DNA from: an uncultured Alphaproteobacteria bacterium
Lineage (GTDB): Bacteria > Pseudomonadota > Alphaproteobacteria > HIMB59 > GCA-002718135
DNA: 64,000 nt
Reading direction: 5' to 3'
Assembly (NCBI GenBank): GCA_902618385.1
Contig: CACNAF010000003.1
Span: forward strand, 6,852-70,851
Part shown: positions 1 to 64,000 of the stretch, in pieces
Layout of the letters: each line of letters starts with the position of its first letter
Numbering within the stretch: position 1 is the stretch's first letter
The notes under the pieces: generated by a model
What the model saw: the letters and a program-made list of their open reading frames with translations, nothing else
What the model was told of the DNA's origin: nothing
Databases searched by the model: none
Made by a program: the position numbers and the translations under genes

Positions 1-591
1 ATGTCCAAAGTTATGGAAATTAGAAAATCAAAAAACCAAGAATTTCAAAGTCGGTATGAGGTCAAATTAGGTTTCATGTCATTTTTTGTAAAAGCGGTAG
101 TGAAAAGTTTGCAAGAGTATCCAGCTGTGAATGCTGAAATTAAAGATGAAAATATAATTTATAAAAATCATTTTGATATAGGTATAGCTGTTGGAACTGA
201 AAAAGGATTAGTCGTACCAATACTTAAAGATGCCGATCAATTGAGTTTTGGAGAAATAGAAACTAAAATTATTGATCTTAGTACAAAAGCCAAAGATGGA
301 ACGCTGACCATGGACGATTTGACTGGTGGAACTTTTACAATTTCAAATGGTGGCGTTTATGGATCAATGCTCAGCACCCCAATAATCAATAGACCTCAAT
401 CTGGAATTTTAGGGATGCATAATATTCAAAAAAGAGCAGTAGTTGTAAATGATGAAATAGTAATTAGGCCAATGATGTATGTTGCATTAAGTTATGATCA
501 TAGAATTATTGATGGAAAAGAAAGTGTTGGATTTTTAGTGAAAGTGAAAGAACTTCTAGAAGATCCATCCGAATTAGTATTAGGAATATAA
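1..591 (+). CDS. sucB: Dihydrolipoamide succinyltransferase (E2 of 2-oxoglutarate dehydrogenase), C-terminal part; truncated by window edge
   Basis: Catalytic DHRIIDG motif, [22 protein letters not shown]; followed by lpdA. Confidence 0.95.
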
Positions 592-592
592 A

Positions 593-1990
593 ATGGAAGA
601 TTTTGATTTAATAGTAATTGGTGCGGGACCTGGCGGATATGTAGCTGCAATCAGAGCAGCTCAACTTGGAATGAAGGTTGCTTGTATAGAAAAAGAGCCG
701 TCACTTGGTGGAACTTGCTTGAACATTGGATGCATACCTTCTAAAGCATTATTAAATTCATCTGAAAAATTTGTTGAAATTTCAAATCATGCTGCAGAGC
801 ATGGCATAAAAACATCAAAGATAGATTTAGACCTAAATGTTTTGATGGATCGCAAAACTAAGATTGTAAAAAAACTTACAACAGGGATCGGCTTTTTATT
901 TAAGAAAAATAAAATAACGCATATTCCTGGCATGGCTTCATTTGTAGATAAAAATACTATTTCTGTTACAAATGGAAAAAATGAAATTACTGCCAGTGCT
1001 AAAAATTTTATTATCGCAACAGGATCATCTTCGATTGAGATACCAAATATTCCTGTTGATGAAAAACAAATAGTATCTTCAACAGGTGCTCTTTCTCTAT
1101 CTAAAATACCAAAATCACTCCTAGTTATTGGTGGTGGATATATTGGACTAGAGATGGGATCAGTATGGAGTAGATTAGGCTCAAAGGTAACAGTTGTTGA
1201 AGCTCTTGATAGAATTGTTCCAACTATGGATGGTGAAATTGCAAAAGAGTTTATGAAAATGTTAACTAAACAAGGATTAGAATTTAAATTATCCCATAAA
1301 GTTAGTTCTGCAAAATCTGGTAAGTCTGGTGTAGATGTTGAGATGGAAACATCAGATAAAAAGAAAATAAAAGAAAACTACGAAATAGTTTTAATGTCAG
1401 TAGGAAGAAAACCAAACACAGAGGGACTGGGTCTCGAAAAAATTGGTATTAAATTAACCGCAAAAAAATCCATTGAGATTAAAGATAATTTTCAAACTTC
1501 TGTTGAAGGAATCTACGCAATTGGCGATGTAGCTCCAGGACCAATGCTAGCACACAAAGCTGAAGAAGAAGGAGTGGCTTGTGTTGAATTTATAAACGGT
1601 CAAAAACCTCATATAAATTACGACGCTATACCAGCGATTGTTTATACCAATCCAGAGATAGCATCAGTTGGAAAAACAGAGGAACAACTCAAGCAAGAAA
1701 AGAAAGACTTCAAGGTTGGAAAATTTCCTTTTATGGCAAATGGCCGTGCCTTAACTACCTCTGCATCAGAAGGATTTGTTAAAATTTTGGTTGATAAACA
1801 AACAGATGAAATTTTAGGTGCTCATATAATCGGTCATGATGCTGGACAGTTGATCGCTGAAATTGTTACGACAATAGAATTTGGTGGTAGTTCAGAAGAT
1901 ATTGCTAGAGTATGTCATGCTCATCCAACAACTAGTGAAGCAGTAAAAGAAGCAGCTTTAAGTGTAGATGGTAGAGCAATTCATATTTAA
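593..1990 (+). CDS. lpdA: Dihydrolipoyl dehydrogenase (E3)
   Basis: GAGPGGY FAD motif, GGTCLNIGCIPSK redox disulfide, C-terminal HAHPTTSE. Confidence 0.97.
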   Translation: MEDFDLIVIGAGPGGYVAAIRAAQLGMKVACIEKEPSLGGTCLNIGCIPSKALLNSSEKFVEISNHAAEHGIKTSKIDLDLNVLMDRKTKIVKKLTTGIGFLFKKNKITHIPGMASFVDKNTISVTNGKNEITASAKNFIIATGSSSIEIPNIPVDEKQIVSSTGALSLSKIPKSLLVIGGGYIGLEMGSVWSRLGSKVTVVEALDRIVPTMDGEIAKEFMKMLTKQGLEFKLSHKVSSAKSGKSGVDVEMETSDKKKIKENYEIVLMSVGRKPNTEGLGLEKIGIKLTAKKSIEIKDNFQTSVEGIYAIGDVAPGPMLAHKAEEEGVACVEFINGQKPHINYDAIPAIVYTNPEIASVGKTEEQLKQEKKDFKVGKFPFMANGRALTTSASEGFVKILVDKQTDEILGAHIIGHDAGQLIAEIVTTIEFGGSSEDIARVCHAHPTTSEAVKEAALSVDGRAIHI

Positions 1991-2190
1991 ATTTTAGCTA
2001 GATCCATTCCTTTTTTGTATTTTTTTGATGATTGTTTTACAACTGCTTGACCGCACCTCATAACTTTTCTTTTATGATCAAAAGTCATTTTTGGTTCACC
2101 ATGTAATTTCCATCCATTAGAGAGTGCCTCTGTTACTCTTTGGCAAAAATCAACAGTGTCATCATCTGTAATAAATCTATAACCTTTCAT
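1987..2190 (-). CDS. DUF1737-family small protein
   Basis: YRFIT..D...FCQRVTEAL..GW.LHG.P...CGQAVVK pattern typical of DUF1737; GGAAGG SD-like sequence upstream. Confidence 0.75.
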   Translation of the reverse strand: MKGYRFITDDDTVDFCQRVTEALSNGWKLHGEPKMTFDHKRKVMRCGQAVVKQSSKKYKKGMDLAKI

Positions 2191-2202
2191 TTTACCTTCC
2201 TT

Positions 2203-2865
2203 TCATTTAATACTTAATAAATTTACTTCTATAATTTTAATTAAGTACTCAACAAGATCAGTTTGCATATCAACTGTGAATTTATTTTTATCTTTTGATC
2301 CCATAGCCAATATTAGACTATCTTCACGACATTTAACTTTTAATAAAATATATGATTTTATCGTTGCTGATTTATTAGGAAAAAATAAAAGTAAACCTTT
2401 AGGATTTTGATTTAAATTTGTAACCATTTTGTTTTTAAAATAACTATTTGCAATTTTAATGTCTAGTTGTGATAAGTTTTCTGCTTTAATATTTTCATTT
2501 GTAACAAAACAATTCATTTCATCACAACCTAAAATTGTTTTAAGATCATTTTTAATTAAGCTTATTAATTTTTGTAAACTTTTTATATTTAGAATTCTAA
2601 TTGTAGATTTTAGAATTCTTTTTTGAGCATTTAAATGACTTTTTCCTGCAAGTAGTACTTTTGTCATTTGATTTTGTAGATCTATATTTTGTTGCGATAT
2701 TTTTTTATATCTATAAGCTTCTAAATCAACAACCTTATCAGAACTATTATCTACGGTTGGAAAATTTAGTTCATTAACTAATTCTGAATTTTTGATAAAA
2801 AAATTTTTATTTTTTTTTAAAAAATTTATTATTTGTTTTTCACTAATTTCATCTTCATGGGCCAT
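2203..2865 (-). CDS. DUF484-family protein (start moved to ATG 2865, MAHEDE...)
   Basis: N-terminal FL..N..FF...VVDL pattern, C-terminal LAMGS.D..KF...Q.TDL; position downstream of tal. Confidence 0.7.
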   Translation of the reverse strand: MAHEDEISEKQIINFLKKNKNFFIKNSELVNELNFPTVDNSSDKVVDLEAYRYKKISQQNIDLQNQMTKVLLAGKSHLNAQKRILKSTIRILNIKSLQKLISLIKNDLKTILGCDEMNCFVTNENIKAENLSQLDIKIANSYFKNKMVTNLNQNPKGLLLFFPNKSATIKSYILLKVKCREDSLILAMGSKDKNKFTVDMQTDLVEYLIKIIEVNLLSIK

Positions 2866-2870
2866 GACGA

Positions 2871-3530
2871 TTATTTTGGCAAGATTTGCTGTCCTGTTTT
2901 TGCCCAATCATCAAGAAATGCTTTAAGTCCTTTATCTGTCAGAGGATGTTTATATAATTCGTGAATAACTTTAGGTGGTAGAGTTGAAACATGGGCACCA
3001 ATTACAGCTGCATCAATAAGATGTTGAGTGTTTCTTACCGAAGCAACTAATACTTCCGTATCAAATCCATAATTTTCATACATTATTACTATATCTGAAA
3101 TCAGATCCATTCCTTTTTCACCAATGTCATCTAATCTTCCCACAAAAGGAGATATAAATGTTGCACCAACTTTAGCGGCTAGTAGTGCTTGAGCAGCACT
3201 AAAACATAATGTTACATTTACCATGATATCTTTTTCTCTAAGAGCTTTGCAAGTTTGAAGACCAGCAGGTGTAAGAGGAACTTTTACAGCAACATTCTTA
3301 GCTAATGATGCTAAGTACTCACCTTCTTCAAGCATTTTGTTATATTCCGTTGCTGTCACTTCTGCACTTACTGGACCGGATACTATTGAGCAAATTGTTT
3401 TAATTGTTTCTCCCATATCCTTACCACTTTTTGCAATAAGAGATGGGTTTGTCGTAACACCATCTATTAATCCACTAGGCATTAACTCTTCAATTTCTGG
3501 TATATCGGCAGTGTCTATAAAAAATTTCAT
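2871..3530 (-). CDS. tal: Transaldolase / fructose-6-phosphate aldolase family (short type)
   Basis: [20 protein letters not shown] Schiff-base Lys, SPFVGRLDD. Confidence 0.93.
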
Positions 3531-3593
3531 TGTTTGTTGTATACCATATACAAGTTATTTAGAAAGTTAACATATAAAAAAAAAATAAATATA

Positions 3594-5549
3594 ATGTTGT
3601 ACGATGTAGTAGTAACAAGACCTTTCGATAAAGTTTTCACCTATTCTTCAACAAATGAGCAACTTGAAATTGGTCAAGTAGTCTTAGTTCCATTTGGAAA
3701 AAAAATAGAAGCTGGAATTATTTGGAAGAAGAATGTTAAAAATCCTGGATATGATATTAAAGAGGTTACACAAATTTGTAATGATCTTATCCTTCAGAGT
3801 TCTTCAATCGATTTTATAAATTGGATCGCAAATTATACTTTAGCTCCACTAGGAGCAGTTTTAAAATTATTTCTTATTAATAATGATATAGTTGAATTTG
3901 ATAACGAAAAATTAGATAGTTTCAATAACACTAAACCTTCTTTAGTGACCTTAAGTGAAGAGCAAGCAAATTCATTCAAAGAAATTACTCAATCATTTAA
4001 TAAATCAAATAAACCTGTTTTATTAGAAGGTGTAACAGGCTCTGGTAAAACTGAAGTATATTTTGAAATAATAGATAAATTTTTAAAAGAAAAAAAACAA
4101 ATATTAATAATGGTTCCAGAAATTAGCCTAACACCGCAATTAGAATCAAGAGTAAAGAAGCGTTTTGGAATGGAAGTGTGTTTGTGGCATTCTAAAATTA
4201 CAAAAAAAAATAGGCAAAAAATTTGGCATAAATGTTTTGCTGGAGATCCAGTAATTGTTATTGGTGCTCGTTCAAGTTTGTTTCTTCCTTTTACAAACTT
4301 AGGATTGATTGTTGTCGATGAAGAACATGATTCTAGTTATAAACAAGAGGACAACATACGTTACCAAGCAAGAGATCTTGCAGTTGTAAGAGCTAAAATT
4401 GAAAAAAATTTTATATTATTAGCTTCAGCAACGCCGTCTTTAGAAACAATAAATAATGTTAAAATTAAAAAATATGATCAAGTCTATTTATCAAAACAAT
4501 TTTCTGGAACTCCATTACCTGAAATTTCTATAATTGATTTAAATAAAAATAAACTTGATAAAGATAAATGGATTTCACAATCAATTATAGATTCTATTTC
4601 TCAGTGCTTAGAAAATAAGGAACAAACTCTTATTTTTTTAAACCGTAGAGGATATTCTCCATTAACCTTATGTAACAGTTGTGGATTCAGATATGAATGT
4701 GATCAGTGTTCATCATGGATGGTTATGCATCAACACAAAAAAGTTTTCTTATGTCATCAATGTGGAACTATAAAAAAATTAAATTTAGATTGTCCTCAAT
4801 GTAATGAAAAAGATAGTATAAAATTTGTTGGTCCTGGAGTTGAGAGAGTTGCAGAGGAGCTAAAAGAATTCTTTCCTGGGAAAAATATTTCCATCATGTC
4901 TAGCGACAACGTTAACACACCAAACAAAATTAAAAAATTTATTACTGATATAAACAACAAAGATATAGATATAATTGTAGCTACACAAATAATGGCAAAA
5001 GGATATGATTTTCCAAATTTGTCATTAGTAGGAATAGTTGATGCGGACGCAGGATTATTTGGTGGTGATCCTAGAGCCATAGAAAAAACTTTTAATCTAC
5101 TTCAGCAAGTTGGAGGAAGAGCTGGTAGAGGAAAAAAAATTGGTAAAGTTTTTCTTCAAACATATTTTCCAGACCAAGAAATAATTAAGTCGATTCAACT
5201 TCGAGAAAGAGAAGCTTTTATTGAAAGGGCTTTGGAAGAGAGAAAGAATTTTAATATACCTCCTTTTGGTTTTATGACTTCAATAATTCTTTCTAGTCAT
5301 ACAAAAGCTTTAGTTCTTAAACAAGCTTCAAGACTGGCTCAACAAGATCAAAATACTGAAAATATTAAAATTCTAGGTCCAGTTGAAGCTCCAATTTTTT
5401 TGCTTAGAGGACAATATCGGTACAGAATATTATTGAAGAGCAATAGTAGAAAAAATCTGAATAAATTCACAAAAAAAATTGTCGAAAAGACTAAATTACC
5501 TTCTTCTGTAAAGTTAATTATTGATGTCGATCCCTACTCATTTATGTAA
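3594..5549 (+). CDS. priA: Primosomal protein N' (replication restart helicase); start placed at ATG 3594
   Basis: GVTGSGKTEVY Walker A, DEEH, four CxxC zinc motifs, QVGGRAGR, C-terminal IDVDP. Confidence 0.95.
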   Translation: MLYDVVVTRPFDKVFTYSSTNEQLEIGQVVLVPFGKKIEAGIIWKKNVKNPGYDIKEVTQICNDLILQSSSIDFINWIANYTLAPLGAVLKLFLINNDIVEFDNEKLDSFNNTKPSLVTLSEEQANSFKEITQSFNKSNKPVLLEGVTGSGKTEVYFEIIDKFLKEKKQILIMVPEISLTPQLESRVKKRFGMEVCLWHSKITKKNRQKIWHKCFAGDPVIVIGARSSLFLPFTNLGLIVVDEEHDSSYKQEDNIRYQARDLAVVRAKIEKNFILLASATPSLETINNVKIKKYDQVYLSKQFSGTPLPEISIIDLNKNKLDKDKWISQSIIDSISQCLENKEQTLIFLNRRGYSPLTLCNSCGFRYECDQCSSWMVMHQHKKVFLCHQCGTIKKLNLDCPQCNEKDSIKFVGPGVERVAEELKEFFPGKNISIMSSDNVNTPNKIKKFITDINNKDIDIIVATQIMAKGYDFPNLSLVGIVDADAGLFGGDPRAIEKTFNLLQQVGGRAGRGKKIGKVFLQTYFPDQEIIKSIQLREREAFIERALEERKNFNIPPFGFMTSIILSSHTKALVLKQASRLAQQDQNTENIKILGPVEAPIFLLRGQYRYRILLKSNSRKNLNKFTKKIVEKTKLPSSVKLIIDVDPYSFM

Positions 5550-5667
5550 TTTACCCACAATTTTAAAAATATCTTCGATTTAACTCATTTGACGCACAAA
5601 CTGACAGTTTACCTACTTTTTCTGATGTGTTAATAGCCTATCTCTAAACTTCTTATGAGCGTAATTT

Positions 5668-6225
5668 ATGGCATCTAATACATTATCTGGAGACCTTATA
5701 TCTGAAAGGTACGGAGCTGCTCTCTATGATCTTGCTTCTGAAAAAAAATGTATTGATGATATTCTAAATGACTTTGAATTAGTGCTAAAAGCATTGAAAG
5801 AAAGTTCAGAATTAAGACAAGTAATTAAAAGTCCATTAGTAAATTCAGATGAGAAGCTTAATATTTTGCTAAAATTATTTTCTAAAGCAAATTTACATAA
5901 TCTTACGACAACTTTTTTAAAAGTTCTTGATAACAATAAAAGAATTTCAAATATCGGTTCTATTATTTTACAATTTAAAAAAATAAACTCTGAAAAAAGA
6001 GGTGATATTACTGCTGACATAACATCAGCAAACATATTATCTGATGATGAAAAAAATAATATTACAAATCAACTTAAAAAATCTTTAGGTGAAAAATTAT
6101 CTTTAAATTTTGATGTTGATGAAGACATTATTGGTGGTTTAATTGTTAAGGTTGGTTCCAAAATGATTGATACATCTATAGCGAATAAAATTAATAAACT
6201 TAAAATTGCAATGAAGGGGGCATAA
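5668..6225 (+). CDS. atpH: F1 ATP synthase delta subunit
   Basis: [27 protein letters not shown]; first gene of atpHAGDC. Confidence 0.95.
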
Positions 6226-7760
6226 TGGAAATTAAAGCTGCAGAAATATCATCTGTAATTAAAGACCAAATAGCTAATTTTGAAACTAAAGCTGATGTTG
6301 CTGAGGTTGGAACAGTACTAAGTGTTGGAGATGGAATTGCACGTGTGTATGGTCTTGATCAAGTACAAGCTGGAGAGATGGTAGAATTCCCAGGCGGCAT
6401 TAAAGGTATGGCCCTCAACCTTGAAATGGATAACGTTGGTGTCTCAATCTTCGGTGATGATACTGGAATTAAAGAAGGTGACACAGTTAAACGTACAGGA
6501 GAAATCGTTGACGTTCCTGTTGGAAAAGAATTGTTAGGACGTGTTGTTGATGGTTTAGGAAATCCTATTGATGGCAAAGGTCCTATTCAATCTTCTGAAA
6601 AGAGAAGAATTGAATTAAAAGCCCCAGGTATTATTCCTCGTCAAAGTGTATCTGAACCTATGCAGACAGGAATTAAAGCACTTGATGCTCTTGTTCCAGT
6701 TGGAAGAGGACAGCGTGAATTAATAATTGGTGATAGACAAACAGGTAAAACTGCTGTTGCTATTGATACAATCTTAAATCAAAAATCTGTAAATCAATCA
6801 GACAATGAAAAAGAAAAGCTATATTGTATCTACGTTGCTATTGGTCAGAAAAGATCAACAGTTGCTCAAATTGTAAAAACGCTAGAAGATAATGGTGCAA
6901 TGGAATATACAATTGTTGTATCTGCAACTGCATCAGAGCCTGCACCGTTGCAATTTTTATCTGCTTATACTGGCTGTACAATGGGTGAGTATTTTAGAGA
7001 TAATGGTATGCATGCATTAATCGTTTATGATGATTTATCAAAGCAAGCTGTTGCTTACAGACAGATGTCTCTTTTATTAAGAAGACCTCCTGGACGTGAA
7101 GCATATCCTGGAGATGTATTTTATATTCATAGTCGTCTTTTAGAAAGAGCAGCTAAAATGAGTGATGAGCATGGTGGCGGAAGTTTAACTGCCCTGCCAA
7201 TTATTGAAACTCAGGCTGGTGACTTGTCTGCTTATATTCCAACAAACGTAATATCAATTACAGATGGACAAATCTTCCTAGAAACAAACCTCTTCTTTGC
7301 TGGTATTCGTCCTGCTATTAACGTTGGTCTTTCTGTAAGTCGTGTTGGTTCTGCAGCTCAAACAAAAGCAATGAAAAAAATTGCTGGTCCGGTAAAACTA
7401 GAATTAGCTCAGTATCGTGAGATGGCTGCTTTTGCTCAGTTTGCATCAGACTTAGACGCTTCAACGAAACAATTACTTGATCGTGGTGCAAGACTTGTTG
7501 AAATCTTAAAACAAGGTCAGTATTCACCACTAACGGTCTCAGAGCAAGTTGTATCTATTTATGCAGGTGTGCGCGGATATCTTGATAAAGTTGCAGTAGG
7601 CGATGTAGTCAAGTTTGAAGCAAAAGTTTTAAATGAGATTAGAACTAAGCATAGTGATTTATTAGACGCGATTGCTAATGAAAAAGAATTATCTAAAGAA
7701 AATGATGATAAATTAAAATCAATCTTAGATGATTTGGTTGGAAAGTTTGCAAGTAACTAA
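6225..7760 (+). CDS. atpA: F1 ATP synthase alpha subunit
   Basis: [21 protein letters not shown]. Confidence 0.99.
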
Positions 7761-7763
7761 TCT

Positions 7764-10092
<2,329 letters not shown>

Positions 10093-10093
<1 letters not shown>

Positions 10094-10491
10094 TGGCAAC
10101 AATTTCTTTTGATTTAGTTTCACCTGAAAATCTCATTTTTAATGATGAGGTTGGAATGATTATTGTTCCAGGAAAGGATGGCGATTTTGGTGTTCTTCCT
10201 GGACACAGCAAAGTAATGTCTTCACTGAGACCAGGAAGAGTAATGGTTTATGGTGAAGATAAAAACCTTCTTAAGGCTTTCTTTGTCTCTGGTGGTTTTG
10301 CTGAAGTAAATCCGGAGAAGTGTATTGTTTTGGCAGAGAGTGTTAACGAAATAAACACAATTGAAAAACAATCTATTGAAAAAGAAATTGAGGAGCTAAG
10401 TGGCCAAGAAACTGATGTAGCTAAAGATAAACTAGCGATTGCTAAAGCAAAAATTGAAGCACTTGACTCTAGTTTTTACGAAAAGATTTAA
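10093..10491 (+). CDS. atpC: F1 ATP synthase epsilon subunit
   Basis: LVSPE, GDFGVLPGH, VSGGFAEV. Confidence 0.96.
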
Positions 10492-10496
10492 TAGTT

Positions 10497-10934
10497 TTAA
10501 TCTTTAACCGACTCCATTGAAACAAAAGTAGACGTGGACGCTACGTTAGGTAGAGAAGAAATTTTTTCTGCTAGTAACAATCTATACTCTGATATATTTT
10601 TTGTTCTTACTTTTAACAAATAATCGAAACTCCCTGCTATCATATGACATTGCTCTATACTTTCTAACTTACTAACCTCTCTATTAAAATTTTCTAACGC
10701 ACTTGCCCTGGTATCAGACAAAACTACCTGAACAAAAGCTACATGAGCTTTTTGGAGTTGCTCGTAATTTATCCTTGCATGATATCCTAGTATGTATTTT
10801 TTTTCTTCTAATTTTTTTAAGCGAGCTTGGCAGGGAGAAATTGACAAATTAACTTCTTTGGCAAGATCACTGAGAGTAATGCGTCCATTTTTTGCCAATA
10901 TACGTATTATTTGATCATCTATTTTATCTATCAT
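10497..10934 (-). CDS. putR: Lrp/AsnC family regulator, probably proline utilization activator PutR
   Basis: N-terminal HTH (LAKEVNLSISPCQARLKKLE), CHMIAGSFDYLLKV; divergent from putA. Confidence 0.85.
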   Translation of the reverse strand: MIDKIDDQIIRILAKNGRITLSDLAKEVNLSISPCQARLKKLEEKKYILGYHARINYEQLQKAHVAFVQVVLSDTRASALENFNREVSKLESIEQCHMIAGSFDYLLKVRTKNISEYRLLLAEKISSLPNVASTSTFVSMESVKD

Positions 10935-11065
10935 AATAAAATTCTCGTATTTATGTATATTTATAATAAAATATTTTATTTATCACGTTTTAACAAGAAA
11001 AATTTATTATAAATTAAGAATTATCAGTAAAAATTATTGCATAAAATATATTAAAATTGCAATAT

Positions 11066-14000
11066 ATGAAAGATGTACTTAATAACAAATTTACTGATCA
11101 AGTCAGATTTACTCATGAGCATTTAACTCCCCAGATTACAGAGTATCTGGCAATTCATGAATATGAAATAAAAGATAATGCTAAAAAGATAATTGATTCT
11201 GCTAAGCAATATAATTCTTACAATGCTTTTGAAAAGTTAATGCAAGAATATGATTTGTCCAGTGATGAAGGTATAGTATTGATGTGTCTTGCTGAGGCTC
11301 TGCTAAGAATTCCAGATAGCAAAACCATTAATGATTTAATTGAAGACAAAATACCTTCAGGTAAATGGAAAGATCATATTAAAAATGATAATAGTATATT
11401 CGTAAATATCTCATCTATTGCTTTTTTGATGACAGGAAAAATCTTAAGGCAAGGGGAACTAAATGAAACTGATATATTCATCTCCGCATTAAAAAATATT
11501 AGTAAGCCAGTTTTAAGAACAATAATTAAACAATCAATTAATTTATTAGCTAAACAATTTATATTTGAAAAAGATATTCATAAAGCATCAAAGCTTTCTT
11601 CAAAGTTAAAGGACTCAATATACGCCTATTCCTTTGATATGCTTGGTGAAGGAGCAAGAACTTATGCAGATTCAACAAAGTATTTTGAGAATTATAAAAA
11701 TGCAATATTAACGATAGGTAAGTCAACTTCTAAAAAACAACATAGCATTTCTATTAAGTTATCAGCATTACATCCTCGTTATGAACGTAGTAAACTTGAT
11801 CTTCTTAGAAAGGAACTGTTACCAAAATTATTTGAATTAATAAATTTAGCTAAAAGCATGAATGTTGATATTTGTTTTGATGCGGAAGAAGCGGATCGAT
11901 TAAATCTATCTCTATTTTTAGTTGAAGATATTTTGAATAGCGATCTAATTGATAGCGAATATACGGGGTTTGGTATAGCTGTTCAAGCGTATCAACAACG
12001 AGCGATGTTTGTTTTGCATTGGTTAAGTTCAAAACTCTTATTATTAAATAAAAAAATGAATGTGCGTCTTGTTAAAGGAGCATATTGGGATACAGAAATA
12101 AAATTAGCGCAGGAAAAAGGCTTAATTAATTATCCTGTTTTTACTAAAAAATTTATAACCGATTTATCTTATTTGAGATGTGCTCACATTTTAGAAACAT
12201 CACAAAATATTTTTCCTCAGTTTGCAACTCATAATGCTTTTACCATCGCTTATGTGCAATGCTTATTTAAGGATAAACCTCATGAGTTTCAAAAACTACA
12301 CGGCATGGGAGACGAAATTTACAACCATTTTGATAATAACGAAGATTTTTCATGCAGAGTATATGCGCCAGTTGGTGGACACAATGACCTTCTCCCTTAT
12401 TTAGTGAGAAGACTTCTAGAAAATGGAGCAAACACATCATTTATCCATCAGTTGAATAAAAAAAATTCAACTATAGATGAATTGACCCAATCTCCTTTAT
12501 CTAAAATACCGATGATAGAGCACAACCAAATAAATAAACCTGAAAGTATTTTTCCTAATAGAAAAAATTCTTATGGCGTTGATCTAACGGAAGAAAAAAA
12601 TATTACAACTTTTTCAAATTTACAAATTTTGCATGATGTTAAGGCCTATTCTATTATTAATGGAATTGATCAAATTACTAAAGTAAAAGAAAAAATAGCA
12701 AAGCCATATGACTTAAATTTAAAAATAGGTGAGGCTTATTTTGCTGATGAGTCTGTAATCAACGCTGCAATTAAATCTCTAAATGGGTTTAGTCAAAATT
12801 GGAAAAGTAGCTCTCTTGATGAAAGAATTTTAATAGTCCATAAATTTGCAAACTTATTAGAAAAAAATTATCACAACTTAGTATCTTATTGCGTTCAAGA
12901 GGCAGGTAAAACTATTCAAGACTCTATCGCAGACATACGTGAGGCTGTAGATTTTTGTAGATATTACGCTGAAGAAGCAAAAAAAATTCTTCAGGAAAAT
13001 AATTTACCAGGACCAACTGGTGAAAAAAACATCTACAAATTAAAAGCACGTGGTCTAACATGTGTTATTAGCCCATGGAATTTTCCTGTTGCTATTTATG
13101 TTGGTCAAATGATAGCTTCATTGATTACTGGCAATGTTACGCTAGTTAAACCTGCAGAACAAACATCGGGTATTAGTTATTTCATTTTTAAGTTATTATT
13201 AAAAGCAGGTCTGCCAAAAGAGGCTGCAGCATTAGTACTTGGAAAAGGAGAAAATATTGGACCAACAGTTTTTTCTACAAATGGGTTGCAAAACGTTGTA
13301 TTTACAGGGTCTTTAAACACAGCTAAAATCATTCAACAACAACTTCATCAAAGAGAAGATCTAATTAATCTTATTGCTGAGACAGGAGGACTAAATTGTC
13401 TTATTGCTGATAGTTCTGCTCTTACCGAACATGTGGTGGATGATGTTATTAATTCAGCATTTAATAGTGCTGGACAAAGATGTTCAGCGTGTAGAATTTT
13501 ATTTATCGAGGAGAATGTATACAATAAAACTATGTTAATGCTAAAAGGGGCATTAGAGACTCTATCTATTTCATCTCCAGAATTAATTTCTACCGATGTT
13601 GGCCCAGTCATTGATGTTCAGTCTCTAGAAAAAATAGAGAGGTATTTAAGTCAGTTTAATAAAAAATTTCAAGTAGCTATAGACGTCAATCAGGGAAATT
13701 TCATCCCTCCTGCAATTATAGAAATTGAAAATATAAGTGATGTAAGGGATGAAATATTTGGCCCCGTTCTTCACGTGTTAACTTTTAAATCGAAAAATTT
13801 AAATGAATTATGCAATCAAATAAATTCATTGAATTATGGTTTAACTTTAGGAATTCATAGTAGAATTGATAGAGTAATAAGTACTGTGATTAATAATATA
13901 AATGTTGGAAATATATATATAAATAGGAACATTGTAGGAGCTGTTGTTGGTTCACAACCATTTGGCGGACACAATAAGTCAGGAACAGGACCTAAGGCAG

Positions 14001-14104
14001 GAGGTCCTGAATATCTAAAGAAATTTTGTTATGAATATAGTATTTCAAATAATGTAGTTGCAATGGGAGGTAATGTGGATCTTTTATCTAACGTTTATGA
14101 TTAA
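11066..14104 (+). CDS. putA: Bifunctional proline dehydrogenase / L-glutamate gamma-semialdehyde dehydrogenase (ATG 11066 preferred; TTG 11057 possible)
   Basis: SFDMLGE, RLVKGAYW, YLVRRLLENGAN, ETGG, GQRCSA, GTGPKAGGP. Confidence 0.96.
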   Translation: MKDVLNNKFTDQVRFTHEHLTPQITEYLAIHEYEIKDNAKKIIDSAKQYNSYNAFEKLMQEYDLSSDEGIVLMCLAEALLRIPDSKTINDLIEDKIPSGKWKDHIKNDNSIFVNISSIAFLMTGKILRQGELNETDIFISALKNISKPVLRTIIKQSINLLAKQFIFEKDIHKASKLSSKLKDSIYAYSFDMLGEGARTYADSTKYFENYKNAILTIGKSTSKKQHSISIKLSALHPRYERSKLDLLRKELLPKLFELINLAKSMNVDICFDAEEADRLNLSLFLVEDILNSDLIDSEYTGFGIAVQAYQQRAMFVLHWLSSKLLLLNKKMNVRLVKGAYWDTEIKLAQEKGLINYPVFTKKFITDLSYLRCAHILETSQNIFPQFATHNAFTIAYVQCLFKDKPHEFQKLHGMGDEIYNHFDNNEDFSCRVYAPVGGHNDLLPYLVRRLLENGANTSFIHQLNKKNSTIDELTQSPLSKIPMIEHNQINKPESIFPNRKNSYGVDLTEEKNITTFSNLQILHDVKAYSIINGIDQITKVKEKIAKPYDLNLKIGEAYFADESVINAAIKSLNGFSQNWKSSSLDERILIVHKFANLLEKNYHNLVSYCVQEAGKTIQDSIADIREAVDFCRYYAEEAKKILQENNLPGPTGEKNIYKLKARGLTCVISPWNFPVAIYVGQMIASLITGNVTLVKPAEQTSGISYFIFKLLLKAGLPKEAAALVLGKGENIGPTVFSTNGLQNVVFTGSLNTAKIIQQQLHQREDLINLIAETGGLNCLIADSSALTEHVVDDVINSAFNSAGQRCSACRILFIEENVYNKTMLMLKGALETLSISSPELISTDVGPVIDVQSLEKIERYLSQFNKKFQVAIDVNQGNFIPPAIIEIENISDVRDEIFGPVLHVLTFKSKNLNELCNQINSLNYGLTLGIHSRIDRVISTVINNINVGNIYINRNIVGAVVGSQPFGGHNKSGTGPKAGGPEYLKKFCYEYSISNNVVAMGGNVDLLSNVYD

Positions 14105-14130
14105 AGGATATTTTGATGTTTGAATTTTAT

Positions 14131-14595
14131 TTAATTAAATTTATCTTCAAATTCAGCCAAAACAGTCTCATAAACTTTTCTTTTAAAAGGGACAGCATTT
14201 TCAATAAGCTCTGAATGCTCTATCCACTTCCATTCACTAAATTCTGGATTTTGTGTTTCAACATTTATGTCTTCATTATTTCCAGTAAAATTAAAAATAA
14301 ACCATTTTTGAGTCTGACCAATATAAGTTTTTCCCCATGGAAGGTGTTTTAAGGTCTCCTCTGGAATTTCATAATTAATCCACTGTGAAGAAATTTTATG
14401 TAAATCAGCATTATTGGTCCCAATTTCTTCCATCATTTCTCTCCAAACTGCTTCTTCAGGATTTTCATTTTCATCGATACCACCTTGAGGCATTTGCCAA
14501 TATCCACTTGGATGATCTAATCTTCGACCAACTAAAATTTGATTTCTTGCATTGAGAATCATCATTCCCACACATTTTCTATATTTTTTTTGCAT
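14131..14595 (-). CDS. rppH: RNA pyrophosphohydrolase
   Basis: YRKCVG, WQMPQGGID Nudix box REMMEEIG, GQTQKWF, PEFSEWKW, VPFKRKVY. Confidence 0.93.
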   Translation of the reverse strand: MQKKYRKCVGMMILNARNQILVGRRLDHPSGYWQMPQGGIDENENPEEAVWREMMEEIGTNNADLHKISSQWINYEIPEETLKHLPWGKTYIGQTQKWFIFNFTGNNEDINVETQNPEFSEWKWIEHSELIENAVPFKRKVYETVLAEFEDKFN

Positions 14596-14597
14596 TA

Positions 14598-15893
14598 TTA
14601 TTCTTGAGTTTCATTAAAGAGACTTACACCTTGCACAAGATCAAAGGCTCTTCGAAGTTGATAATCAATCTCTAAACGTTTTTCAAATTCACTTAATTCA
14701 TTATCTTCATTTTCTTCTACATCTTCTTCATTATTTTTATCAAGAGAGTCTTTTAGATCCGATTCAGAAAATCTTTTATAATCAAAAGATTCAAATTCTC
14801 CTTGTTCAATGATTATATCTGGAACAATACCCTTGCCTTGGATTGATTCACCTGAAGGAGTATAATATCTGGCGGTAGTTAATCTTATACCAGTTAGATT
14901 ATCACTATTTGAAACTTGGAAAGGAATTATTGTTTGAACTGAACCCTTTCCAAAAGATTGTGTACCTATAATGATTGCTCTTTTATGATCTTGAAGTGCG
15001 CCTGCAACAATTTCAGAAGCTGATGCAGAACCACCATCAATAATTACAACAAGTGGTTTTCCATTAGTTCTATCAGATTTTTTTGCACGATATCTTCTTA
15101 TGTCTTTTTTATCTCTACCTCTTGTTGAAACAATTTCTCCTCTTTCCAAGAATATATCCGTTACCTTAACTGCTTGTGTAAGAAGACCACCTGGGTTTGA
15201 CCGTAAATCTAAAACGTAACCTTTTATTTTCTTTTCTTGTTCAATCTTTTTTATAGCATTTAGAAGACCACTTTCTGTTTGTTCATTAAAAGATGTTATT
15301 CTTAAGTATCCAATATTGTTAAGCACTTCACTTTTAACTGATCTAATTTTGATATAATCTCTGATAATTTCAATCTCAAAGGGTTCAGTATTTGCTCTTG
15401 AAATAGTAATTACTATTGGCTCACCTTTTTTGCCTCTCATTAATTCAACAGCTTCATTTAGAGTTAGACCAAAAACAGGTGTTTCGTCTATTTGAATAAT
15501 ATAATCACCTGCAAGAACTCCAGCATCATATGCCGGTGTGTCTTCTATCGGAGCAATGACTTTCACAAAACCTTCCTCCATGGTAATTTCAATACCTAAT
15601 CCACCAAATTTACCCTCAGTATCCATTTGCATTTCTTGAAATACTTCTTCATTCATAAAACCAGAATGAGGATCTAAACCTGACAACATTCCATCAATCG
15701 CTTTTTCAATTAATTCTTGATCCGTAACCTCTTCCACATAGGAAGATCTTACCCTATCAAATACTTGTCCAAATAGATCTAAATATTTATATTTTTCTTC
15801 ATCTGAAGAAGATCCATATGTTTTAGGTGCAAGAAGTGTAACGAGGGTGAACAGTAGTATTACTTTTAAAAATACATTTTTTGAAATTATCAT
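14598..15893 (-). CDS. ctpA: Carboxyl-terminal processing protease, S41 family
   Basis: LDPHS, PDZ GGLGI, DLRSNPGG, SASASEI, FGKGSVQ. Confidence 0.93.
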   Translation of the reverse strand: MIISKNVFLKVILLFTLVTLLAPKTYGSSSDEEKYKYLDLFGQVFDRVRSSYVEEVTDQELIEKAIDGMLSGLDPHSGFMNEEVFQEMQMDTEGKFGGLGIEITMEEGFVKVIAPIEDTPAYDAGVLAGDYIIQIDETPVFGLTLNEAVELMRGKKGEPIVITISRANTEPFEIEIIRDYIKIRSVKSEVLNNIGYLRITSFNEQTESGLLNAIKKIEQEKKIKGYVLDLRSNPGGLLTQAVKVTDIFLERGEIVSTRGRDKKDIRRYRAKKSDRTNGKPLVVIIDGGSASASEIVAGALQDHKRAIIIGTQSFGKGSVQTIIPFQVSNSDNLTGIRLTTARYYTPSGESIQGKGIVPDIIIEQGEFESFDYKRFSESDLKDSLDKNNEEDVEENEDNELSEFEKRLEIDYQLRRAFDLVQGVSLFNETQE

Positions 15894-15898
15894 ATATT

Positions 15899-16252
15899 TT
15901 AAGCTAGTTTAGTTTGTGAAGAATCAAAGCTTACTTCCCATAATTTTTCTAATGCATATAATTCTCTAATTTCTTGTCGAAACAAATGAACAATGATCTC
16001 ACCTGCATCAACAATTATCCAGTCACATTGAGGTCTTCCTTCAGGATTCGGACATTTTATCCCTGCTTTTTTTAATTTTTTTACCATTTCATCTGCTGTA
16101 GCATCTGAATGTCTAGTTGATCTACAGGTAGCAATCACAAAGGCATCAGCAACGGATGATTTATTAGATAAATCAATTACTTTTATATCTTCAGCTTTTG
16201 CATCACTTAGTATTGATACAATATTTTCTGTTAATGAAGTAATTTTATTAAT
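15899..16252 (-). CDS. rsfS: Ribosome silencing factor; conserved reading frame extends upstream of the tracked GTG (16138) to a probable ATT start at 16252
   Basis: In-frame upstream translation gives ILSDAKAEDIKVIDLSNKSSVADAFVIAT; DWIIVDAGEIIVHLF...RELYALEKLW; downstream of nadD. Confidence 0.9.
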   Translation of the reverse strand: MNKITSLTENIVSILSDAKAEDIKVIDLSNKSSVADAFVIATCRSTRHSDATADEMVKKLKKAGIKCPNPEGRPQCDWIIVDAGEIIVHLFRQEIRELYALEKLWEVSFDSSQTKLA

Positions 16253-16826
16253 ATTTGCCTCTTAATTTATTTCTTTGATTTCTAATTTCAGATGATGAAA
16301 TTTTAATTTCTTTATTTTGAATCAAAGTCCATGCAGGAATTTTTTTTGAAACATGTTCTATGTCTTGAGCTATATATTTGTGATGAATAAATTTTTTTGC
16401 TGCAACACTTTTCAAAGCATTTGTATTATATCCATGTCTTCTAAAAATAACAATAGAGATAATATGAAAAATTGATTGCCATTTTTCCCATTCGTGGAAA
16501 TTAACTAAATTGTCTGCACCTATTAACCAAAAAAATTTAATATTTTTATAATATTGAATTAGGAATTTAATTGTTTGATAAGAGTATTGAGATTTAATTT
16601 TTTTTTCTACTTCTAATATTTTTATAGGAAAATTTTTTGTAATTTGTTTACAATTTTGCAATCTTTCTTCGTATGTTGCAGGTTTTGAAATCTTCAAAGG
16701 GTTCTGAGGTGTAACTAACCACCAAATTTCATCTAGATGTAATACTTTTTTAGCTTCATTTGAAATAAATAGATGCCCTCGATGTGGCGGATCAAAAGAC
16801 CCTCCCAGAAGTCCAATCTTTTTCAA
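16248..16826 (-). CDS. nadD: Nicotinate-nucleotide adenylyltransferase (TTG start)
   Basis: GGSFDPPHRGH, IGADN, ISSSEIR. Confidence 0.93.
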   Translation of the reverse strand: MKKIGLLGGSFDPPHRGHLFISNEAKKVLHLDEIWWLVTPQNPLKISKPATYEERLQNCKQITKNFPIKILEVEKKIKSQYSYQTIKFLIQYYKNIKFFWLIGADNLVNFHEWEKWQSIFHIISIVIFRRHGYNTNALKSVAAKKFIHHKYIAQDIEHVSKKIPAWTLIQNKEIKISSSEIRNQRNKLRGKY

Positions 16827-18076
16827 TTAAGGTCTTTCCTGACCACTACCATTAACTACATATTTAAATGTAGTTAAATGTTTTGTTCCCACTGGTCCTC
16901 TTACATGTATTTTGTCTGTTGAGATTCCTATCTCAGCACCAAAACCAAATTCACCGCCATCTGCAAATTGTGTAGATGCATTTTTAAGTATTATTGCGCT
17001 GTCAATTTTATTATAAAATTTTTCAAAGGTTTTTTCACTTTGTGTAATTATACTTTCCGTATGTCCAGAAGAATAATTATTTATATGCTTAACCGCTTCA
17101 TCAACTCCTGAAACAATTTTTACTGATAAAATTTTATCTAAATATTCTAATGACCAATCTTCTTCACTTGCCGTTTTAAAATCGTTATCTAAAGACTGAA
17201 TATATTCATCGCCTCGAATTTCACAATTTACTTCTTTTAGAGGTTTTAATATTTTCATTGCTTCGTCTTTAATTTTTTCATCAATTAAAAGTGTTTCTGC
17301 AGCACCACAAATTTCAGGACGTCTCATTTTACTATTAAAAACTACTTTTTCAGCAATGCTTAAATCAGCATCTTTATCTACATACACATGACATATACCA
17401 TCTAAATGTTTGATAACGGGTATTTTGCTTGCTGAATTAATTTTTTCAATCAAACCTTTGCCACCCCTAGGAATAATAACGTCAACATAATCTCTCATGC
17501 TTAGTAAATGATCAACTGCTTCTCTTTCAGGTGTATTAATCATTTGGACACAATGTTCTGGGAGGCCAGCTTCCGTGAAAGCATTTGTAATATTATTTAC
17601 CAATTCTTTAGAGGAATGAAAACTATCACTACCACCTCTTAAAATTATACAATTACCAGATTTTATGGAAAGACAAGACGCATCAACAGTGACGTTCGGT
17701 CTGGATTCATAAATTACCCCTAATACACCAAGTGGTGTTGAAATTTTACGAAACTTTAAACCATTAGGTCTTTCCCATTCTTCTAACGTAATGCCAATTG
17801 GATCTGGTATTTCGATTATATCTTCAATTGATGTAATCAATCCATCAATAGATTTTTCAGTTAATGTAAGTCTATTTATTAAAGGCTTAGCTAAAGATTT
17901 TTTTTCACCATTTTCTAAATCTATTTTATTTGCTTCAAGAATTTTATTTCTATTTTTATCTAAATTTTTAGTGAGTTTTGTTAAAGCAAGATTTTTTTGA
18001 TCACTGCTACAGACTTTCATATTTAGAGAGGCAGATTTTGCTTTTTTGCCTAATTCAATAATATTATTTTCAATAC

Positions 18077-18080
<4 letters not shown>
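16827..18080 (-). CDS. proA: Gamma-glutamyl phosphate reductase
   Basis: IYESRPNVT, ICGAAETLL, NASTQFADGGEFGFGAEIGIST. Confidence 0.97.
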
Positions 18081-20174
<2,094 letters not shown>

Positions 20175-20188
20175 TTAATTAATTGGGA

Positions 20189-20446
20189 TTATTGTTCTGT
20201 GGGAACAACTGATACAAAAGTTCTTACTCTTGTTTTTTTAAAAGCTACTTTTCCATTTATTGTAGCAAATATTGTGTGATCCTTACCTATGCCAACATTA
20301 TCACCTGGATGAAACTTTGTACCTCTTTGTCTAATAATAATGTTTCCTGCTATTACGTTTTCACCGCCAAATTTCTTAACTCCAAGTCTTCGACCCGCCG
20401 AGTCTCTTCCATTCCTAGAACTACCACCTGCTTTTTTCGTTGCCAT
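20189..20446 (-). CDS. rpmA: 50S ribosomal protein L27
   Basis: [26 protein letters not shown]. Confidence 0.98.
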
Positions 20447-20967
20447 TATTTATCTTCTTTTTTAGTTTTAACAGTTTTTTTAACAGTTTTCTTTACTGAT
20501 TTTTTCTTAGTAGGTGAAGCTTTATTTACTGCTTTTTTTGCAACCGTCTTCTTTTTTGTAACTTTTACCTCTTTAGACTCAATTTTTTCTTTAGTAACTT
20601 TAGTTTCAGTTTTTTTAACTTTTTTTGTTTCAGGTTCAGCAGTGGATTTTTTTCCACCATAAGAAATTGATTCTATTCTTAATACAGTTAGATATTGTCT
20701 ATGACCTTGTGTTAGTCTGTAATTTTGTCTTTTTCTTTTTTTAAAAACTATTATTTTTTTATCTCTGATTTGATCAACAATTTTTGCTTCAATTGAAGCA
20801 TCTTTTAGTAATGGCTCGCCTAAGCTATTTGTGCTTTTATCACTGATCGCCAATACATCAGTAATAGACACTTTATCACCTTTGGATCCCTCAAGTTTTT
20901 CTACCTTAAGTACCTGACCAGCTCTTGCTGAGTATTGCTTTCCACCAGTTTTGAAAATTGCTAACAT
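20446..20967 (-). CDS. rplU: 50S ribosomal protein L21 with ~70-aa Lys-rich C-terminal extension
   Basis: [24 protein letters not shown]. Confidence 0.96.
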
Positions 20968-20976
20968 ATCTTTAGA

Positions 20977-21011
20977 TGGCGGGGTTTATAGTGAACTATG
21001 CTAATAGTCAA
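20977..21011 (-). promoter_or_regulatory. Putative sigma70 promoter of rplU-rpmA with GC-rich discriminator
   Basis: Minus strand TTGACT-N15-TATAAA (or N17-TAAACC) followed by CCCCGCC, just upstream of the ATG. Confidence 0.45.
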
Positions 21012-21047
21012 ATTAAAAATATGGCGTAAATACTGGAAATAAAGACC

Positions 21048-21800
21048 TTAAAAGCTATCCTTTGCTTTTCGCAAATAAGCAAATAATTCAAAGTCTGTAA
21101 AACCTAGCTCTTTCTTAATTATAGTACCTATTTTTGAATTTTGATTCAGGAATAAGTTATAGCGTTGTTCATCATCTAATAAAAAAGGTACGGATTTTCC
21201 TTTATTATTTAAATCATCATTAATTTTGTTTCTAACTGTCAAATAAGAACTTGCTTTTTTGAGTGTTTTCTCAAGAAAATTTAAATTGTTTAAAGTATAT
21301 TCATGACCACAATAAATAATTGTATTTTTATCAAATTCATTAATTTTTTGTAAACTGTTAAACATTTCATTTAATGTTCCTTCGAACACACGACCACAAC
21401 CAAGTCTGAACAGTGTATCACCACAAAATAAAACACCATTGTTTTCATCATAGTAAATTATATGATCTAATGTATGCCCGGGTGTTTTTATTATTCTAAA
21501 TGTATTTAAGCAGGAGTTGACTTCATCTCCATCACGTAAAACGAATCTTGTATTTTCAATCTGAGCACTGGGAGAGTGTATATTAACTTCTGGAAAAGCA
21601 TTAAGTATTCCTTTTACACCTGATGTATGATCTTTATGATGATGTGTAATAAATATATCTTCTATGGTTAAATTGTTTTCAAGAGCAAAATTTAATATAG
21701 GATTACTGTCAGCAGGATCTATAACACAACTCTTAAGTGTGTCATTATATAAAACAAAAGAGTAGTTGTCTTTTAATTGATTTATAATTTCAACTTTCAT
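21048..21800 (-). CDS. gloB: Hydroxyacylglutathione hydrolase (glyoxalase II)
   Basis: DNY, THHHKDH, TPGHT, GDTLF..GCGR, CGHEYT. Confidence 0.93.
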   Translation of the reverse strand: MKVEIINQLKDNYSFVLYNDTLKSCVIDPADSNPILNFALENNLTIEDIFITHHHKDHTSGVKGILNAFPEVNIHSPSAQIENTRFVLRDGDEVNSCLNTFRIIKTPGHTLDHIIYYDENNGVLFCGDTLFRLGCGRVFEGTLNEMFNSLQKINEFDKNTIIYCGHEYTLNNLNFLEKTLKKASSYLTVRNKINDDLNNKGKSVPFLLDDEQRYNLFLNQNSKIGTIIKKELGFTDFELFAYLRKAKDSF

Positions 21801-21807
21801 CTAATAA

Positions 21808-22491
21808 CTAATTTGCAATAACAGAATTTTTTGCAAAAACTTTTTTTGATGATTTAATTTTTATTGGTTCAAAATTTTTATAACTTAATAAAAAGATAGC
21901 TTCGTGAGTGAAAAAATTAACTCCAGTAATTGATTCACTTATATCAAATTGCTTACCTTTTGATGTTAATCCAATACTTTTTTCAATTACAATATTCATT
22001 TCATTACACAAATTCAAAAAATCCTTAATTGTAAAAAAATGAATGTTAGGTGTGTCATACCATGTATAAGGTAAACTTTCTGTTACTGGCATTCTTCCAG
22101 ATATTAAAAGCTGTAATCTTATTTTCCAATGTCCAAAGTTAGGAAAAGAAACTATTGCTTTTGATCCTATTCTTAATAATTCAGACAGAATATCTTTAGG
22201 CTTCATCATTGCTTGTAAAGTTTGACTTAAAATTACATAATCAAAACTATTATTTGAATATTGGGACAAATCTAATTCGGCATTTCCATGTACAACATTG
22301 AAACCTCTTGCAATAGCATTTGCAGCTAGGTCTCTATTTAATTCAATGCCGTGAGTTATCGCATTACGATTATTTTCTAATTGTTCCATAAGACCGCCAT
22401 CACCACATCCAATATCTAGGATTTTTCTATCTTCTGCGATAAGTGTTTCAATAAGAGACCAATCTTTTCTTATGCTATTAATTTTATTCAT
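21808..22491 (-). CDS. metW: Methionine biosynthesis protein MetW
   Basis: LDIGCGDG, LSQTLQA, VSFPNFGHW, WYDTPNIH; coupled to metX. Confidence 0.92.
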   Translation of the reverse strand: MNKINSIRKDWSLIETLIAEDRKILDIGCGDGGLMEQLENNRNAITHGIELNRDLAANAIARGFNVVHGNAELDLSQYSNNSFDYVILSQTLQAMMKPKDILSELLRIGSKAIVSFPNFGHWKIRLQLLISGRMPVTESLPYTWYDTPNIHFFTIKDFLNLCNEMNIVIEKSIGLTSKGKQFDISESITGVNFFTHEAIFLLSYKNFEPIKIKSSKKVFAKNSVIAN

Positions 22492-23632
22492 CTATTTTCG
22501 CAAAGTTGTTTGTTAGGAAACCTTTTATTACATCATCTAACTGTGGTTCCTCTAATAAAAAACTATCATGCCCTTTATCAGTATCAATTTCTAGAAAGCT
22601 TACTTCTCTTGATAGAGAATTTAATTGATTTACAATCATTTTACTTTCTATTGTAGGGAATAACCAATCCGAGGTAAATGAGACAATTAAATATTTTAAA
22701 TGGTTATTTGGATTATGACTAAACTCAATATTTTTTCTAAATGTTTCATCATGATCAAAATAATCCATAGCCCTTGTTAAATAAAGATATGAATTTGCAT
22801 CAAATCTTTCAACAAATGATTTACCTTGATATCTCAGATAACTCTCAACTTGAAAATCAGCATCAAATCCAAAAGAAATAATATCTCTTGATTGAAGTTT
22901 TCTTCCAAATTTTCTATGCATTGCATTTTCGGATAAATATGTGATATGCGCAATCATTCTTGCTACTGATAGACCTCTTTCTGGCACTTCATTATTTTCA
23001 AAATACTTTCCATTTTTCCAAATAGGATCACTCATTATTGCCTGTCGCCCAACTTCATGAAATGCAATATTTTGAGCCGAATGTTTTAACGCGCCCGCAA
23101 TATGTATTATATTTAAAATTTTATCTGGAAAATCGATTGCCCATTGAAGCGCTTGCATTGCTCCCATCGAACCACCAATGACAGAAAATAACTTCTCTAT
23201 ATTTAAATTTTCAATCAATAAAGATTGAGCCTTCACCATATCTTTTATTGTTACGGAAGGAAAATTACCACCATATGCAATATCACTTCCATTTTGTAAC
23301 TCTTTAGGACCCGTTGAGCCAGCACAACCGCCGAGTACATTTGAGCAAATTACAAAAAATTTGTTTGTATCAATTGGTTTATTAGGCCCAACCATTCTAG
23401 ACCACCAACCTTCTCTCCCAGTAATGGGATTATTCCCAGCAACATATTGATCTCCAGTTAAAGCATGGCAAACAAGAATAGCATTAGTTTTATCAGGATT
23501 TAATTTGCCATATGTTTTGAATGCTAGTTTAAAACTATCTATTATATCTCCTGATTCTAGTTTTAAATTAATATTCTGGAAATAGGCTATTTCGCTTTCA
23601 AGTTTTGTGTCAGTAGTAAATTTTGTTTTCAT
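22484..23632 (-). CDS. metX: Homoserine O-acetyltransferase
   Basis: CHALTG, GGSMG nucleophile elbow, RFDANSY, GHDSFL. Confidence 0.95.
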   Translation of the reverse strand: MKTKFTTDTKLESEIAYFQNINLKLESGDIIDSFKLAFKTYGKLNPDKTNAILVCHALTGDQYVAGNNPITGREGWWSRMVGPNKPIDTNKFFVICSNVLGGCAGSTGPKELQNGSDIAYGGNFPSVTIKDMVKAQSLLIENLNIEKLFSVIGGSMGAMQALQWAIDFPDKILNIIHIAGALKHSAQNIAFHEVGRQAIMSDPIWKNGKYFENNEVPERGLSVARMIAHITYLSENAMHRKFGRKLQSRDIISFGFDADFQVESYLRYQGKSFVERFDANSYLYLTRAMDYFDHDETFRKNIEFSHNPNNHLKYLIVSFTSDWLFPTIESKMIVNQLNSLSREVSFLEIDTDKGHDSFLLEEPQLDDVIKGFLTNNFAKIDE

Positions 23633-23680
23633 ATCTTTTTAGTCTAACACTATTTGAAAGAATGAAGGAGGAGTGTAAAC

Positions 23681-23728
23681 GCTTTAGCTGATTATTGCTC
23701 CACCCGCAAGCTGTCTCAAATCGGTGAT
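23681..23728 (-). ncRNA. SAM-II (SAM-alpha) riboswitch in the metX leader
   Basis: Minus strand TCACC-GATTTGA-GACAG-CTTGC-G-GGTGG-AGCAATAATCA-GCTAAAG matches the SAM-II consensus (P1 CACC/GGTG, GAUUU, UUGC, GCUAAA) directly upstream of metX. Confidence 0.85.
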
Positions 23729-23735
23729 AATTGGT

Positions 23736-23763
23736 CTTATATTTATATATCTTTCTAAGTCAA
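23736..23763 (-). promoter_or_regulatory. Putative sigma70 promoter for the riboswitch-metXW transcript
   Basis: TTGACT-N16-TATAAG ending ~8 nt before the riboswitch. Confidence 0.55.
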
Positions 23764-23841
23764 TAAATCGTCATTTTTTAAATTAAATACTACTTTATTT
23801 TGATTTATCGTAAGATAGTTTGTAAAGAAACGTCCAAAATT

Positions 23842-25191
23842 ATGAAAAATAAAGAATTAGACAATTTAAGAAGCAAAATTAATAACATTGATGATGAAAT
23901 TTTATCTTTATTATCTAATCGATCTAAAATTGTTTTAGAAATAGGAAAACACAAAAAAGATAATTCAGTTGTTGATCTAGATAGAGAACAAAAAATTCTC
24001 GACAGATTAAGTTCTAAATTTACAGGATCTTATCCAAAAGATACTATCGTTAGACTTTGGAGAGAAATTTTTCAATCTTCTGAAAAACTTCAAAAGTTAA
24101 CTAAAGAAAATATTCAATCAAAAAGATCTATAGAAAACATTAATGTTTATAAAGGTGGTAAGGCAAAGTTAAATAACAATAAAAGAGTTATCAAACTTTC
24201 TTCAAATGAAAATCCCTATGGTGCTTCACCGAAAGCAATTGAATTGTTGGAAACAAAAAATATTAATCATGATTTACATAGATACCCAGAAATTGATGGA
24301 TCATCATTAAGAGAAGCAATAGCTAAAAATTTTTTTATTGATAATAATAGAATTATTCTTGGTTCTGGCTCAGATGAAGTTTTATTATTTGCAGCTTTGG
24401 CATTTTGTCAAGATGGCGATGAAATTCTCCACGCAAACCACGGCTTTGAGATGTATTCAATTGTCAGTAAAGTAGTTGGTGCAGTTCCAAAAAAAATTAA
24501 GGAAGATGTAAATTTCAATTTAAATATTGAAAATCTCATAGATCAAACAAATGACGCTACCAAAGTAATTTATATTGCATCACCTAATAATCCAACCGGC
24601 ACTTATTTGTCTAGAGACCAACTTGTTAAATTAATGAATAGTATTTCTAAAAATATTATAGTTGTTATAGACGGAGCATATGTCGAATATGTGCAAAAAG
24701 ACGATTATGATAAAGGATTTAGTTTAACGGATGAATATGAGAATATTATTTTAACAAGAACATTTTCAAAAACATATGGACTCGCAGCTTTAAGAGTAGG
24801 CTGGTGTTATACCAGTCAAAAAATAGCTGATATAATTAATAAAATAAAACCTCCTTTTAATACGACAACTATTTCACAGTCTCTTGCAATTAAAGCTTTG
24901 GAGGATAAAGAACATATTGAAAACTCTGTTAAATTAAATTCTGAAATTAAAGATTGGTTTGAAAAAGAGCTCAAACTCCTAAATATTAAAACCAGACAAA
25001 CTGAAGGTAATTTTACTTTAATTGAAACTTCAGCAGAAGAAGCTGAGAAAATTAGTAATCATCTTATGAATGATGGCATTATTATAAGGCGTTTAAATAG
25101 TTATAATCTGCCCAATTTTTTGAGAATTAGTATTGGTACAAAAGAAGAAATGGATTTGACAGTTGAAAGTTTGAAGAAATTTAATGTCTAA
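23842..25191 (+). CDS. hisC: Fusion of AroQ-type chorismate mutase (N-terminal ~85 aa) and histidinol-phosphate/aromatic aminotransferase
   Basis: LRSKINNIDDEILSLLSNR...DLDRE (CM); KLSSNENP, PNNPTG, DGAY.EY, RTFSK.YGLA.LRVG (HisC); single uninterrupted ORF. Confidence 0.88.
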   Translation: MKNKELDNLRSKINNIDDEILSLLSNRSKIVLEIGKHKKDNSVVDLDREQKILDRLSSKFTGSYPKDTIVRLWREIFQSSEKLQKLTKENIQSKRSIENINVYKGGKAKLNNNKRVIKLSSNENPYGASPKAIELLETKNINHDLHRYPEIDGSSLREAIAKNFFIDNNRIILGSGSDEVLLFAALAFCQDGDEILHANHGFEMYSIVSKVVGAVPKKIKEDVNFNLNIENLIDQTNDATKVIYIASPNNPTGTYLSRDQLVKLMNSISKNIIVVIDGAYVEYVQKDDYDKGFSLTDEYENIILTRTFSKTYGLAALRVGWCYTSQKIADIINKIKPPFNTTTISQSLAIKALEDKEHIENSVKLNSEIKDWFEKELKLLNIKTRQTEGNFTLIETSAEEAEKISNHLMNDGIIIRRLNSYNLPNFLRISIGTKEEMDLTVESLKKFNV

Positions 25192-26095
25192 AATAACTTA
25201 TGATTCAGCTCTGGTCATTGGTATGGGATTAATTGGATCATCCATAGTTAGGGCAATCAAGGAAAAACAAATATCAAAAAAAATTTTTGCTATTGATAGA
25301 GATAGTGAGGTAATAAATATTTCAAAAAATTTAAATCTTGTGGATGCAATAGAGAGTGATTTAAATAAATATAATCAACAATTTGATATTATTTTTATTT
25401 GTACGCCTTTGAGCTCATATAGGGATATATTTAAGCAATTGAATAGCTATGTTAATAAAACAACACTAGTAACAGATGTTGGTTCAACAAAAGTAAGTGT
25501 TATAGAAGATTTTAAAGAATCAATTAATAATAAAAAAATTTTATTTGTTCCTGCTCACCCTATTGCAGGATTAGAGAAAAGCGGACCAGAATTTGGTTTC
25601 GCAAAGCTGTTTGAAAATAGGTATTGTATTTTGACCCCAATAGAAACTCAGAGTGAGATAACAAGATCAATTTCAGATATTTGGGAGTCATTTGGAATGA
25701 ATATAGAAATCATGGAACCTAAACGTCATGACAGAGTACTAGCTATGACATCTCATATTCCACAACTCATTGCATATTCTGTCGTAGGAACTGCAACAGA
25801 GCTTGAATCTCAAATGAAAGATGAAGTAATTAAGTATTCAGCTGCAGGTTTTAGAGATTTCACAAGATTGGCAGGTAGTGATCCAGTAATGTGGCGTGAT
25901 GTTTATGAAAAAAATAAAGAAGCCGTTTTAGAAATGCTTGGTCGTTTCAGTGAAGATCTACTTACTTATCAAAAAGCAATAAGAAATAATGATTTAAAAT
26001 ATTTGGAAGAAAAATTTATAAAATCAAAAGAAATTAGAAAAATTATTGAAGAGATTGGTCAAGCAGGAACTTTTGATCCAACAGAAAAAAATTAG
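25184..26095 (+). CDS. tyrC: Cyclohexadienyl (prephenate/arogenate) dehydrogenase
   Basis: GMGLIGSS, TDVGSTK, HPIAG.E.SG, HD..LA.TSH.P, GFRDFTR.A.SDP.MW. Confidence 0.92.
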   Translation: MSKITYDSALVIGMGLIGSSIVRAIKEKQISKKIFAIDRDSEVINISKNLNLVDAIESDLNKYNQQFDIIFICTPLSSYRDIFKQLNSYVNKTTLVTDVGSTKVSVIEDFKESINNKKILFVPAHPIAGLEKSGPEFGFAKLFENRYCILTPIETQSEITRSISDIWESFGMNIEIMEPKRHDRVLAMTSHIPQLIAYSVVGTATELESQMKDEVIKYSAAGFRDFTRLAGSDPVMWRDVYEKNKEAVLEMLGRFSEDLLTYQKAIRNNDLKYLEEKFIKSKEIRKIIEEIGQAGTFDPTEKN

Positions 26096-26799
26096 TTATC
26101 CAATAATAAATTTGACGCAGTTTCTATTCTATTTTGAACTTCGTTTAATAATATTTTTTTATCTAAACCTTCATCAATCGTCGGTAAAAATTTTATAGTA
26201 ATTAATCCTTTTTCTAGTACCCATGATTGTTTTGGCCAACATAAACCTGAATTTAAAGCTACAGGAAGGATTTTTCTTTTCGTATGATTATAAATTCCAA
26301 TAAAACCTGTCTTATAATCAGGTTTGCTCCCAGGCAGCTTTCTTGTTCCCTCGGGGAAAATAATAATTGAAGATCCAAAAGATAATTTTGATTGAACTTT
26401 TTGTAACATATCTCTCATAGCTTTTGTTCCACCATCTCTATTAATTGCAACCATATTAGACTTGAATAAATATTGTCCAAAAATTGGTATAAAGAAAAGC
26501 TCTCTTTTATGGATAAAGAAACAATCTTTTAAATAGTAATAGAGTGCAAGTGTCTCAAATGCGGACTGATGTTTAGACGTAATTAAGACACTTTCATTTG
26601 GAATATTTTCTAAACCCTCAATTTTATGTTTAATATTACATATAAGATTAAGAAGAACAAAAATAATACGTATCCAAAGTTTTGTTGGATATTTAAGTAA
26701 ATAACTTGGTAATAAGAGAAAAGGTAAACATACAATACCCATCAACACAGTCCAGATAACCAAGGAAATATAAAATATTATACTTTTTAAAATTAACAT
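26092..26799 (-). CDS. plsC: 1-acyl-sn-glycerol-3-phosphate acyltransferase family
   Basis: KHQSAFET, FPEGTR, PVALNSG. Confidence 0.85.
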   Translation of the reverse strand: MLILKSIIFYISLVIWTVLMGIVCLPFLLLPSYLLKYPTKLWIRIIFVLLNLICNIKHKIEGLENIPNESVLITSKHQSAFETLALYYYLKDCFFIHKRELFFIPIFGQYLFKSNMVAINRDGGTKAMRDMLQKVQSKLSFGSSIIIFPEGTRKLPGSKPDYKTGFIGIYNHTKRKILPVALNSGLCWPKQSWVLEKGLITIKFLPTIDEGLDKKILLNEVQNRIETASNLLLDN

Positions 26800-26849
26800 A
26801 CTTAATGATTTTGTTTTATATACTAGCCTGACTGATCTATATATAATTT

Positions 26850-27293
26850 ATGTTCATTGTTTGCTCTAATTGTGAATTCAAGTATTTAGTAAATTCTGCA
26901 GATCTTAAACCAAATGGTAGAATGGTTGAATGCGCAAATTGTAATCATCAATGGTTTCAAGAATTAGATGATACCGACATTACATCATCAGTCCCATCTA
27001 CAAAAAAAGAAGAATTAGATCAAAATATAAAAAATAATAACCAAAAAGAAAAATTAGAAAAAGATCCAGTCAGAAATTTACCAAGTACAGTTGTAAGACA
27101 AGAAAAACCAAGTGTTATTAATTCAACGATAGTAATTGCTCTAGCTATAGTTGTAATTTTAGCAATATGGATTTATCGATCCTACGGTGTAAATACTTTT
27201 ATTATTATTGATTTCTATATTAGGGAATTTTTCTTTAATTTAAATTTGATAATTTCAGACTTAGCTAAAATTATACACAATACTTTAAATTAG
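26850..27293 (+). CDS. MJ0042-type zinc-ribbon membrane protein (ZitP-like N-terminus)
   Basis: CSNC...Y.V......GR.VECANCNHQW followed by a linker and one TM helix. Confidence 0.8.
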   Translation: MFIVCSNCEFKYLVNSADLKPNGRMVECANCNHQWFQELDDTDITSSVPSTKKEELDQNIKNNNQKEKLEKDPVRNLPSTVVRQEKPSVINSTIVIALAIVVILAIWIYRSYGVNTFIIIDFYIREFFFNLNLIISDLAKIIHNTLN

Positions 27294-28535
27294 TTACAAC
27301 CAGCTAGGAATAATATCAGCTTCAATTGTTTTCTCAATTTTCTCTGGAGAATAAATAATTGCATAATTATCATTGTGTACTAAAATTTCAGAGGGCAGTG
27401 GTCTACCGTTATAATTTGAAGACATTACTTTTCCATAGGCTCCTGTATTTTTTATAACCAGTAGATTGCCAATTTTTTGTTTAGCCAATTTAATATTTTT
27501 TAAAAAAACATCTGAACTTTCACAAATAGGACCAGCAATAGCATATTCCATAAATTCCTCTGAGTTTACATTTATCGCTGATATTTCATGATGTGCACCA
27601 TACATCGCTGGACGTATCAATGTATTCATACCAGCATCAACAATTAAATAATTTATACCTCCATTATTCTTAATTGTAAGAATAGAGGTAACTGTAACTC
27701 CAGCCTCAGCAATTAAATACCTACCAGGCTCAAACGATAATTCATAGTTTGTTTGCGTAAAACAATTATCAAGTTCTTCTTTTACCATCTCAATATTAAA
27801 ATCAGGATCAGATTCTTCATATTTAACATGAAAACCTCCACCCAAATCTACATGCTTGATATTAATACCTGATTCAATAAACTTATTTGCAGCCATTTTC
27901 ATTTGAGAAAACGTATTTTTATATGCCTCAATTTTACTAATTTGACTTCCAATATGACAACTAATACCAATTAAATTTAAATTTTTACAACTTTTAACTA
28001 ATTTGATAATTTTATCTAAATTTTCAAATTCAATACCAAACTTATCAGTTTTTTTTCCTGTTGAAATTTTACTTAAAGTCTCACCATCAACATCTGGATT
28101 AAGTCTAACACCAATATCAACGTTTTTATTTTTTTCATTTGCTAAATTATCGAGTAGTTTTATTTCTTCTAAAGATTCAGTATTAATTAAACGTATATTT
28201 TTATGCATAGCATAGAGTAAGTCTTGTTCAGATTTTCCAACACCTTCAAAAATTATTTTTTTTGGATCGAAACCAGCTTCCAATGCCCTTTTTAATTCAC
28301 CAACTGACACTACATCTGCTCCAATATCTAACGAGTTCATTAATTTCAAAATAGCTTGATTTGAATTAGATTTAATTGAATAAAAAATGTTGTTACCTAA
28401 AATTTCTTTAGTTTTATTTACTTGATTTATAATTTTTTGTTGTGAATACACATAAAAAGGTGTCTGACAAACTTTAACTAAGTCATATAAAGAAGTACCC
28501 TCAATATACGGTTCATTATTTTTATAAGTGAGCAT
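27294..28535 (-). CDS. lysA: Diaminopimelate decarboxylase
   Basis: YSIKSN PLP Lys, HIGSQI, DLGGG, EPGR, GPICESSD, GAYG..MSSNYN. Confidence 0.95.
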   Translation of the reverse strand: MLTYKNNEPYIEGTSLYDLVKVCQTPFYVYSQQKIINQVNKTKEILGNNIFYSIKSNSNQAILKLMNSLDIGADVVSVGELKRALEAGFDPKKIIFEGVGKSEQDLLYAMHKNIRLINTESLEEIKLLDNLANEKNKNVDIGVRLNPDVDGETLSKISTGKKTDKFGIEFENLDKIIKLVKSCKNLNLIGISCHIGSQISKIEAYKNTFSQMKMAANKFIESGINIKHVDLGGGFHVKYEESDPDFNIEMVKEELDNCFTQTNYELSFEPGRYLIAEAGVTVTSILTIKNNGGINYLIVDAGMNTLIRPAMYGAHHEISAINVNSEEFMEYAIAGPICESSDVFLKNIKLAKQKIGNLLVIKNTGAYGKVMSSNYNGRPLPSEILVHNDNYAIIYSPEKIEKTIEADIIPSWL

Positions 28536-28724
28536 TTATTCAGTATTTATAATAACGGATTGTTGACGTTTTTTCTCTTCTTCTAATTTCTCTAAACATG
28601 CCTCATCACATGGATATGTAATTACGGATTTGTCTACTTGATCTTCTGGCAAACTTAAAGGACCAACTTTACCACAGCTAAAAGTAAACAATAAAAATGA
28701 TAATAATATTAATCTGATCATCAT
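28536..28724 (-). CDS. Small lipoprotein (LppL/LptM-like)
   Basis: Lipobox TFSC followed by G.KVGPL.LP; located between argH and lysA. Confidence 0.75.
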   Translation of the reverse strand: MMIRLILLSFLLFTFSCGKVGPLSLPEDQVDKSVITYPCDEACLEKLEEEKKRQQSVIINTE

Positions 28725-30103
28725 AAGTATTTTTTTATAACAAGTTTTATCATTTTTTTAGTAATTTCAGGAGCCGTACCCCCAAAACTTGATTTTGATT
28801 TAACACTGTTAGTAGCTGATAGCACTTTTTTTGCGTCAGCTGTTATATTTTTGTCAAATTTTTTTAATTCTCCAAGAGATAATGAATCTATGTTTCTATC
28901 TTGTTTTGAACAATAAGAAACAATCTTTCCTGTAACAACATAAGCATCTCTAAATGAATATTTAAGATTTTGAGCCAACCAATTAGCCAAATCGGTAGCG
29001 GTTGCATTTGAATTATCAATCAACTCTTTCATTCTAGTTTTGTTGAATGTAGATTTTGATAATATTTCATTCATAACTTTTATACATAAAGAAACATTGT
29101 CGTATGAATTAAATGTTATTTGTTTATCGTCTTGTAAGTCTTTACTATAAGAAAGCGGTAACCCTTTAATAACATTAAGCATTGTGCTTAAATTGCTAAT
29201 GATAATACTTGTTTTTCCTCTAACAAGCTCTGCACCATCTGGATTTTTTTTCTGAGGCATAATTGAACTACCAGTTGAAAGATCATCTGGTAAATTGATA
29301 AAATTAAATTGTTGATTTGACCAAAGTACTATTTCCTCTGCTATTTTTGATAAATGAACAGCAATTAGTGATAGAACAAATAAAAATTCTATTACAAAGT
29401 CTCTATCTGAGACAGTGTCCATAGCATTTTTTGTTGGCTCTCTAAATCCCAACTTTTTAGTTGTATATTTTCTATCAATAGGAAAAGAAGTCCCTGCAAG
29501 TGCAGCTGCGCCTAATGGGTTTTCATTAAGACGATATAAACAATCTTCAAGTCTTGTTCTGTCTCTACCAATCATTTCAACGTAAGCTAAAACATGATGA
29601 GCCAATGTTATTGGTTGAGCAATCTGTAAATGAGTGTAACCTGGCATAATTGTTTCAGTATTTTTTGTTGCAATATTAATTAAAGTTCTCTGAAATTTTT
29701 TTAGTTCACTATCTAAAATTTTAGATTCTTTTTTAACCCATAATTTTAAATCAGTTACTACCTGATCATTTCTAGATCTTGCAGTATGAAGCTTTCCTGC
29801 AATTTTACCAATTTTCTTAAATAATAAACTTTCAATGTTCATATGAATATCTTCAAGTTTTTTTGAAAATACGACCTTGTTTTTTTCAATATCTCTTTCA
29901 ATTGCTTTAAGTCCAGAGACTATTGCACTTTGTTCTTTTTTATTTATAATTTTTTGTTTACCTAGCATTCTAGCATGCGCTATTGACCCAGTTATATCTT
30001 CTTTATACAGACGTTGATCGATATCTATAGACGAATTAATTGCATCTAAAATCTCACTAGGTCCTTTTGAAAAATGGACATTTCTTGAAGGATTTTTTTT
30101 CAT
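28721..30103 (-). CDS. argH: Argininosuccinate lyase
   Basis: EDIHMNIE, HTARSRNDQ, GSSIMPQKKNPD. Confidence 0.97.
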   Translation of the reverse strand: MKKNPSRNVHFSKGPSEILDAINSSIDIDQRLYKEDITGSIAHARMLGKQKIINKKEQSAIVSGLKAIERDIEKNKVVFSKKLEDIHMNIESLLFKKIGKIAGKLHTARSRNDQVVTDLKLWVKKESKILDSELKKFQRTLINIATKNTETIMPGYTHLQIAQPITLAHHVLAYVEMIGRDRTRLEDCLYRLNENPLGAAALAGTSFPIDRKYTTKKLGFREPTKNAMDTVSDRDFVIEFLFVLSLIAVHLSKIAEEIVLWSNQQFNFINLPDDLSTGSSIMPQKKNPDGAELVRGKTSIIISNLSTMLNVIKGLPLSYSKDLQDDKQITFNSYDNVSLCIKVMNEILSKSTFNKTRMKELIDNSNATATDLANWLAQNLKYSFRDAYVVTGKIVSYCSKQDRNIDSLSLGELKKFDKNITADAKKVLSATNSVKSKSSFGGTAPEITKKMIKLVIKKYL

Positions 30104-30207
30104 TTTGCGCGCCTATAAGAGATATTTATATTAATTTCCACTCTTATGCTTAAATTATTTTCATACAGCAAATTTTTCTTATATAAGCTCACCTTTATAG
30201 AACTCAC

Positions 30208-32442
30208 ATGAATATTAAAAAAGTAGTAGTAATAGGATCTGGCACTATGGGCAGTGGAATCGCAGCCCAAATAGCAAATGCTAATATTGATGTTACACTT
30301 CTAGACTTACCTTCAAAAGAAGGATCTAGAAACCAAATTACAGAAAACGCTAAAGAAAGAATTATAAAATCAAGACCTCCACTTTTAGTAGAAAAAAACA
30401 AAGCAGAATTAATTAAGGTTGGAAATATTGAGGATGACTTTAATGAAGTTGCAGAAGCTGATTGGGTTGTGGAGGCTGTTGTTGAGAGAATAGATATTAA
30501 ACATAACATTTATGATAAAATTCAAACTACAAGAAAGAACAATTCTATAATTTCATCTAATACATCTACAATTCCATTGAAAATCTTATCTGCAAATATG
30601 TCAGATGAAATGAAAAAAAATTTTTGCATTACCCATTTTTTTAACCCAGTTCGATATATGGCATTGCTCGAGATAGTAACTGAAGAAGTTAATGATATTG
30701 AAAAAATAAATTTATTAAAACAATTTTGTGATGAAAAACTTGGTAAAGGTGTCATTATTTGTAACGACACTCCAGGATTTATTGGAAACAGAATTGGAGT
30801 TTATGCAATGCAAGTTGCTATGACTGAAGCTTTTAAAATGAAGATATCAATTGAAGAAGCTGATGCAGTATTTGGAAGACCAATGGGTATCCCGAAGACT
30901 GGAATTTTTGGGCTATACGATTTAATTGGTATCGATTTGATGGCTGATGTTTTAAAAAGTTTTATCAAAGAACTCCCAAAAGAAGATCCTTTCCACGAGG
31001 TTGCACAAGAAATTCCATTGATCACAAAACTTATTGAAACTGGGTATACAGGAAGAAAAGGTAAGGGTGGTTTTTATAGAATGAATAAATCTGATGGTAA
31101 AAAAATTCTTGAAGCAATTAATTTAAAAACTGGCGAGTATCACCCAAGTCAGAAAATTAATTTAGGTATCGGAGATAAAATTGACATAAATAAACTCATT
31201 CAAAGAAAAGACAAATATGGTGAATATGCAAAATCAATTCTGACAAAAGTAATTAGGTATGCTGCATATTTAATCCCTGATGTATCATCAAAATATATAG
31301 ACATAGATGATGCACTAAGATTAGGTTTTAATTGGACTGTTGGCCCTTTTGAAATGCTTTCAAATATTGATACAAAAAATTTTATTGATCAAAATACTGA
31401 TATTAACTTCTTTAAAGATCTAAAGGGAGTTTTTGAATTTAAAAAAAGACCAGGATATTTAGAATCAAGTATTGATAATTTAAGATCTTTAAATTTACAA
31501 AAAACTTTTGAGAACCCTTCTGCTAATATTAAAAATGCTTCATCATATCAGGTTGTTGAATTTACTACTAAGGCAAACGCTTTAGATACTGACTCTATGT
31601 TAGCTTTAAAAGAAGCTGCTCAAAATAATAAAAGCACAATTGTGATTAATGATGCAATGCAATTTTCTGCTGGTGTAAATTTAAATTATGTCATGGAATT
31701 TGCTAAAAATAATGAATGGTCTAAAATTGAAAAATTTATAATTGATTTCCAACAAACGTGTAAAACAATAAAATATGCAGATAAGCCTTTTATTGCTGCG
31801 CCATCAGGACTTGCTATTGGCGGTGGTTTTGAAGTGGTATTGCATTGTGATTATAACGTTGCTCATACAAATGTTGTTCTTGGACTAGTTGAATCTTTAG
31901 TTGGACTCATTCCTGCTGGTGGGGGTTGTAAGGAAATGCTGTGGCGTTGGTTACAAACTCCAGAAGGTAAAGAAAATTCTGAACATGCTTCTATGAAAGT
32001 TTTTGATCTTATTGGTTATGCTATTACTGCTACCTCACCAAATGAAGCGCTGCCAAATCAATTCTTTTTAGAAAAGGATAAGGTGGTAATAAATAGAGAC
32101 AGACAATTATCAACAGCTATCGATTTATTAAATAATATTGAGGGAGATTATGAAAAACCATCTCAACCTAAATTCAATTTAGGCGGTAGTGCTGTCAGAG
32201 ATAAAATGTTTGAAAAACTTGAAGCACTATATAATGAAAATAAAATCTTAGACCACGGGTTAGAAGTAGGTAAGCAAATTGCTTTTGTACTTAGTGGTGG
32301 AAATACAAATATTGATAATGAATTAAGTGAAGATGATCTTTATAATCTTGAATTGGAAGCTTTCATGAGACTTATCCAGATGCCTAAAACTCAAGAGCGA
32401 ATAAAACATACACTTGAAACTGGAAAACCATTAGTAAATTAA
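30208..32442 (+). CDS. 3-hydroxyacyl-CoA dehydrogenase / enoyl-CoA hydratase fusion (FadN-like, dehydrogenase domain first)
   Basis: GSGTMGSG, EAVVE, SSNTST, HFFNP, PGFIGNR; C-terminal crotonase FSAGVNL, GGGFE, VGLIPAGGG. Confidence 0.88.
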   Translation: MNIKKVVVIGSGTMGSGIAAQIANANIDVTLLDLPSKEGSRNQITENAKERIIKSRPPLLVEKNKAELIKVGNIEDDFNEVAEADWVVEAVVERIDIKHNIYDKIQTTRKNNSIISSNTSTIPLKILSANMSDEMKKNFCITHFFNPVRYMALLEIVTEEVNDIEKINLLKQFCDEKLGKGVIICNDTPGFIGNRIGVYAMQVAMTEAFKMKISIEEADAVFGRPMGIPKTGIFGLYDLIGIDLMADVLKSFIKELPKEDPFHEVAQEIPLITKLIETGYTGRKGKGGFYRMNKSDGKKILEAINLKTGEYHPSQKINLGIGDKIDINKLIQRKDKYGEYAKSILTKVIRYAAYLIPDVSSKYIDIDDALRLGFNWTVGPFEMLSNIDTKNFIDQNTDINFFKDLKGVFEFKKRPGYLESSIDNLRSLNLQKTFENPSANIKNASSYQVVEFTTKANALDTDSMLALKEAAQNNKSTIVINDAMQFSAGVNLNYVMEFAKNNEWSKIEKFIIDFQQTCKTIKYADKPFIAAPSGLAIGGGFEVVLHCDYNVAHTNVVLGLVESLVGLIPAGGGCKEMLWRWLQTPEGKENSEHASMKVFDLIGYAITATSPNEALPNQFFLEKDKVVINRDRQLSTAIDLLNNIEGDYEKPSQPKFNLGGSAVRDKMFEKLEALYNENKILDHGLEVGKQIAFVLSGGNTNIDNELSEDDLYNLELEAFMRLIQMPKTQERIKHTLETGKPLVN

Positions 32443-32480
32443 ATTAATTTCTTGTAGTATTTGATCCTTTTAGGAAACAG

Positions 32481-34112
32481 ATGAGTAATTTTGATACAAA
32501 CCTAGATAAAAATTCAGCCAATTTTGTTCCACTATCACCATTAAGTTTTATAACTCGCGTGAAAGATATTTATCCAAACTATGACTCTTTAGTTTATGGA
32601 AAAAGAAGTTACACTTGGCTTGAAACCTATAATCGATGTACCAAGTTTGCTAGTGCATTAGCAAAAAAAGGAATTACAAAAGGAAGTACCGTTTCAATCA
32701 TAGCGGCAAATACTCCAGAATTATTCGAAGCACATTATTCTATCCCAATGACTGGTGGCGTTATTAATACGATCAATACTAGACTTGATGCAGATACAAT
32801 TGCGTATATTCTAGATCATAGTGATGCAAAACTTCTTATAACTGATACTCAATTTTCACCTACAATGAAAAAGGCTTTAAAAATATATGGGAAGAATATT
32901 CCTATTATTGACATTCATGATGATCAGGCAGTTTTTAAAGATGGTGAGGGTGAAAAAATTGGAGAAATGACATATGAAGAATTTTTACAAACAGGTGATG
33001 ATAATTATAATTGGTCTTTACCTAAAGATGAATGGCAAGCAATCTCACTAAGCTATACATCAGGTACAACTGGTAAACCAAAAGGCGTTGTGTATCACCA
33101 CCGTGGATCATATTTAATGTCAACAGGAAGTGTTACGGCATGGAACATGCCTAATAAATTAACATTTCTTTATACCGTTCCAATGTTCCACTGTAACGGA
33201 TGGGGGTATCCTTGGACAGCTGCTTTAATACATGCAAAGATTATTTGCTGCAGATACATTGTTGCAAAAGATATTTATAACTTAATAGATAAATATAAAG
33301 TAACTCATTTTGGAGGTGCTCCTATAGTTTTAAGTTTAATTGCTAACGCAGATGAGAAAGATAAAAAAGAAATAAATCATAAAGTATACGTATTAACTGC
33401 TGGGGCTCCACCAACGAGTGCAATACTTGAAAAGATGGATAACTTAGGTTTTGAAGTTATGCACGTATATGGATTAACTGAAACATACGGTCATATTCTT
33501 CAGTGTGCTTGGAATGAAGAATGGGAATCACAATCAAAATCTGAAAAAGCTGATATTAAAGCAAGACAAGGTGTTCGTTATCCAAACACTGAAGAAGTTT
33601 GTGTAGCAGATCCAGAGACTTATGAAAAAGTTCCAATGGATGGAGAAACCATGGGAGAGATTTTAATTCGAGGAAATGTTGTAATGAAAGGATATTACAA
33701 AAATAAAGAGGCAACTGAAACATCTATGAAAAAAGGATGGTTTCACTCTGGTGATTTAGCTGTAGTCTATCCTGATGGATATATTCAAATAAAAGATAGG
33801 TCGAAAGATATCATAATTTCTGGAGGAGAAAATATTTCATCTGTGGAAGTGGAAAATGTTGTTGCTAAACACCCAGCTGTTTCCTTGGTTGCAGTAGTTG
33901 CCAAGCCAGATGATAAGTGGGGTGAAACACCATGTGCTTTTGTAGAACTAGCTCCTGGAAAAAATGCCACAGAAGATGATATAATTCAGTTTTGCAAAGA
34001 AAATATGGCTGGATTTAAAAGACCAAAGCATGTAATCTTTGGTGAATTACCAAAAACATCAACTGGGAAGATACAAAAGTTTGAATTAAGAACAAAAGCA
34101 AAGGAGTTATAA
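32481..34112 (+). CDS. Short/medium-chain acyl-CoA synthetase (AMP-forming)
   Basis: YTSGTTGKPKG, YGLTE, GWFHSGD, DRSKDIIISGGENI, LPKTSTGKIQK. Confidence 0.9.
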   Translation: MSNFDTNLDKNSANFVPLSPLSFITRVKDIYPNYDSLVYGKRSYTWLETYNRCTKFASALAKKGITKGSTVSIIAANTPELFEAHYSIPMTGGVINTINTRLDADTIAYILDHSDAKLLITDTQFSPTMKKALKIYGKNIPIIDIHDDQAVFKDGEGEKIGEMTYEEFLQTGDDNYNWSLPKDEWQAISLSYTSGTTGKPKGVVYHHRGSYLMSTGSVTAWNMPNKLTFLYTVPMFHCNGWGYPWTAALIHAKIICCRYIVAKDIYNLIDKYKVTHFGGAPIVLSLIANADEKDKKEINHKVYVLTAGAPPTSAILEKMDNLGFEVMHVYGLTETYGHILQCAWNEEWESQSKSEKADIKARQGVRYPNTEEVCVADPETYEKVPMDGETMGEILIRGNVVMKGYYKNKEATETSMKKGWFHSGDLAVVYPDGYIQIKDRSKDIIISGGENISSVEVENVVAKHPAVSLVAVVAKPDDKWGETPCAFVELAPGKNATEDDIIQFCKENMAGFKRPKHVIFGELPKTSTGKIQKFELRTKAKEL

Positions 34113-35423
34113 ATGGATCCAAAAACTTATAAATTTGACACACTAAGTCTACACGCTGGTTATCAACCAAGTAAAAACGCTGGCTCAAGGCAAGTACCAA
34201 TTTATCAAACAACTTCATATATGTTTGATGATGTTGATCATGCGGCAGCACTTTTTAATTTAGAAAGAGGTGGTCATATTTATAGTCGTATGTCCAACCC
34301 AACAGTACAAGTCCTTGAAGAAAGAGTTTGTGCACTTGAAGGAGGAACAGCTGCTCTTGCAACTGCATCTGGAATGAGCGCAATATTTTTAACTATTATG
34401 ACCCTTTGTAACGCCGGTGATCACATGGTTGTTTCTTCTCAGCTTTACGGTGGAACTGTAAATTTATTTAGATTAACGCTTCCTAAGTTTGGTATTAAAA
34501 CAACTTTCGTAAAACCAAGAGATACAGAAGGTTTTAAAAAAGCAATTCAACCAAATACTAAAGGTATTTTTGGTGAGCTTGTTGGTAACCCTGGTAATGA
34601 ATTGATGAATATGCCTGAAGTTTCAAACATAGCAAAAGAAGCTGGTATCCCACTAATTATTGATAGTACTTATCAAACTCCTTATTTGTGCAGACCTTTT
34701 GAACATGGAGCTGACCTTGTTGTACACTCACTAACTAAATGGATGAGTGGTAATGGTTCTTCTATGGCAGGAATATTAGTTGAAGGTGGAACTTTTGATT
34801 GGATGCAAAATGATAAATTTCCTTCTATGACAGAACCGTACGAAGGCTATCATGGATTATCATTTGCAGAAGAATTTGGCCCAACAGCTTTTACAATGAT
34901 GGCAAGAGCTGAAGGTATGAGAGATATGGGGCCATGTTTAGCACCACAAAATGCATGGAATATTTTACATGGTTTAGAAACCCTTTCTCTTCGAATGGAA
35001 AAACATTGTTCTAATGCTTTGAAAATGGTTGAGTATTTATCAAATCATGAAAGTGTTGCTTGGGTTTCTCATGCTAGTGCACCAGGACATCCAGACAAAG
35101 AACTAGCAGAAAAAATTCTACCTAAGGGAACGGGGTCAATGATCGCCTTTGGAATTAAAGGTGGTAAGGAGGCTGGAGCTGCATTTATTAACAATGTTAA
35201 ACTTGCATCTCATTTAGCAAATGTAGGTGACGCGAGAACACTAGTTATACATCCAGCATCTGCAACGCACTCACAAATGGATGAGGCAACTTTAAAATTT
35301 GCTGGACTATCTCATGATATGATTAGATTGTCTGTTGGCCTAGAAGACTTTGAAGATATCGTAAACGATTTCGAAGATGGATTTAGAGCTGCAAAAAAAC
35401 CTCGTTTAGTTGCAAACAAATAA
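34113..35423 (+). CDS. metY: O-acetylhomoserine aminocarboxypropyltransferase (sulfhydrylase)
   Basis: PIYQTTSY, YSRMSNPT, HSLTKW PLP Lys, ANVGDARTLVIHPASATH, RLSVGLE. Confidence 0.88.
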   Translation: MDPKTYKFDTLSLHAGYQPSKNAGSRQVPIYQTTSYMFDDVDHAAALFNLERGGHIYSRMSNPTVQVLEERVCALEGGTAALATASGMSAIFLTIMTLCNAGDHMVVSSQLYGGTVNLFRLTLPKFGIKTTFVKPRDTEGFKKAIQPNTKGIFGELVGNPGNELMNMPEVSNIAKEAGIPLIIDSTYQTPYLCRPFEHGADLVVHSLTKWMSGNGSSMAGILVEGGTFDWMQNDKFPSMTEPYEGYHGLSFAEEFGPTAFTMMARAEGMRDMGPCLAPQNAWNILHGLETLSLRMEKHCSNALKMVEYLSNHESVAWVSHASAPGHPDKELAEKILPKGTGSMIAFGIKGGKEAGAAFINNVKLASHLANVGDARTLVIHPASATHSQMDEATLKFAGLSHDMIRLSVGLEDFEDIVNDFEDGFRAAKKPRLVANK

Positions 35424-36239
35424 ATGAAGTTTAAAGTTCGCGGAATTGATACGTTTGCCTCCACTGGAGGCAGACCTTTTGATAAAAACAAACCTCTTAT
35501 AATCTTCGTTCACGGTAGTGGACTAAGTCACATGGTTTGGGTTTTACAAACACGCTACTTTGCATTTCGTGGATACAGCGTTTTAGCCGTTGATTTACCA
35601 GGTCACGGACTTTCTTCTGGTGAAAGTCTAAAAACTATTGAAGAAATGGGAAACTGGGTTGGTGATGTAATTGGAGCAGTTGGATGTAAAGAAGCTTCAC
35701 TAGTTGGACATTCCCAAGGATGTCTTGTAACAATGGAATGTGTTGCTCAACACCCAGAAAAAATTAAAACGTTAACTCTTATGGGTGGTGCATCTGCAAT
35801 TCCAATGAATCCTGAACTATTAAGGCTTGCTGAAGAGAGTAATCCTAAGGCTGTTGATCTTATGATGGATTTTGCGCACGGGCCTGCAGGACATTTTGGG
35901 GGCCATCCTGTTCCAGGTTTATATCACCTAAATGTTGGTTCCATGATTGTTCAAAATAAAGAAATTAAAGATACTCTAGGTGTTGATTTTAGAGCATGTG
36001 ATAATTATAAAAATGGACCTGAGGTTGCTAAGAAATTGGATTTACCTACTCTTTCTATATTAGGTGCACAAGATAGAATGTGCCGTTTAAAAGATGGAAA
36101 AATTCTTGCTGATTATATTAAAGGATCGGAAGTAAAGATCATTGAAGATTGTGGTCATATGATGCTCCTAGAAGAAGCAGATCAAACATTAGAAATTCTA
36201 AAGAAATTTATAGCCGAACATTATCCTTTACCCAGTTAG
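35424..36239 (+). CDS. Alpha/beta fold hydrolase
   Basis: HGSG oxyanion region, DLPGHG, GHSQG nucleophile, GHMMLLE. Confidence 0.85.
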   Translation: MKFKVRGIDTFASTGGRPFDKNKPLIIFVHGSGLSHMVWVLQTRYFAFRGYSVLAVDLPGHGLSSGESLKTIEEMGNWVGDVIGAVGCKEASLVGHSQGCLVTMECVAQHPEKIKTLTLMGGASAIPMNPELLRLAEESNPKAVDLMMDFAHGPAGHFGGHPVPGLYHLNVGSMIVQNKEIKDTLGVDFRACDNYKNGPEVAKKLDLPTLSILGAQDRMCRLKDGKILADYIKGSEVKIIEDCGHMMLLEEADQTLEILKKFIAEHYPLPS

Positions 36240-36278
36240 TTAATTTTTTTAAATTTTTAGTAATTAATATTTCTGCTA

Positions 36279-36461
36279 TTACTGATTTTCTTCTTTATCA
36301 GGCCTTGTAAGTTCTTCGAGTTTACGCATTTCCTCTTCCATTTTAAGCTTTTCTTGCTCTTCACGTTTTCTTTTGCGTTCCTCAGCTTTCATTTTTAGTT
36401 TAAGCTCTTTCTGCATTTTGCGGTCTCCCGCTTTAGATTTGTGATTAAAGTGAATGCCCAT
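36279..36461 (-). CDS. Small highly charged hypothetical protein
   Basis: 60-aa ORF filling the gap, higher GC than its flanks, E/K/R-rich helix. Confidence 0.65.
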   Translation of the reverse strand: MGIHFNHKSKAGDRKMQKELKLKMKAEERKRKREEQEKLKMEEEMRKLEELTRPDKEENQ

Positions 36462-36516
36462 ATAAACCTGGCAACTATATACTAAATATTATGAAATATT
36501 TCTAGACTCTAATTTG

Positions 36517-36711
36517 CTAATTTCTAGCTAACCAAACAATTACAACAAAGATAAATATAGCAATTGCCTGAAATAGTACTCTCAACCGCATTAGTTTATT
36601 ACTGTGATTTTTGTTAAGCTTTCCATTTACTGCCATTGCAATAACACCAACAACAACAACTGCTAGAGTTGCTGCCATGAACAAGACAAGTATTATTTGC
36701 ATTGTGCTCAT
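36517..36711 (-). CDS. Twin transmembrane helix small protein (HIG1-like)
   Basis: Two TM helices linked by SNKLMRLRVLFQ. Confidence 0.85.
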   Translation of the reverse strand: MSTMQIILVLFMAATLAVVVVGVIAMAVNGKLNKNHSNKLMRLRVLFQAIAIFIFVVIVWLARN

Positions 36712-36773
36712 AATAATATCTATATAAAACTTTTATTCTATGAAACAAGATAACTTGAATAAAGTGTTTTATT

Positions 36774-37448
36774 ATGGTTGATATTTTAAAAGGCCCGTCA
36801 ATTACTAAACATCAAAATCCAAAAAAATTGATGATTATGCTTCATGGATATGGAGATAACGCTACTAATTTTATTCAAATTGCAAATTTAATTGATCAAG
36901 ATGAATTTGGGATGAAATATGTTGCTTTAAATGCACCAGATACAATTCAAGATTATCCTATGGGGCATGAATGGTTTCAATTATATCTCAATGGCACTCA
37001 TATTTCTAATGCTGGTGTAAAAGAATATGATGTAGCCAAAAAGAAAATTTTTGAGAATGTTGAAAAAATTTATAACTCTATTTCTCTTTTATTAGAAAAT
37101 TTAAATTTAAAAATGACCGATTGTTTTGTTATGGGTTTTTCTCAAGGAGGTATGATGGCATTTGAACTTGGGCAAATACTTCAAAATCAGTTGGCAGGCT
37201 TAGCACTTATATCTTCAAGAATTATATCAAAAGAGCATAAGCCTAATAATGCATTTTTAAAAACACCAATTTTTATTTCTCATGGAGCTCAAGATGCTGT
37301 TTTGCCTATTTCCAATTACAACGAGTCACTTGAAGTCTTAAAAAAGTATAACTACAATTATGAAAATTATCTTATTAAAACTGACGAGCATACAATGTCA
37401 CAAGAAACAATAACTTTTTTCCAAAATTTTATTAAAAAAAATATTTAA
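36774..37448 (+). CDS. Phospholipase/carboxylesterase family hydrolase
   Basis: LHGYG, GFSQGG, HG.QD.V, C-terminal His. Confidence 0.85.
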   Translation: MVDILKGPSITKHQNPKKLMIMLHGYGDNATNFIQIANLIDQDEFGMKYVALNAPDTIQDYPMGHEWFQLYLNGTHISNAGVKEYDVAKKKIFENVEKIYNSISLLLENLNLKMTDCFVMGFSQGGMMAFELGQILQNQLAGLALISSRIISKEHKPNNAFLKTPIFISHGAQDAVLPISNYNESLEVLKKYNYNYENYLIKTDEHTMSQETITFFQNFIKKNI

Positions 37449-37512
37449 AGTAATCGAATCTTCATATTATATTACTATCTGAATATTATGACTTGGGTGA
37501 GTAGAAACTAAA

Positions 37513-38067
37513 ATGAGTACCGCAGAAAATCCAGCTTTGGTTCTTAATGCTGATTTTCGGCCGCTATCTTATTACCCACTTTCTTTATGTTCATGGCAAG
37601 ATGCCATCAAAGCTGTTTTTCTAGAAAGGGTTTCAGTAATCGAAAATTACGAACAAGAAGTTCATTCTCCAAATCTTACTTTTAAGTTACCAAGTGTAAT
37701 AGCTTTAAAAGATTATGTTACTCCACAACGAAAACCTGCTTTTACACGTTTTAACGTTTTTTTGAGAGATAATTTTACTTGTCAGTATTGTACCAATCGT
37801 TTTCCTGCAAACGAACTAACATTTGACCATCTAGTTCCTAAATGTCTGAATGGAAAAACTACTTGGGAAAATGTTGTCTCTGCGTGCACATCCTGTAATT
37901 TAAAAAAAGGAAGAAAACTTATACAGAATACAGATATGAAACTTTTTAAAAAACCTCTTCGACCATCGTCAATTCAATTACAAAATAATGGTAGAAATTT
38001 CCCTCCTAATTTTTTGCATGAGACTTGGAGAGACTATTTATATTGGGATACAGAATTAGAAAATTAA
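37513..38067 (+). CDS. HNH endonuclease (conserved alphaproteobacterial McrA-like family)
   Basis: ALVLNADFRPLSYYPLS, CQYC, TFDHLVP, WENVVSACTSCN. Confidence 0.88.
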   Translation: MSTAENPALVLNADFRPLSYYPLSLCSWQDAIKAVFLERVSVIENYEQEVHSPNLTFKLPSVIALKDYVTPQRKPAFTRFNVFLRDNFTCQYCTNRFPANELTFDHLVPKCLNGKTTWENVVSACTSCNLKKGRKLIQNTDMKLFKKPLRPSSIQLQNNGRNFPPNFLHETWRDYLYWDTELEN

Positions 38068-38633
38068 ATTTTTTTTGATATAGCGATTGCCGTTTTACAT
38101 CCAAGTTCTATTACTTTTGACATAATTTTATACCCTGGCGCACTTTCTGCATCATGTTCTATTCCAATATCATGATGTTCAAGTTCATCATCTCGGAATT
38201 TGGAAATTGTTTTTTTTAAATCTTTATGGTCATCTCCTAAGAGCTCTAATTGTTCTTGGTAATGTTCACCAATTACTTTTTCAACAGCAACAGTACATGC
38301 CATGGCAGCTTTTTCACCCATTAAGGCAGTGGATGCGCCAAGCGCGTAACCCGCAACATTCCACAAAGGTAAAAGAGCAGTTGGTCTAACTCTATGCTCT
38401 AATATTAATTCATTAAATTTATCAATATGCTCTTGTTCCTGATCAGCCATATGTTGAATAGTTTTGCCAAGCTTTGAACTTTTCCCAAAAACTGCTATTT
38501 GACCATCATATATTTTAGTGGCACCATATTCACCAGCATGATTGACTCTTATAATTTCTTCTAAAATCTCCCTATGAGTAGTTCTATTTGACGAAGATTT
38601 TTTTTTAGACGTTTTTTTCTTTTTTAGAGCCAT
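38064..38633 (-). CDS. coq7: Demethoxyubiquinone hydroxylase (di-iron)
   Basis: IRVNHAGEYGA, E.EH, AVE.VI..HY, DELEH; start placed at ATG 38633. Confidence 0.92.
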   Translation of the reverse strand: MALKKKKTSKKKSSSNRTTHREILEEIIRVNHAGEYGATKIYDGQIAVFGKSSKLGKTIQHMADQEQEHIDKFNELILEHRVRPTALLPLWNVAGYALGASTALMGEKAAMACTVAVEKVIGEHYQEQLELLGDDHKDLKKTISKFRDDELEHHDIGIEHDAESAPGYKIMSKVIELGCKTAIAISKKI

Positions 38634-39099
38634 AGTTTCTAAATAAGTAAATAGCATTTAAAATAAAAATAACTAGTAAAACAAGCGTATTAATTGAAGC
38701 AGCAGAAATTCCATAAAAACTCCAAATAACTTCATCACAACTAATTACCTGCTTTGATAATATCTGCGCTTTGAGATCTGCAGCATTATCACTGTTAGTT
38801 AGCATTGCTGAACAACCTGCTGGTCCTTTAAGAATTTTATTTTCTACTCCTACGTGCCATATAGAATAAAAAAGACCATAAACTGATGCAAACTGTATTA
38901 CTAAATAAAACCAAATTTTATTTAAATTTTTGAATAAAAATATCAAAATTAAACATATTAAAATTAAATAATACGGATGTCTTTGCTTTAAACACAATTC
39001 ACATGGCTGAAGATTAAAAAAATATTCTGCAATTAACGCTGATGATATCGAAATAAGCGAAATAAAAAATAAAAGTGTTATCCAATTACGAATTATCAT
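38605..39099 (-). CDS. dsbB: Disulfide bond formation protein B family
   Basis: PCELCLKQR, HVGVE, second Cys pair, four TM helices. Confidence 0.85.
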   Translation of the reverse strand: MIIRNWITLLFFISLISISSALIAEYFFNLQPCELCLKQRHPYYLILICLILIFLFKNLNKIWFYLVIQFASVYGLFYSIWHVGVENKILKGPAGCSAMLTNSDNAADLKAQILSKQVISCDEVIWSFYGISAASINTLVLLVIFILNAIYLFRNYGSKKEKNV

Positions 39100-39680
39100 A
39101 AAAATCTAATTATAAAAACACTTCCAACAAGTAAAATAAAAAACACAATGGTTAAAAAATTAAAATATTTATCAATAATTAACTTAATTTTTTCACCAAA
39201 AAAATAAAGAAGTATTGCTATCAAATAAAATCTTAATCCTCGGCCAATAATAGAAACAAAAATAAACAAAAAAATATTTAATCCAAATACGCCGCTTGCA
39301 ATAGTAATAAACTTATAAGGAAATGGAGTTATTCCTGCACCAAGAACAATCAATATACCAAATTCTTTGTAATAGCTTTCAAAAATATTAAAAGAATTTT
39401 CTAAATGATAAAAGTCTACAATGTAAATACCTACTGAATTATAAAAAAAATATCCTATTACATATCCTAGTATTCCACCAAGTACTGAAAAGAGTGTACA
39501 TATAAATGCATAAAATAGAGCATTTGCTTTGGAAGCTAACGCCATTGGTATAAGCAGTATATCTGGTGGAATTGGAAAAAATGAGCTTTCTACAAATGAT
39601 ATTAGACTTAAATACCACTTTGCATTTTTATGTTGTGCTTTTTCTAAAGTCCAATTGTAAATTCTTTTAAGAAAATTCAT
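39096..39680 (-). CDS. YqaA/DedA (SNARE-associated) membrane protein
   Basis: SFVESSFFPIPPD, TPFPYK, GRGLRF. Confidence 0.88.
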   Translation of the reverse strand: MNFLKRIYNWTLEKAQHKNAKWYLSLISFVESSFFPIPPDILLIPMALASKANALFYAFICTLFSVLGGILGYVIGYFFYNSVGIYIVDFYHLENSFNIFESYYKEFGILIVLGAGITPFPYKFITIASGVFGLNIFLFIFVSIIGRGLRFYLIAILLYFFGEKIKLIIDKYFNFLTIVFFILLVGSVFIIRFL

Positions 39681-39755
39681 TTAATTTATTTTTTTTATAA
39701 TTTTGATTTATACTATTAATGATTTTAAATCTAAATTATCATAAATATTACTTAA

Positions 39756-40952
39756 ATGGAAAATATAGAGACTAAAGAATTAAAAACTGCATTTTATGCA
39801 ACCTTTTCACAAGGTTTCTTTGCAACATTAACCTTCAGTATGTTTATGGTAAATTCACCAATTCTTTTTGATTTGATTGATATGACAAAAACAGAATTTT
39901 CTATAGGATTTATTATTTTTGGTATTTGTAATGTAATTACAAACCAACTTACAACCCGTTTTTTACTCCCAAAAATAGGAAGCACAAATTGTTTAATAAT
40001 TGCAAGATTATTATACGCATTTATTCCATTTTCTATTTTTTACTTCTCTTCTTATAATTTTTTTATTTTTGTATCTATGTTGTGGGGTATTTCTATTGGC
40101 ATACAAGCACCAAATATTTTTACACAAGTTGCGATAATAGAAGAGAAAACAAAAAAAATTCTTAATCCAATATTTAAATCATCCTTTAATTTTGGTTTTC
40201 TTCTTGGAGCAGGAATATCTAGTTTATGTCTTGGTTTAGAAATTGATCCTGTCTTTACTACTTTTGTTGTGGGTTTCTTTGTTTTTATATCAACTTTGAC
40301 TATGTATTTCTTTGGATTGAATATGAAATATGATGTTGTTAATAAGGATCCAAGATTTTCAATTCCAAATTATAAAATTATCATGTTTGCATCAATTAAC
40401 ATGTGTATTATCGCATTTATGGGAATAATAATTCAATGGTCACCTTTATGGCTCGTTACTGATCTTTCTGCGCCAATTTTTTTAGTCGGTTCAATAGTTA
40501 TTTTTTTTAATTTAGGTGAGATCATAAGTAATATGTTTGCGTCAAAATTAATTACAAAACTTGGTGAAGTAATTGTAGGTCCATGTTTTGCAATGGTTGG
40601 ATCCACAATATTGGTGTTAAGTATTTTTTCTCAAAATATAATTATTATTTTTATAGCAATAACACTTTTTGGAATGTTAATTTCGAACGTTATGCCTATA
40701 GTATTTAGACAGGCAGTAAAAAATTCTCAAAATCCAATTCCAGTTACTATTTCTCATATATCAAGTATTGCTTTTGTTGGAGCTATATTTGGACCCGCTG
40801 TAGTTGGAATTTCAGCTGAAACTTTTGGTTTAACATTTAATATGTATGCATTAGGTGTAATAATGTTTTTGATTGCTTTACTAATGTTTTTTATAATGCG
40901 TGAAGATAAATTGGTAGGAGTAGAGGGAATCGAACCCACACCACCGAAGTGA
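39756..40952 (+). CDS. Major facilitator superfamily transporter (divergent); last 41 bp overlap tRNA-Leu antisense
   Basis: About 12 hydrophobic segments in two halves, G..FGP.VVG motif near the C-terminus. Confidence 0.75.
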   Translation: MENIETKELKTAFYATFSQGFFATLTFSMFMVNSPILFDLIDMTKTEFSIGFIIFGICNVITNQLTTRFLLPKIGSTNCLIIARLLYAFIPFSIFYFSSYNFFIFVSMLWGISIGIQAPNIFTQVAIIEEKTKKILNPIFKSSFNFGFLLGAGISSLCLGLEIDPVFTTFVVGFFVFISTLTMYFFGLNMKYDVVNKDPRFSIPNYKIIMFASINMCIIAFMGIIIQWSPLWLVTDLSAPIFLVGSIVIFFNLGEIISNMFASKLITKLGEVIVGPCFAMVGSTILVLSIFSQNIIIIFIAITLFGMLISNVMPIVFRQAVKNSQNPIPVTISHISSIAFVGAIFGPAVVGISAETFGLTFNMYALGVIMFLIALLMFFIMREDKLVGVEGIEPTPPK

Positions 40953-40996
40953 CCGGATTTTGAATCCGGCGCGTCTACCAGTTCCGCCATACTCCC
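40912..40996 (-). tRNA. tRNA-Leu (anticodon CAA), 85 nt, encoded CCA
   Basis: GGGAGTA/TACTCCT acceptor stem, D-arm GGCGGAACTGGTAGACGC, CCGGA-TTCAAAA-TCCGG anticodon arm, long variable arm, GGTTCGATTCC, ACCA end. Confidence 0.97.
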
Positions 40997-41066
40997 TTAG
41001 TTAAGGTTTACTCTGGTTTTAATTATTAGTCTATTAGTTTCAATGATTTATTTATTTTTATTACGA

Positions 41067-41669
41067 TTATCTTTTTAGATTAAATTTTGAAGAAATAGTC
41101 GTGTATTCACTATATCCCATTCTTGCTATATATCTCATTGCAACACTATCAACTCTATTATTCTTAATAAATTTATTATTTATAAAAATTCCAATTACTT
41201 CACCAATAATCATTGTAGAGATTTTTTTTGAATTTGATTTTAATTTAATTGTTTTTACTAATTTACATTCTAAATTAACAGGACTATCTTTAACTGATGG
41301 AGTTTTAACAAGTCTTGATTTTTTCTTTTTTAAATTAGACAAAATAAATTCATCTTCATCTGGTTTGAAATCCCTGGAAGATATATTCATTTGATTTCGT
41401 GAAGTGGAAGTTGCAAAATTTACAACAAATTCTTTTGTAGTCAAAATATTTGATAATGAATCCTTATATTTTCCATGTGTTGAACTACCATTTGAACAAA
41501 ACATAACCTGTGGAGGCTCATCAGCCACAGCGTTAAAATATGAATATGGTGCTAAGTTTGCTATTCCATTTTTACTAATTGAAGAAATCCATCCAATAGG
41601 TCTAGGAAAAACTAGTGACTTAAATGGATCTATTTTAAAAGGACTTCCCTTTTTTGGCTCATAAAACAT
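41067..41669 (-). CDS. Flavin reductase-like (DIM6/NTAB) family protein
   Basis: PRPIGWISS, NLAPYSYFN, KDSL.NI..T.EFVVN, SPVNLEC, RMG. Confidence 0.88.
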   Translation of the reverse strand: MFYEPKKGSPFKIDPFKSLVFPRPIGWISSISKNGIANLAPYSYFNAVADEPPQVMFCSNGSSTHGKYKDSLSNILTTKEFVVNFATSTSRNQMNISSRDFKPDEDEFILSNLKKKKSRLVKTPSVKDSPVNLECKLVKTIKLKSNSKKISTMIIGEVIGIFINNKFIKNNRVDSVAMRYIARMGYSEYTTISSKFNLKR

Positions 41670-41677
41670 TATCTATT

Positions 41678-42091
41678 TTATAAATAAGAATTTGCATATT
41701 CTTTTATTTTTTCAAGCATTGAATAAACTCCATTCCTTCTCCCTGGAGTTAAAAGAGTATCAAGCTCTAAAGTATTTAGCATACTAAAATCAGAATTTTT
41801 AATTTCAGATGGATTTCTGTCTCCATAAATATCACATAGAATTGTTACCATACCCTTTGATATAAATGCATCTGAGTCGTAATAAAATGAAAGTTTATTT
41901 TCTTTTAATTGAGGAACCAGCCAAACTTGTGCCTGACATCCAGAAACTTTGAACGAGTCATTTCTATATTCTTCAGGAAAAATTTTTGCATTTTTCGCCT
42001 GATCAATTAAAAACTTATACTTATCCATACCGTCATCAAATAGATCTAGATTCTCTTTGTAGTAATTTATTTTTTCTTCTATTGTTTTCAT
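41678..42091 (-). CDS. sufE: SufE family sulfur acceptor
   Basis: VSGCQAQVW, DSDA.I.KG, LTPGRRNG. Confidence 0.9.
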   Translation of the reverse strand: MKTIEEKINYYKENLDLFDDGMDKYKFLIDQAKNAKIFPEEYRNDSFKVSGCQAQVWLVPQLKENKLSFYYDSDAFISKGMVTILCDIYGDRNPSEIKNSDFSMLNTLELDTLLTPGRRNGVYSMLEKIKEYANSYL

Positions 42092-43137
42092 GACATAAAT
42101 TTTCTTAATACTTTAGCAGAATCCTCAGGCAATACATCCATAATGAAAACACCAGCCATTGATTCAGAGCCTGCTAAAACTTTAGGTTTATCTCCATGTC
42201 GTAAAGGTGGATAAAATTCAACGTGAAAATGAAACTGATCATCATCTAATTCGGGAGAAGCATGTAAACCCATTATATATGGACATCTTTTATTGAGAAA
42301 ACTATCATATCCTTTTACAACCTGTTGAATACATTTAGAAAAATCTTCAGTTTGTTTATCATTAAATTTCCAAGGGCCTTCAATTTGATTTCTTGGTATT
42401 ATCCATACTTCGTAAGCATATCTTGCAAAAGGTGGTACGGCTGCAATAAAATTTTCATTTTGATACACATAATATTTCTCCTCCAGCTGCTTCATAATTT
42501 TAATTAAAAAGTTCTCTTCTCTAAATGCCCTTATTTCTTTTTCAATTGCAGGAGGAATAAAAGGATAAGCATAAATTTGACCATGTGGATGATGAAGCGT
42601 AACACCACATTCTTCCCCTCTATTTTCAAAAGGTAGAACATATTTAACGTCAGGTTTTTTTTGTAACTGCTTATATCTATCGATCCAAACTGTAGTTAAT
42701 AATTCTATTCGCTCTAAAGGCATTTCAGAAATTGTATCAAGATGTTCAGGTGAATATACAACTACTTCACATTCTCCTTTTGAAGGTTTACTCATAACTT
42801 TTTCTAAGAATATATTTTCACCTTTGGTATTAAAACTAGCCCAACGATTTGGAAAGACAGCAACTTCAAAGTTTGAAAATGGTATCTCTGTTGGATAATT
42901 TAAATTTGCTCCTGGACAAAGTGGGCAATATTCTTTTGGTGGAAATGAAGTTCTGTCTTTTCTTCCTGCTGAGTAAGTAACCCATTCTGCTCTTGAAGGA
43001 TTCCATCTCATATGAGGTTTAGAAATTTCTGTTACTTCAAGTTCTTGACTTGGGGACTCTTTGTGTTCCTTGTAACCATAAAGATAAAGTTCTTTTTTAT
43101 CATTTCTTATAAAAATTCTTTTATGTATTTGATTCAT
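42088..43137 (-). CDS. galT: Galactose-1-phosphate uridylyltransferase
   Basis: R.NP...W, CPLCPG, FENRG..CGVTLHHPHGQ, FHFHVEFYPP. Confidence 0.9.
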   Translation of the reverse strand: MNQIHKRIFIRNDKKELYLYGYKEHKESPSQELEVTEISKPHMRWNPSRAEWVTYSAGRKDRTSFPPKEYCPLCPGANLNYPTEIPFSNFEVAVFPNRWASFNTKGENIFLEKVMSKPSKGECEVVVYSPEHLDTISEMPLERIELLTTVWIDRYKQLQKKPDVKYVLPFENRGEECGVTLHHPHGQIYAYPFIPPAIEKEIRAFREENFLIKIMKQLEEKYYVYQNENFIAAVPPFARYAYEVWIIPRNQIEGPWKFNDKQTEDFSKCIQQVVKGYDSFLNKRCPYIMGLHASPELDDDQFHFHVEFYPPLRHGDKPKVLAGSESMAGVFIMDVLPEDSAKVLRKFMS

Positions 43138-44104
43138 TAATTTTTTTTTCCCATTTAATTGAAGAATTTATAATTTTACTTAGATCATTATATTTTGGCC
43201 TCCAATCAATATGTTTTAATATTTTTGATGTATCTGCAATTAATTGTTCAACATCCCCATCTCTTCTGTTTGAAAATTTGTAGTCAATTTTATTTTCTGA
43301 AATTTTATCTGCTGTATTTATAACATCTAAAACACTAAAACCATTTCCATAACCACAATTGAATAAATTAGATTCTGAATTTTCTAATAAATATTTTGCA
43401 ACCTCTAAGTGGATATCAGCAAGATCAGAGACATGAATATAGTCTCTGATAGCTGTTCCATCAGGTGTATTATAATCATTTCCAAATATTTTAATATGAT
43501 CTCTTTTACCTACAACTACTTCAGATAAAATTTTTATTAAATGTGTTGATCTTTTAGATATTTGCCCTGATCTCAATTTCTTATCAGCACCAGCAACGTT
43601 GAAGTACCGCAATATTATAAATTTGTAGTCATCCTTATTTTCTAATAAAAAATTTTCTGTTTTTATTTTAGATTCAGCGTATGGATTCTGAGGATTTAAA
43701 TTTGTATTTTCATCTATTAATTTATTTTCACTTATCGATCCGTATGCAGCAGCTGTTGAAGAAAATACAATTTTATTTAATCCATTATTTTTACAAGTTT
43801 CAAATAATTTAGTTGCATTTTTAGTATTATTATCAAAATATTTCTGAGGATATTTTACAGATTCCTCAACTTGAATAAAACCAGCAAAGTGCATTAATAA
43901 ATCAAAGCTATTAGATTTTATAAGCTCAGAAATTACTTCTTCATCATTAATATTACATTTTATAAAAAATGCATTTTTTGGAATGAGACTTTTATTCCCA
44001 GTAGATAAATCATCAATAATATGTACATTATGACCAGCATCTAGAAGAGAAAGAGCGGCATGACTTCCTATATATCCAGCACCACCTGTCAAAAGAACAT
44101 TCAT
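43121..44104 (-). CDS. galE: UDP-glucose 4-epimerase
   Basis: TGGAGYIGSH, FSSTAA, YAESK, LRYFNVAGA, DGTAIRDYIHV. Confidence 0.94.
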   Translation of the reverse strand: MNVLLTGGAGYIGSHAALSLLDAGHNVHIIDDLSTGNKSLIPKNAFFIKCNINDEEVISELIKSNSFDLLMHFAGFIQVEESVKYPQKYFDNNTKNATKLFETCKNNGLNKIVFSSTAAAYGSISENKLIDENTNLNPQNPYAESKIKTENFLLENKDDYKFIILRYFNVAGADKKLRSGQISKRSTHLIKILSEVVVGKRDHIKIFGNDYNTPDGTAIRDYIHVSDLADIHLEVAKYLLENSESNLFNCGYGNGFSVLDVINTADKISENKIDYKFSNRRDGDVEQLIADTSKILKHIDWRPKYNDLSKIINSSIKWEKKINESNT

Positions 44105-44240
44105 ATATGTATCTAATAAATTATAATTTATTAATTTAAAATTGATATATTTTGTAAATGACTAATATTATAGGCCTCTTTATTTATTGAATTCAAAACA
44201 AAGTCTGTTAATGCTAAAAAAATACATATCATTCTGACAT

Positions 44241-44978
44241 ATGAGATTAGATAAAAAAAATATTATAGTCACTGCAGCTGCGCAAGGTATAGGAAGAGCA
44301 ACAGCACTTAAATTTGCAAATGAAGGGGCTAAAGTTTTAGCAACTGATATTAATGAAGATAAACTAAATGATTTAAAAAATGAAAATGAGAGTATCCAAA
44401 CTATGAAATTGGATTCAACAAACAAAAAAGATGTAGAGGCCTTTTGTTCTTCTGTAGACAAGATTGATGTTTTATTTCACGCAGTAGGTTTTGTTCATCA
44501 CGGAACAATTCTTGATTGTGATGAAGATGAATTTTCACGATCAATAAATGTTAATATATTTTCTGCATATTTAATGACCTACAATCTTTTGCCGAAAATG
44601 TTGAAAGAAAAGAAAGGTAATATCGTTATTGTTTCTTCTGCTGCATCTAATGTTAAAGGTGTGCCTAATAGGTTTATTTATGGAACTACAAAAGCAGCAT
44701 TAAATGGTTTTGTAAAAGCCATAGCTATTGATCACATTAAAGATGGAATTCGCTGTAACGCTATTTTACCAGGCACTGTTGAAACACCTTCTTGGGAGGG
44801 TAGAGTTAACATGGCCGATGATCCTATTAAAGCAAGATCAGACTTTATAGCAAGACAGGCAATGGGAAGATTAGCACAACCAGAAGAAATAGCATCGCTT
44901 GCAACTTATCTAGCAAGTGATGAATCAGATTTTGTAACTGGAACACTAAACTTAATTGATGGAGGATGGACTTTATAA
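44241..44978 (+). CDS. SDR oxidoreductase, 2-keto-3-deoxy-L-fuconate dehydrogenase/BDH2-like
   Basis: TAAAQGIG, G.VHHGTIL, NRFIYGTTKAA, PGTVETPS, FIARQ.MGR. Confidence 0.8.
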   Translation: MRLDKKNIIVTAAAQGIGRATALKFANEGAKVLATDINEDKLNDLKNENESIQTMKLDSTNKKDVEAFCSSVDKIDVLFHAVGFVHHGTILDCDEDEFSRSINVNIFSAYLMTYNLLPKMLKEKKGNIVIVSSAASNVKGVPNRFIYGTTKAALNGFVKAIAIDHIKDGIRCNAILPGTVETPSWEGRVNMADDPIKARSDFIARQAMGRLAQPEEIASLATYLASDESDFVTGTLNLIDGGWTL

Positions 44979-45826
44979 TGAAAACTTTAAGATACAGAAT
45001 TGGAAATGAAGTTAAGCCAGGAATACTTGATCAAGAAGGAAATATTCGCGATGTATCATCTCTTGTAAAGGATTGGGACAATAAAAATGTAACTATTAGC
45101 AAGTTGAATGAAGTCAAAAAAATTGATCCTTCATCTTTACCTTTAGTTGAAAATAGTGAGGGATATGCACCTTGTGTTTGTAAAGAAAGTATTGGAAAAT
45201 TTATTTGTATTGGGCTTAATTATTCTGATCATGCTGAAGAAACTGGTGCAAAAGTTCCACCTGAGCCAATTATTTTTGCAAAGGCAACAAGTGCAATTAT
45301 CGGAGCAAATGATAACGTAGAGATACCAAAAAAATCAGTAAAGTCTGACTGGGAAGTTGAGCTTGGTGTTATTATTGGAAAAGAAGCAAAATATATTTCT
45401 GAGAGTGAATCACAATCTCATATTGCGGGATACTGTGTCATCAATGATCTTAGTGAAAGAGAATTTCAAATAGAACATTCTGGTCAATGGGTTAAAGGTA
45501 AGTCTTGTGACACATTTGGTCCAATCGGACCATATTTGGTAACTACTGATGAAGTACCAGATCCTCAAAACTTAAAAATGTGGCTGGATGTTAATGGTAA
45601 AAGAATGCAAGATGGCTCAACAAGTACAATGGTTTACGGAGTAAACTTTTTAATAAGTTATTTAAGCCAATTTATGTCATTACAACCTGGAGATATCATC
45701 TCAACAGGCACACCGCCAGGAGTTGGAATGGGAATGAAACCACAAGTATTTTTAAAAGCAGGTGATGTAATGAAACTTGGTATTGAGGGTCTGGGAGAAC
45801 AAACTCAAAAAACTATTCAGGCGTAA
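44978..45826 (+). CDS. Fumarylacetoacetate hydrolase family, 2,4-diketo-3-deoxy-L-fuconate hydrolase-like
   Basis: CIGLNY.DH, DWEVEL, NDLSER, QWVKGKSCDTFGP, TGTPPGVG; TAATG overlap with the SDR gene. Confidence 0.82.
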   Translation: MKTLRYRIGNEVKPGILDQEGNIRDVSSLVKDWDNKNVTISKLNEVKKIDPSSLPLVENSEGYAPCVCKESIGKFICIGLNYSDHAEETGAKVPPEPIIFAKATSAIIGANDNVEIPKKSVKSDWEVELGVIIGKEAKYISESESQSHIAGYCVINDLSEREFQIEHSGQWVKGKSCDTFGPIGPYLVTTDEVPDPQNLKMWLDVNGKRMQDGSTSTMVYGVNFLISYLSQFMSLQPGDIISTGTPPGVGMGMKPQVFLKAGDVMKLGIEGLGEQTQKTIQA

Positions 45827-46980
45827 TGTTTGGCAATATTAATAATTGTCATAATGTTAAAGATTTTAGAAACTTAGCAAAAAAAAGACTACCTAGTCCA
45901 ATATTCCATTACATCGATGGTGCTGCTGATGATGAGATAACTTATAAAAGAAATACAGATGCCTATGAGCAATGTGACTTGATCCCCAATGTATTAAGCG
46001 GTGTTGATAAAGTTGATATTTCAACTACTGTAATGGGACAAAAGTTAGATATGCCTTTGTATTGTGCACCAACTGCTCTTCAACGATTGTTTCATCATGA
46101 AGGTGAAATTGGAGTTGCAAAAGCTGCAGAAAAATTTGGAACAATGTTTGGAATTTCTTCTTTAGGGACTGCCAGTATTGAAGAAATATCAAATTTAGTC
46201 AAAACACCTAAATTATTTCAACTTTATGTTCACAAGGATAAAGGATTAAATAAAGCACTTATAGAAAGATGTAAGGAATCAAATTTTGAAGCTATGGCTG
46301 TTACTGTGGATACTGCTGTTGGAGGAAACCGTGAACGAGATTTATATACGGGTTTCACTATTCCAATGAAATTAAAACTTAATAGTGTCCTAAGTTTTAT
46401 GCTTCATCCAAAGTGGGCAGTAGATTATTTTACAAAACCTAAATGGGAGTTAAGTAATTTAAAAGATCATATTAATGAGGGCACAACAGTAATGACAACT
46501 ATCGGAGATTACTTCACAAAAATGCTTGATAATTCCATGAGCTGGAAAGATGTGGAAAATATTAATAAAGAGTGGGGTCGTCAATTTGCTATTAAAGGTG
46601 TGATGTCTGTAGACGATGCAAAAAAAGCTGTAGATGTAGGTGCTTCAGCTATAATGGTTTCAAATCATGGAGGTCGACAATTGGATGGTTCAAGATCACC
46701 ATTTGATCAACTAGCTGAAATTGTAGATGCTGTGGGAGATAAAATAGATGTAATTTGTGAAGGAGGAATAAGAAGAGGTACTCATGTTTTAAAAGCACTG
46801 TCACTTGGTGCAAAAGCCTGTTCCGGTGGAAGAATGTATTTATACGCATTGGCAGCAGGAGGTCAAAAAGGTGTTGAAAAAAGTTTATCTAATTTACGCA
46901 ATGAAATTGAACGAGATATGAAATTAATGGGAGTTTCTAACATTAAAGAACTAACAAGAAAAAATCTAAAATTCAGATAA
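45826..46980 (+). CDS. lldD: FMN-dependent alpha-hydroxy acid dehydrogenase (L-lactate dehydrogenase-like)
   Basis: YIDGAA.DE, FQLY, TVD...G.RERD, SNHGGRQLD, GGIRRG. Confidence 0.8.
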   Translation: MFGNINNCHNVKDFRNLAKKRLPSPIFHYIDGAADDEITYKRNTDAYEQCDLIPNVLSGVDKVDISTTVMGQKLDMPLYCAPTALQRLFHHEGEIGVAKAAEKFGTMFGISSLGTASIEEISNLVKTPKLFQLYVHKDKGLNKALIERCKESNFEAMAVTVDTAVGGNRERDLYTGFTIPMKLKLNSVLSFMLHPKWAVDYFTKPKWELSNLKDHINEGTTVMTTIGDYFTKMLDNSMSWKDVENINKEWGRQFAIKGVMSVDDAKKAVDVGASAIMVSNHGGRQLDGSRSPFDQLAEIVDAVGDKIDVICEGGIRRGTHVLKALSLGAKACSGGRMYLYALAAGGQKGVEKSLSNLRNEIERDMKLMGVSNIKELTRKNLKFR

Positions 46981-47040
46981 ATCAACAACTTTCTTAAAAA
47001 AAATATTTATTCTAATTCAATTTTATTTTACAAATTTTTT

Positions 47041-47361
47041 ATGAATGTTGAAATAGATCCAATCCTAGTTGGTGAGACTGATGATATCGAAGTTGGAACT
47101 GTGGAAAGTTTTGAACATGAAGATGTTAATTACGCAGTTTATCATTTAGAGCCAGGATTTTTTTGTACACAGGGAAACTGTAATTGTGAGGAGAAAGCAC
47201 CTTTGAGTGAATCTGAAATTGAAGGAGAAGAGTTAGAGTGTGTTGGTTGTGGTAATACTTATAGTATTGTTTCAGGTGATTGTATTAGTGATCCTGAATT
47301 GGATGGTCTTAAGATCTTTGACATCTCCGAAGAGGATGGAAAAATTTACTTAAATATCTAA
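47041..47361 (+). CDS. Rieske-fold ferredoxin (MocE-like) with His-to-Cys ligand substitutions
   Basis: YAVY...GFFCTQGN-CNC-x17-CVGC-GNTYSIVSG.C..P...L..F.I..EDG.IY follows the Rieske ferredoxin layout except at the two His positions. Confidence 0.75.
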   Translation: MNVEIDPILVGETDDIEVGTVESFEHEDVNYAVYHLEPGFFCTQGNCNCEEKAPLSESEIEGEELECVGCGNTYSIVSGDCISDPELDGLKIFDISEEDGKIYLNI

Positions 47362-48323
47362 CTTATAATTTTAAGATTTATAATATTATTTTTGTTTAAA
47401 TTTTTACTTTTAGTTAAAAAATCAAAAACATTTTCACACGATTCTACAGACATCCTTTTTCTACATTCTAGAGTTAAAGCAGCATTATGTGGTGTCAACA
47501 AAGTATTACTTAAAGAAAATAGTTTATGATTTTCTATTGGTGGTTCTTTTTCAAATACATCAACACCAGCTCCAAAAATTTTTTTATTTTTTAAAGCTTC
47601 ATATAAGGCATCTTCATTAATTATACCGCCTCTTGCGGTATTAATTAAAATCAAATTAGATTTAAAAATTTCAAATTGATCAAACGAAATCAAATTTTTA
47701 GTTTCTTCATTTAAAGGTAAATGGATACTTATATAATCAGCAATTTTAAAGCCTTCTTCTTTATTGATTGGAATAAATTTGTGATTTTTTATCTCTTCAT
47801 CTGAAAGAAATGGATCATGCACATAAATTTCCATTTCAAACCCACTACATCTTTTTGCAAGAGCTTTTCCTATTCTGCCAAAACCAAGAATTAAAATTTT
47901 TTTATTATAGAGTTCAAAGTAATTGGGTAAATTAACCTTTTCTTGAAATTTACCTAATTTAACTAATCTATCTGATTCAAAAATATTTTTTGTTAAACAA
48001 AGCATCATTGTCATTACATGTTCAGCTACACTAGTCGCATTTGCTGTTCCAGTAATGGCCATAGCTATCTTATTATTATTTAAATATTCAGTATCTACAT
48101 TGTCATAGCCAACACCATGTCTTGCAACAATTTTTACGTTCTTTGCTTGAGAGAGTATATTTTTATTTATTTCTGCCGTTCTTACAACAATACCATCCAC
48201 ATCTTTTAATTTTTCTATTAAATGATCTTCATCAATATTATTAGTGACAAAGTACTCAATATTATTTTTATCAAATATCTCATATCCACTAGGATGAATT
48301 TCACCAACAATCCCAACTTTCAT
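47358..48323 (-). CDS. D-isomer-specific 2-hydroxyacid dehydrogenase (SerA-like, no ACT domain)
   Basis: RHGVGYDNVD, SVAEH, GFGRIG, INTARGG, DVFEKEP, TPHNA. Confidence 0.88.
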   Translation of the reverse strand: MKVGIVGEIHPSGYEIFDKNNIEYFVTNNIDEDHLIEKLKDVDGIVVRTAEINKNILSQAKNVKIVARHGVGYDNVDTEYLNNNKIAMAITGTANATSVAEHVMTMMLCLTKNIFESDRLVKLGKFQEKVNLPNYFELYNKKILILGFGRIGKALAKRCSGFEMEIYVHDPFLSDEEIKNHKFIPINKEEGFKIADYISIHLPLNEETKNLISFDQFEIFKSNLILINTARGGIINEDALYEALKNKKIFGAGVDVFEKEPPIENHKLFSLSNTLLTPHNAALTLECRKRMSVESCENVFDFLTKSKNLNKNNIINLKIIS

Positions 48324-48423
48324 GGATAATTTTATATTCTAAAATATTAGAAAAATAAATTGTTTAACTCTTTAAATTATTTTTTTATTATAATAGTATC
48401 AATTTTTTTTGTGAAAGGAACAT

Positions 48424-50268
48424 ATGAAAACAGTTAGAATGTCATGTTCACATGCATTAATTAAATATTTAACTATGCAAAAAATTTTAATTAATGGAAA
48501 AAAAGAACCACTATTTCCAGGAGCTTTCGGTATTTATGGCCATGGTAATGTTGCTTGTATTGGACAAGCTATGGAAGAATATCAAAATGAACTTCCTGGA
48601 TACAGAGGTCATCATGAACAAAATATGGCACTAACAGGTATTGCATATGCTCGTGCCAAAAGAAGACAACAAATATTTGTAGCAACTTCATCTGTTGGAC
48701 CTGGTTCTACTAATATGGTTACAGCTGCTGCAGTTGCTTTAAGTAATAGACTTCCAATTTTACTTTTACCAGGTGATACATTTTCTAGTCGTTTTCCAGA
48801 TCCTGTTTTACAACAAGTAGAACATTTTAATTCTCCTTCAGAAACTCAAAATGATTCATTTAAATCTGTATCAAGATATTTTGATCGAATCACTAGACCT
48901 GAACAAATTTTAACATCTTTACCGCAAGCAATTAATGTAATGCTTGATCCTGCAGACTGTGGCCCTGCAGTAATTTCTATGTCTCAAGATGTTCAAGGAG
49001 AAGCGTATGATTATCCTGAAATCTTTTTTGAAGAAAAAATTCATGAAATTAGAAGAATTCATCCTGATCCAAATCAAATACAAAAGGCAGCTGATAAATT
49101 AAAACAATCTAAACAACCAATTATTATTTCAGGTGGAGGCGTTTTATATTCAGAAGCAGAAGAGGAAATTTCTGCTTTTGCAAAAAAACATAATATTCCT
49201 GTAACAGCAACTGTGATGGGTATTGGTTGTATGAATAAAGATGATCCTTATTATATAAGTGCAATTGGATGTTTAGGAGAAGGTTCATCTAATAATCTTG
49301 CTACTGATACAGATTTAGCACTAGCTGTGGGAACAAAGTTAGGAGACTTTACAACTGGCTCTTGGACTAATTTTGAAAACGAAAATTTTCAACTTGTATC
49401 AATAAATACTTCACGATTTGATACTACAAAACATCGCGCTACTCCTGTTGTAAGCGATGCAAAAATTGGACTTCAAGAATTATCAAAGGCATTAGGAGAT
49501 TGGAAAGCACCAGATAATTGGTACCAGCGTTCAATTGAGGAAAGAAATAAATGGGATGAATATGTTGCCAAAGAAAGTGGACCAACAAATCAAGAATTAC
49601 CATCCTATGCTCATGCTGTAGGTGCAGTTTATAGAAACTCAGACCCATCAGATATTGTTGTAACCGCAGCTGGAGGGTTAGTTGGTGAAGTGGTTCAAAT
49701 ATGGAAACCAAAAGAACTAAATACTTTTGAAACTGAATGGGGATTTAGTTGTATGAGCTATGAAATATCAGGAGCACTTGGAATCAAAATGGCAAAACCT
49801 GAACAAGATGTAATTGTATTTGTAGGCGATGGTTCATACCTCTTACAAAATAGCGATATTTACAGTTCAGTCTTATATGATAAAAAATTAATTATAGTTG
49901 TTTGTGATAATGGCGGTCACATGGTTATTAATAGATTGCAACTAGCAAAAGGTGGCAATGAATATCTTTGCAATCTTAATGCTGCAAGAGCGACAAATGT
50001 ACAGTTTGTTGATTTTGAAGCTCACGCAAAAAGTATGGGGGCAAACGGTGAGACTGTTAAATCCATTTCAGAGTTAGAGGCCGCTTTTAAAAGAGCAAAA
50101 GAATCAGACAAAACATACGTAATTTCTATGAAAACAGATGGATATGAATGGCTAGAAGGAACTGCTTTTTGGGAAAGCCCAACACTTGAAGTGGATAATA
50201 CCGAAGGTAAGAAATCAGCTCTTAACGAATTTTTAGAAGGAAAAAATAAACAACGTAAGGGCGTATAA
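48424..50268 (+). CDS. iolD: 3D-(3,5/4)-trihydroxycyclohexane-1,2-dione acylhydrolase (ring-opening)
   Basis: GIYGHGNV, GPGSTNMVTAA, PDPVLQQVE, SRYFDRITRPEQ, EWGFSCMSYEI, VGDGSY ThDP motif. Confidence 0.92.
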   Translation: MKTVRMSCSHALIKYLTMQKILINGKKEPLFPGAFGIYGHGNVACIGQAMEEYQNELPGYRGHHEQNMALTGIAYARAKRRQQIFVATSSVGPGSTNMVTAAAVALSNRLPILLLPGDTFSSRFPDPVLQQVEHFNSPSETQNDSFKSVSRYFDRITRPEQILTSLPQAINVMLDPADCGPAVISMSQDVQGEAYDYPEIFFEEKIHEIRRIHPDPNQIQKAADKLKQSKQPIIISGGGVLYSEAEEEISAFAKKHNIPVTATVMGIGCMNKDDPYYISAIGCLGEGSSNNLATDTDLALAVGTKLGDFTTGSWTNFENENFQLVSINTSRFDTTKHRATPVVSDAKIGLQELSKALGDWKAPDNWYQRSIEERNKWDEYVAKESGPTNQELPSYAHAVGAVYRNSDPSDIVVTAAGGLVGEVVQIWKPKELNTFETEWGFSCMSYEISGALGIKMAKPEQDVIVFVGDGSYLLQNSDIYSSVLYDKKLIIVVCDNGGHMVINRLQLAKGGNEYLCNLNAARATNVQFVDFEAHAKSMGANGETVKSISELEAAFKRAKESDKTYVISMKTDGYEWLEGTAFWESPTLEVDNTEGKKSALNEFLEGKNKQRKGV

Positions 50269-50302
50269 TAATAAATCTCTTTTTCTAAAATTTAAAAATT
50301 GT

Positions 50303-51331
50303 ATGAGTCAAAACAAGCCTATAATTTTAATAGATCCATATCCTAGAACAATGGATCTACTTTTTTCAAAAGAAAATTTAAACTACTTAAAAAAAAATTT
50401 TAAACTTATTACTGCCCCAAATAAAAATAAAAATAATTTTTATGAAAAAAATTTACCAAAGGCAGATTATATCTTTGGGCAACCCAATTTACCTTCATCC
50501 TTAATTTCTAAATCCACAAAACTTAAAGCAATATTTAATGTAGAAAGCAATTTTATGGACAATATGGACTACGATTATTGTTTTAGAAAAGGGATACATG
50601 TTTTAGCAACATCTCCTGTGTTTGCTCAACCTGTTGCTGAAATGGCAATGGGTCTTACTTTATCTATAGCCAGAAGTATACATATTGCTCATTCAGACTT
50701 TATTTCAAAAAAAGAAAAATATGGTGGTGCAATAAGCCAGAATAATTTTTTAATAAAAAATAAAACATTTGGTTTAATTGGATTTGGTGATTTAGCTAAA
50801 TCACTTACTCCTATACTTAAAGCATTCTCTAATAACATCATTGCCTATGATCCTTGGATTCCCAATAAAGAAATAGAAAAATTTGATGTTAATCCTACTA
50901 GTTTAAATTCTTTACTCAAAAATGCTGATATCATTTATGTATTAGCCTCCATTACTTCTTCTAATGAATCTATGATTAATTCTTCTAAACTTAAATTAAT
51001 AAAAGATGGATCAGTGTTTGTCTTAATGAGTAGAGCAGCTATAATAAATTTTGATGATTTTTTTAATTTTTTAAAAAATAGAAATGTGTTTGCTGCCATT
51101 GATGTTTTCCCACAAGAACCATTTCCTAAAAATCATAAATTAAGAAAACTCAAAAATGTAATTTTTTCTCCGCATAGGGCTGGCGCATTAGACAGTGCAT
51201 TTAAAGAGATGGGTGAATTAGTAATTCAAGATTTAAAACTTATTTCAAAAGGTCTGCCGCCTAAATTATGTAAAAAAGCTGAAAGAGAAACTGTTAAATA
51301 TTTACGTTCAAAACCAGTTGATATTAATTAA
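50303..51331 (+). CDS. D-isomer-specific 2-hydroxyacid dehydrogenase family
   Basis: PVAEM, GLIGFGDLA, YDPW, MSRAA, DVFPQEP, SPHRAG. Confidence 0.82.
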   Translation: MSQNKPIILIDPYPRTMDLLFSKENLNYLKKNFKLITAPNKNKNNFYEKNLPKADYIFGQPNLPSSLISKSTKLKAIFNVESNFMDNMDYDYCFRKGIHVLATSPVFAQPVAEMAMGLTLSIARSIHIAHSDFISKKEKYGGAISQNNFLIKNKTFGLIGFGDLAKSLTPILKAFSNNIIAYDPWIPNKEIEKFDVNPTSLNSLLKNADIIYVLASITSSNESMINSSKLKLIKDGSVFVLMSRAAIINFDDFFNFLKNRNVFAAIDVFPQEPFPKNHKLRKLKNVIFSPHRAGALDSAFKEMGELVIQDLKLISKGLPPKLCKKAERETVKYLRSKPVDIN

Positions 51332-51351
51332 AATTTATTTAAAAACACACT

Positions 51352-52098
51352 ATGTCAGATAACTTAGTACTAGAAGCTAAATCAGTTTCGAAATTTTTTG
51401 GTACTATTACAGCTCTTCAAAATGTAGATCTTCATTTAAATAAAGGTGAGGTTCTTGGTGTCGTCGGTGATAACGGTGCTGGGAAATCTACATTAATGAA
51501 AGTTTTATCAGGATTATATAAGCCAAGCGAAGGTTCACTTTTTTTTGATAAGGAAAAAGTAACTTTAAATAGTCCCAGAGACTCACAAAATTTGGGCTTA
51601 GAAATGGTATATCAAGATTTAGCGCTAGCTGGGAATCTCCCTATCGGTGATAATATTTTTCTAGGAAGAGAGCCAACAAGAAAGGTTGGCCCTTTCAATT
51701 TTTTAGATCATAAAAAAAGAAAACAATTAACTGAAGAGCATCTTGCAAAACTTAAAATAAATGTAAAGAGTGCTGATCAAAAGGTTGAAGAATTATCAGG
51801 TGGACAAAGACAAGCAGTTGCAATTGCTAGAGCTACAGCTTTTAATGCAAAAATTGTTTTGATGGATGAGCCAACAGCAGCACTTGCTGTTAAGGAAGTT
51901 GGGAAAGTTTTAGACTTAATTTTAAATCTTAAAAAGTTAGGTGTTAGTGTAATAGTAATTAGCCATCGAATGGATGATATTTTTACTGTTTGTGATCGCG
52001 TAATGGCACTTTTTCAAGGAACAAATTTCGCTGAATCAGAATTAAAAAACACTTCAAGGGACGAAGTGATTGGATGGATCATGGGGAAAAAAGATTAA
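51352..52098 (+). CDS. Sugar ABC transporter ATP-binding protein (single-domain, CUT2)
   Basis: GDNGAGKST, LSGGQRQ, MDEPT, SH switch. Confidence 0.93.
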   Translation: MSDNLVLEAKSVSKFFGTITALQNVDLHLNKGEVLGVVGDNGAGKSTLMKVLSGLYKPSEGSLFFDKEKVTLNSPRDSQNLGLEMVYQDLALAGNLPIGDNIFLGREPTRKVGPFNFLDHKKRKQLTEEHLAKLKINVKSADQKVEELSGGQRQAVAIARATAFNAKIVLMDEPTAALAVKEVGKVLDLILNLKKLGVSVIVISHRMDDIFTVCDRVMALFQGTNFAESELKNTSRDEVIGWIMGKKD

Positions 52099-53105
52099 TG
52101 GATAAGAATCAAGAATCTTTATTTGTCAGACTTATTCCTTTTTTTGAAAGATATGGAATCTTATTACTTATCCTAATAATGATAGCTGTTTTGCATTTGT
52201 TGCAACCTGATGTTTTTTTATCATGGAGAAATGTAACAAATATTTTTAAACAAGTTTCTTGGCAGTCTATGTTAGCACTTGGTGTCTTTATGGTCATTGT
52301 AACTGCAGGTATAGATCTATCAGTCGGTTCAATTATTATGTTATCATTAATGGGACTCGCTATTGCTTCGAAGGCAGGAATGCCTTGGTACGTTGTCATG
52401 TTAGTTGCGCCAGCAATTGGATTTTTGTGTGGTATGTTTAATGGTATTGGAATTACCTTACTTCGAATGCCTCATCCATTCATAATGACACTAGGGACGC
52501 TTTATATATTTAGAGGTATTGGTAATCTAATATCCGGAGGTGTTCCAATAACAGGTTTTGCTGAGCAGATTAGAGTTATAGGAAATGGTAAAATTAAACT
52601 AGATGTAATTTTTGGAGAAGGCGCTAGAGAGTACATTCCCACAAGTTTAATTTTAATGATTGTAATATTTTTTATTTTTTGGATATTTTTAAATCATACA
52701 AGAATAGGTAAATGGATTTATGCGATTGGAGGCAACCCAGGAGCAGCTAGGGCAGCAGGTATTAATGTAGATCGAATTTTGATCGTAGTTTACACCCTTT
52801 GTGGTTTCTTGGCTGGTATTGGAGGTTTAATTTTAGCCGGAAGAACAAATTCCGCTTATCCAAATGCTGGTTTACAATCTGAGCTAGATGCGATTGCAGC
52901 AGTCATTATAGGTGGAGCAAGCTTCTTTGGGGGTAGGGGAACTGTTTTAGGTGTATTTGCTGGAGTCATGATTATGGGTATACTCCGAAATGGTCTAAAT
53001 TTAATGAATGTTAGTGTTTTCTGGCAACAAGTTCTCATTGGGTCAATTATTATTTTGGCTGTTTATATCGATGTTCTAAGAAGACAACTTGCAACCAGAA
53101 CATAA
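52098..53105 (+). CDS. Sugar ABC transporter permease (RbsC family)
   Basis: GIDLSVG, PFIMTLG, YAIGGN..AARAAGI, ELDAIAAVIIGG; start at TAATG overlap. Confidence 0.93.
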   Translation: MDKNQESLFVRLIPFFERYGILLLILIMIAVLHLLQPDVFLSWRNVTNIFKQVSWQSMLALGVFMVIVTAGIDLSVGSIIMLSLMGLAIASKAGMPWYVVMLVAPAIGFLCGMFNGIGITLLRMPHPFIMTLGTLYIFRGIGNLISGGVPITGFAEQIRVIGNGKIKLDVIFGEGAREYIPTSLILMIVIFFIFWIFLNHTRIGKWIYAIGGNPGAARAAGINVDRILIVVYTLCGFLAGIGGLILAGRTNSAYPNAGLQSELDAIAAVIIGGASFFGGRGTVLGVFAGVMIMGILRNGLNLMNVSVFWQQVLIGSIIILAVYIDVLRRQLATRT

Positions 53106-53193
53106 TATCAAAAAATAATCACTTTCTGACAAACAGTCACTTGATTAGAATTTCATTTTTGATTAATGGTTAAAAAAAATTTTAGGAGGAAAA

Positions 53194-54111
53194 ATGAAAT
53201 TTTTTATTTCTATAATTACTACTTCTGTATTGTTTTTTTCAGGTAGTCTTTTAGCAGGCTCACATGCAAAAACAATTATGCTAAGTACTAAAGGACCAGG
53301 TGCTGGAAACCCTTTTTGGGCTTCAGTTGAAGCTGGTGCTAAAGATGCTGCTGAAGAATTAGGTGTAAACCTTATTATCCTTTCACCACCACAAGAGAGT
53401 GATGTTATGGCTCAGGTAGCGCAAATTGAAGACCAAATTGCTAAAGGTGTAGACGGTATAGCGATTGCACCAACTGACCCTAACGCAGTTGCACCAATTC
53501 TTGATGATGCAATGGCTTCAGGTGTTCCAGTTGTATACATTGATACTAATGGAATTAATGAAGGTGTAACTTTCATTGGTACAAACAATATTAATGGTGC
53601 TGCTTTAGCTGCTCAATACATTTGTGATAATGTTCCAAGTGGTTCTGATGTTGCAATCCTTCAAGGGATGATCACACAAACTACTGGTCAACACAGAGCT
53701 GAAGGATCACACAAAGGTCTTGAAGCATGTGGCATGAACATTGTTGCTGAACTTCCAGCTAACTGGGATACTGCACAAGGTATGTCAGTAACGGAAGATA
53801 TCATCACTGGTAACCCAAATCTAAAAGCAATCTTTGCTTCTAACGATAATATGGGTCTAGGTGCTATCCAAGCATTAAAAAATGCTGATATGCTAGATGA
53901 TGTTGTCGTTGTTGGATTTGATGCTAACCCTGATGCTGCTGCAAGTGTAATGGCTGGTGAAATGTCAGCAACTATTGCTCAATTCTCATACAACATGGGA
54001 TACATGGGTGTAGAAAATGCACTTAAATTAGCTAATGGTGAGAGCATTCCAGATAACATTGATACTGGAACTGTATTAGTTACTAAAGAAAACGCTGCAG
54101 ACTTTATGTAA
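53194..54111 (+). CDS. Sugar/polyol ABC substrate-binding protein (RbsB family)
   Basis: Signal peptide, NPFW, ASNDNMGLGA, VVGFD; AGGAGG SD. Confidence 0.92.
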   Translation: MKFFISIITTSVLFFSGSLLAGSHAKTIMLSTKGPGAGNPFWASVEAGAKDAAEELGVNLIILSPPQESDVMAQVAQIEDQIAKGVDGIAIAPTDPNAVAPILDDAMASGVPVVYIDTNGINEGVTFIGTNNINGAALAAQYICDNVPSGSDVAILQGMITQTTGQHRAEGSHKGLEACGMNIVAELPANWDTAQGMSVTEDIITGNPNLKAIFASNDNMGLGAIQALKNADMLDDVVVVGFDANPDAAASVMAGEMSATIAQFSYNMGYMGVENALKLANGESIPDNIDTGTVLVTKENAADFM

Positions 54112-54131
54112 GTCTAAGCAAAATTATTTTT

Positions 54132-54164
54132 AAAAGGCCGTAATTTTTTACGGCCTTTTTTTTT
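54132..54164 (+). terminator. Intrinsic terminator after the first SBP gene
   Basis: AAAAGGCCGTAA-tttt-TTACGGCCTTTT followed by a T run. Confidence 0.85.
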
Positions 54165-54203
54165 ACTATTCCATTTTTTACAATTGATTTATAGAAACAA
54201 TTT

Positions 54204-55355
54204 ATGAAAAATATTGGTCTAATTGGTTGTGGTAATATAGCAGAGACCTATTTCCGTGCTCAGGAATATTTTAACAATATAAATTTTGTTGCTTGTGCTG
54301 ATATTAATTTAGATGCCGCTAAAAAAACAGCTGATCAATATAATATTATTCCTTTATCAGTTGATGAAATACTTAATGACAAGAATGTAGACATCATTCT
54401 TAATCTCACAATTCCCCAAGCGCATTATGAAATATCTAAAAGAGCTCTTGAGGCAAACAAACATGTTTATTGTGAAAAACCAATGAGTGTTAAGTTTGAT
54501 GAAGCAAAAGAATTATTAAATTTAGCAAAAAAAAATAGTCTCTACATTGGGAATGCACCCGATACTTTTTTAGGAGGAGGAGGTCAACTTACACGAAATT
54601 TAATTGACAACAATGATATTGGACAAGTTCTAACTGGTAATTTTATATTTGCTTTTCCTGGCGTTCAAGATTTTCATCCTAGTCCTGAGTCTTGGTTTCA
54701 AGAAGGAGGAGGACCGGTAATAGACATGGGTCCATATTTTTTTACCACCCTTGTTAATCTTCTAGGTCCGGTAAAAAATATAAGAGGAAGAGGAGCTAAA
54801 TTTTCTGATAAAAGAGAATACAAAGCTGGTCCAAAAAAAGGAGAAACTTTTAATGTTGAAATTCCAACTTCTTATATGTTTAATATTGAGTTTCAAAATA
54901 AAGCTATCATTCAAGGTTTCATTTCATTTGATGTTTTAAATCATAAACGTAATCATATGGAGCTTTATGGAACGAAAGGTTCAATAGTAGTGCCTGATCC
55001 AAATATGTTTGGTGGTCCAGTTTCCATATCTGGTGAGTTTGGATCTGAATGGAAAGATATTAGCGTAGAAGATAAACCCCTTGGAAAAACAAATATAGTT
55101 AACCATAGTGGAAGAAGTAATGAGGCGCCTGAACAAGCGAACTACAGGGGTATTGGGTTAGCCGAAATGATTGACGCTATCGAAAATAATAGAATGCATA
55201 GGTGTAATGGAGAACTTGCTCTTCACGTTCTAGATGTAATCGATTGTGCTATGATCTCTTCAATTTATAAAGTGGAAGTAGAGCTCCGTTCTTCGTGTGT
55301 GAAGCCTGAACCAATGCATGATGATTTCATAAGGCAAATCCTAAAAAAAATATAA
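54204..55355 (+). CDS. Gfo/Idh/MocA family oxidoreductase
   Basis: GCGNIA, HVYCEKP, GNAPDTFLG, GGGPVIDMGPY, ELYGTKG. Confidence 0.9.
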   Translation: MKNIGLIGCGNIAETYFRAQEYFNNINFVACADINLDAAKKTADQYNIIPLSVDEILNDKNVDIILNLTIPQAHYEISKRALEANKHVYCEKPMSVKFDEAKELLNLAKKNSLYIGNAPDTFLGGGGQLTRNLIDNNDIGQVLTGNFIFAFPGVQDFHPSPESWFQEGGGPVIDMGPYFFTTLVNLLGPVKNIRGRGAKFSDKREYKAGPKKGETFNVEIPTSYMFNIEFQNKAIIQGFISFDVLNHKRNHMELYGTKGSIVVPDPNMFGGPVSISGEFGSEWKDISVEDKPLGKTNIVNHSGRSNEAPEQANYRGIGLAEMIDAIENNRMHRCNGELALHVLDVIDCAMISSIYKVEVELRSSCVKPEPMHDDFIRQILKKI

Positions 55356-55467
55356 ATTTTGCTTCGCTATTGAATTAGTGCGATAATTTTACAGCCTAAT
55401 TCCCAATATTTCTCCTTGTTTTACATACCCATTCTTGCTAGGAAAATATTATTTATAGGAGGAATGC

Positions 55468-56433
55468 ATGAAAAAAATTGCTTCAATTATTCTTGCCTCT
55501 GTAGCGCTTTTTGCTACTTCAGCGAAGGCAGAATACAAATTTAACTTCGTAATGCACAGTGATACGAACAATGCTTTCTGGGCAGCTGTTCACAAAGGTT
55601 TTAAAGATGCTTGTGCACAAATTAATGCTGATTGCCAAATGTTAACTCTTTCAGGTGATGGAGACCAACAAGAGCAATTACAAAACTTAGAGTCTTCAAT
55701 AGCTCAAGGTGTTGATGGTATCGTAACTACAATTACTAACCCAACTATCTTTGATGCTGCAGTTGATGAAGCATTAGCTGCTGGTATTCCAGTAATTACA
55801 GCTAATACTGATGATCCAGAAGGTGCTGCTGGTAGTAACAGACTAGCATATGTTGGACAAGACTTAGAAGCAGCTGGTTATGAATTAACAGCTAATCTTT
55901 CTGAAATGTTTCCTGATGGAGATATTCACGTTCTAATCGGTGTTGCAGACATGAACCAATCATGGGCATACACTAGAGGAAACGGTATTGCACGTTTCAT
56001 GGAAGATTACAAAGCAGCTAACCCTGATAGAAAAGTAACTTATGAGAAAATCGAATCAGGTCTAGATCTTTCAACTGTTGGAAACAGAGTGGCAGCTTAT
56101 GTTCAAGCTAACCCAAATACAACTGCATATCTTGATGTAGGTTTCTGGGAAGCTGGTGCAGCTGCAGCAGTAAGAAACTTAGGTTACGGACCTGGTGAAA
56201 TACTTCTTGCTGGTTTTGACTTAGTTGACGTAGTTTTTGAAGAAATGGACAAAGGTTATGTTCAACTAACAGTTGACCAACAACCATACTACCAAGGTTA
56301 CATGTCAGTTCACCAATTATACTTAATGAACAAGTATGGTTTAAGTGCACTAGATATCAACACTGGTAAAGCTATGATTGGTCCTGATGATGTTGAAACA
56401 ATCAGATCATTCAAAGGAATGTCAGTTAGATAA
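55468..56433 (+). CDS. Sugar/cyclitol ABC substrate-binding protein
   Basis: Signal peptide (AKA-E), N.FW..V..G, YVGQD, AGFD, DQQPYYQGY; AGGAGG SD. Confidence 0.9.
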   Translation: MKKIASIILASVALFATSAKAEYKFNFVMHSDTNNAFWAAVHKGFKDACAQINADCQMLTLSGDGDQQEQLQNLESSIAQGVDGIVTTITNPTIFDAAVDEALAAGIPVITANTDDPEGAAGSNRLAYVGQDLEAAGYELTANLSEMFPDGDIHVLIGVADMNQSWAYTRGNGIARFMEDYKAANPDRKVTYEKIESGLDLSTVGNRVAAYVQANPNTTAYLDVGFWEAGAAAAVRNLGYGPGEILLAGFDLVDVVFEEMDKGYVQLTVDQQPYYQGYMSVHQLYLMNKYGLSALDINTGKAMIGPDDVETIRSFKGMSVR

Positions 56434-56440
56434 ATATCGT

Positions 56441-56472
56441 AACCAGGCTCTTTAAATAGAGCCTGGTTTTTT
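56441..56472 (+). terminator. Hairpin/partial terminator between SBP and permease
   Basis: AACCAGGCTCT-ttaaat-AGAGCCTGGTT followed by TTTT. Confidence 0.75.
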
Positions 56473-56485
56473 ATTAAAAAAAAAT

Positions 56486-57466
56486 ATGAGTAAAAATTTT
56501 AGTCTTAGAAGTTTATTAGTAAGACCAGAAGTAGCAACCTTCTTAATGTTTCTAGCAATAATGATTGGATTTTATATTGCTAATGAGAGATTTTTAGATG
56601 CAAGAAATATAAGAATAGTTATGGGTATTACACCCGAATATATTATTGTTGCAATTGGGATTGCAATATTAATGATCTCAGGTGAATTTGATTTATCTGT
56701 AGGCTCTGTTTTTGCATTAGTCCCGATGACTATTGTACAAATGGTGCATCAAGGGATACCACCTTGGTTTGCTATTTTTCTAGGATTAATGATTGGTATT
56801 ATTGTTGGTTTTGTTAATGGATTTATTACCTTAAGATTTGGAATCCCTTCTTTCATCGCAACTCTTGGAATGCTCTACATTGCTAGAAGTCTTACAACTG
56901 TAGCTACTGCAGGATTTCCACCACCATTTCCTCATATTTTACCAAATGAGTTATTTGTTTATCAATTTGAGTTATTTAGAGCTTCCTTGTACTGGGCTCT
57001 TTTAGTTGCCGTAGTTTTGGGTGTTATGCTTCACAGAAGTAATGTTGGTAACTGGATCTATGCAACTGGCGGAGATCAAAACGCAGCATCTTCAATGGGA
57101 ATAAAGACTGGAAACGTTAAAATGTTTTGTTTCATCTTATGTGGTTTTTTAGCTGGCTTTGCAGGAATGATTCAAACATTTAGATTGGAAGCACCATTAC
57201 CATCTCAAGGATACTTATTAGAATTAGAGTCAATTGCTGCAGCAGTTATTGGTGGTGTCAGTTTATTTGGAGGTATCGGAACAGTTTTTGGTGCCGTTAT
57301 TGGCGCAATACTAATCAGGTTTTTAGAAAGTGGAATCATTATGGCTAGAATAGATGCTGAATGGTTTAGAGCAGGTTTAGGTTCTTTAATTATCATAGCC
57401 GTAGTGTTTAATACTTATATAAGTAGAAGAGCGACACGAATTGGTCAAAACAAGGCAAAGGATTAA
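56486..57466 (+). CDS. Sugar ABC transporter permease
   Basis: GEFDLSVGS, PSFIATLG, GNWIYATGG, ELESIAAAVIGG. Confidence 0.92.
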   Translation: MSKNFSLRSLLVRPEVATFLMFLAIMIGFYIANERFLDARNIRIVMGITPEYIIVAIGIAILMISGEFDLSVGSVFALVPMTIVQMVHQGIPPWFAIFLGLMIGIIVGFVNGFITLRFGIPSFIATLGMLYIARSLTTVATAGFPPPFPHILPNELFVYQFELFRASLYWALLVAVVLGVMLHRSNVGNWIYATGGDQNAASSMGIKTGNVKMFCFILCGFLAGFAGMIQTFRLEAPLPSQGYLLELESIAAAVIGGVSLFGGIGTVFGAVIGAILIRFLESGIIMARIDAEWFRAGLGSLIIIAVVFNTYISRRATRIGQNKAKD

Positions 57467-57468
57467 AG

Positions 57469-58206
57469 ATGGAAGATATAATTGTTTGTGAGGGTCTAAA
57501 CAAATACTATTCAGGAGTTCATGCTTTAAAAGATTTAAGCTTAAAGATAAAAAAAGACTCTGTTGTTGGTCTTATTGGAGACAATGGTGCTGGTAAATCA
57601 ACATTAATTAAAATTTTATCTGGTGCACATCAACCTGACTCAGGTCATATATATTTTGAAGGTAATAAGGTTAAATTTAAATCTACAAAAGAAGCAATGA
57701 ATTTAGGTATTGAAACAATTTATCAGTATTCAGCTTTGATTCCTGAAATGTCTATTGCAAGAAATATTTTTATTGGACGTGAACAAACTCAATATAATGT
57801 TGGCAATTTTGGTTTGATGAAAACTAAAACCATGCAGGACGATGCGATGAAAGCATTAACAGATGTTGAACTGCATCTTCGATCTCCAGATACACCAGTT
57901 AACCAATTATCCGGAGGTGAAAGACAAGGTGTTGTCATTGCAAGAGCAATGTATTTTAAATCAAAAGTTTTAATATTAGACGAACCAACAAACCACCTAT
58001 CAGTAAAAGAAACAAATAAAGTACTAAGGTTTGTAGAAGGATTAAAAAGCCAAGGTGTGACATCAATATTTATTACTCACAACTTGAGTCATGTGTATCC
58101 TATTGCTGATCATTTATGTGTAATGGCAAGAGGTGAAAAAATTGCTGATTTGGATAAAAAGGATACAACAATAGATCATCTCACTGATTTATTAGTAAAT
58201 GGATAA
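57469..58206 (+). CDS. Sugar ABC transporter ATP-binding protein (single-domain)
   Basis: GDNGAGKST, LSGGERQ, LDEPT, TH switch. Confidence 0.93.
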   Translation: MEDIIVCEGLNKYYSGVHALKDLSLKIKKDSVVGLIGDNGAGKSTLIKILSGAHQPDSGHIYFEGNKVKFKSTKEAMNLGIETIYQYSALIPEMSIARNIFIGREQTQYNVGNFGLMKTKTMQDDAMKALTDVELHLRSPDTPVNQLSGGERQGVVIARAMYFKSKVLILDEPTNHLSVKETNKVLRFVEGLKSQGVTSIFITHNLSHVYPIADHLCVMARGEKIADLDKKDTTIDHLTDLLVNG

Positions 58207-58219
58207 TTTGGGAGGAATT

Positions 58220-59155
58220 ATGATTAGTGATGCGCAAATAAAACAATATAACGAAGAAGGTTATACGATCGTTGAAAATGTTTTTAGTATGGATGAGTTA
58301 AATCCAATATTAAATGAATTTGAAGAAATTGTTGATGATTTTGCAGAAAAAGCTTTTCAAGCTGGAAAAATTACAAACAAACATGATGATAAAGATGTTT
58401 TTAAAAGACTAGCTGCTCTCGAAAGAGATTTTAAAGGTTCTTCAGTTTTAATTCATCACAGAGGTGAATTAAAACCAGCCCTCGCTAACTTATGGGGATC
58501 AAAAAAACTTTTAGATATGGTTGAAAATTGGGTTGGCAAAGATATTTCTGGTCATCCTGTTTGGAATATTAGATCTAAAACACCTCAGACAGCTAGGATG
58601 ACAGTTCCATGGCACCAAGATTCTGCCTATTTAAAAGATGGAGCAGAAAAAACCACTCAGCCTGCTGCGTGGATTCCATTTCTAGATGTAAATAAAAATA
58701 ATGGATGCATGCAAGTTGTTCCTGGGGGACATAGACCTGAAAGAGTTTTGAATCATAAATTAGAAAAGAAAGATGGTTCAGTAAAAGATTCTTGGTATTT
58801 ATTTATTGAAGACAAAGATATTCCAGAGGAGAAAGTCGTCACTTGTGAAATGAAGGCTGGTTCAGTTTTATTTTTACATCAATTAGTTCCTCATCGATCA
58901 CTCGAAAATTTATCTGAGGATGTAAGATGGAGTGTTGACCTAAGATTTCAAAATCCAAAAGATGAAGCTGGTTTTCATACTGGTTTGGTTGATCCAATCA
59001 TAATGAGAAAATCAGAAGACCCAAGCTATACAGCTGATTGGGATTCTTGGTTTAAAGGCTATGAAGAAGAACACACTAAATTTAGAGGGACTGCAAAAAA
59101 AGACCAATTTGACTCCACAGTTGATGGGTCATGGTTAGAGCGTTGGGATAATTAA
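58220..59155 (+). CDS. PhyH-family Fe(II)/2-oxoglutarate dioxygenase
   Basis: PWHQDSAY (HxD), WIPF, NGCMQVVPGGH, PHRS, RWSVDLRF; GGAGG SD before ATG 58220. Confidence 0.88.
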   Translation: MISDAQIKQYNEEGYTIVENVFSMDELNPILNEFEEIVDDFAEKAFQAGKITNKHDDKDVFKRLAALERDFKGSSVLIHHRGELKPALANLWGSKKLLDMVENWVGKDISGHPVWNIRSKTPQTARMTVPWHQDSAYLKDGAEKTTQPAAWIPFLDVNKNNGCMQVVPGGHRPERVLNHKLEKKDGSVKDSWYLFIEDKDIPEEKVVTCEMKAGSVLFLHQLVPHRSLENLSEDVRWSVDLRFQNPKDEAGFHTGLVDPIIMRKSEDPSYTADWDSWFKGYEEEHTKFRGTAKKDQFDSTVDGSWLERWDN

Positions 59156-59169
59156 TTTAATTATCAAGC

Positions 59170-60147
59170 ATGGAAGTTAATCTCGATGATTGGTACAGAC
59201 CAGAAGTCGACAGAAAAAAATTAAAAGCCTTAAGTAAAAGAAGAGATCTACCTGGACTAATCCATTTCTTCTTTTATTTTTTATCTTTATTTATTTCAGG
59301 ATATTTAGCATACATTACTTTAGGTACGTGGTGGACATATCTATTCTTTTTTATTTATGGTACAATTTACGCGTTCAGTGTAGCAAACTGGCATGAAACT
59401 GTTCATCGAACTGCATTCAAGACTCGTTGGATAAATGAATTTTTTTATCACATCAGTTCTTTTATGTGTGATTTTGAAGGTTTTAGATGGCGTTGGAGTC
59501 ATACTTTTCATCATTCAAAAACATTACAAACAGAAGATGATTATGATCACGAAATTCAAGTATCAAGACCGATAGAATTATTTGCATTCTTTTTGAATTT
59601 TATACCTCTAACAGATTTATTATACCCACATAAATTAATTAAATTTGAAGTTTTAAAACATTCTTTTGGAAAATTCACTCCAGTTATTGATATAACTGCA
59701 CCAAAAGAAGAAAAGAAAAAAATTCTTTGGAACTCTAGATTATATGTCTTTATTTGGTTATCAGTCATTGCATATTCTTTTTACATAGGTTCTTTTTTAC
59801 CAATTATTTATATTATTCTTCCAACTTATATCGGAAAGCCAATTTGGTTTGCTGTTAATGTAACTCAACACTTAGCTGCTAAAGTCGATACTAAAGATCA
59901 CCGTTTAAGCACTTATTCTGTAAGAATAAACCCAATTTTAAGTTTTCTTTATTGGCATATGGAATATCATTTAGAACATCATATGTTCCCGATGATACCT
60001 TCCTATAATCTTAAAAAATTAAGAAAAGAAATAGACGATCAATTACCTAAACCTTTCAAAAGCTTATTTGAATTTTATAGACTTGTTCTTCCATCTGTTA
60101 TAGCTTTGGCCACTAATCCTGAAAAATATTATAAAGTAAAAATTTAA
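59170..60147 (+). CDS. Membrane di-iron desaturase/hydroxylase, rhizopine oxygenase MocD-like
   Basis: His boxes HETVH, HTFHH, QH and HLEHH; WY...DRK.LKAL..R.D N-terminus and DHRL....INP..FLYW.M.YH.EHHMFP recalled as MocD-like. Confidence 0.8.
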   Translation: MEVNLDDWYRPEVDRKKLKALSKRRDLPGLIHFFFYFLSLFISGYLAYITLGTWWTYLFFFIYGTIYAFSVANWHETVHRTAFKTRWINEFFYHISSFMCDFEGFRWRWSHTFHHSKTLQTEDDYDHEIQVSRPIELFAFFLNFIPLTDLLYPHKLIKFEVLKHSFGKFTPVIDITAPKEEKKKILWNSRLYVFIWLSVIAYSFYIGSFLPIIYIILPTYIGKPIWFAVNVTQHLAAKVDTKDHRLSTYSVRINPILSFLYWHMEYHLEHHMFPMIPSYNLKKLRKEIDDQLPKPFKSLFEFYRLVLPSVIALATNPEKYYKVKI

Positions 60148-60154
60148 TTGAACT

Positions 60155-61387
60155 ATGATTGATTTAAAAAATATTGAAGACATAATTATTAAAGAAAAAA
60201 ATATTTTAAGAAATAAATCAAAGAATTTTAGAGAAAATTTTTCAAAAATTGAAAAATATATTTTAAGTGAAATTATAAAAATAGAAGACTTAAAGAAAAA
60301 TAATAAACAAATTATTCCAGAGATTAAATTCCAAGATTTAAATTCAAATACAGAAGAATTTGAAAGAGAAGTTAAACAAAAAGGTTGTGTTATTATAAGA
60401 GATGTTTTTGAAGATAATATGATGGATGAAATGAATAAAAATTTAGAAAATTATATTGAAGAAAATAACTATTATGAAGATCAAAAGAAAAAAGCTGATT
60501 TAGATAAATATTTCAGTGAATTAAAATCAGGTAAACCGCAGATATTTGGATTGTATTGGTCAAAAACACAAGTGCAAATAAGACAATCTGCTGAAATGGA
60601 TGTTGTAAAAAAATGGTTAAATAATCTTTGGATCAATAAAAATAAAGATGAAGTAATTTTTGATCCTAATCAAGAACTTGTTTATGCTGATCGTATTCGA
60701 AGAAGAGAACCAGGAGACTCAACTTTAGGATTATCACCTCACTGCGATGCTGGCTCAGTTGAAAGATGGATAGATAAAGGGTATCAATCAGTTTACGAAA
60801 AAGTTTTTGCTGACAAATTTCTAGAATATGATCCCTTTAATGCTTCTTTTAGAAATAAAACTCAAGAAATAGAATCTCCTGCTGTTAGTCATGTCTTTAG
60901 AACTTTTCAAGGTTGGGTGGCTTTAACTCAACAAGGTCCTGGAGATGGTACACTGCAATTAATACCAATAGCAAAGTCCATGGCCTTTATTTTAACAAGA
61001 GCCTTAATGGAGGATGTAAATGAAAATGAATTATGTGGTTCTAAACCAGCAAGGGCACTGTCTGTTAATTCGACGTATCACTCTCTTTTATTAAGGGGAT
61101 TAGTCTCAATTCCAAAAATGAATGCAGGTGATACAGTGTGGTGGCATCCAGATGTAGTTCATGCAGTGGAAGATCATCATTCTGGAACAGGTTATTCAAA
61201 TGTGGTGTATGTTGGATCCACACCTTACTGTGAAAAAAATTTAGCTTATGCTCAAAAGCAATCCAAAAAATTTATCGAGGGAAAAAGCCCACCCGATTTT
61301 GCAGCTGAGGATTATGAAGTTACTTATAAAAACAGAGCTACAATTGACGACTTAACTCCTTTAGGAAAAAAACAACTAGCTTTATAA
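60155..61387 (+). CDS. YbiU/DUF1479 (Gig2-like) putative Fe-dependent oxygenase
   Basis: PQIFGLYWSK.Q, YADRIRRR.PGD, LSPHCDAGS.ERW, FRTFQGW, WWHPDVVHAVE, PPDF. Confidence 0.85.
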   Translation: MIDLKNIEDIIIKEKNILRNKSKNFRENFSKIEKYILSEIIKIEDLKKNNKQIIPEIKFQDLNSNTEEFEREVKQKGCVIIRDVFEDNMMDEMNKNLENYIEENNYYEDQKKKADLDKYFSELKSGKPQIFGLYWSKTQVQIRQSAEMDVVKKWLNNLWINKNKDEVIFDPNQELVYADRIRRREPGDSTLGLSPHCDAGSVERWIDKGYQSVYEKVFADKFLEYDPFNASFRNKTQEIESPAVSHVFRTFQGWVALTQQGPGDGTLQLIPIAKSMAFILTRALMEDVNENELCGSKPARALSVNSTYHSLLLRGLVSIPKMNAGDTVWWHPDVVHAVEDHHSGTGYSNVVYVGSTPYCEKNLAYAQKQSKKFIEGKSPPDFAAEDYEVTYKNRATIDDLTPLGKKQLAL

Positions 61388-61388
61388 A

Positions 61389-61814
61389 TTACCAACTTCC
61401 AGAATTTTCCATAGACTTCCATGGTTCCTGTTCTGGTAAAGATTCCCCTTCTTGTAATATCTCAATGGAAATTCCATCGGGAGAGCGGACAAAAGCCATA
61501 TGTCCATCACGAGGTGGTCTATTAATTGTGACGCCGTTATTCATTAATTTTTCACACACTTCATAAATATTGTTAACACTGTAAGCTAGATGACCAAAGT
61601 TTCTGCCCCCAGTATATTTTTCAGGATCCCAATTATATGTTAATTCAAGAAGACCCGTTCTTTCATCGCTATTTTCAGCACCTAAAAATATGAGGGTAAA
61701 ACGACCTTTTTCGTTTTCAACTCGTCGTACTTCTTTTAATCCAAGTTTGTTACAATAAAAGTCTAGCGAAGCATCAATATTCTCAACCCTCACCATTGTG
61801 TGTAAATATTTCAT
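61389..61814 (-). CDS. gloA: Lactoylglutathione lyase (glyoxalase I / VOC family)
   Basis: YLHTMVRV, ELTYNWD, GRNFGHLAY, RPPRDG.MAFVRSPDGISIE. Confidence 0.88.
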   Translation of the reverse strand: MKYLHTMVRVENIDASLDFYCNKLGLKEVRRVENEKGRFTLIFLGAENSDERTGLLELTYNWDPEKYTGGRNFGHLAYSVNNIYEVCEKLMNNGVTINRPPRDGHMAFVRSPDGISIEILQEGESLPEQEPWKSMENSGSW

Positions 61815-61907
61815 AAAAACTAATAAATATTAACACAATTTTAATTTTATTTTCAATTGTTATTTTACCTATTTCACGTAAGATAAAAAGCAAATAGGGA
61901 GGAATTA

Positions 61908-63440
61908 ATGAAAAAGAAAAAAGAATTAAAAATCTCTAGACGTACAGTTATGAAAGGAGCTCTTGCTGCAGGTGCAATGATGTCAGCAGGATCTATACCT
62001 TCAAAACTATTTGCTGGAGAATATAATATTCCTGATCCACTAAAACCATTACCAACAACTGGTGGTAATATGAGATGGATTGATAGTGGTGATATGAAAG
62101 GTGTCTTTTGGAAAAAATTATTTCCAGAATATGCAGCTTCAAGAGGCATAACTATTGAATATGATGGATTGCCATGGAAAGAAATAAACAAAATTGTTCC
62201 AATCGCTATAAGAAATGGAACTGTTCATGATGTATTCCAATTACCTTTAGGAATGGATCCAGGTGTTGCAGTAGCTGAAGGTTGGGTGCAACCTTGGGAT
62301 GACTACATTGAAAATATCGATGAATGGTTAGCTGCATTTCCTAGTGGTGTTTATCTACCTGGTGTCAACCAATTCAATGGAAAGACTTATGGTACATGCT
62401 TAACAGCAAACAAGAGAACGGGAACCTGTCTATTGTATAGTGAAAAATACATGAGTGAGGCTGGTTATGATCCTCAAGCTGGTCGTATGACCTATTCTGA
62501 AATCAGAGATGCTGCAAAAAAAATTACTAAAAATGGTAATGGTCAGTATTATGGTTGGATTATTGGTGGTAACCAAGTTAATCGATGGGAAGATGTTGTC
62601 CATACGTTTGGACAAGTAGGTGGAGCACATAGCGGAAGAGGTGGATTCACAAACAGACACATCAACTTCCAAAATGGTAAATTCCAAATTGCATCTGATC
62701 AATATATGGAAGCAGTTGAATTACTTCTTCAATTAAAATCAGATGGTAGTGCTTTCCCAGGAGTTATGAGTATGAACGCTCCTCAAGCTAGAGCTTTGAT
62801 GCCACAAGGTGCAGCAGGAATGATATTCCAAGGCCCTTGGTGTATTGGAGTTTGGGGAAGAGATGCTCCAGATTGGAAATATGGTATTGCAAGTGAACCA
62901 GTTCCAGATGGAAAAGAAGCACAACCACTTTACATTGCAGAAGGTGGATCAAATACTTTTTGGTTAAGTGCTAATAGTACAATGGGACCATTTGCTGGTG
63001 ATCTGATTAGATTTATGGGAACTGAGCAAGGTCAAATTTACTGGGCTCAAACTGTTGGTGCAGCAGACCCTGCTGTTAATCCAGATGCAGTTGCTAAAGC
63101 TGGTTTAACCGGACCATCAGCACAAGCTTTAGCTATGTTTGCTGAAAACATACTTGTTGGACCTAATCCAATTGTAAGAAATAAAGATGTTGGTATTGTA
63201 GCTGCAAAGTCTAGAGTACCAGATCCTTCTTTGGCTCTAGTTATTCAAGGGTTGTATACTGGACAACTTAAAGGTGTGGAAGCACAACTTAAAGATTGTA
63301 ATCAAAGGTATGAAGATGCTCTTGATAAAGCTGTTGAAGAGGCAAGAGCAGACGGTGCTAATGTAACTCGTGATGATTGGGTCTTCCCTAATTGGGATGT
63401 ATACTCAAACTACGGTGCTGAAAAGTATCAAGAACTTTAA
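61908..63440 (+). CDS. ABC substrate-binding protein (family 1, CUT1) with Tat signal peptide
   Basis: SRRTVMKG twin-arginine leader, G.AGMIFQGPW; followed by a CUT1 permease; GGGAGG SD. Confidence 0.85.
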   Translation: MKKKKELKISRRTVMKGALAAGAMMSAGSIPSKLFAGEYNIPDPLKPLPTTGGNMRWIDSGDMKGVFWKKLFPEYAASRGITIEYDGLPWKEINKIVPIAIRNGTVHDVFQLPLGMDPGVAVAEGWVQPWDDYIENIDEWLAAFPSGVYLPGVNQFNGKTYGTCLTANKRTGTCLLYSEKYMSEAGYDPQAGRMTYSEIRDAAKKITKNGNGQYYGWIIGGNQVNRWEDVVHTFGQVGGAHSGRGGFTNRHINFQNGKFQIASDQYMEAVELLLQLKSDGSAFPGVMSMNAPQARALMPQGAAGMIFQGPWCIGVWGRDAPDWKYGIASEPVPDGKEAQPLYIAEGGSNTFWLSANSTMGPFAGDLIRFMGTEQGQIYWAQTVGAADPAVNPDAVAKAGLTGPSAQALAMFAENILVGPNPIVRNKDVGIVAAKSRVPDPSLALVIQGLYTGQLKGVEAQLKDCNQRYEDALDKAVEEARADGANVTRDDWVFPNWDVYSNYGAEKYQEL

Positions 63441-63451
63441 ACAAAATATCT

Positions 63452-63482
63452 AAAGGCGAATTTTTTAAATTCGCCTTTTTTT
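63452..63482 (+). terminator. Hairpin/partial terminator between SBP and permease
   Basis: AAAGGCGAATTT-ttt-AAATTCGCCTTT followed by TTTT. Confidence 0.75.
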
Positions 63483-63485
63483 ACT

Positions 63486-64000
63486 ATGCACAAAAAACCT
63501 CTATCCAAACAAATATATGATGCAAGATGGTGTTACTTATTTGTTTTACCATGTTCAATTCTTACAGGGATGTTTGTCATTTATCCAATCGGAATGTCTT
63601 GGTATTTTTCTTTATTAGATTGGAGTGGTTTTACAAAAGAGGCAAAATTCATTGGCCTTCAAAATTATTATGAAGCTGTCAATGATGAATTTTTTTGGGA
63701 TGCATTTATTCGTTCTTTTATTTTTATGTTTGGAACAGTTCCAATAAAAATAGTTTTAGGTTTCATTATTGCAGTATTTTTAAATAATCAGGTTTTAAAA
63801 CTTGCCCCTTTCTTTCGTACTGTAATCTTTATGCCTGTAGTTACTGCAATTGCTATCATTGGTATTGTAATGACTTTTGTATTTAGCCCATTTAATGGAC
63901 CTGCTAATAAATTTTTAATGTCTACTAATTTAACTTCTGCTCCAATTGATTTTCTTGGAAATCCAGACACAGTGCTTCCAACTGTAATGGGAGTATATGT
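63486..64000 (+). CDS. Carbohydrate ABC permease (MalF/UgpA-like), truncated by window end; not in the ORF track
   Basis: My translation from ATG 63486: MHKKPLSKQIYDARWCYLFVLP...YP...SLLDWSG...FIGLQNY...FFRTVIFMPVV...GPAN. Confidence 0.88.
   Translation, partial: MHKKPLSKQIYDARWCYLFVLPCSILTGMFVIYPIGMSWYFSLLDWSGFTKEAKFIGLQNYYEAVNDEFFWDAFIRSFIFMFGTVPIKIVLGFIIAVFLNNQVLKLAPFFRTVIFMPVVTAIAIIGIVMTFVFSPFNGPANKFLMSTNLTSAPIDFLGNPDTVLPTVMGVY

Follow-up and report, generated by a model that had tools for sequence, protein, structure and literature searches.

Can the Rieske ferredoxin fold persist in nature once both of its histidine ligands have been exchanged for cysteine and, if so, what does such a protein hold and which enzyme does it serve? 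What marks out a Rieske centre is its pair of His ligands, to which it owes its high, pH-dependent potential. The question is raised by one ORF in the window, by which we mean the whole 64,000-nucleotide stretch of DNA, from an uncultured alphaproteobacterium, that was analysed here. A first-pass annotation, made from the sequence alone, had described its product as a Rieske-fold ferredoxin with Cys in place of both His ligands, and had offered it as electron donor to a MocD-like di-iron enzyme encoded further downstream. We refer to the product as the all-Cys protein and list the features discussed in Table 1. The all-Cys family is a real, conserved and lineage-restricted natural variant of the Rieske ferredoxin fold.

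Table 1. Positions of the features discussed, in the window unless contig C6 is named.
Feature	Location	Strand	Remarks
SDR dehydrogenase, first cassette gene	44241..44978	+	Pfam adh_short_C2; position conserved across loci
FAH-family hydrolase	44966..45826	+	Best match 2,4-didehydro-3-deoxy-L-rhamnonate hydrolase, 389.5 bits, below the cut-off of 500
FMN-dependent alpha-hydroxy acid dehydrogenase (FMN_dh)	45826..46980	+	Best match L-lactate dehydrogenase, 318 bits, below the cut-off of 376
A+T-rich 60-bp spacer	46981..47040	+	From FMN_dh stop to start of the all-Cys gene; read from sequence
All-Cys gene, predicted Rieske fold	47041..47361 (stop codon included)	+	ATG start; translation of 106-aa ORF
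First ligand loop, C47-N48-C49	47179..47187	+	C49 in the predicted place of the first His ligand
Codons of C47 and C49	47179-47181; 47185-47187	+	TGT both
Second ligand loop, C67-V-G-C70, then G71	47239..47250	+	C70 in the predicted place of the second His ligand
Codons of C67 and C70	47239-47241; 47248-47250	+	TGT both
D-isomer 2-hydroxyacid dehydrogenase, convergent	47358..48323	-	3' end overlaps the all-Cys gene stop by 4 bases
FA_desaturase-family (MocD-like) gene	59170..60147	+	PF00487, 119.5 bits; 11.8 kb downstream of the all-Cys gene
FA_desaturase	Contig C6 (L088, G000) 6196-7182		Canonical MocD/MocF/MocE-like set
Pyr_redox_2 ferredoxin reductase, 409 aa	Contig C6 7188-8417		Canonical set
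CTH..CPMH (CxH..CxxH) Rieske ferredoxin, 105 aa	Contig C6 8470-8787		MocE_fam, 135.4 bits
Second FA_desaturase	Contig C6 9639-10655		Canonical set
Fatty-acid-hydroxylase-like gene	Contig C6 10694-11698		Canonical set

Translation of the ORF bore out the details on which the annotation had relied. The protein has Cys at positions 42, 47, 49, 67, 70 and 81, all six encoded by TGT, with a ligand spacing of CxC-x17-CxxC that leaves Cys42 and Cys81 as extra residues. It contains 18 Glu and 9 Asp (27 in all) against 3 Lys and no Arg, with a computed pI of ~4.05. Its 25.5% Asp+Glu, 2.8% Lys and 0% Arg (2.8% basic overall) compare with 12.6%, 8.5% and 3.4% (11.9% basic) in the pool of 25 other window proteins. 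The statement that a His-to-Cys change takes two base changes per codon was likewise correct, being CAY versus TGY in the genetic code.

The product is, on profile and model evidence, a Rieske-fold protein. A profile search and a structure prediction had been suggested as checks of the fold, and they agree. The Pfam Rieske profile PF00355 scored 26.6 bits against a gathering score of 20.3, with residues 8-93 lying on profile positions 3-87 of 88. The AlphaFold2 model, built on a 100-row alignment that includes canonical ferredoxins, reached a mean pLDDT of 88.3 and a pTM of 0.74. When this model was compared with the PDB by Foldseek, the top 23 listed chains were all Rieske ferredoxins (TM 0.83-0.88), among them CarAc (2de5_D, E 1.7e-8, TM 0.85, rmsd 1.7) and BphF (1fqt, TM 0.88), and a protein atlas search returned Rieske-named clusters only. 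Moreover, the family profile aligned without gaps to BphA3 (2e4p) and BphF (1fqt), placing C47 and C67 on their Cys ligands and C49 and C70 on their His ligands. C49 and C70 are, as read from this alignment, the residues that occupy the places of the Rieske His ligands. The CxH...CxxH ligand set of two Cys and two His is absent from the all-Cys protein, as it is from all 115 family sequences.

Among known proteins, the ferredoxins BphF/BphA3, CarAc and the MocE family are the nearest by sequence and by tree. They share fold and size (TM 0.85-0.88, rmsd 1.6-1.9 over ~100 residues), loop positions, spacing, the Pro loop and an acidic surface. The all-Cys protein differs from these oxygenase ferredoxins in having Cys for both His, in its more extreme charge and in the lack of an adjoining oxygenase or reductase gene. 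Its scores fell far short of the curated thresholds for named ferredoxin families, with 35.7 against 136.15 for MocE_fam (TIGR02377) and 28.9 against 150 for HcaC. NirD, the mostly cluster-free small subunit of nitrite reductase, is comparable in being a small Rieske fold that departs from CxH..CxxH. However, NirD-like chains rank lower in Foldseek (TM 0.77-0.80, with 3c0d and 4aiv among the matches), the NirD models (TIGR02378 / PF13806) gave 27.8 bits against a cut-off of 74.65, no NirB is found among the window ORFs, and the all-Cys protein has four conserved Cys at the ligand positions.

All 115 distinct family sequences of 106 aa carry the four ligand Cys, invariant and at the same position. 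The motif was present in 80/80 fetched genome loci, each with an intact 106-aa ORF, and held its position in 121 of 121 sequences, namely the query and the 120 relatives listed of 284 found by a word-indexed search. A deeper branch of the family, at 41-61% identity and counted among the 115, keeps the four Cys too, and conservation of CxC/CxxC in homologs, a further check that had been suggested, was borne out in that no close homolog was found retaining His. Across loci both TGT and TGC are in use at each of the four positions, and dN/dS lies at 0.04-0.14 (~0.1) for the pairs in which dS could be estimated. Because the four Cys are invariant, are written with both codons and stand in a gene with a dN/dS of ~0.1, we judge the double His-to-Cys change to be selected rather than decayed, as the annotation had suspected, and to be no artefact. 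It is very improbable that the all-Cys protein is a metal-free remnant, be it a ferredoxin paralog in decay or a protein that only disulfides stabilise. That account can appeal to the loss of both His ligands and to a MocE family score far under the cut-off, and has no other support; it runs against the constancy of the four Cys in sequences and loci alike, the synonymous TGT/TGC variation, the low dN/dS, a 106-aa frame that is intact everywhere, and alleles that keep the site even when saturated with synonymous differences (pS 0.79-0.81).

The remaining features of the family are conserved to differing degrees. In the 100-row alignment at least 90% of the sequences retain P85 of the Pro loop, G71 after the second loop is nearly invariant, and the family charge has a median of 27 Asp+Glu versus 3 Lys+Arg. 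Purifying selection has kept the four Cys, the Pro loop and the extreme negative charge in the clade. No conserved His that could substitute as a ligand was found, and 31 of the 115 members have no His at all. C42 and C81 are variable (A/S/C at 42 and S/C/P at 81) and do not co-vary; the commonest pairs among the 115 sequences are A42/S81 (44), S42/C81 (43), A42/C81 (9) and C42/C81 (9). This free variation rules out C42-C81 as a conserved pair, whether as a disulfide or as extra ligands.

Nucleotide comparison of window positions 47041-47400 with loci L033 and L042 showed 91-100% identity in the flanks and 66-72% exactly over the Rieske-like gene. In the same comparison, synonymous differences are saturated in the Rieske-like gene (pS 0.79-0.80) versus 0.27 in the adjoining FMN_dh. 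The drop in identity and the saturation therefore point to old alleles in otherwise similar backgrounds. Sequence classes are also seen in the SDR gene (78-84% versus 92-100%) and in the convergent 2-hydroxyacid dehydrogenase gene (62-78% versus 90-97%), and since these too split into identity classes we regard the region as a mosaic.

To place the family we searched 1.84 billion representatives exhaustively with the all-Cys protein as sole query, which at E up to 0.001 gave 121 matches. The 118 of these that the earlier search had not supplied comprise 5 all-Cys family members or fragments, 80 proteins with CxH..CxxH (spaced x16 in 74, x17 in 4 and x18 in 2) and 33 with neither motif, the last being mostly short fragments of the all-Cys family together with a few degenerate or chimeric sequences. 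We also built a quick maximum-likelihood tree (70 rows, 109 columns), in which many forks stayed unresolved. It unites the 13 all-Cys rows in a single clade (SH-aLRT 100), whose stem measures 1.06 changes per column. Beside this clade, with support 84, stands a group that contains the MocE-like paralog from the same genome and all three Rieske domains fused to FA_desaturase. Scanning of 14 multidomain relatives found three such FA_desaturase-Rieske fusions and three ferredoxin-reductase fusions. The former (P0153, P0163 and P0233) are distant relatives with a C-terminal Rieske ferredoxin domain; two others (P0151 and P0232) carry a protoglobin domain ahead of two Rieske domains.

At 57% identity or more the all-Cys gene occurs in 91 of 187 genomes of the order, all of family f1, and it is absent from 71/71 genomes of f2/g9. 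Named records that carry it are uncultured Alphaproteobacteria, Pelagibacterales or Pelagibacteraceae. As judged from the tree and these searches, the all-Cys family descends from MocE-type oxygenase ferredoxins and is found in one family-level, SAR11-like marine clade only. A scan of viral contigs for relatives gave 81 pattern matches, of which 0 were confirmed. A term search of a paper on the AEGEAN-169/HIMB59 clade (PMC10308909) returned no mention of Rieske proteins, lactate or inositol. Full-text searches of an open library, in which most subscription journals are missing, turned up no account of a naturally occurring Rieske-fold protein with an all-Cys ligand set; one may nevertheless be in print.

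Three centres are candidates for the four-Cys site: mononuclear Fe(Cys)4, an all-Cys [2Fe-2S] cluster and Zn(Cys)4. Rubredoxin, for example the AlkG of AlkB, resembles the all-Cys protein in its four-Cys site, in being a small and very acidic protein and in its C-x-x-C-G second loop, which is the knuckle form. However, the first loop of the all-Cys protein is CxC and not CxxC, its predicted fold is the three-sheet Rieske fold, and no rubredoxin family match was obtained at E up to 10. The one experimental parallel that we found is the S. solfataricus ferredoxin ARF. According to a review of its variants (PMC2946596), H64C carries a low-potential 3Cys/1His [2Fe-2S] cluster, H44C alone failed, and a rubredoxin-like Fe(Cys)4 site required CxxC..CxxC, as in H44I/K45C/H64C. 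The variant H44C/H64C has the CxC..CxxC pattern seen here, likewise on the scaffold of a Rieske ferredoxin, and its cluster assembly was largely impaired (PMC2946596), which counts against iron in the all-Cys protein. The ARF mutants are laboratory constructs, whereas the present pattern occurs in nature, is old and has been conserved, and its scaffold has altered along a long stem branch; that branch may have given the loops time to adapt to the ligand pattern of the double mutant. Hsp33, as described in PMC3184428, binds one zinc through the same kind of motif, Cys-X-Cys...Cys-X-X-Cys, and releases it on oxidation. It is an unrelated protein and fold with a different loop between the Cys pairs; its family profile did not match the all-Cys protein, and nothing in the analysis pointed to chaperone or switch behaviour.

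Because of the ARF variants, the Hsp33 motif and the knuckle-form loop, mononuclear iron, an all-Cys [2Fe-2S] cluster and zinc are all kept as options. We are evenly balanced on the reading we prefer, that the four Cys hold redox-active iron and that the protein is a small acidic one-electron carrier. The four Cys would bind metal, most likely iron, either at a mononuclear Fe(Cys)4 site like that of rubredoxin or as an all-Cys [2Fe-2S] cluster, and the carrier would then have a potential and a docking tip unlike those of its canonical, His-ligated paralog in the same genome. It is rather unlikely that they hold one zinc instead, as a structural zinc-ribbon-like site or an Hsp33-type thiol-zinc switch, in a protein acting as non-carrier subunit, adaptor or sensor. 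The knuckle form of the second loop would suit zinc, and NirD is a precedent for a cluster-free Rieske-fold subunit. The poor assembly of the engineered CxC..CxxC ARF points the same way, as does the likeness of Rieske loops to rubredoxin and zinc-ribbon knuckles, both reported in PMC2946596; so too does the binding of one zinc by the Hsp33 motif and its release on oxidation (PMC3184428). Zinc-ribbon matches over residues 48-79 (LysW, E 0.031; Trm112p, E 0.094) are weak and not significant. On the other side, the protein retains both the Pro loop and the spacing of the ligands in Rieske proteins, as expected for a binuclear site that has been kept, the extreme acidity is typical of electron carriers, and no NirB-like large subunit is encoded among the window ORFs.

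If the all-Cys protein is an electron carrier, its gene neighbourhood offers candidate partners. Four genes share one orientation here (SDR, FAH, FMN_dh and Rieske-like), and the all-Cys gene closes the series. In 78/80 loci its immediate upstream neighbour, on the same strand, is FMN_dh, an adjacency kept across genera g1, g2, g6 and g7. One exception (L075) is cut at a contig end; the other (L077, from the 91% complete genome G107) reads SDR-FAH-Rieske-like without FMN_dh. On the downstream side the convergent 2-hydroxyacid dehydrogenase gene is followed by IolD, which in L053 and L078 comes directly after the all-Cys gene. No terminator-like site was found in the spacer between FMN_dh and the all-Cys gene, and promoter-like sites were not enriched (28 versus 24.4 +/- 5.5 in shuffles). 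The first three genes presumably act as in the non-phosphorylative L-rhamnose/L-fucose routes, in which a 2-keto-3-deoxy sugar acid is converted to pyruvate and L-lactate, and the lactate to pyruvate.

We tentatively, and with more doubt than confidence, propose that the partner is this co-oriented enzyme set, and within it chiefly the FMN-dependent L-lactate dehydrogenase encoded immediately upstream. In flavocytochrome b2 a haem domain takes single electrons from reduced FMN, and the all-Cys protein may do likewise with the reduced FMN of the upstream dehydrogenase. A rubredoxin-like potential would suit electron uptake from reduced FMN; that of a low-potential all-Cys [2Fe-2S] cluster would not. 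The analogy lies in the pairing of an FMN L-lactate dehydrogenase with a small one-electron acceptor. However, the acceptor in flavocytochrome b2 is a fused, haem-bearing b5-like domain, whereas here a separately encoded Rieske-fold protein would take that part. We know of no solved or published pair of an FMN_dh and an Fe-S carrier.

An obligate partnership with FMN_dh is countered by the distribution of the two genes. The cassette also exists without the all-Cys gene: FMN_dh orthologs (64-84% identity) occur in 41/71 g9 genomes, which have the all-Cys gene in 0/71. In G125, dehydratase-SDR-FAH-FMN_dh is followed by an unrelated ORF, in G115 FMN_dh is followed by a 78-bp gap to the next gene, and L077 of G107 is the reverse case. 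Moreover, synteny inside one family-level clade may be mere inheritance. Co-occurrence over the 187 genomes singles out no partner, FMN_dh and FA_desaturase genes both being widespread without the all-Cys gene. Neither the canonical ferredoxin nor a MocF-like reductase is seen in ~22 of the 91 all-Cys genomes, from which we draw no inference because roughly this number is expected, by a rough estimate, from genome incompleteness alone (53-91% complete). An ortholog of FMN_dh at G045:C10:33668-34552 contains an in-frame TGA, possibly a broken gene or a single-cell assembly error.

Contigs from seawater RNA libraries covered parts of the all-Cys gene at 90% likeness or more in 4/4 libraries, from four studies: 47170-47340 in X1, 47211-47500 in X3, 46779-47054 and 47209-47425 in X4, and depth up to 47113 in X5. 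The first X4 contig begins within FMN_dh, crosses the spacer and ends 14 bases inside the all-Cys gene, too short an overlap to count as bridging its start. Such libraries may contain DNA, and their contigs do not show transcript ends. We take them as a weak sign that the all-Cys gene is expressed.

The donor role that had first been offered, in which the all-Cys protein would be a dedicated, reductase-fed, MocE-like donor to the di-iron enzyme at 59170, as rubredoxin is for AlkB, is not favoured by our data and we consider it improbable. Several observations do speak for it. The nearest relatives are MocE-type ferredoxins and 3 of the 14 scanned multidomain relatives are FA_desaturase-Rieske fusions. 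The island at 44-61 kb of the window contains IolD, a GFO/IDH/MocA oxidoreductase, sugar-binding proteins and the FA_desaturase gene, with no other ferredoxin. The co-occurrence expected with MocD-like genes held in so far as several genomes (e.g. G038, G025 and G090) have, on the contig that carries the all-Cys gene and ~12 kb away from it, an ortholog of the window's FA_desaturase at 88% identity or more. It failed at closer range, with an adjacent FA_desaturase gene in 0/80 loci and a 48-54% paralog within 10 kb in only 4/80. Moreover, G002 (92% complete) and G033 (90%) carry the all-Cys gene and only distant FA_desaturase paralogs, G068 (85%) carries it with no FA_desaturase at E 1e-40, and 58 of the 71 g9 genomes have an FA_desaturase gene without the all-Cys gene. 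No ferredoxin reductase gene lies within the 64-kb window.

A further argument against the donor role is that the genome already encodes a canonical trio, on contig C6, whose ferredoxin scores 135.4 bits on MocE_fam versus 35.7 for the all-Cys protein. The two ferredoxins are 33% identical. The genome itself (1.04 Mb, 65% complete) has five FA_desaturase-family genes, of which the one in the window is one. The canonical ferredoxin and reductase travel together, in that the five g9 genomes that match the query weakly are the only five with the reductase. A sugar ABC transporter (contig C6 3232-6029, minus strand) adjoins the canonical set (6196-11698). At G029:C34:4878-6106 the MocF-like reductase is split into two overlapping pieces, which may be a broken gene or an assembly error.

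We entertain, as possible if doubtful, a wider reading of the locus: that the Rieske scaffold has evolved a four-Cys iron centre, either rubredoxin-like or the first natural all-Cys [2Fe-2S] on this fold, a design that mostly failed in the laboratory. It would provide an abundant oligotrophic marine clade with a second ferredoxin of different potential, fed by an FMN lactate dehydrogenase or feeding AlkB/MocD-like oxygenases. Such a second ferredoxin would possibly be cheaper in iron. From a conserved natural family with Cys for both His one can learn how much ligand change the scaffold will bear and what compensating changes make this possible, and the all-Cys protein is a ready test of whether the fold can hold an all-Cys [2Fe-2S] cluster or a mononuclear site. 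Within one clade of streamlined bacteria of the surface ocean the family is common, and there iron economy and the use of sugar acids and inositol are of ecological interest.

The surroundings of the gene (window positions 44241-61387) form a sugar-acid/inositol catabolic island. Besides the SDR-FAH-FMN_dh cassette it holds IolD (771.7 bits, cut-off 715), two 2-hydroxyacid dehydrogenases, two sugar ABC transporter sets, a GFO/IDH/MocA oxidoreductase, a PhyH dioxygenase, the FA_desaturase-family gene and a Gig2-like/PhyH protein. Elsewhere in the window, two ORFs matched no Pfam family at thresholds (39096-39680 on the minus strand, 194 aa; 63486-63998 on the plus strand, 171 aa and open at the window end), and an HNH endonuclease ORF lies at 37513-38067.
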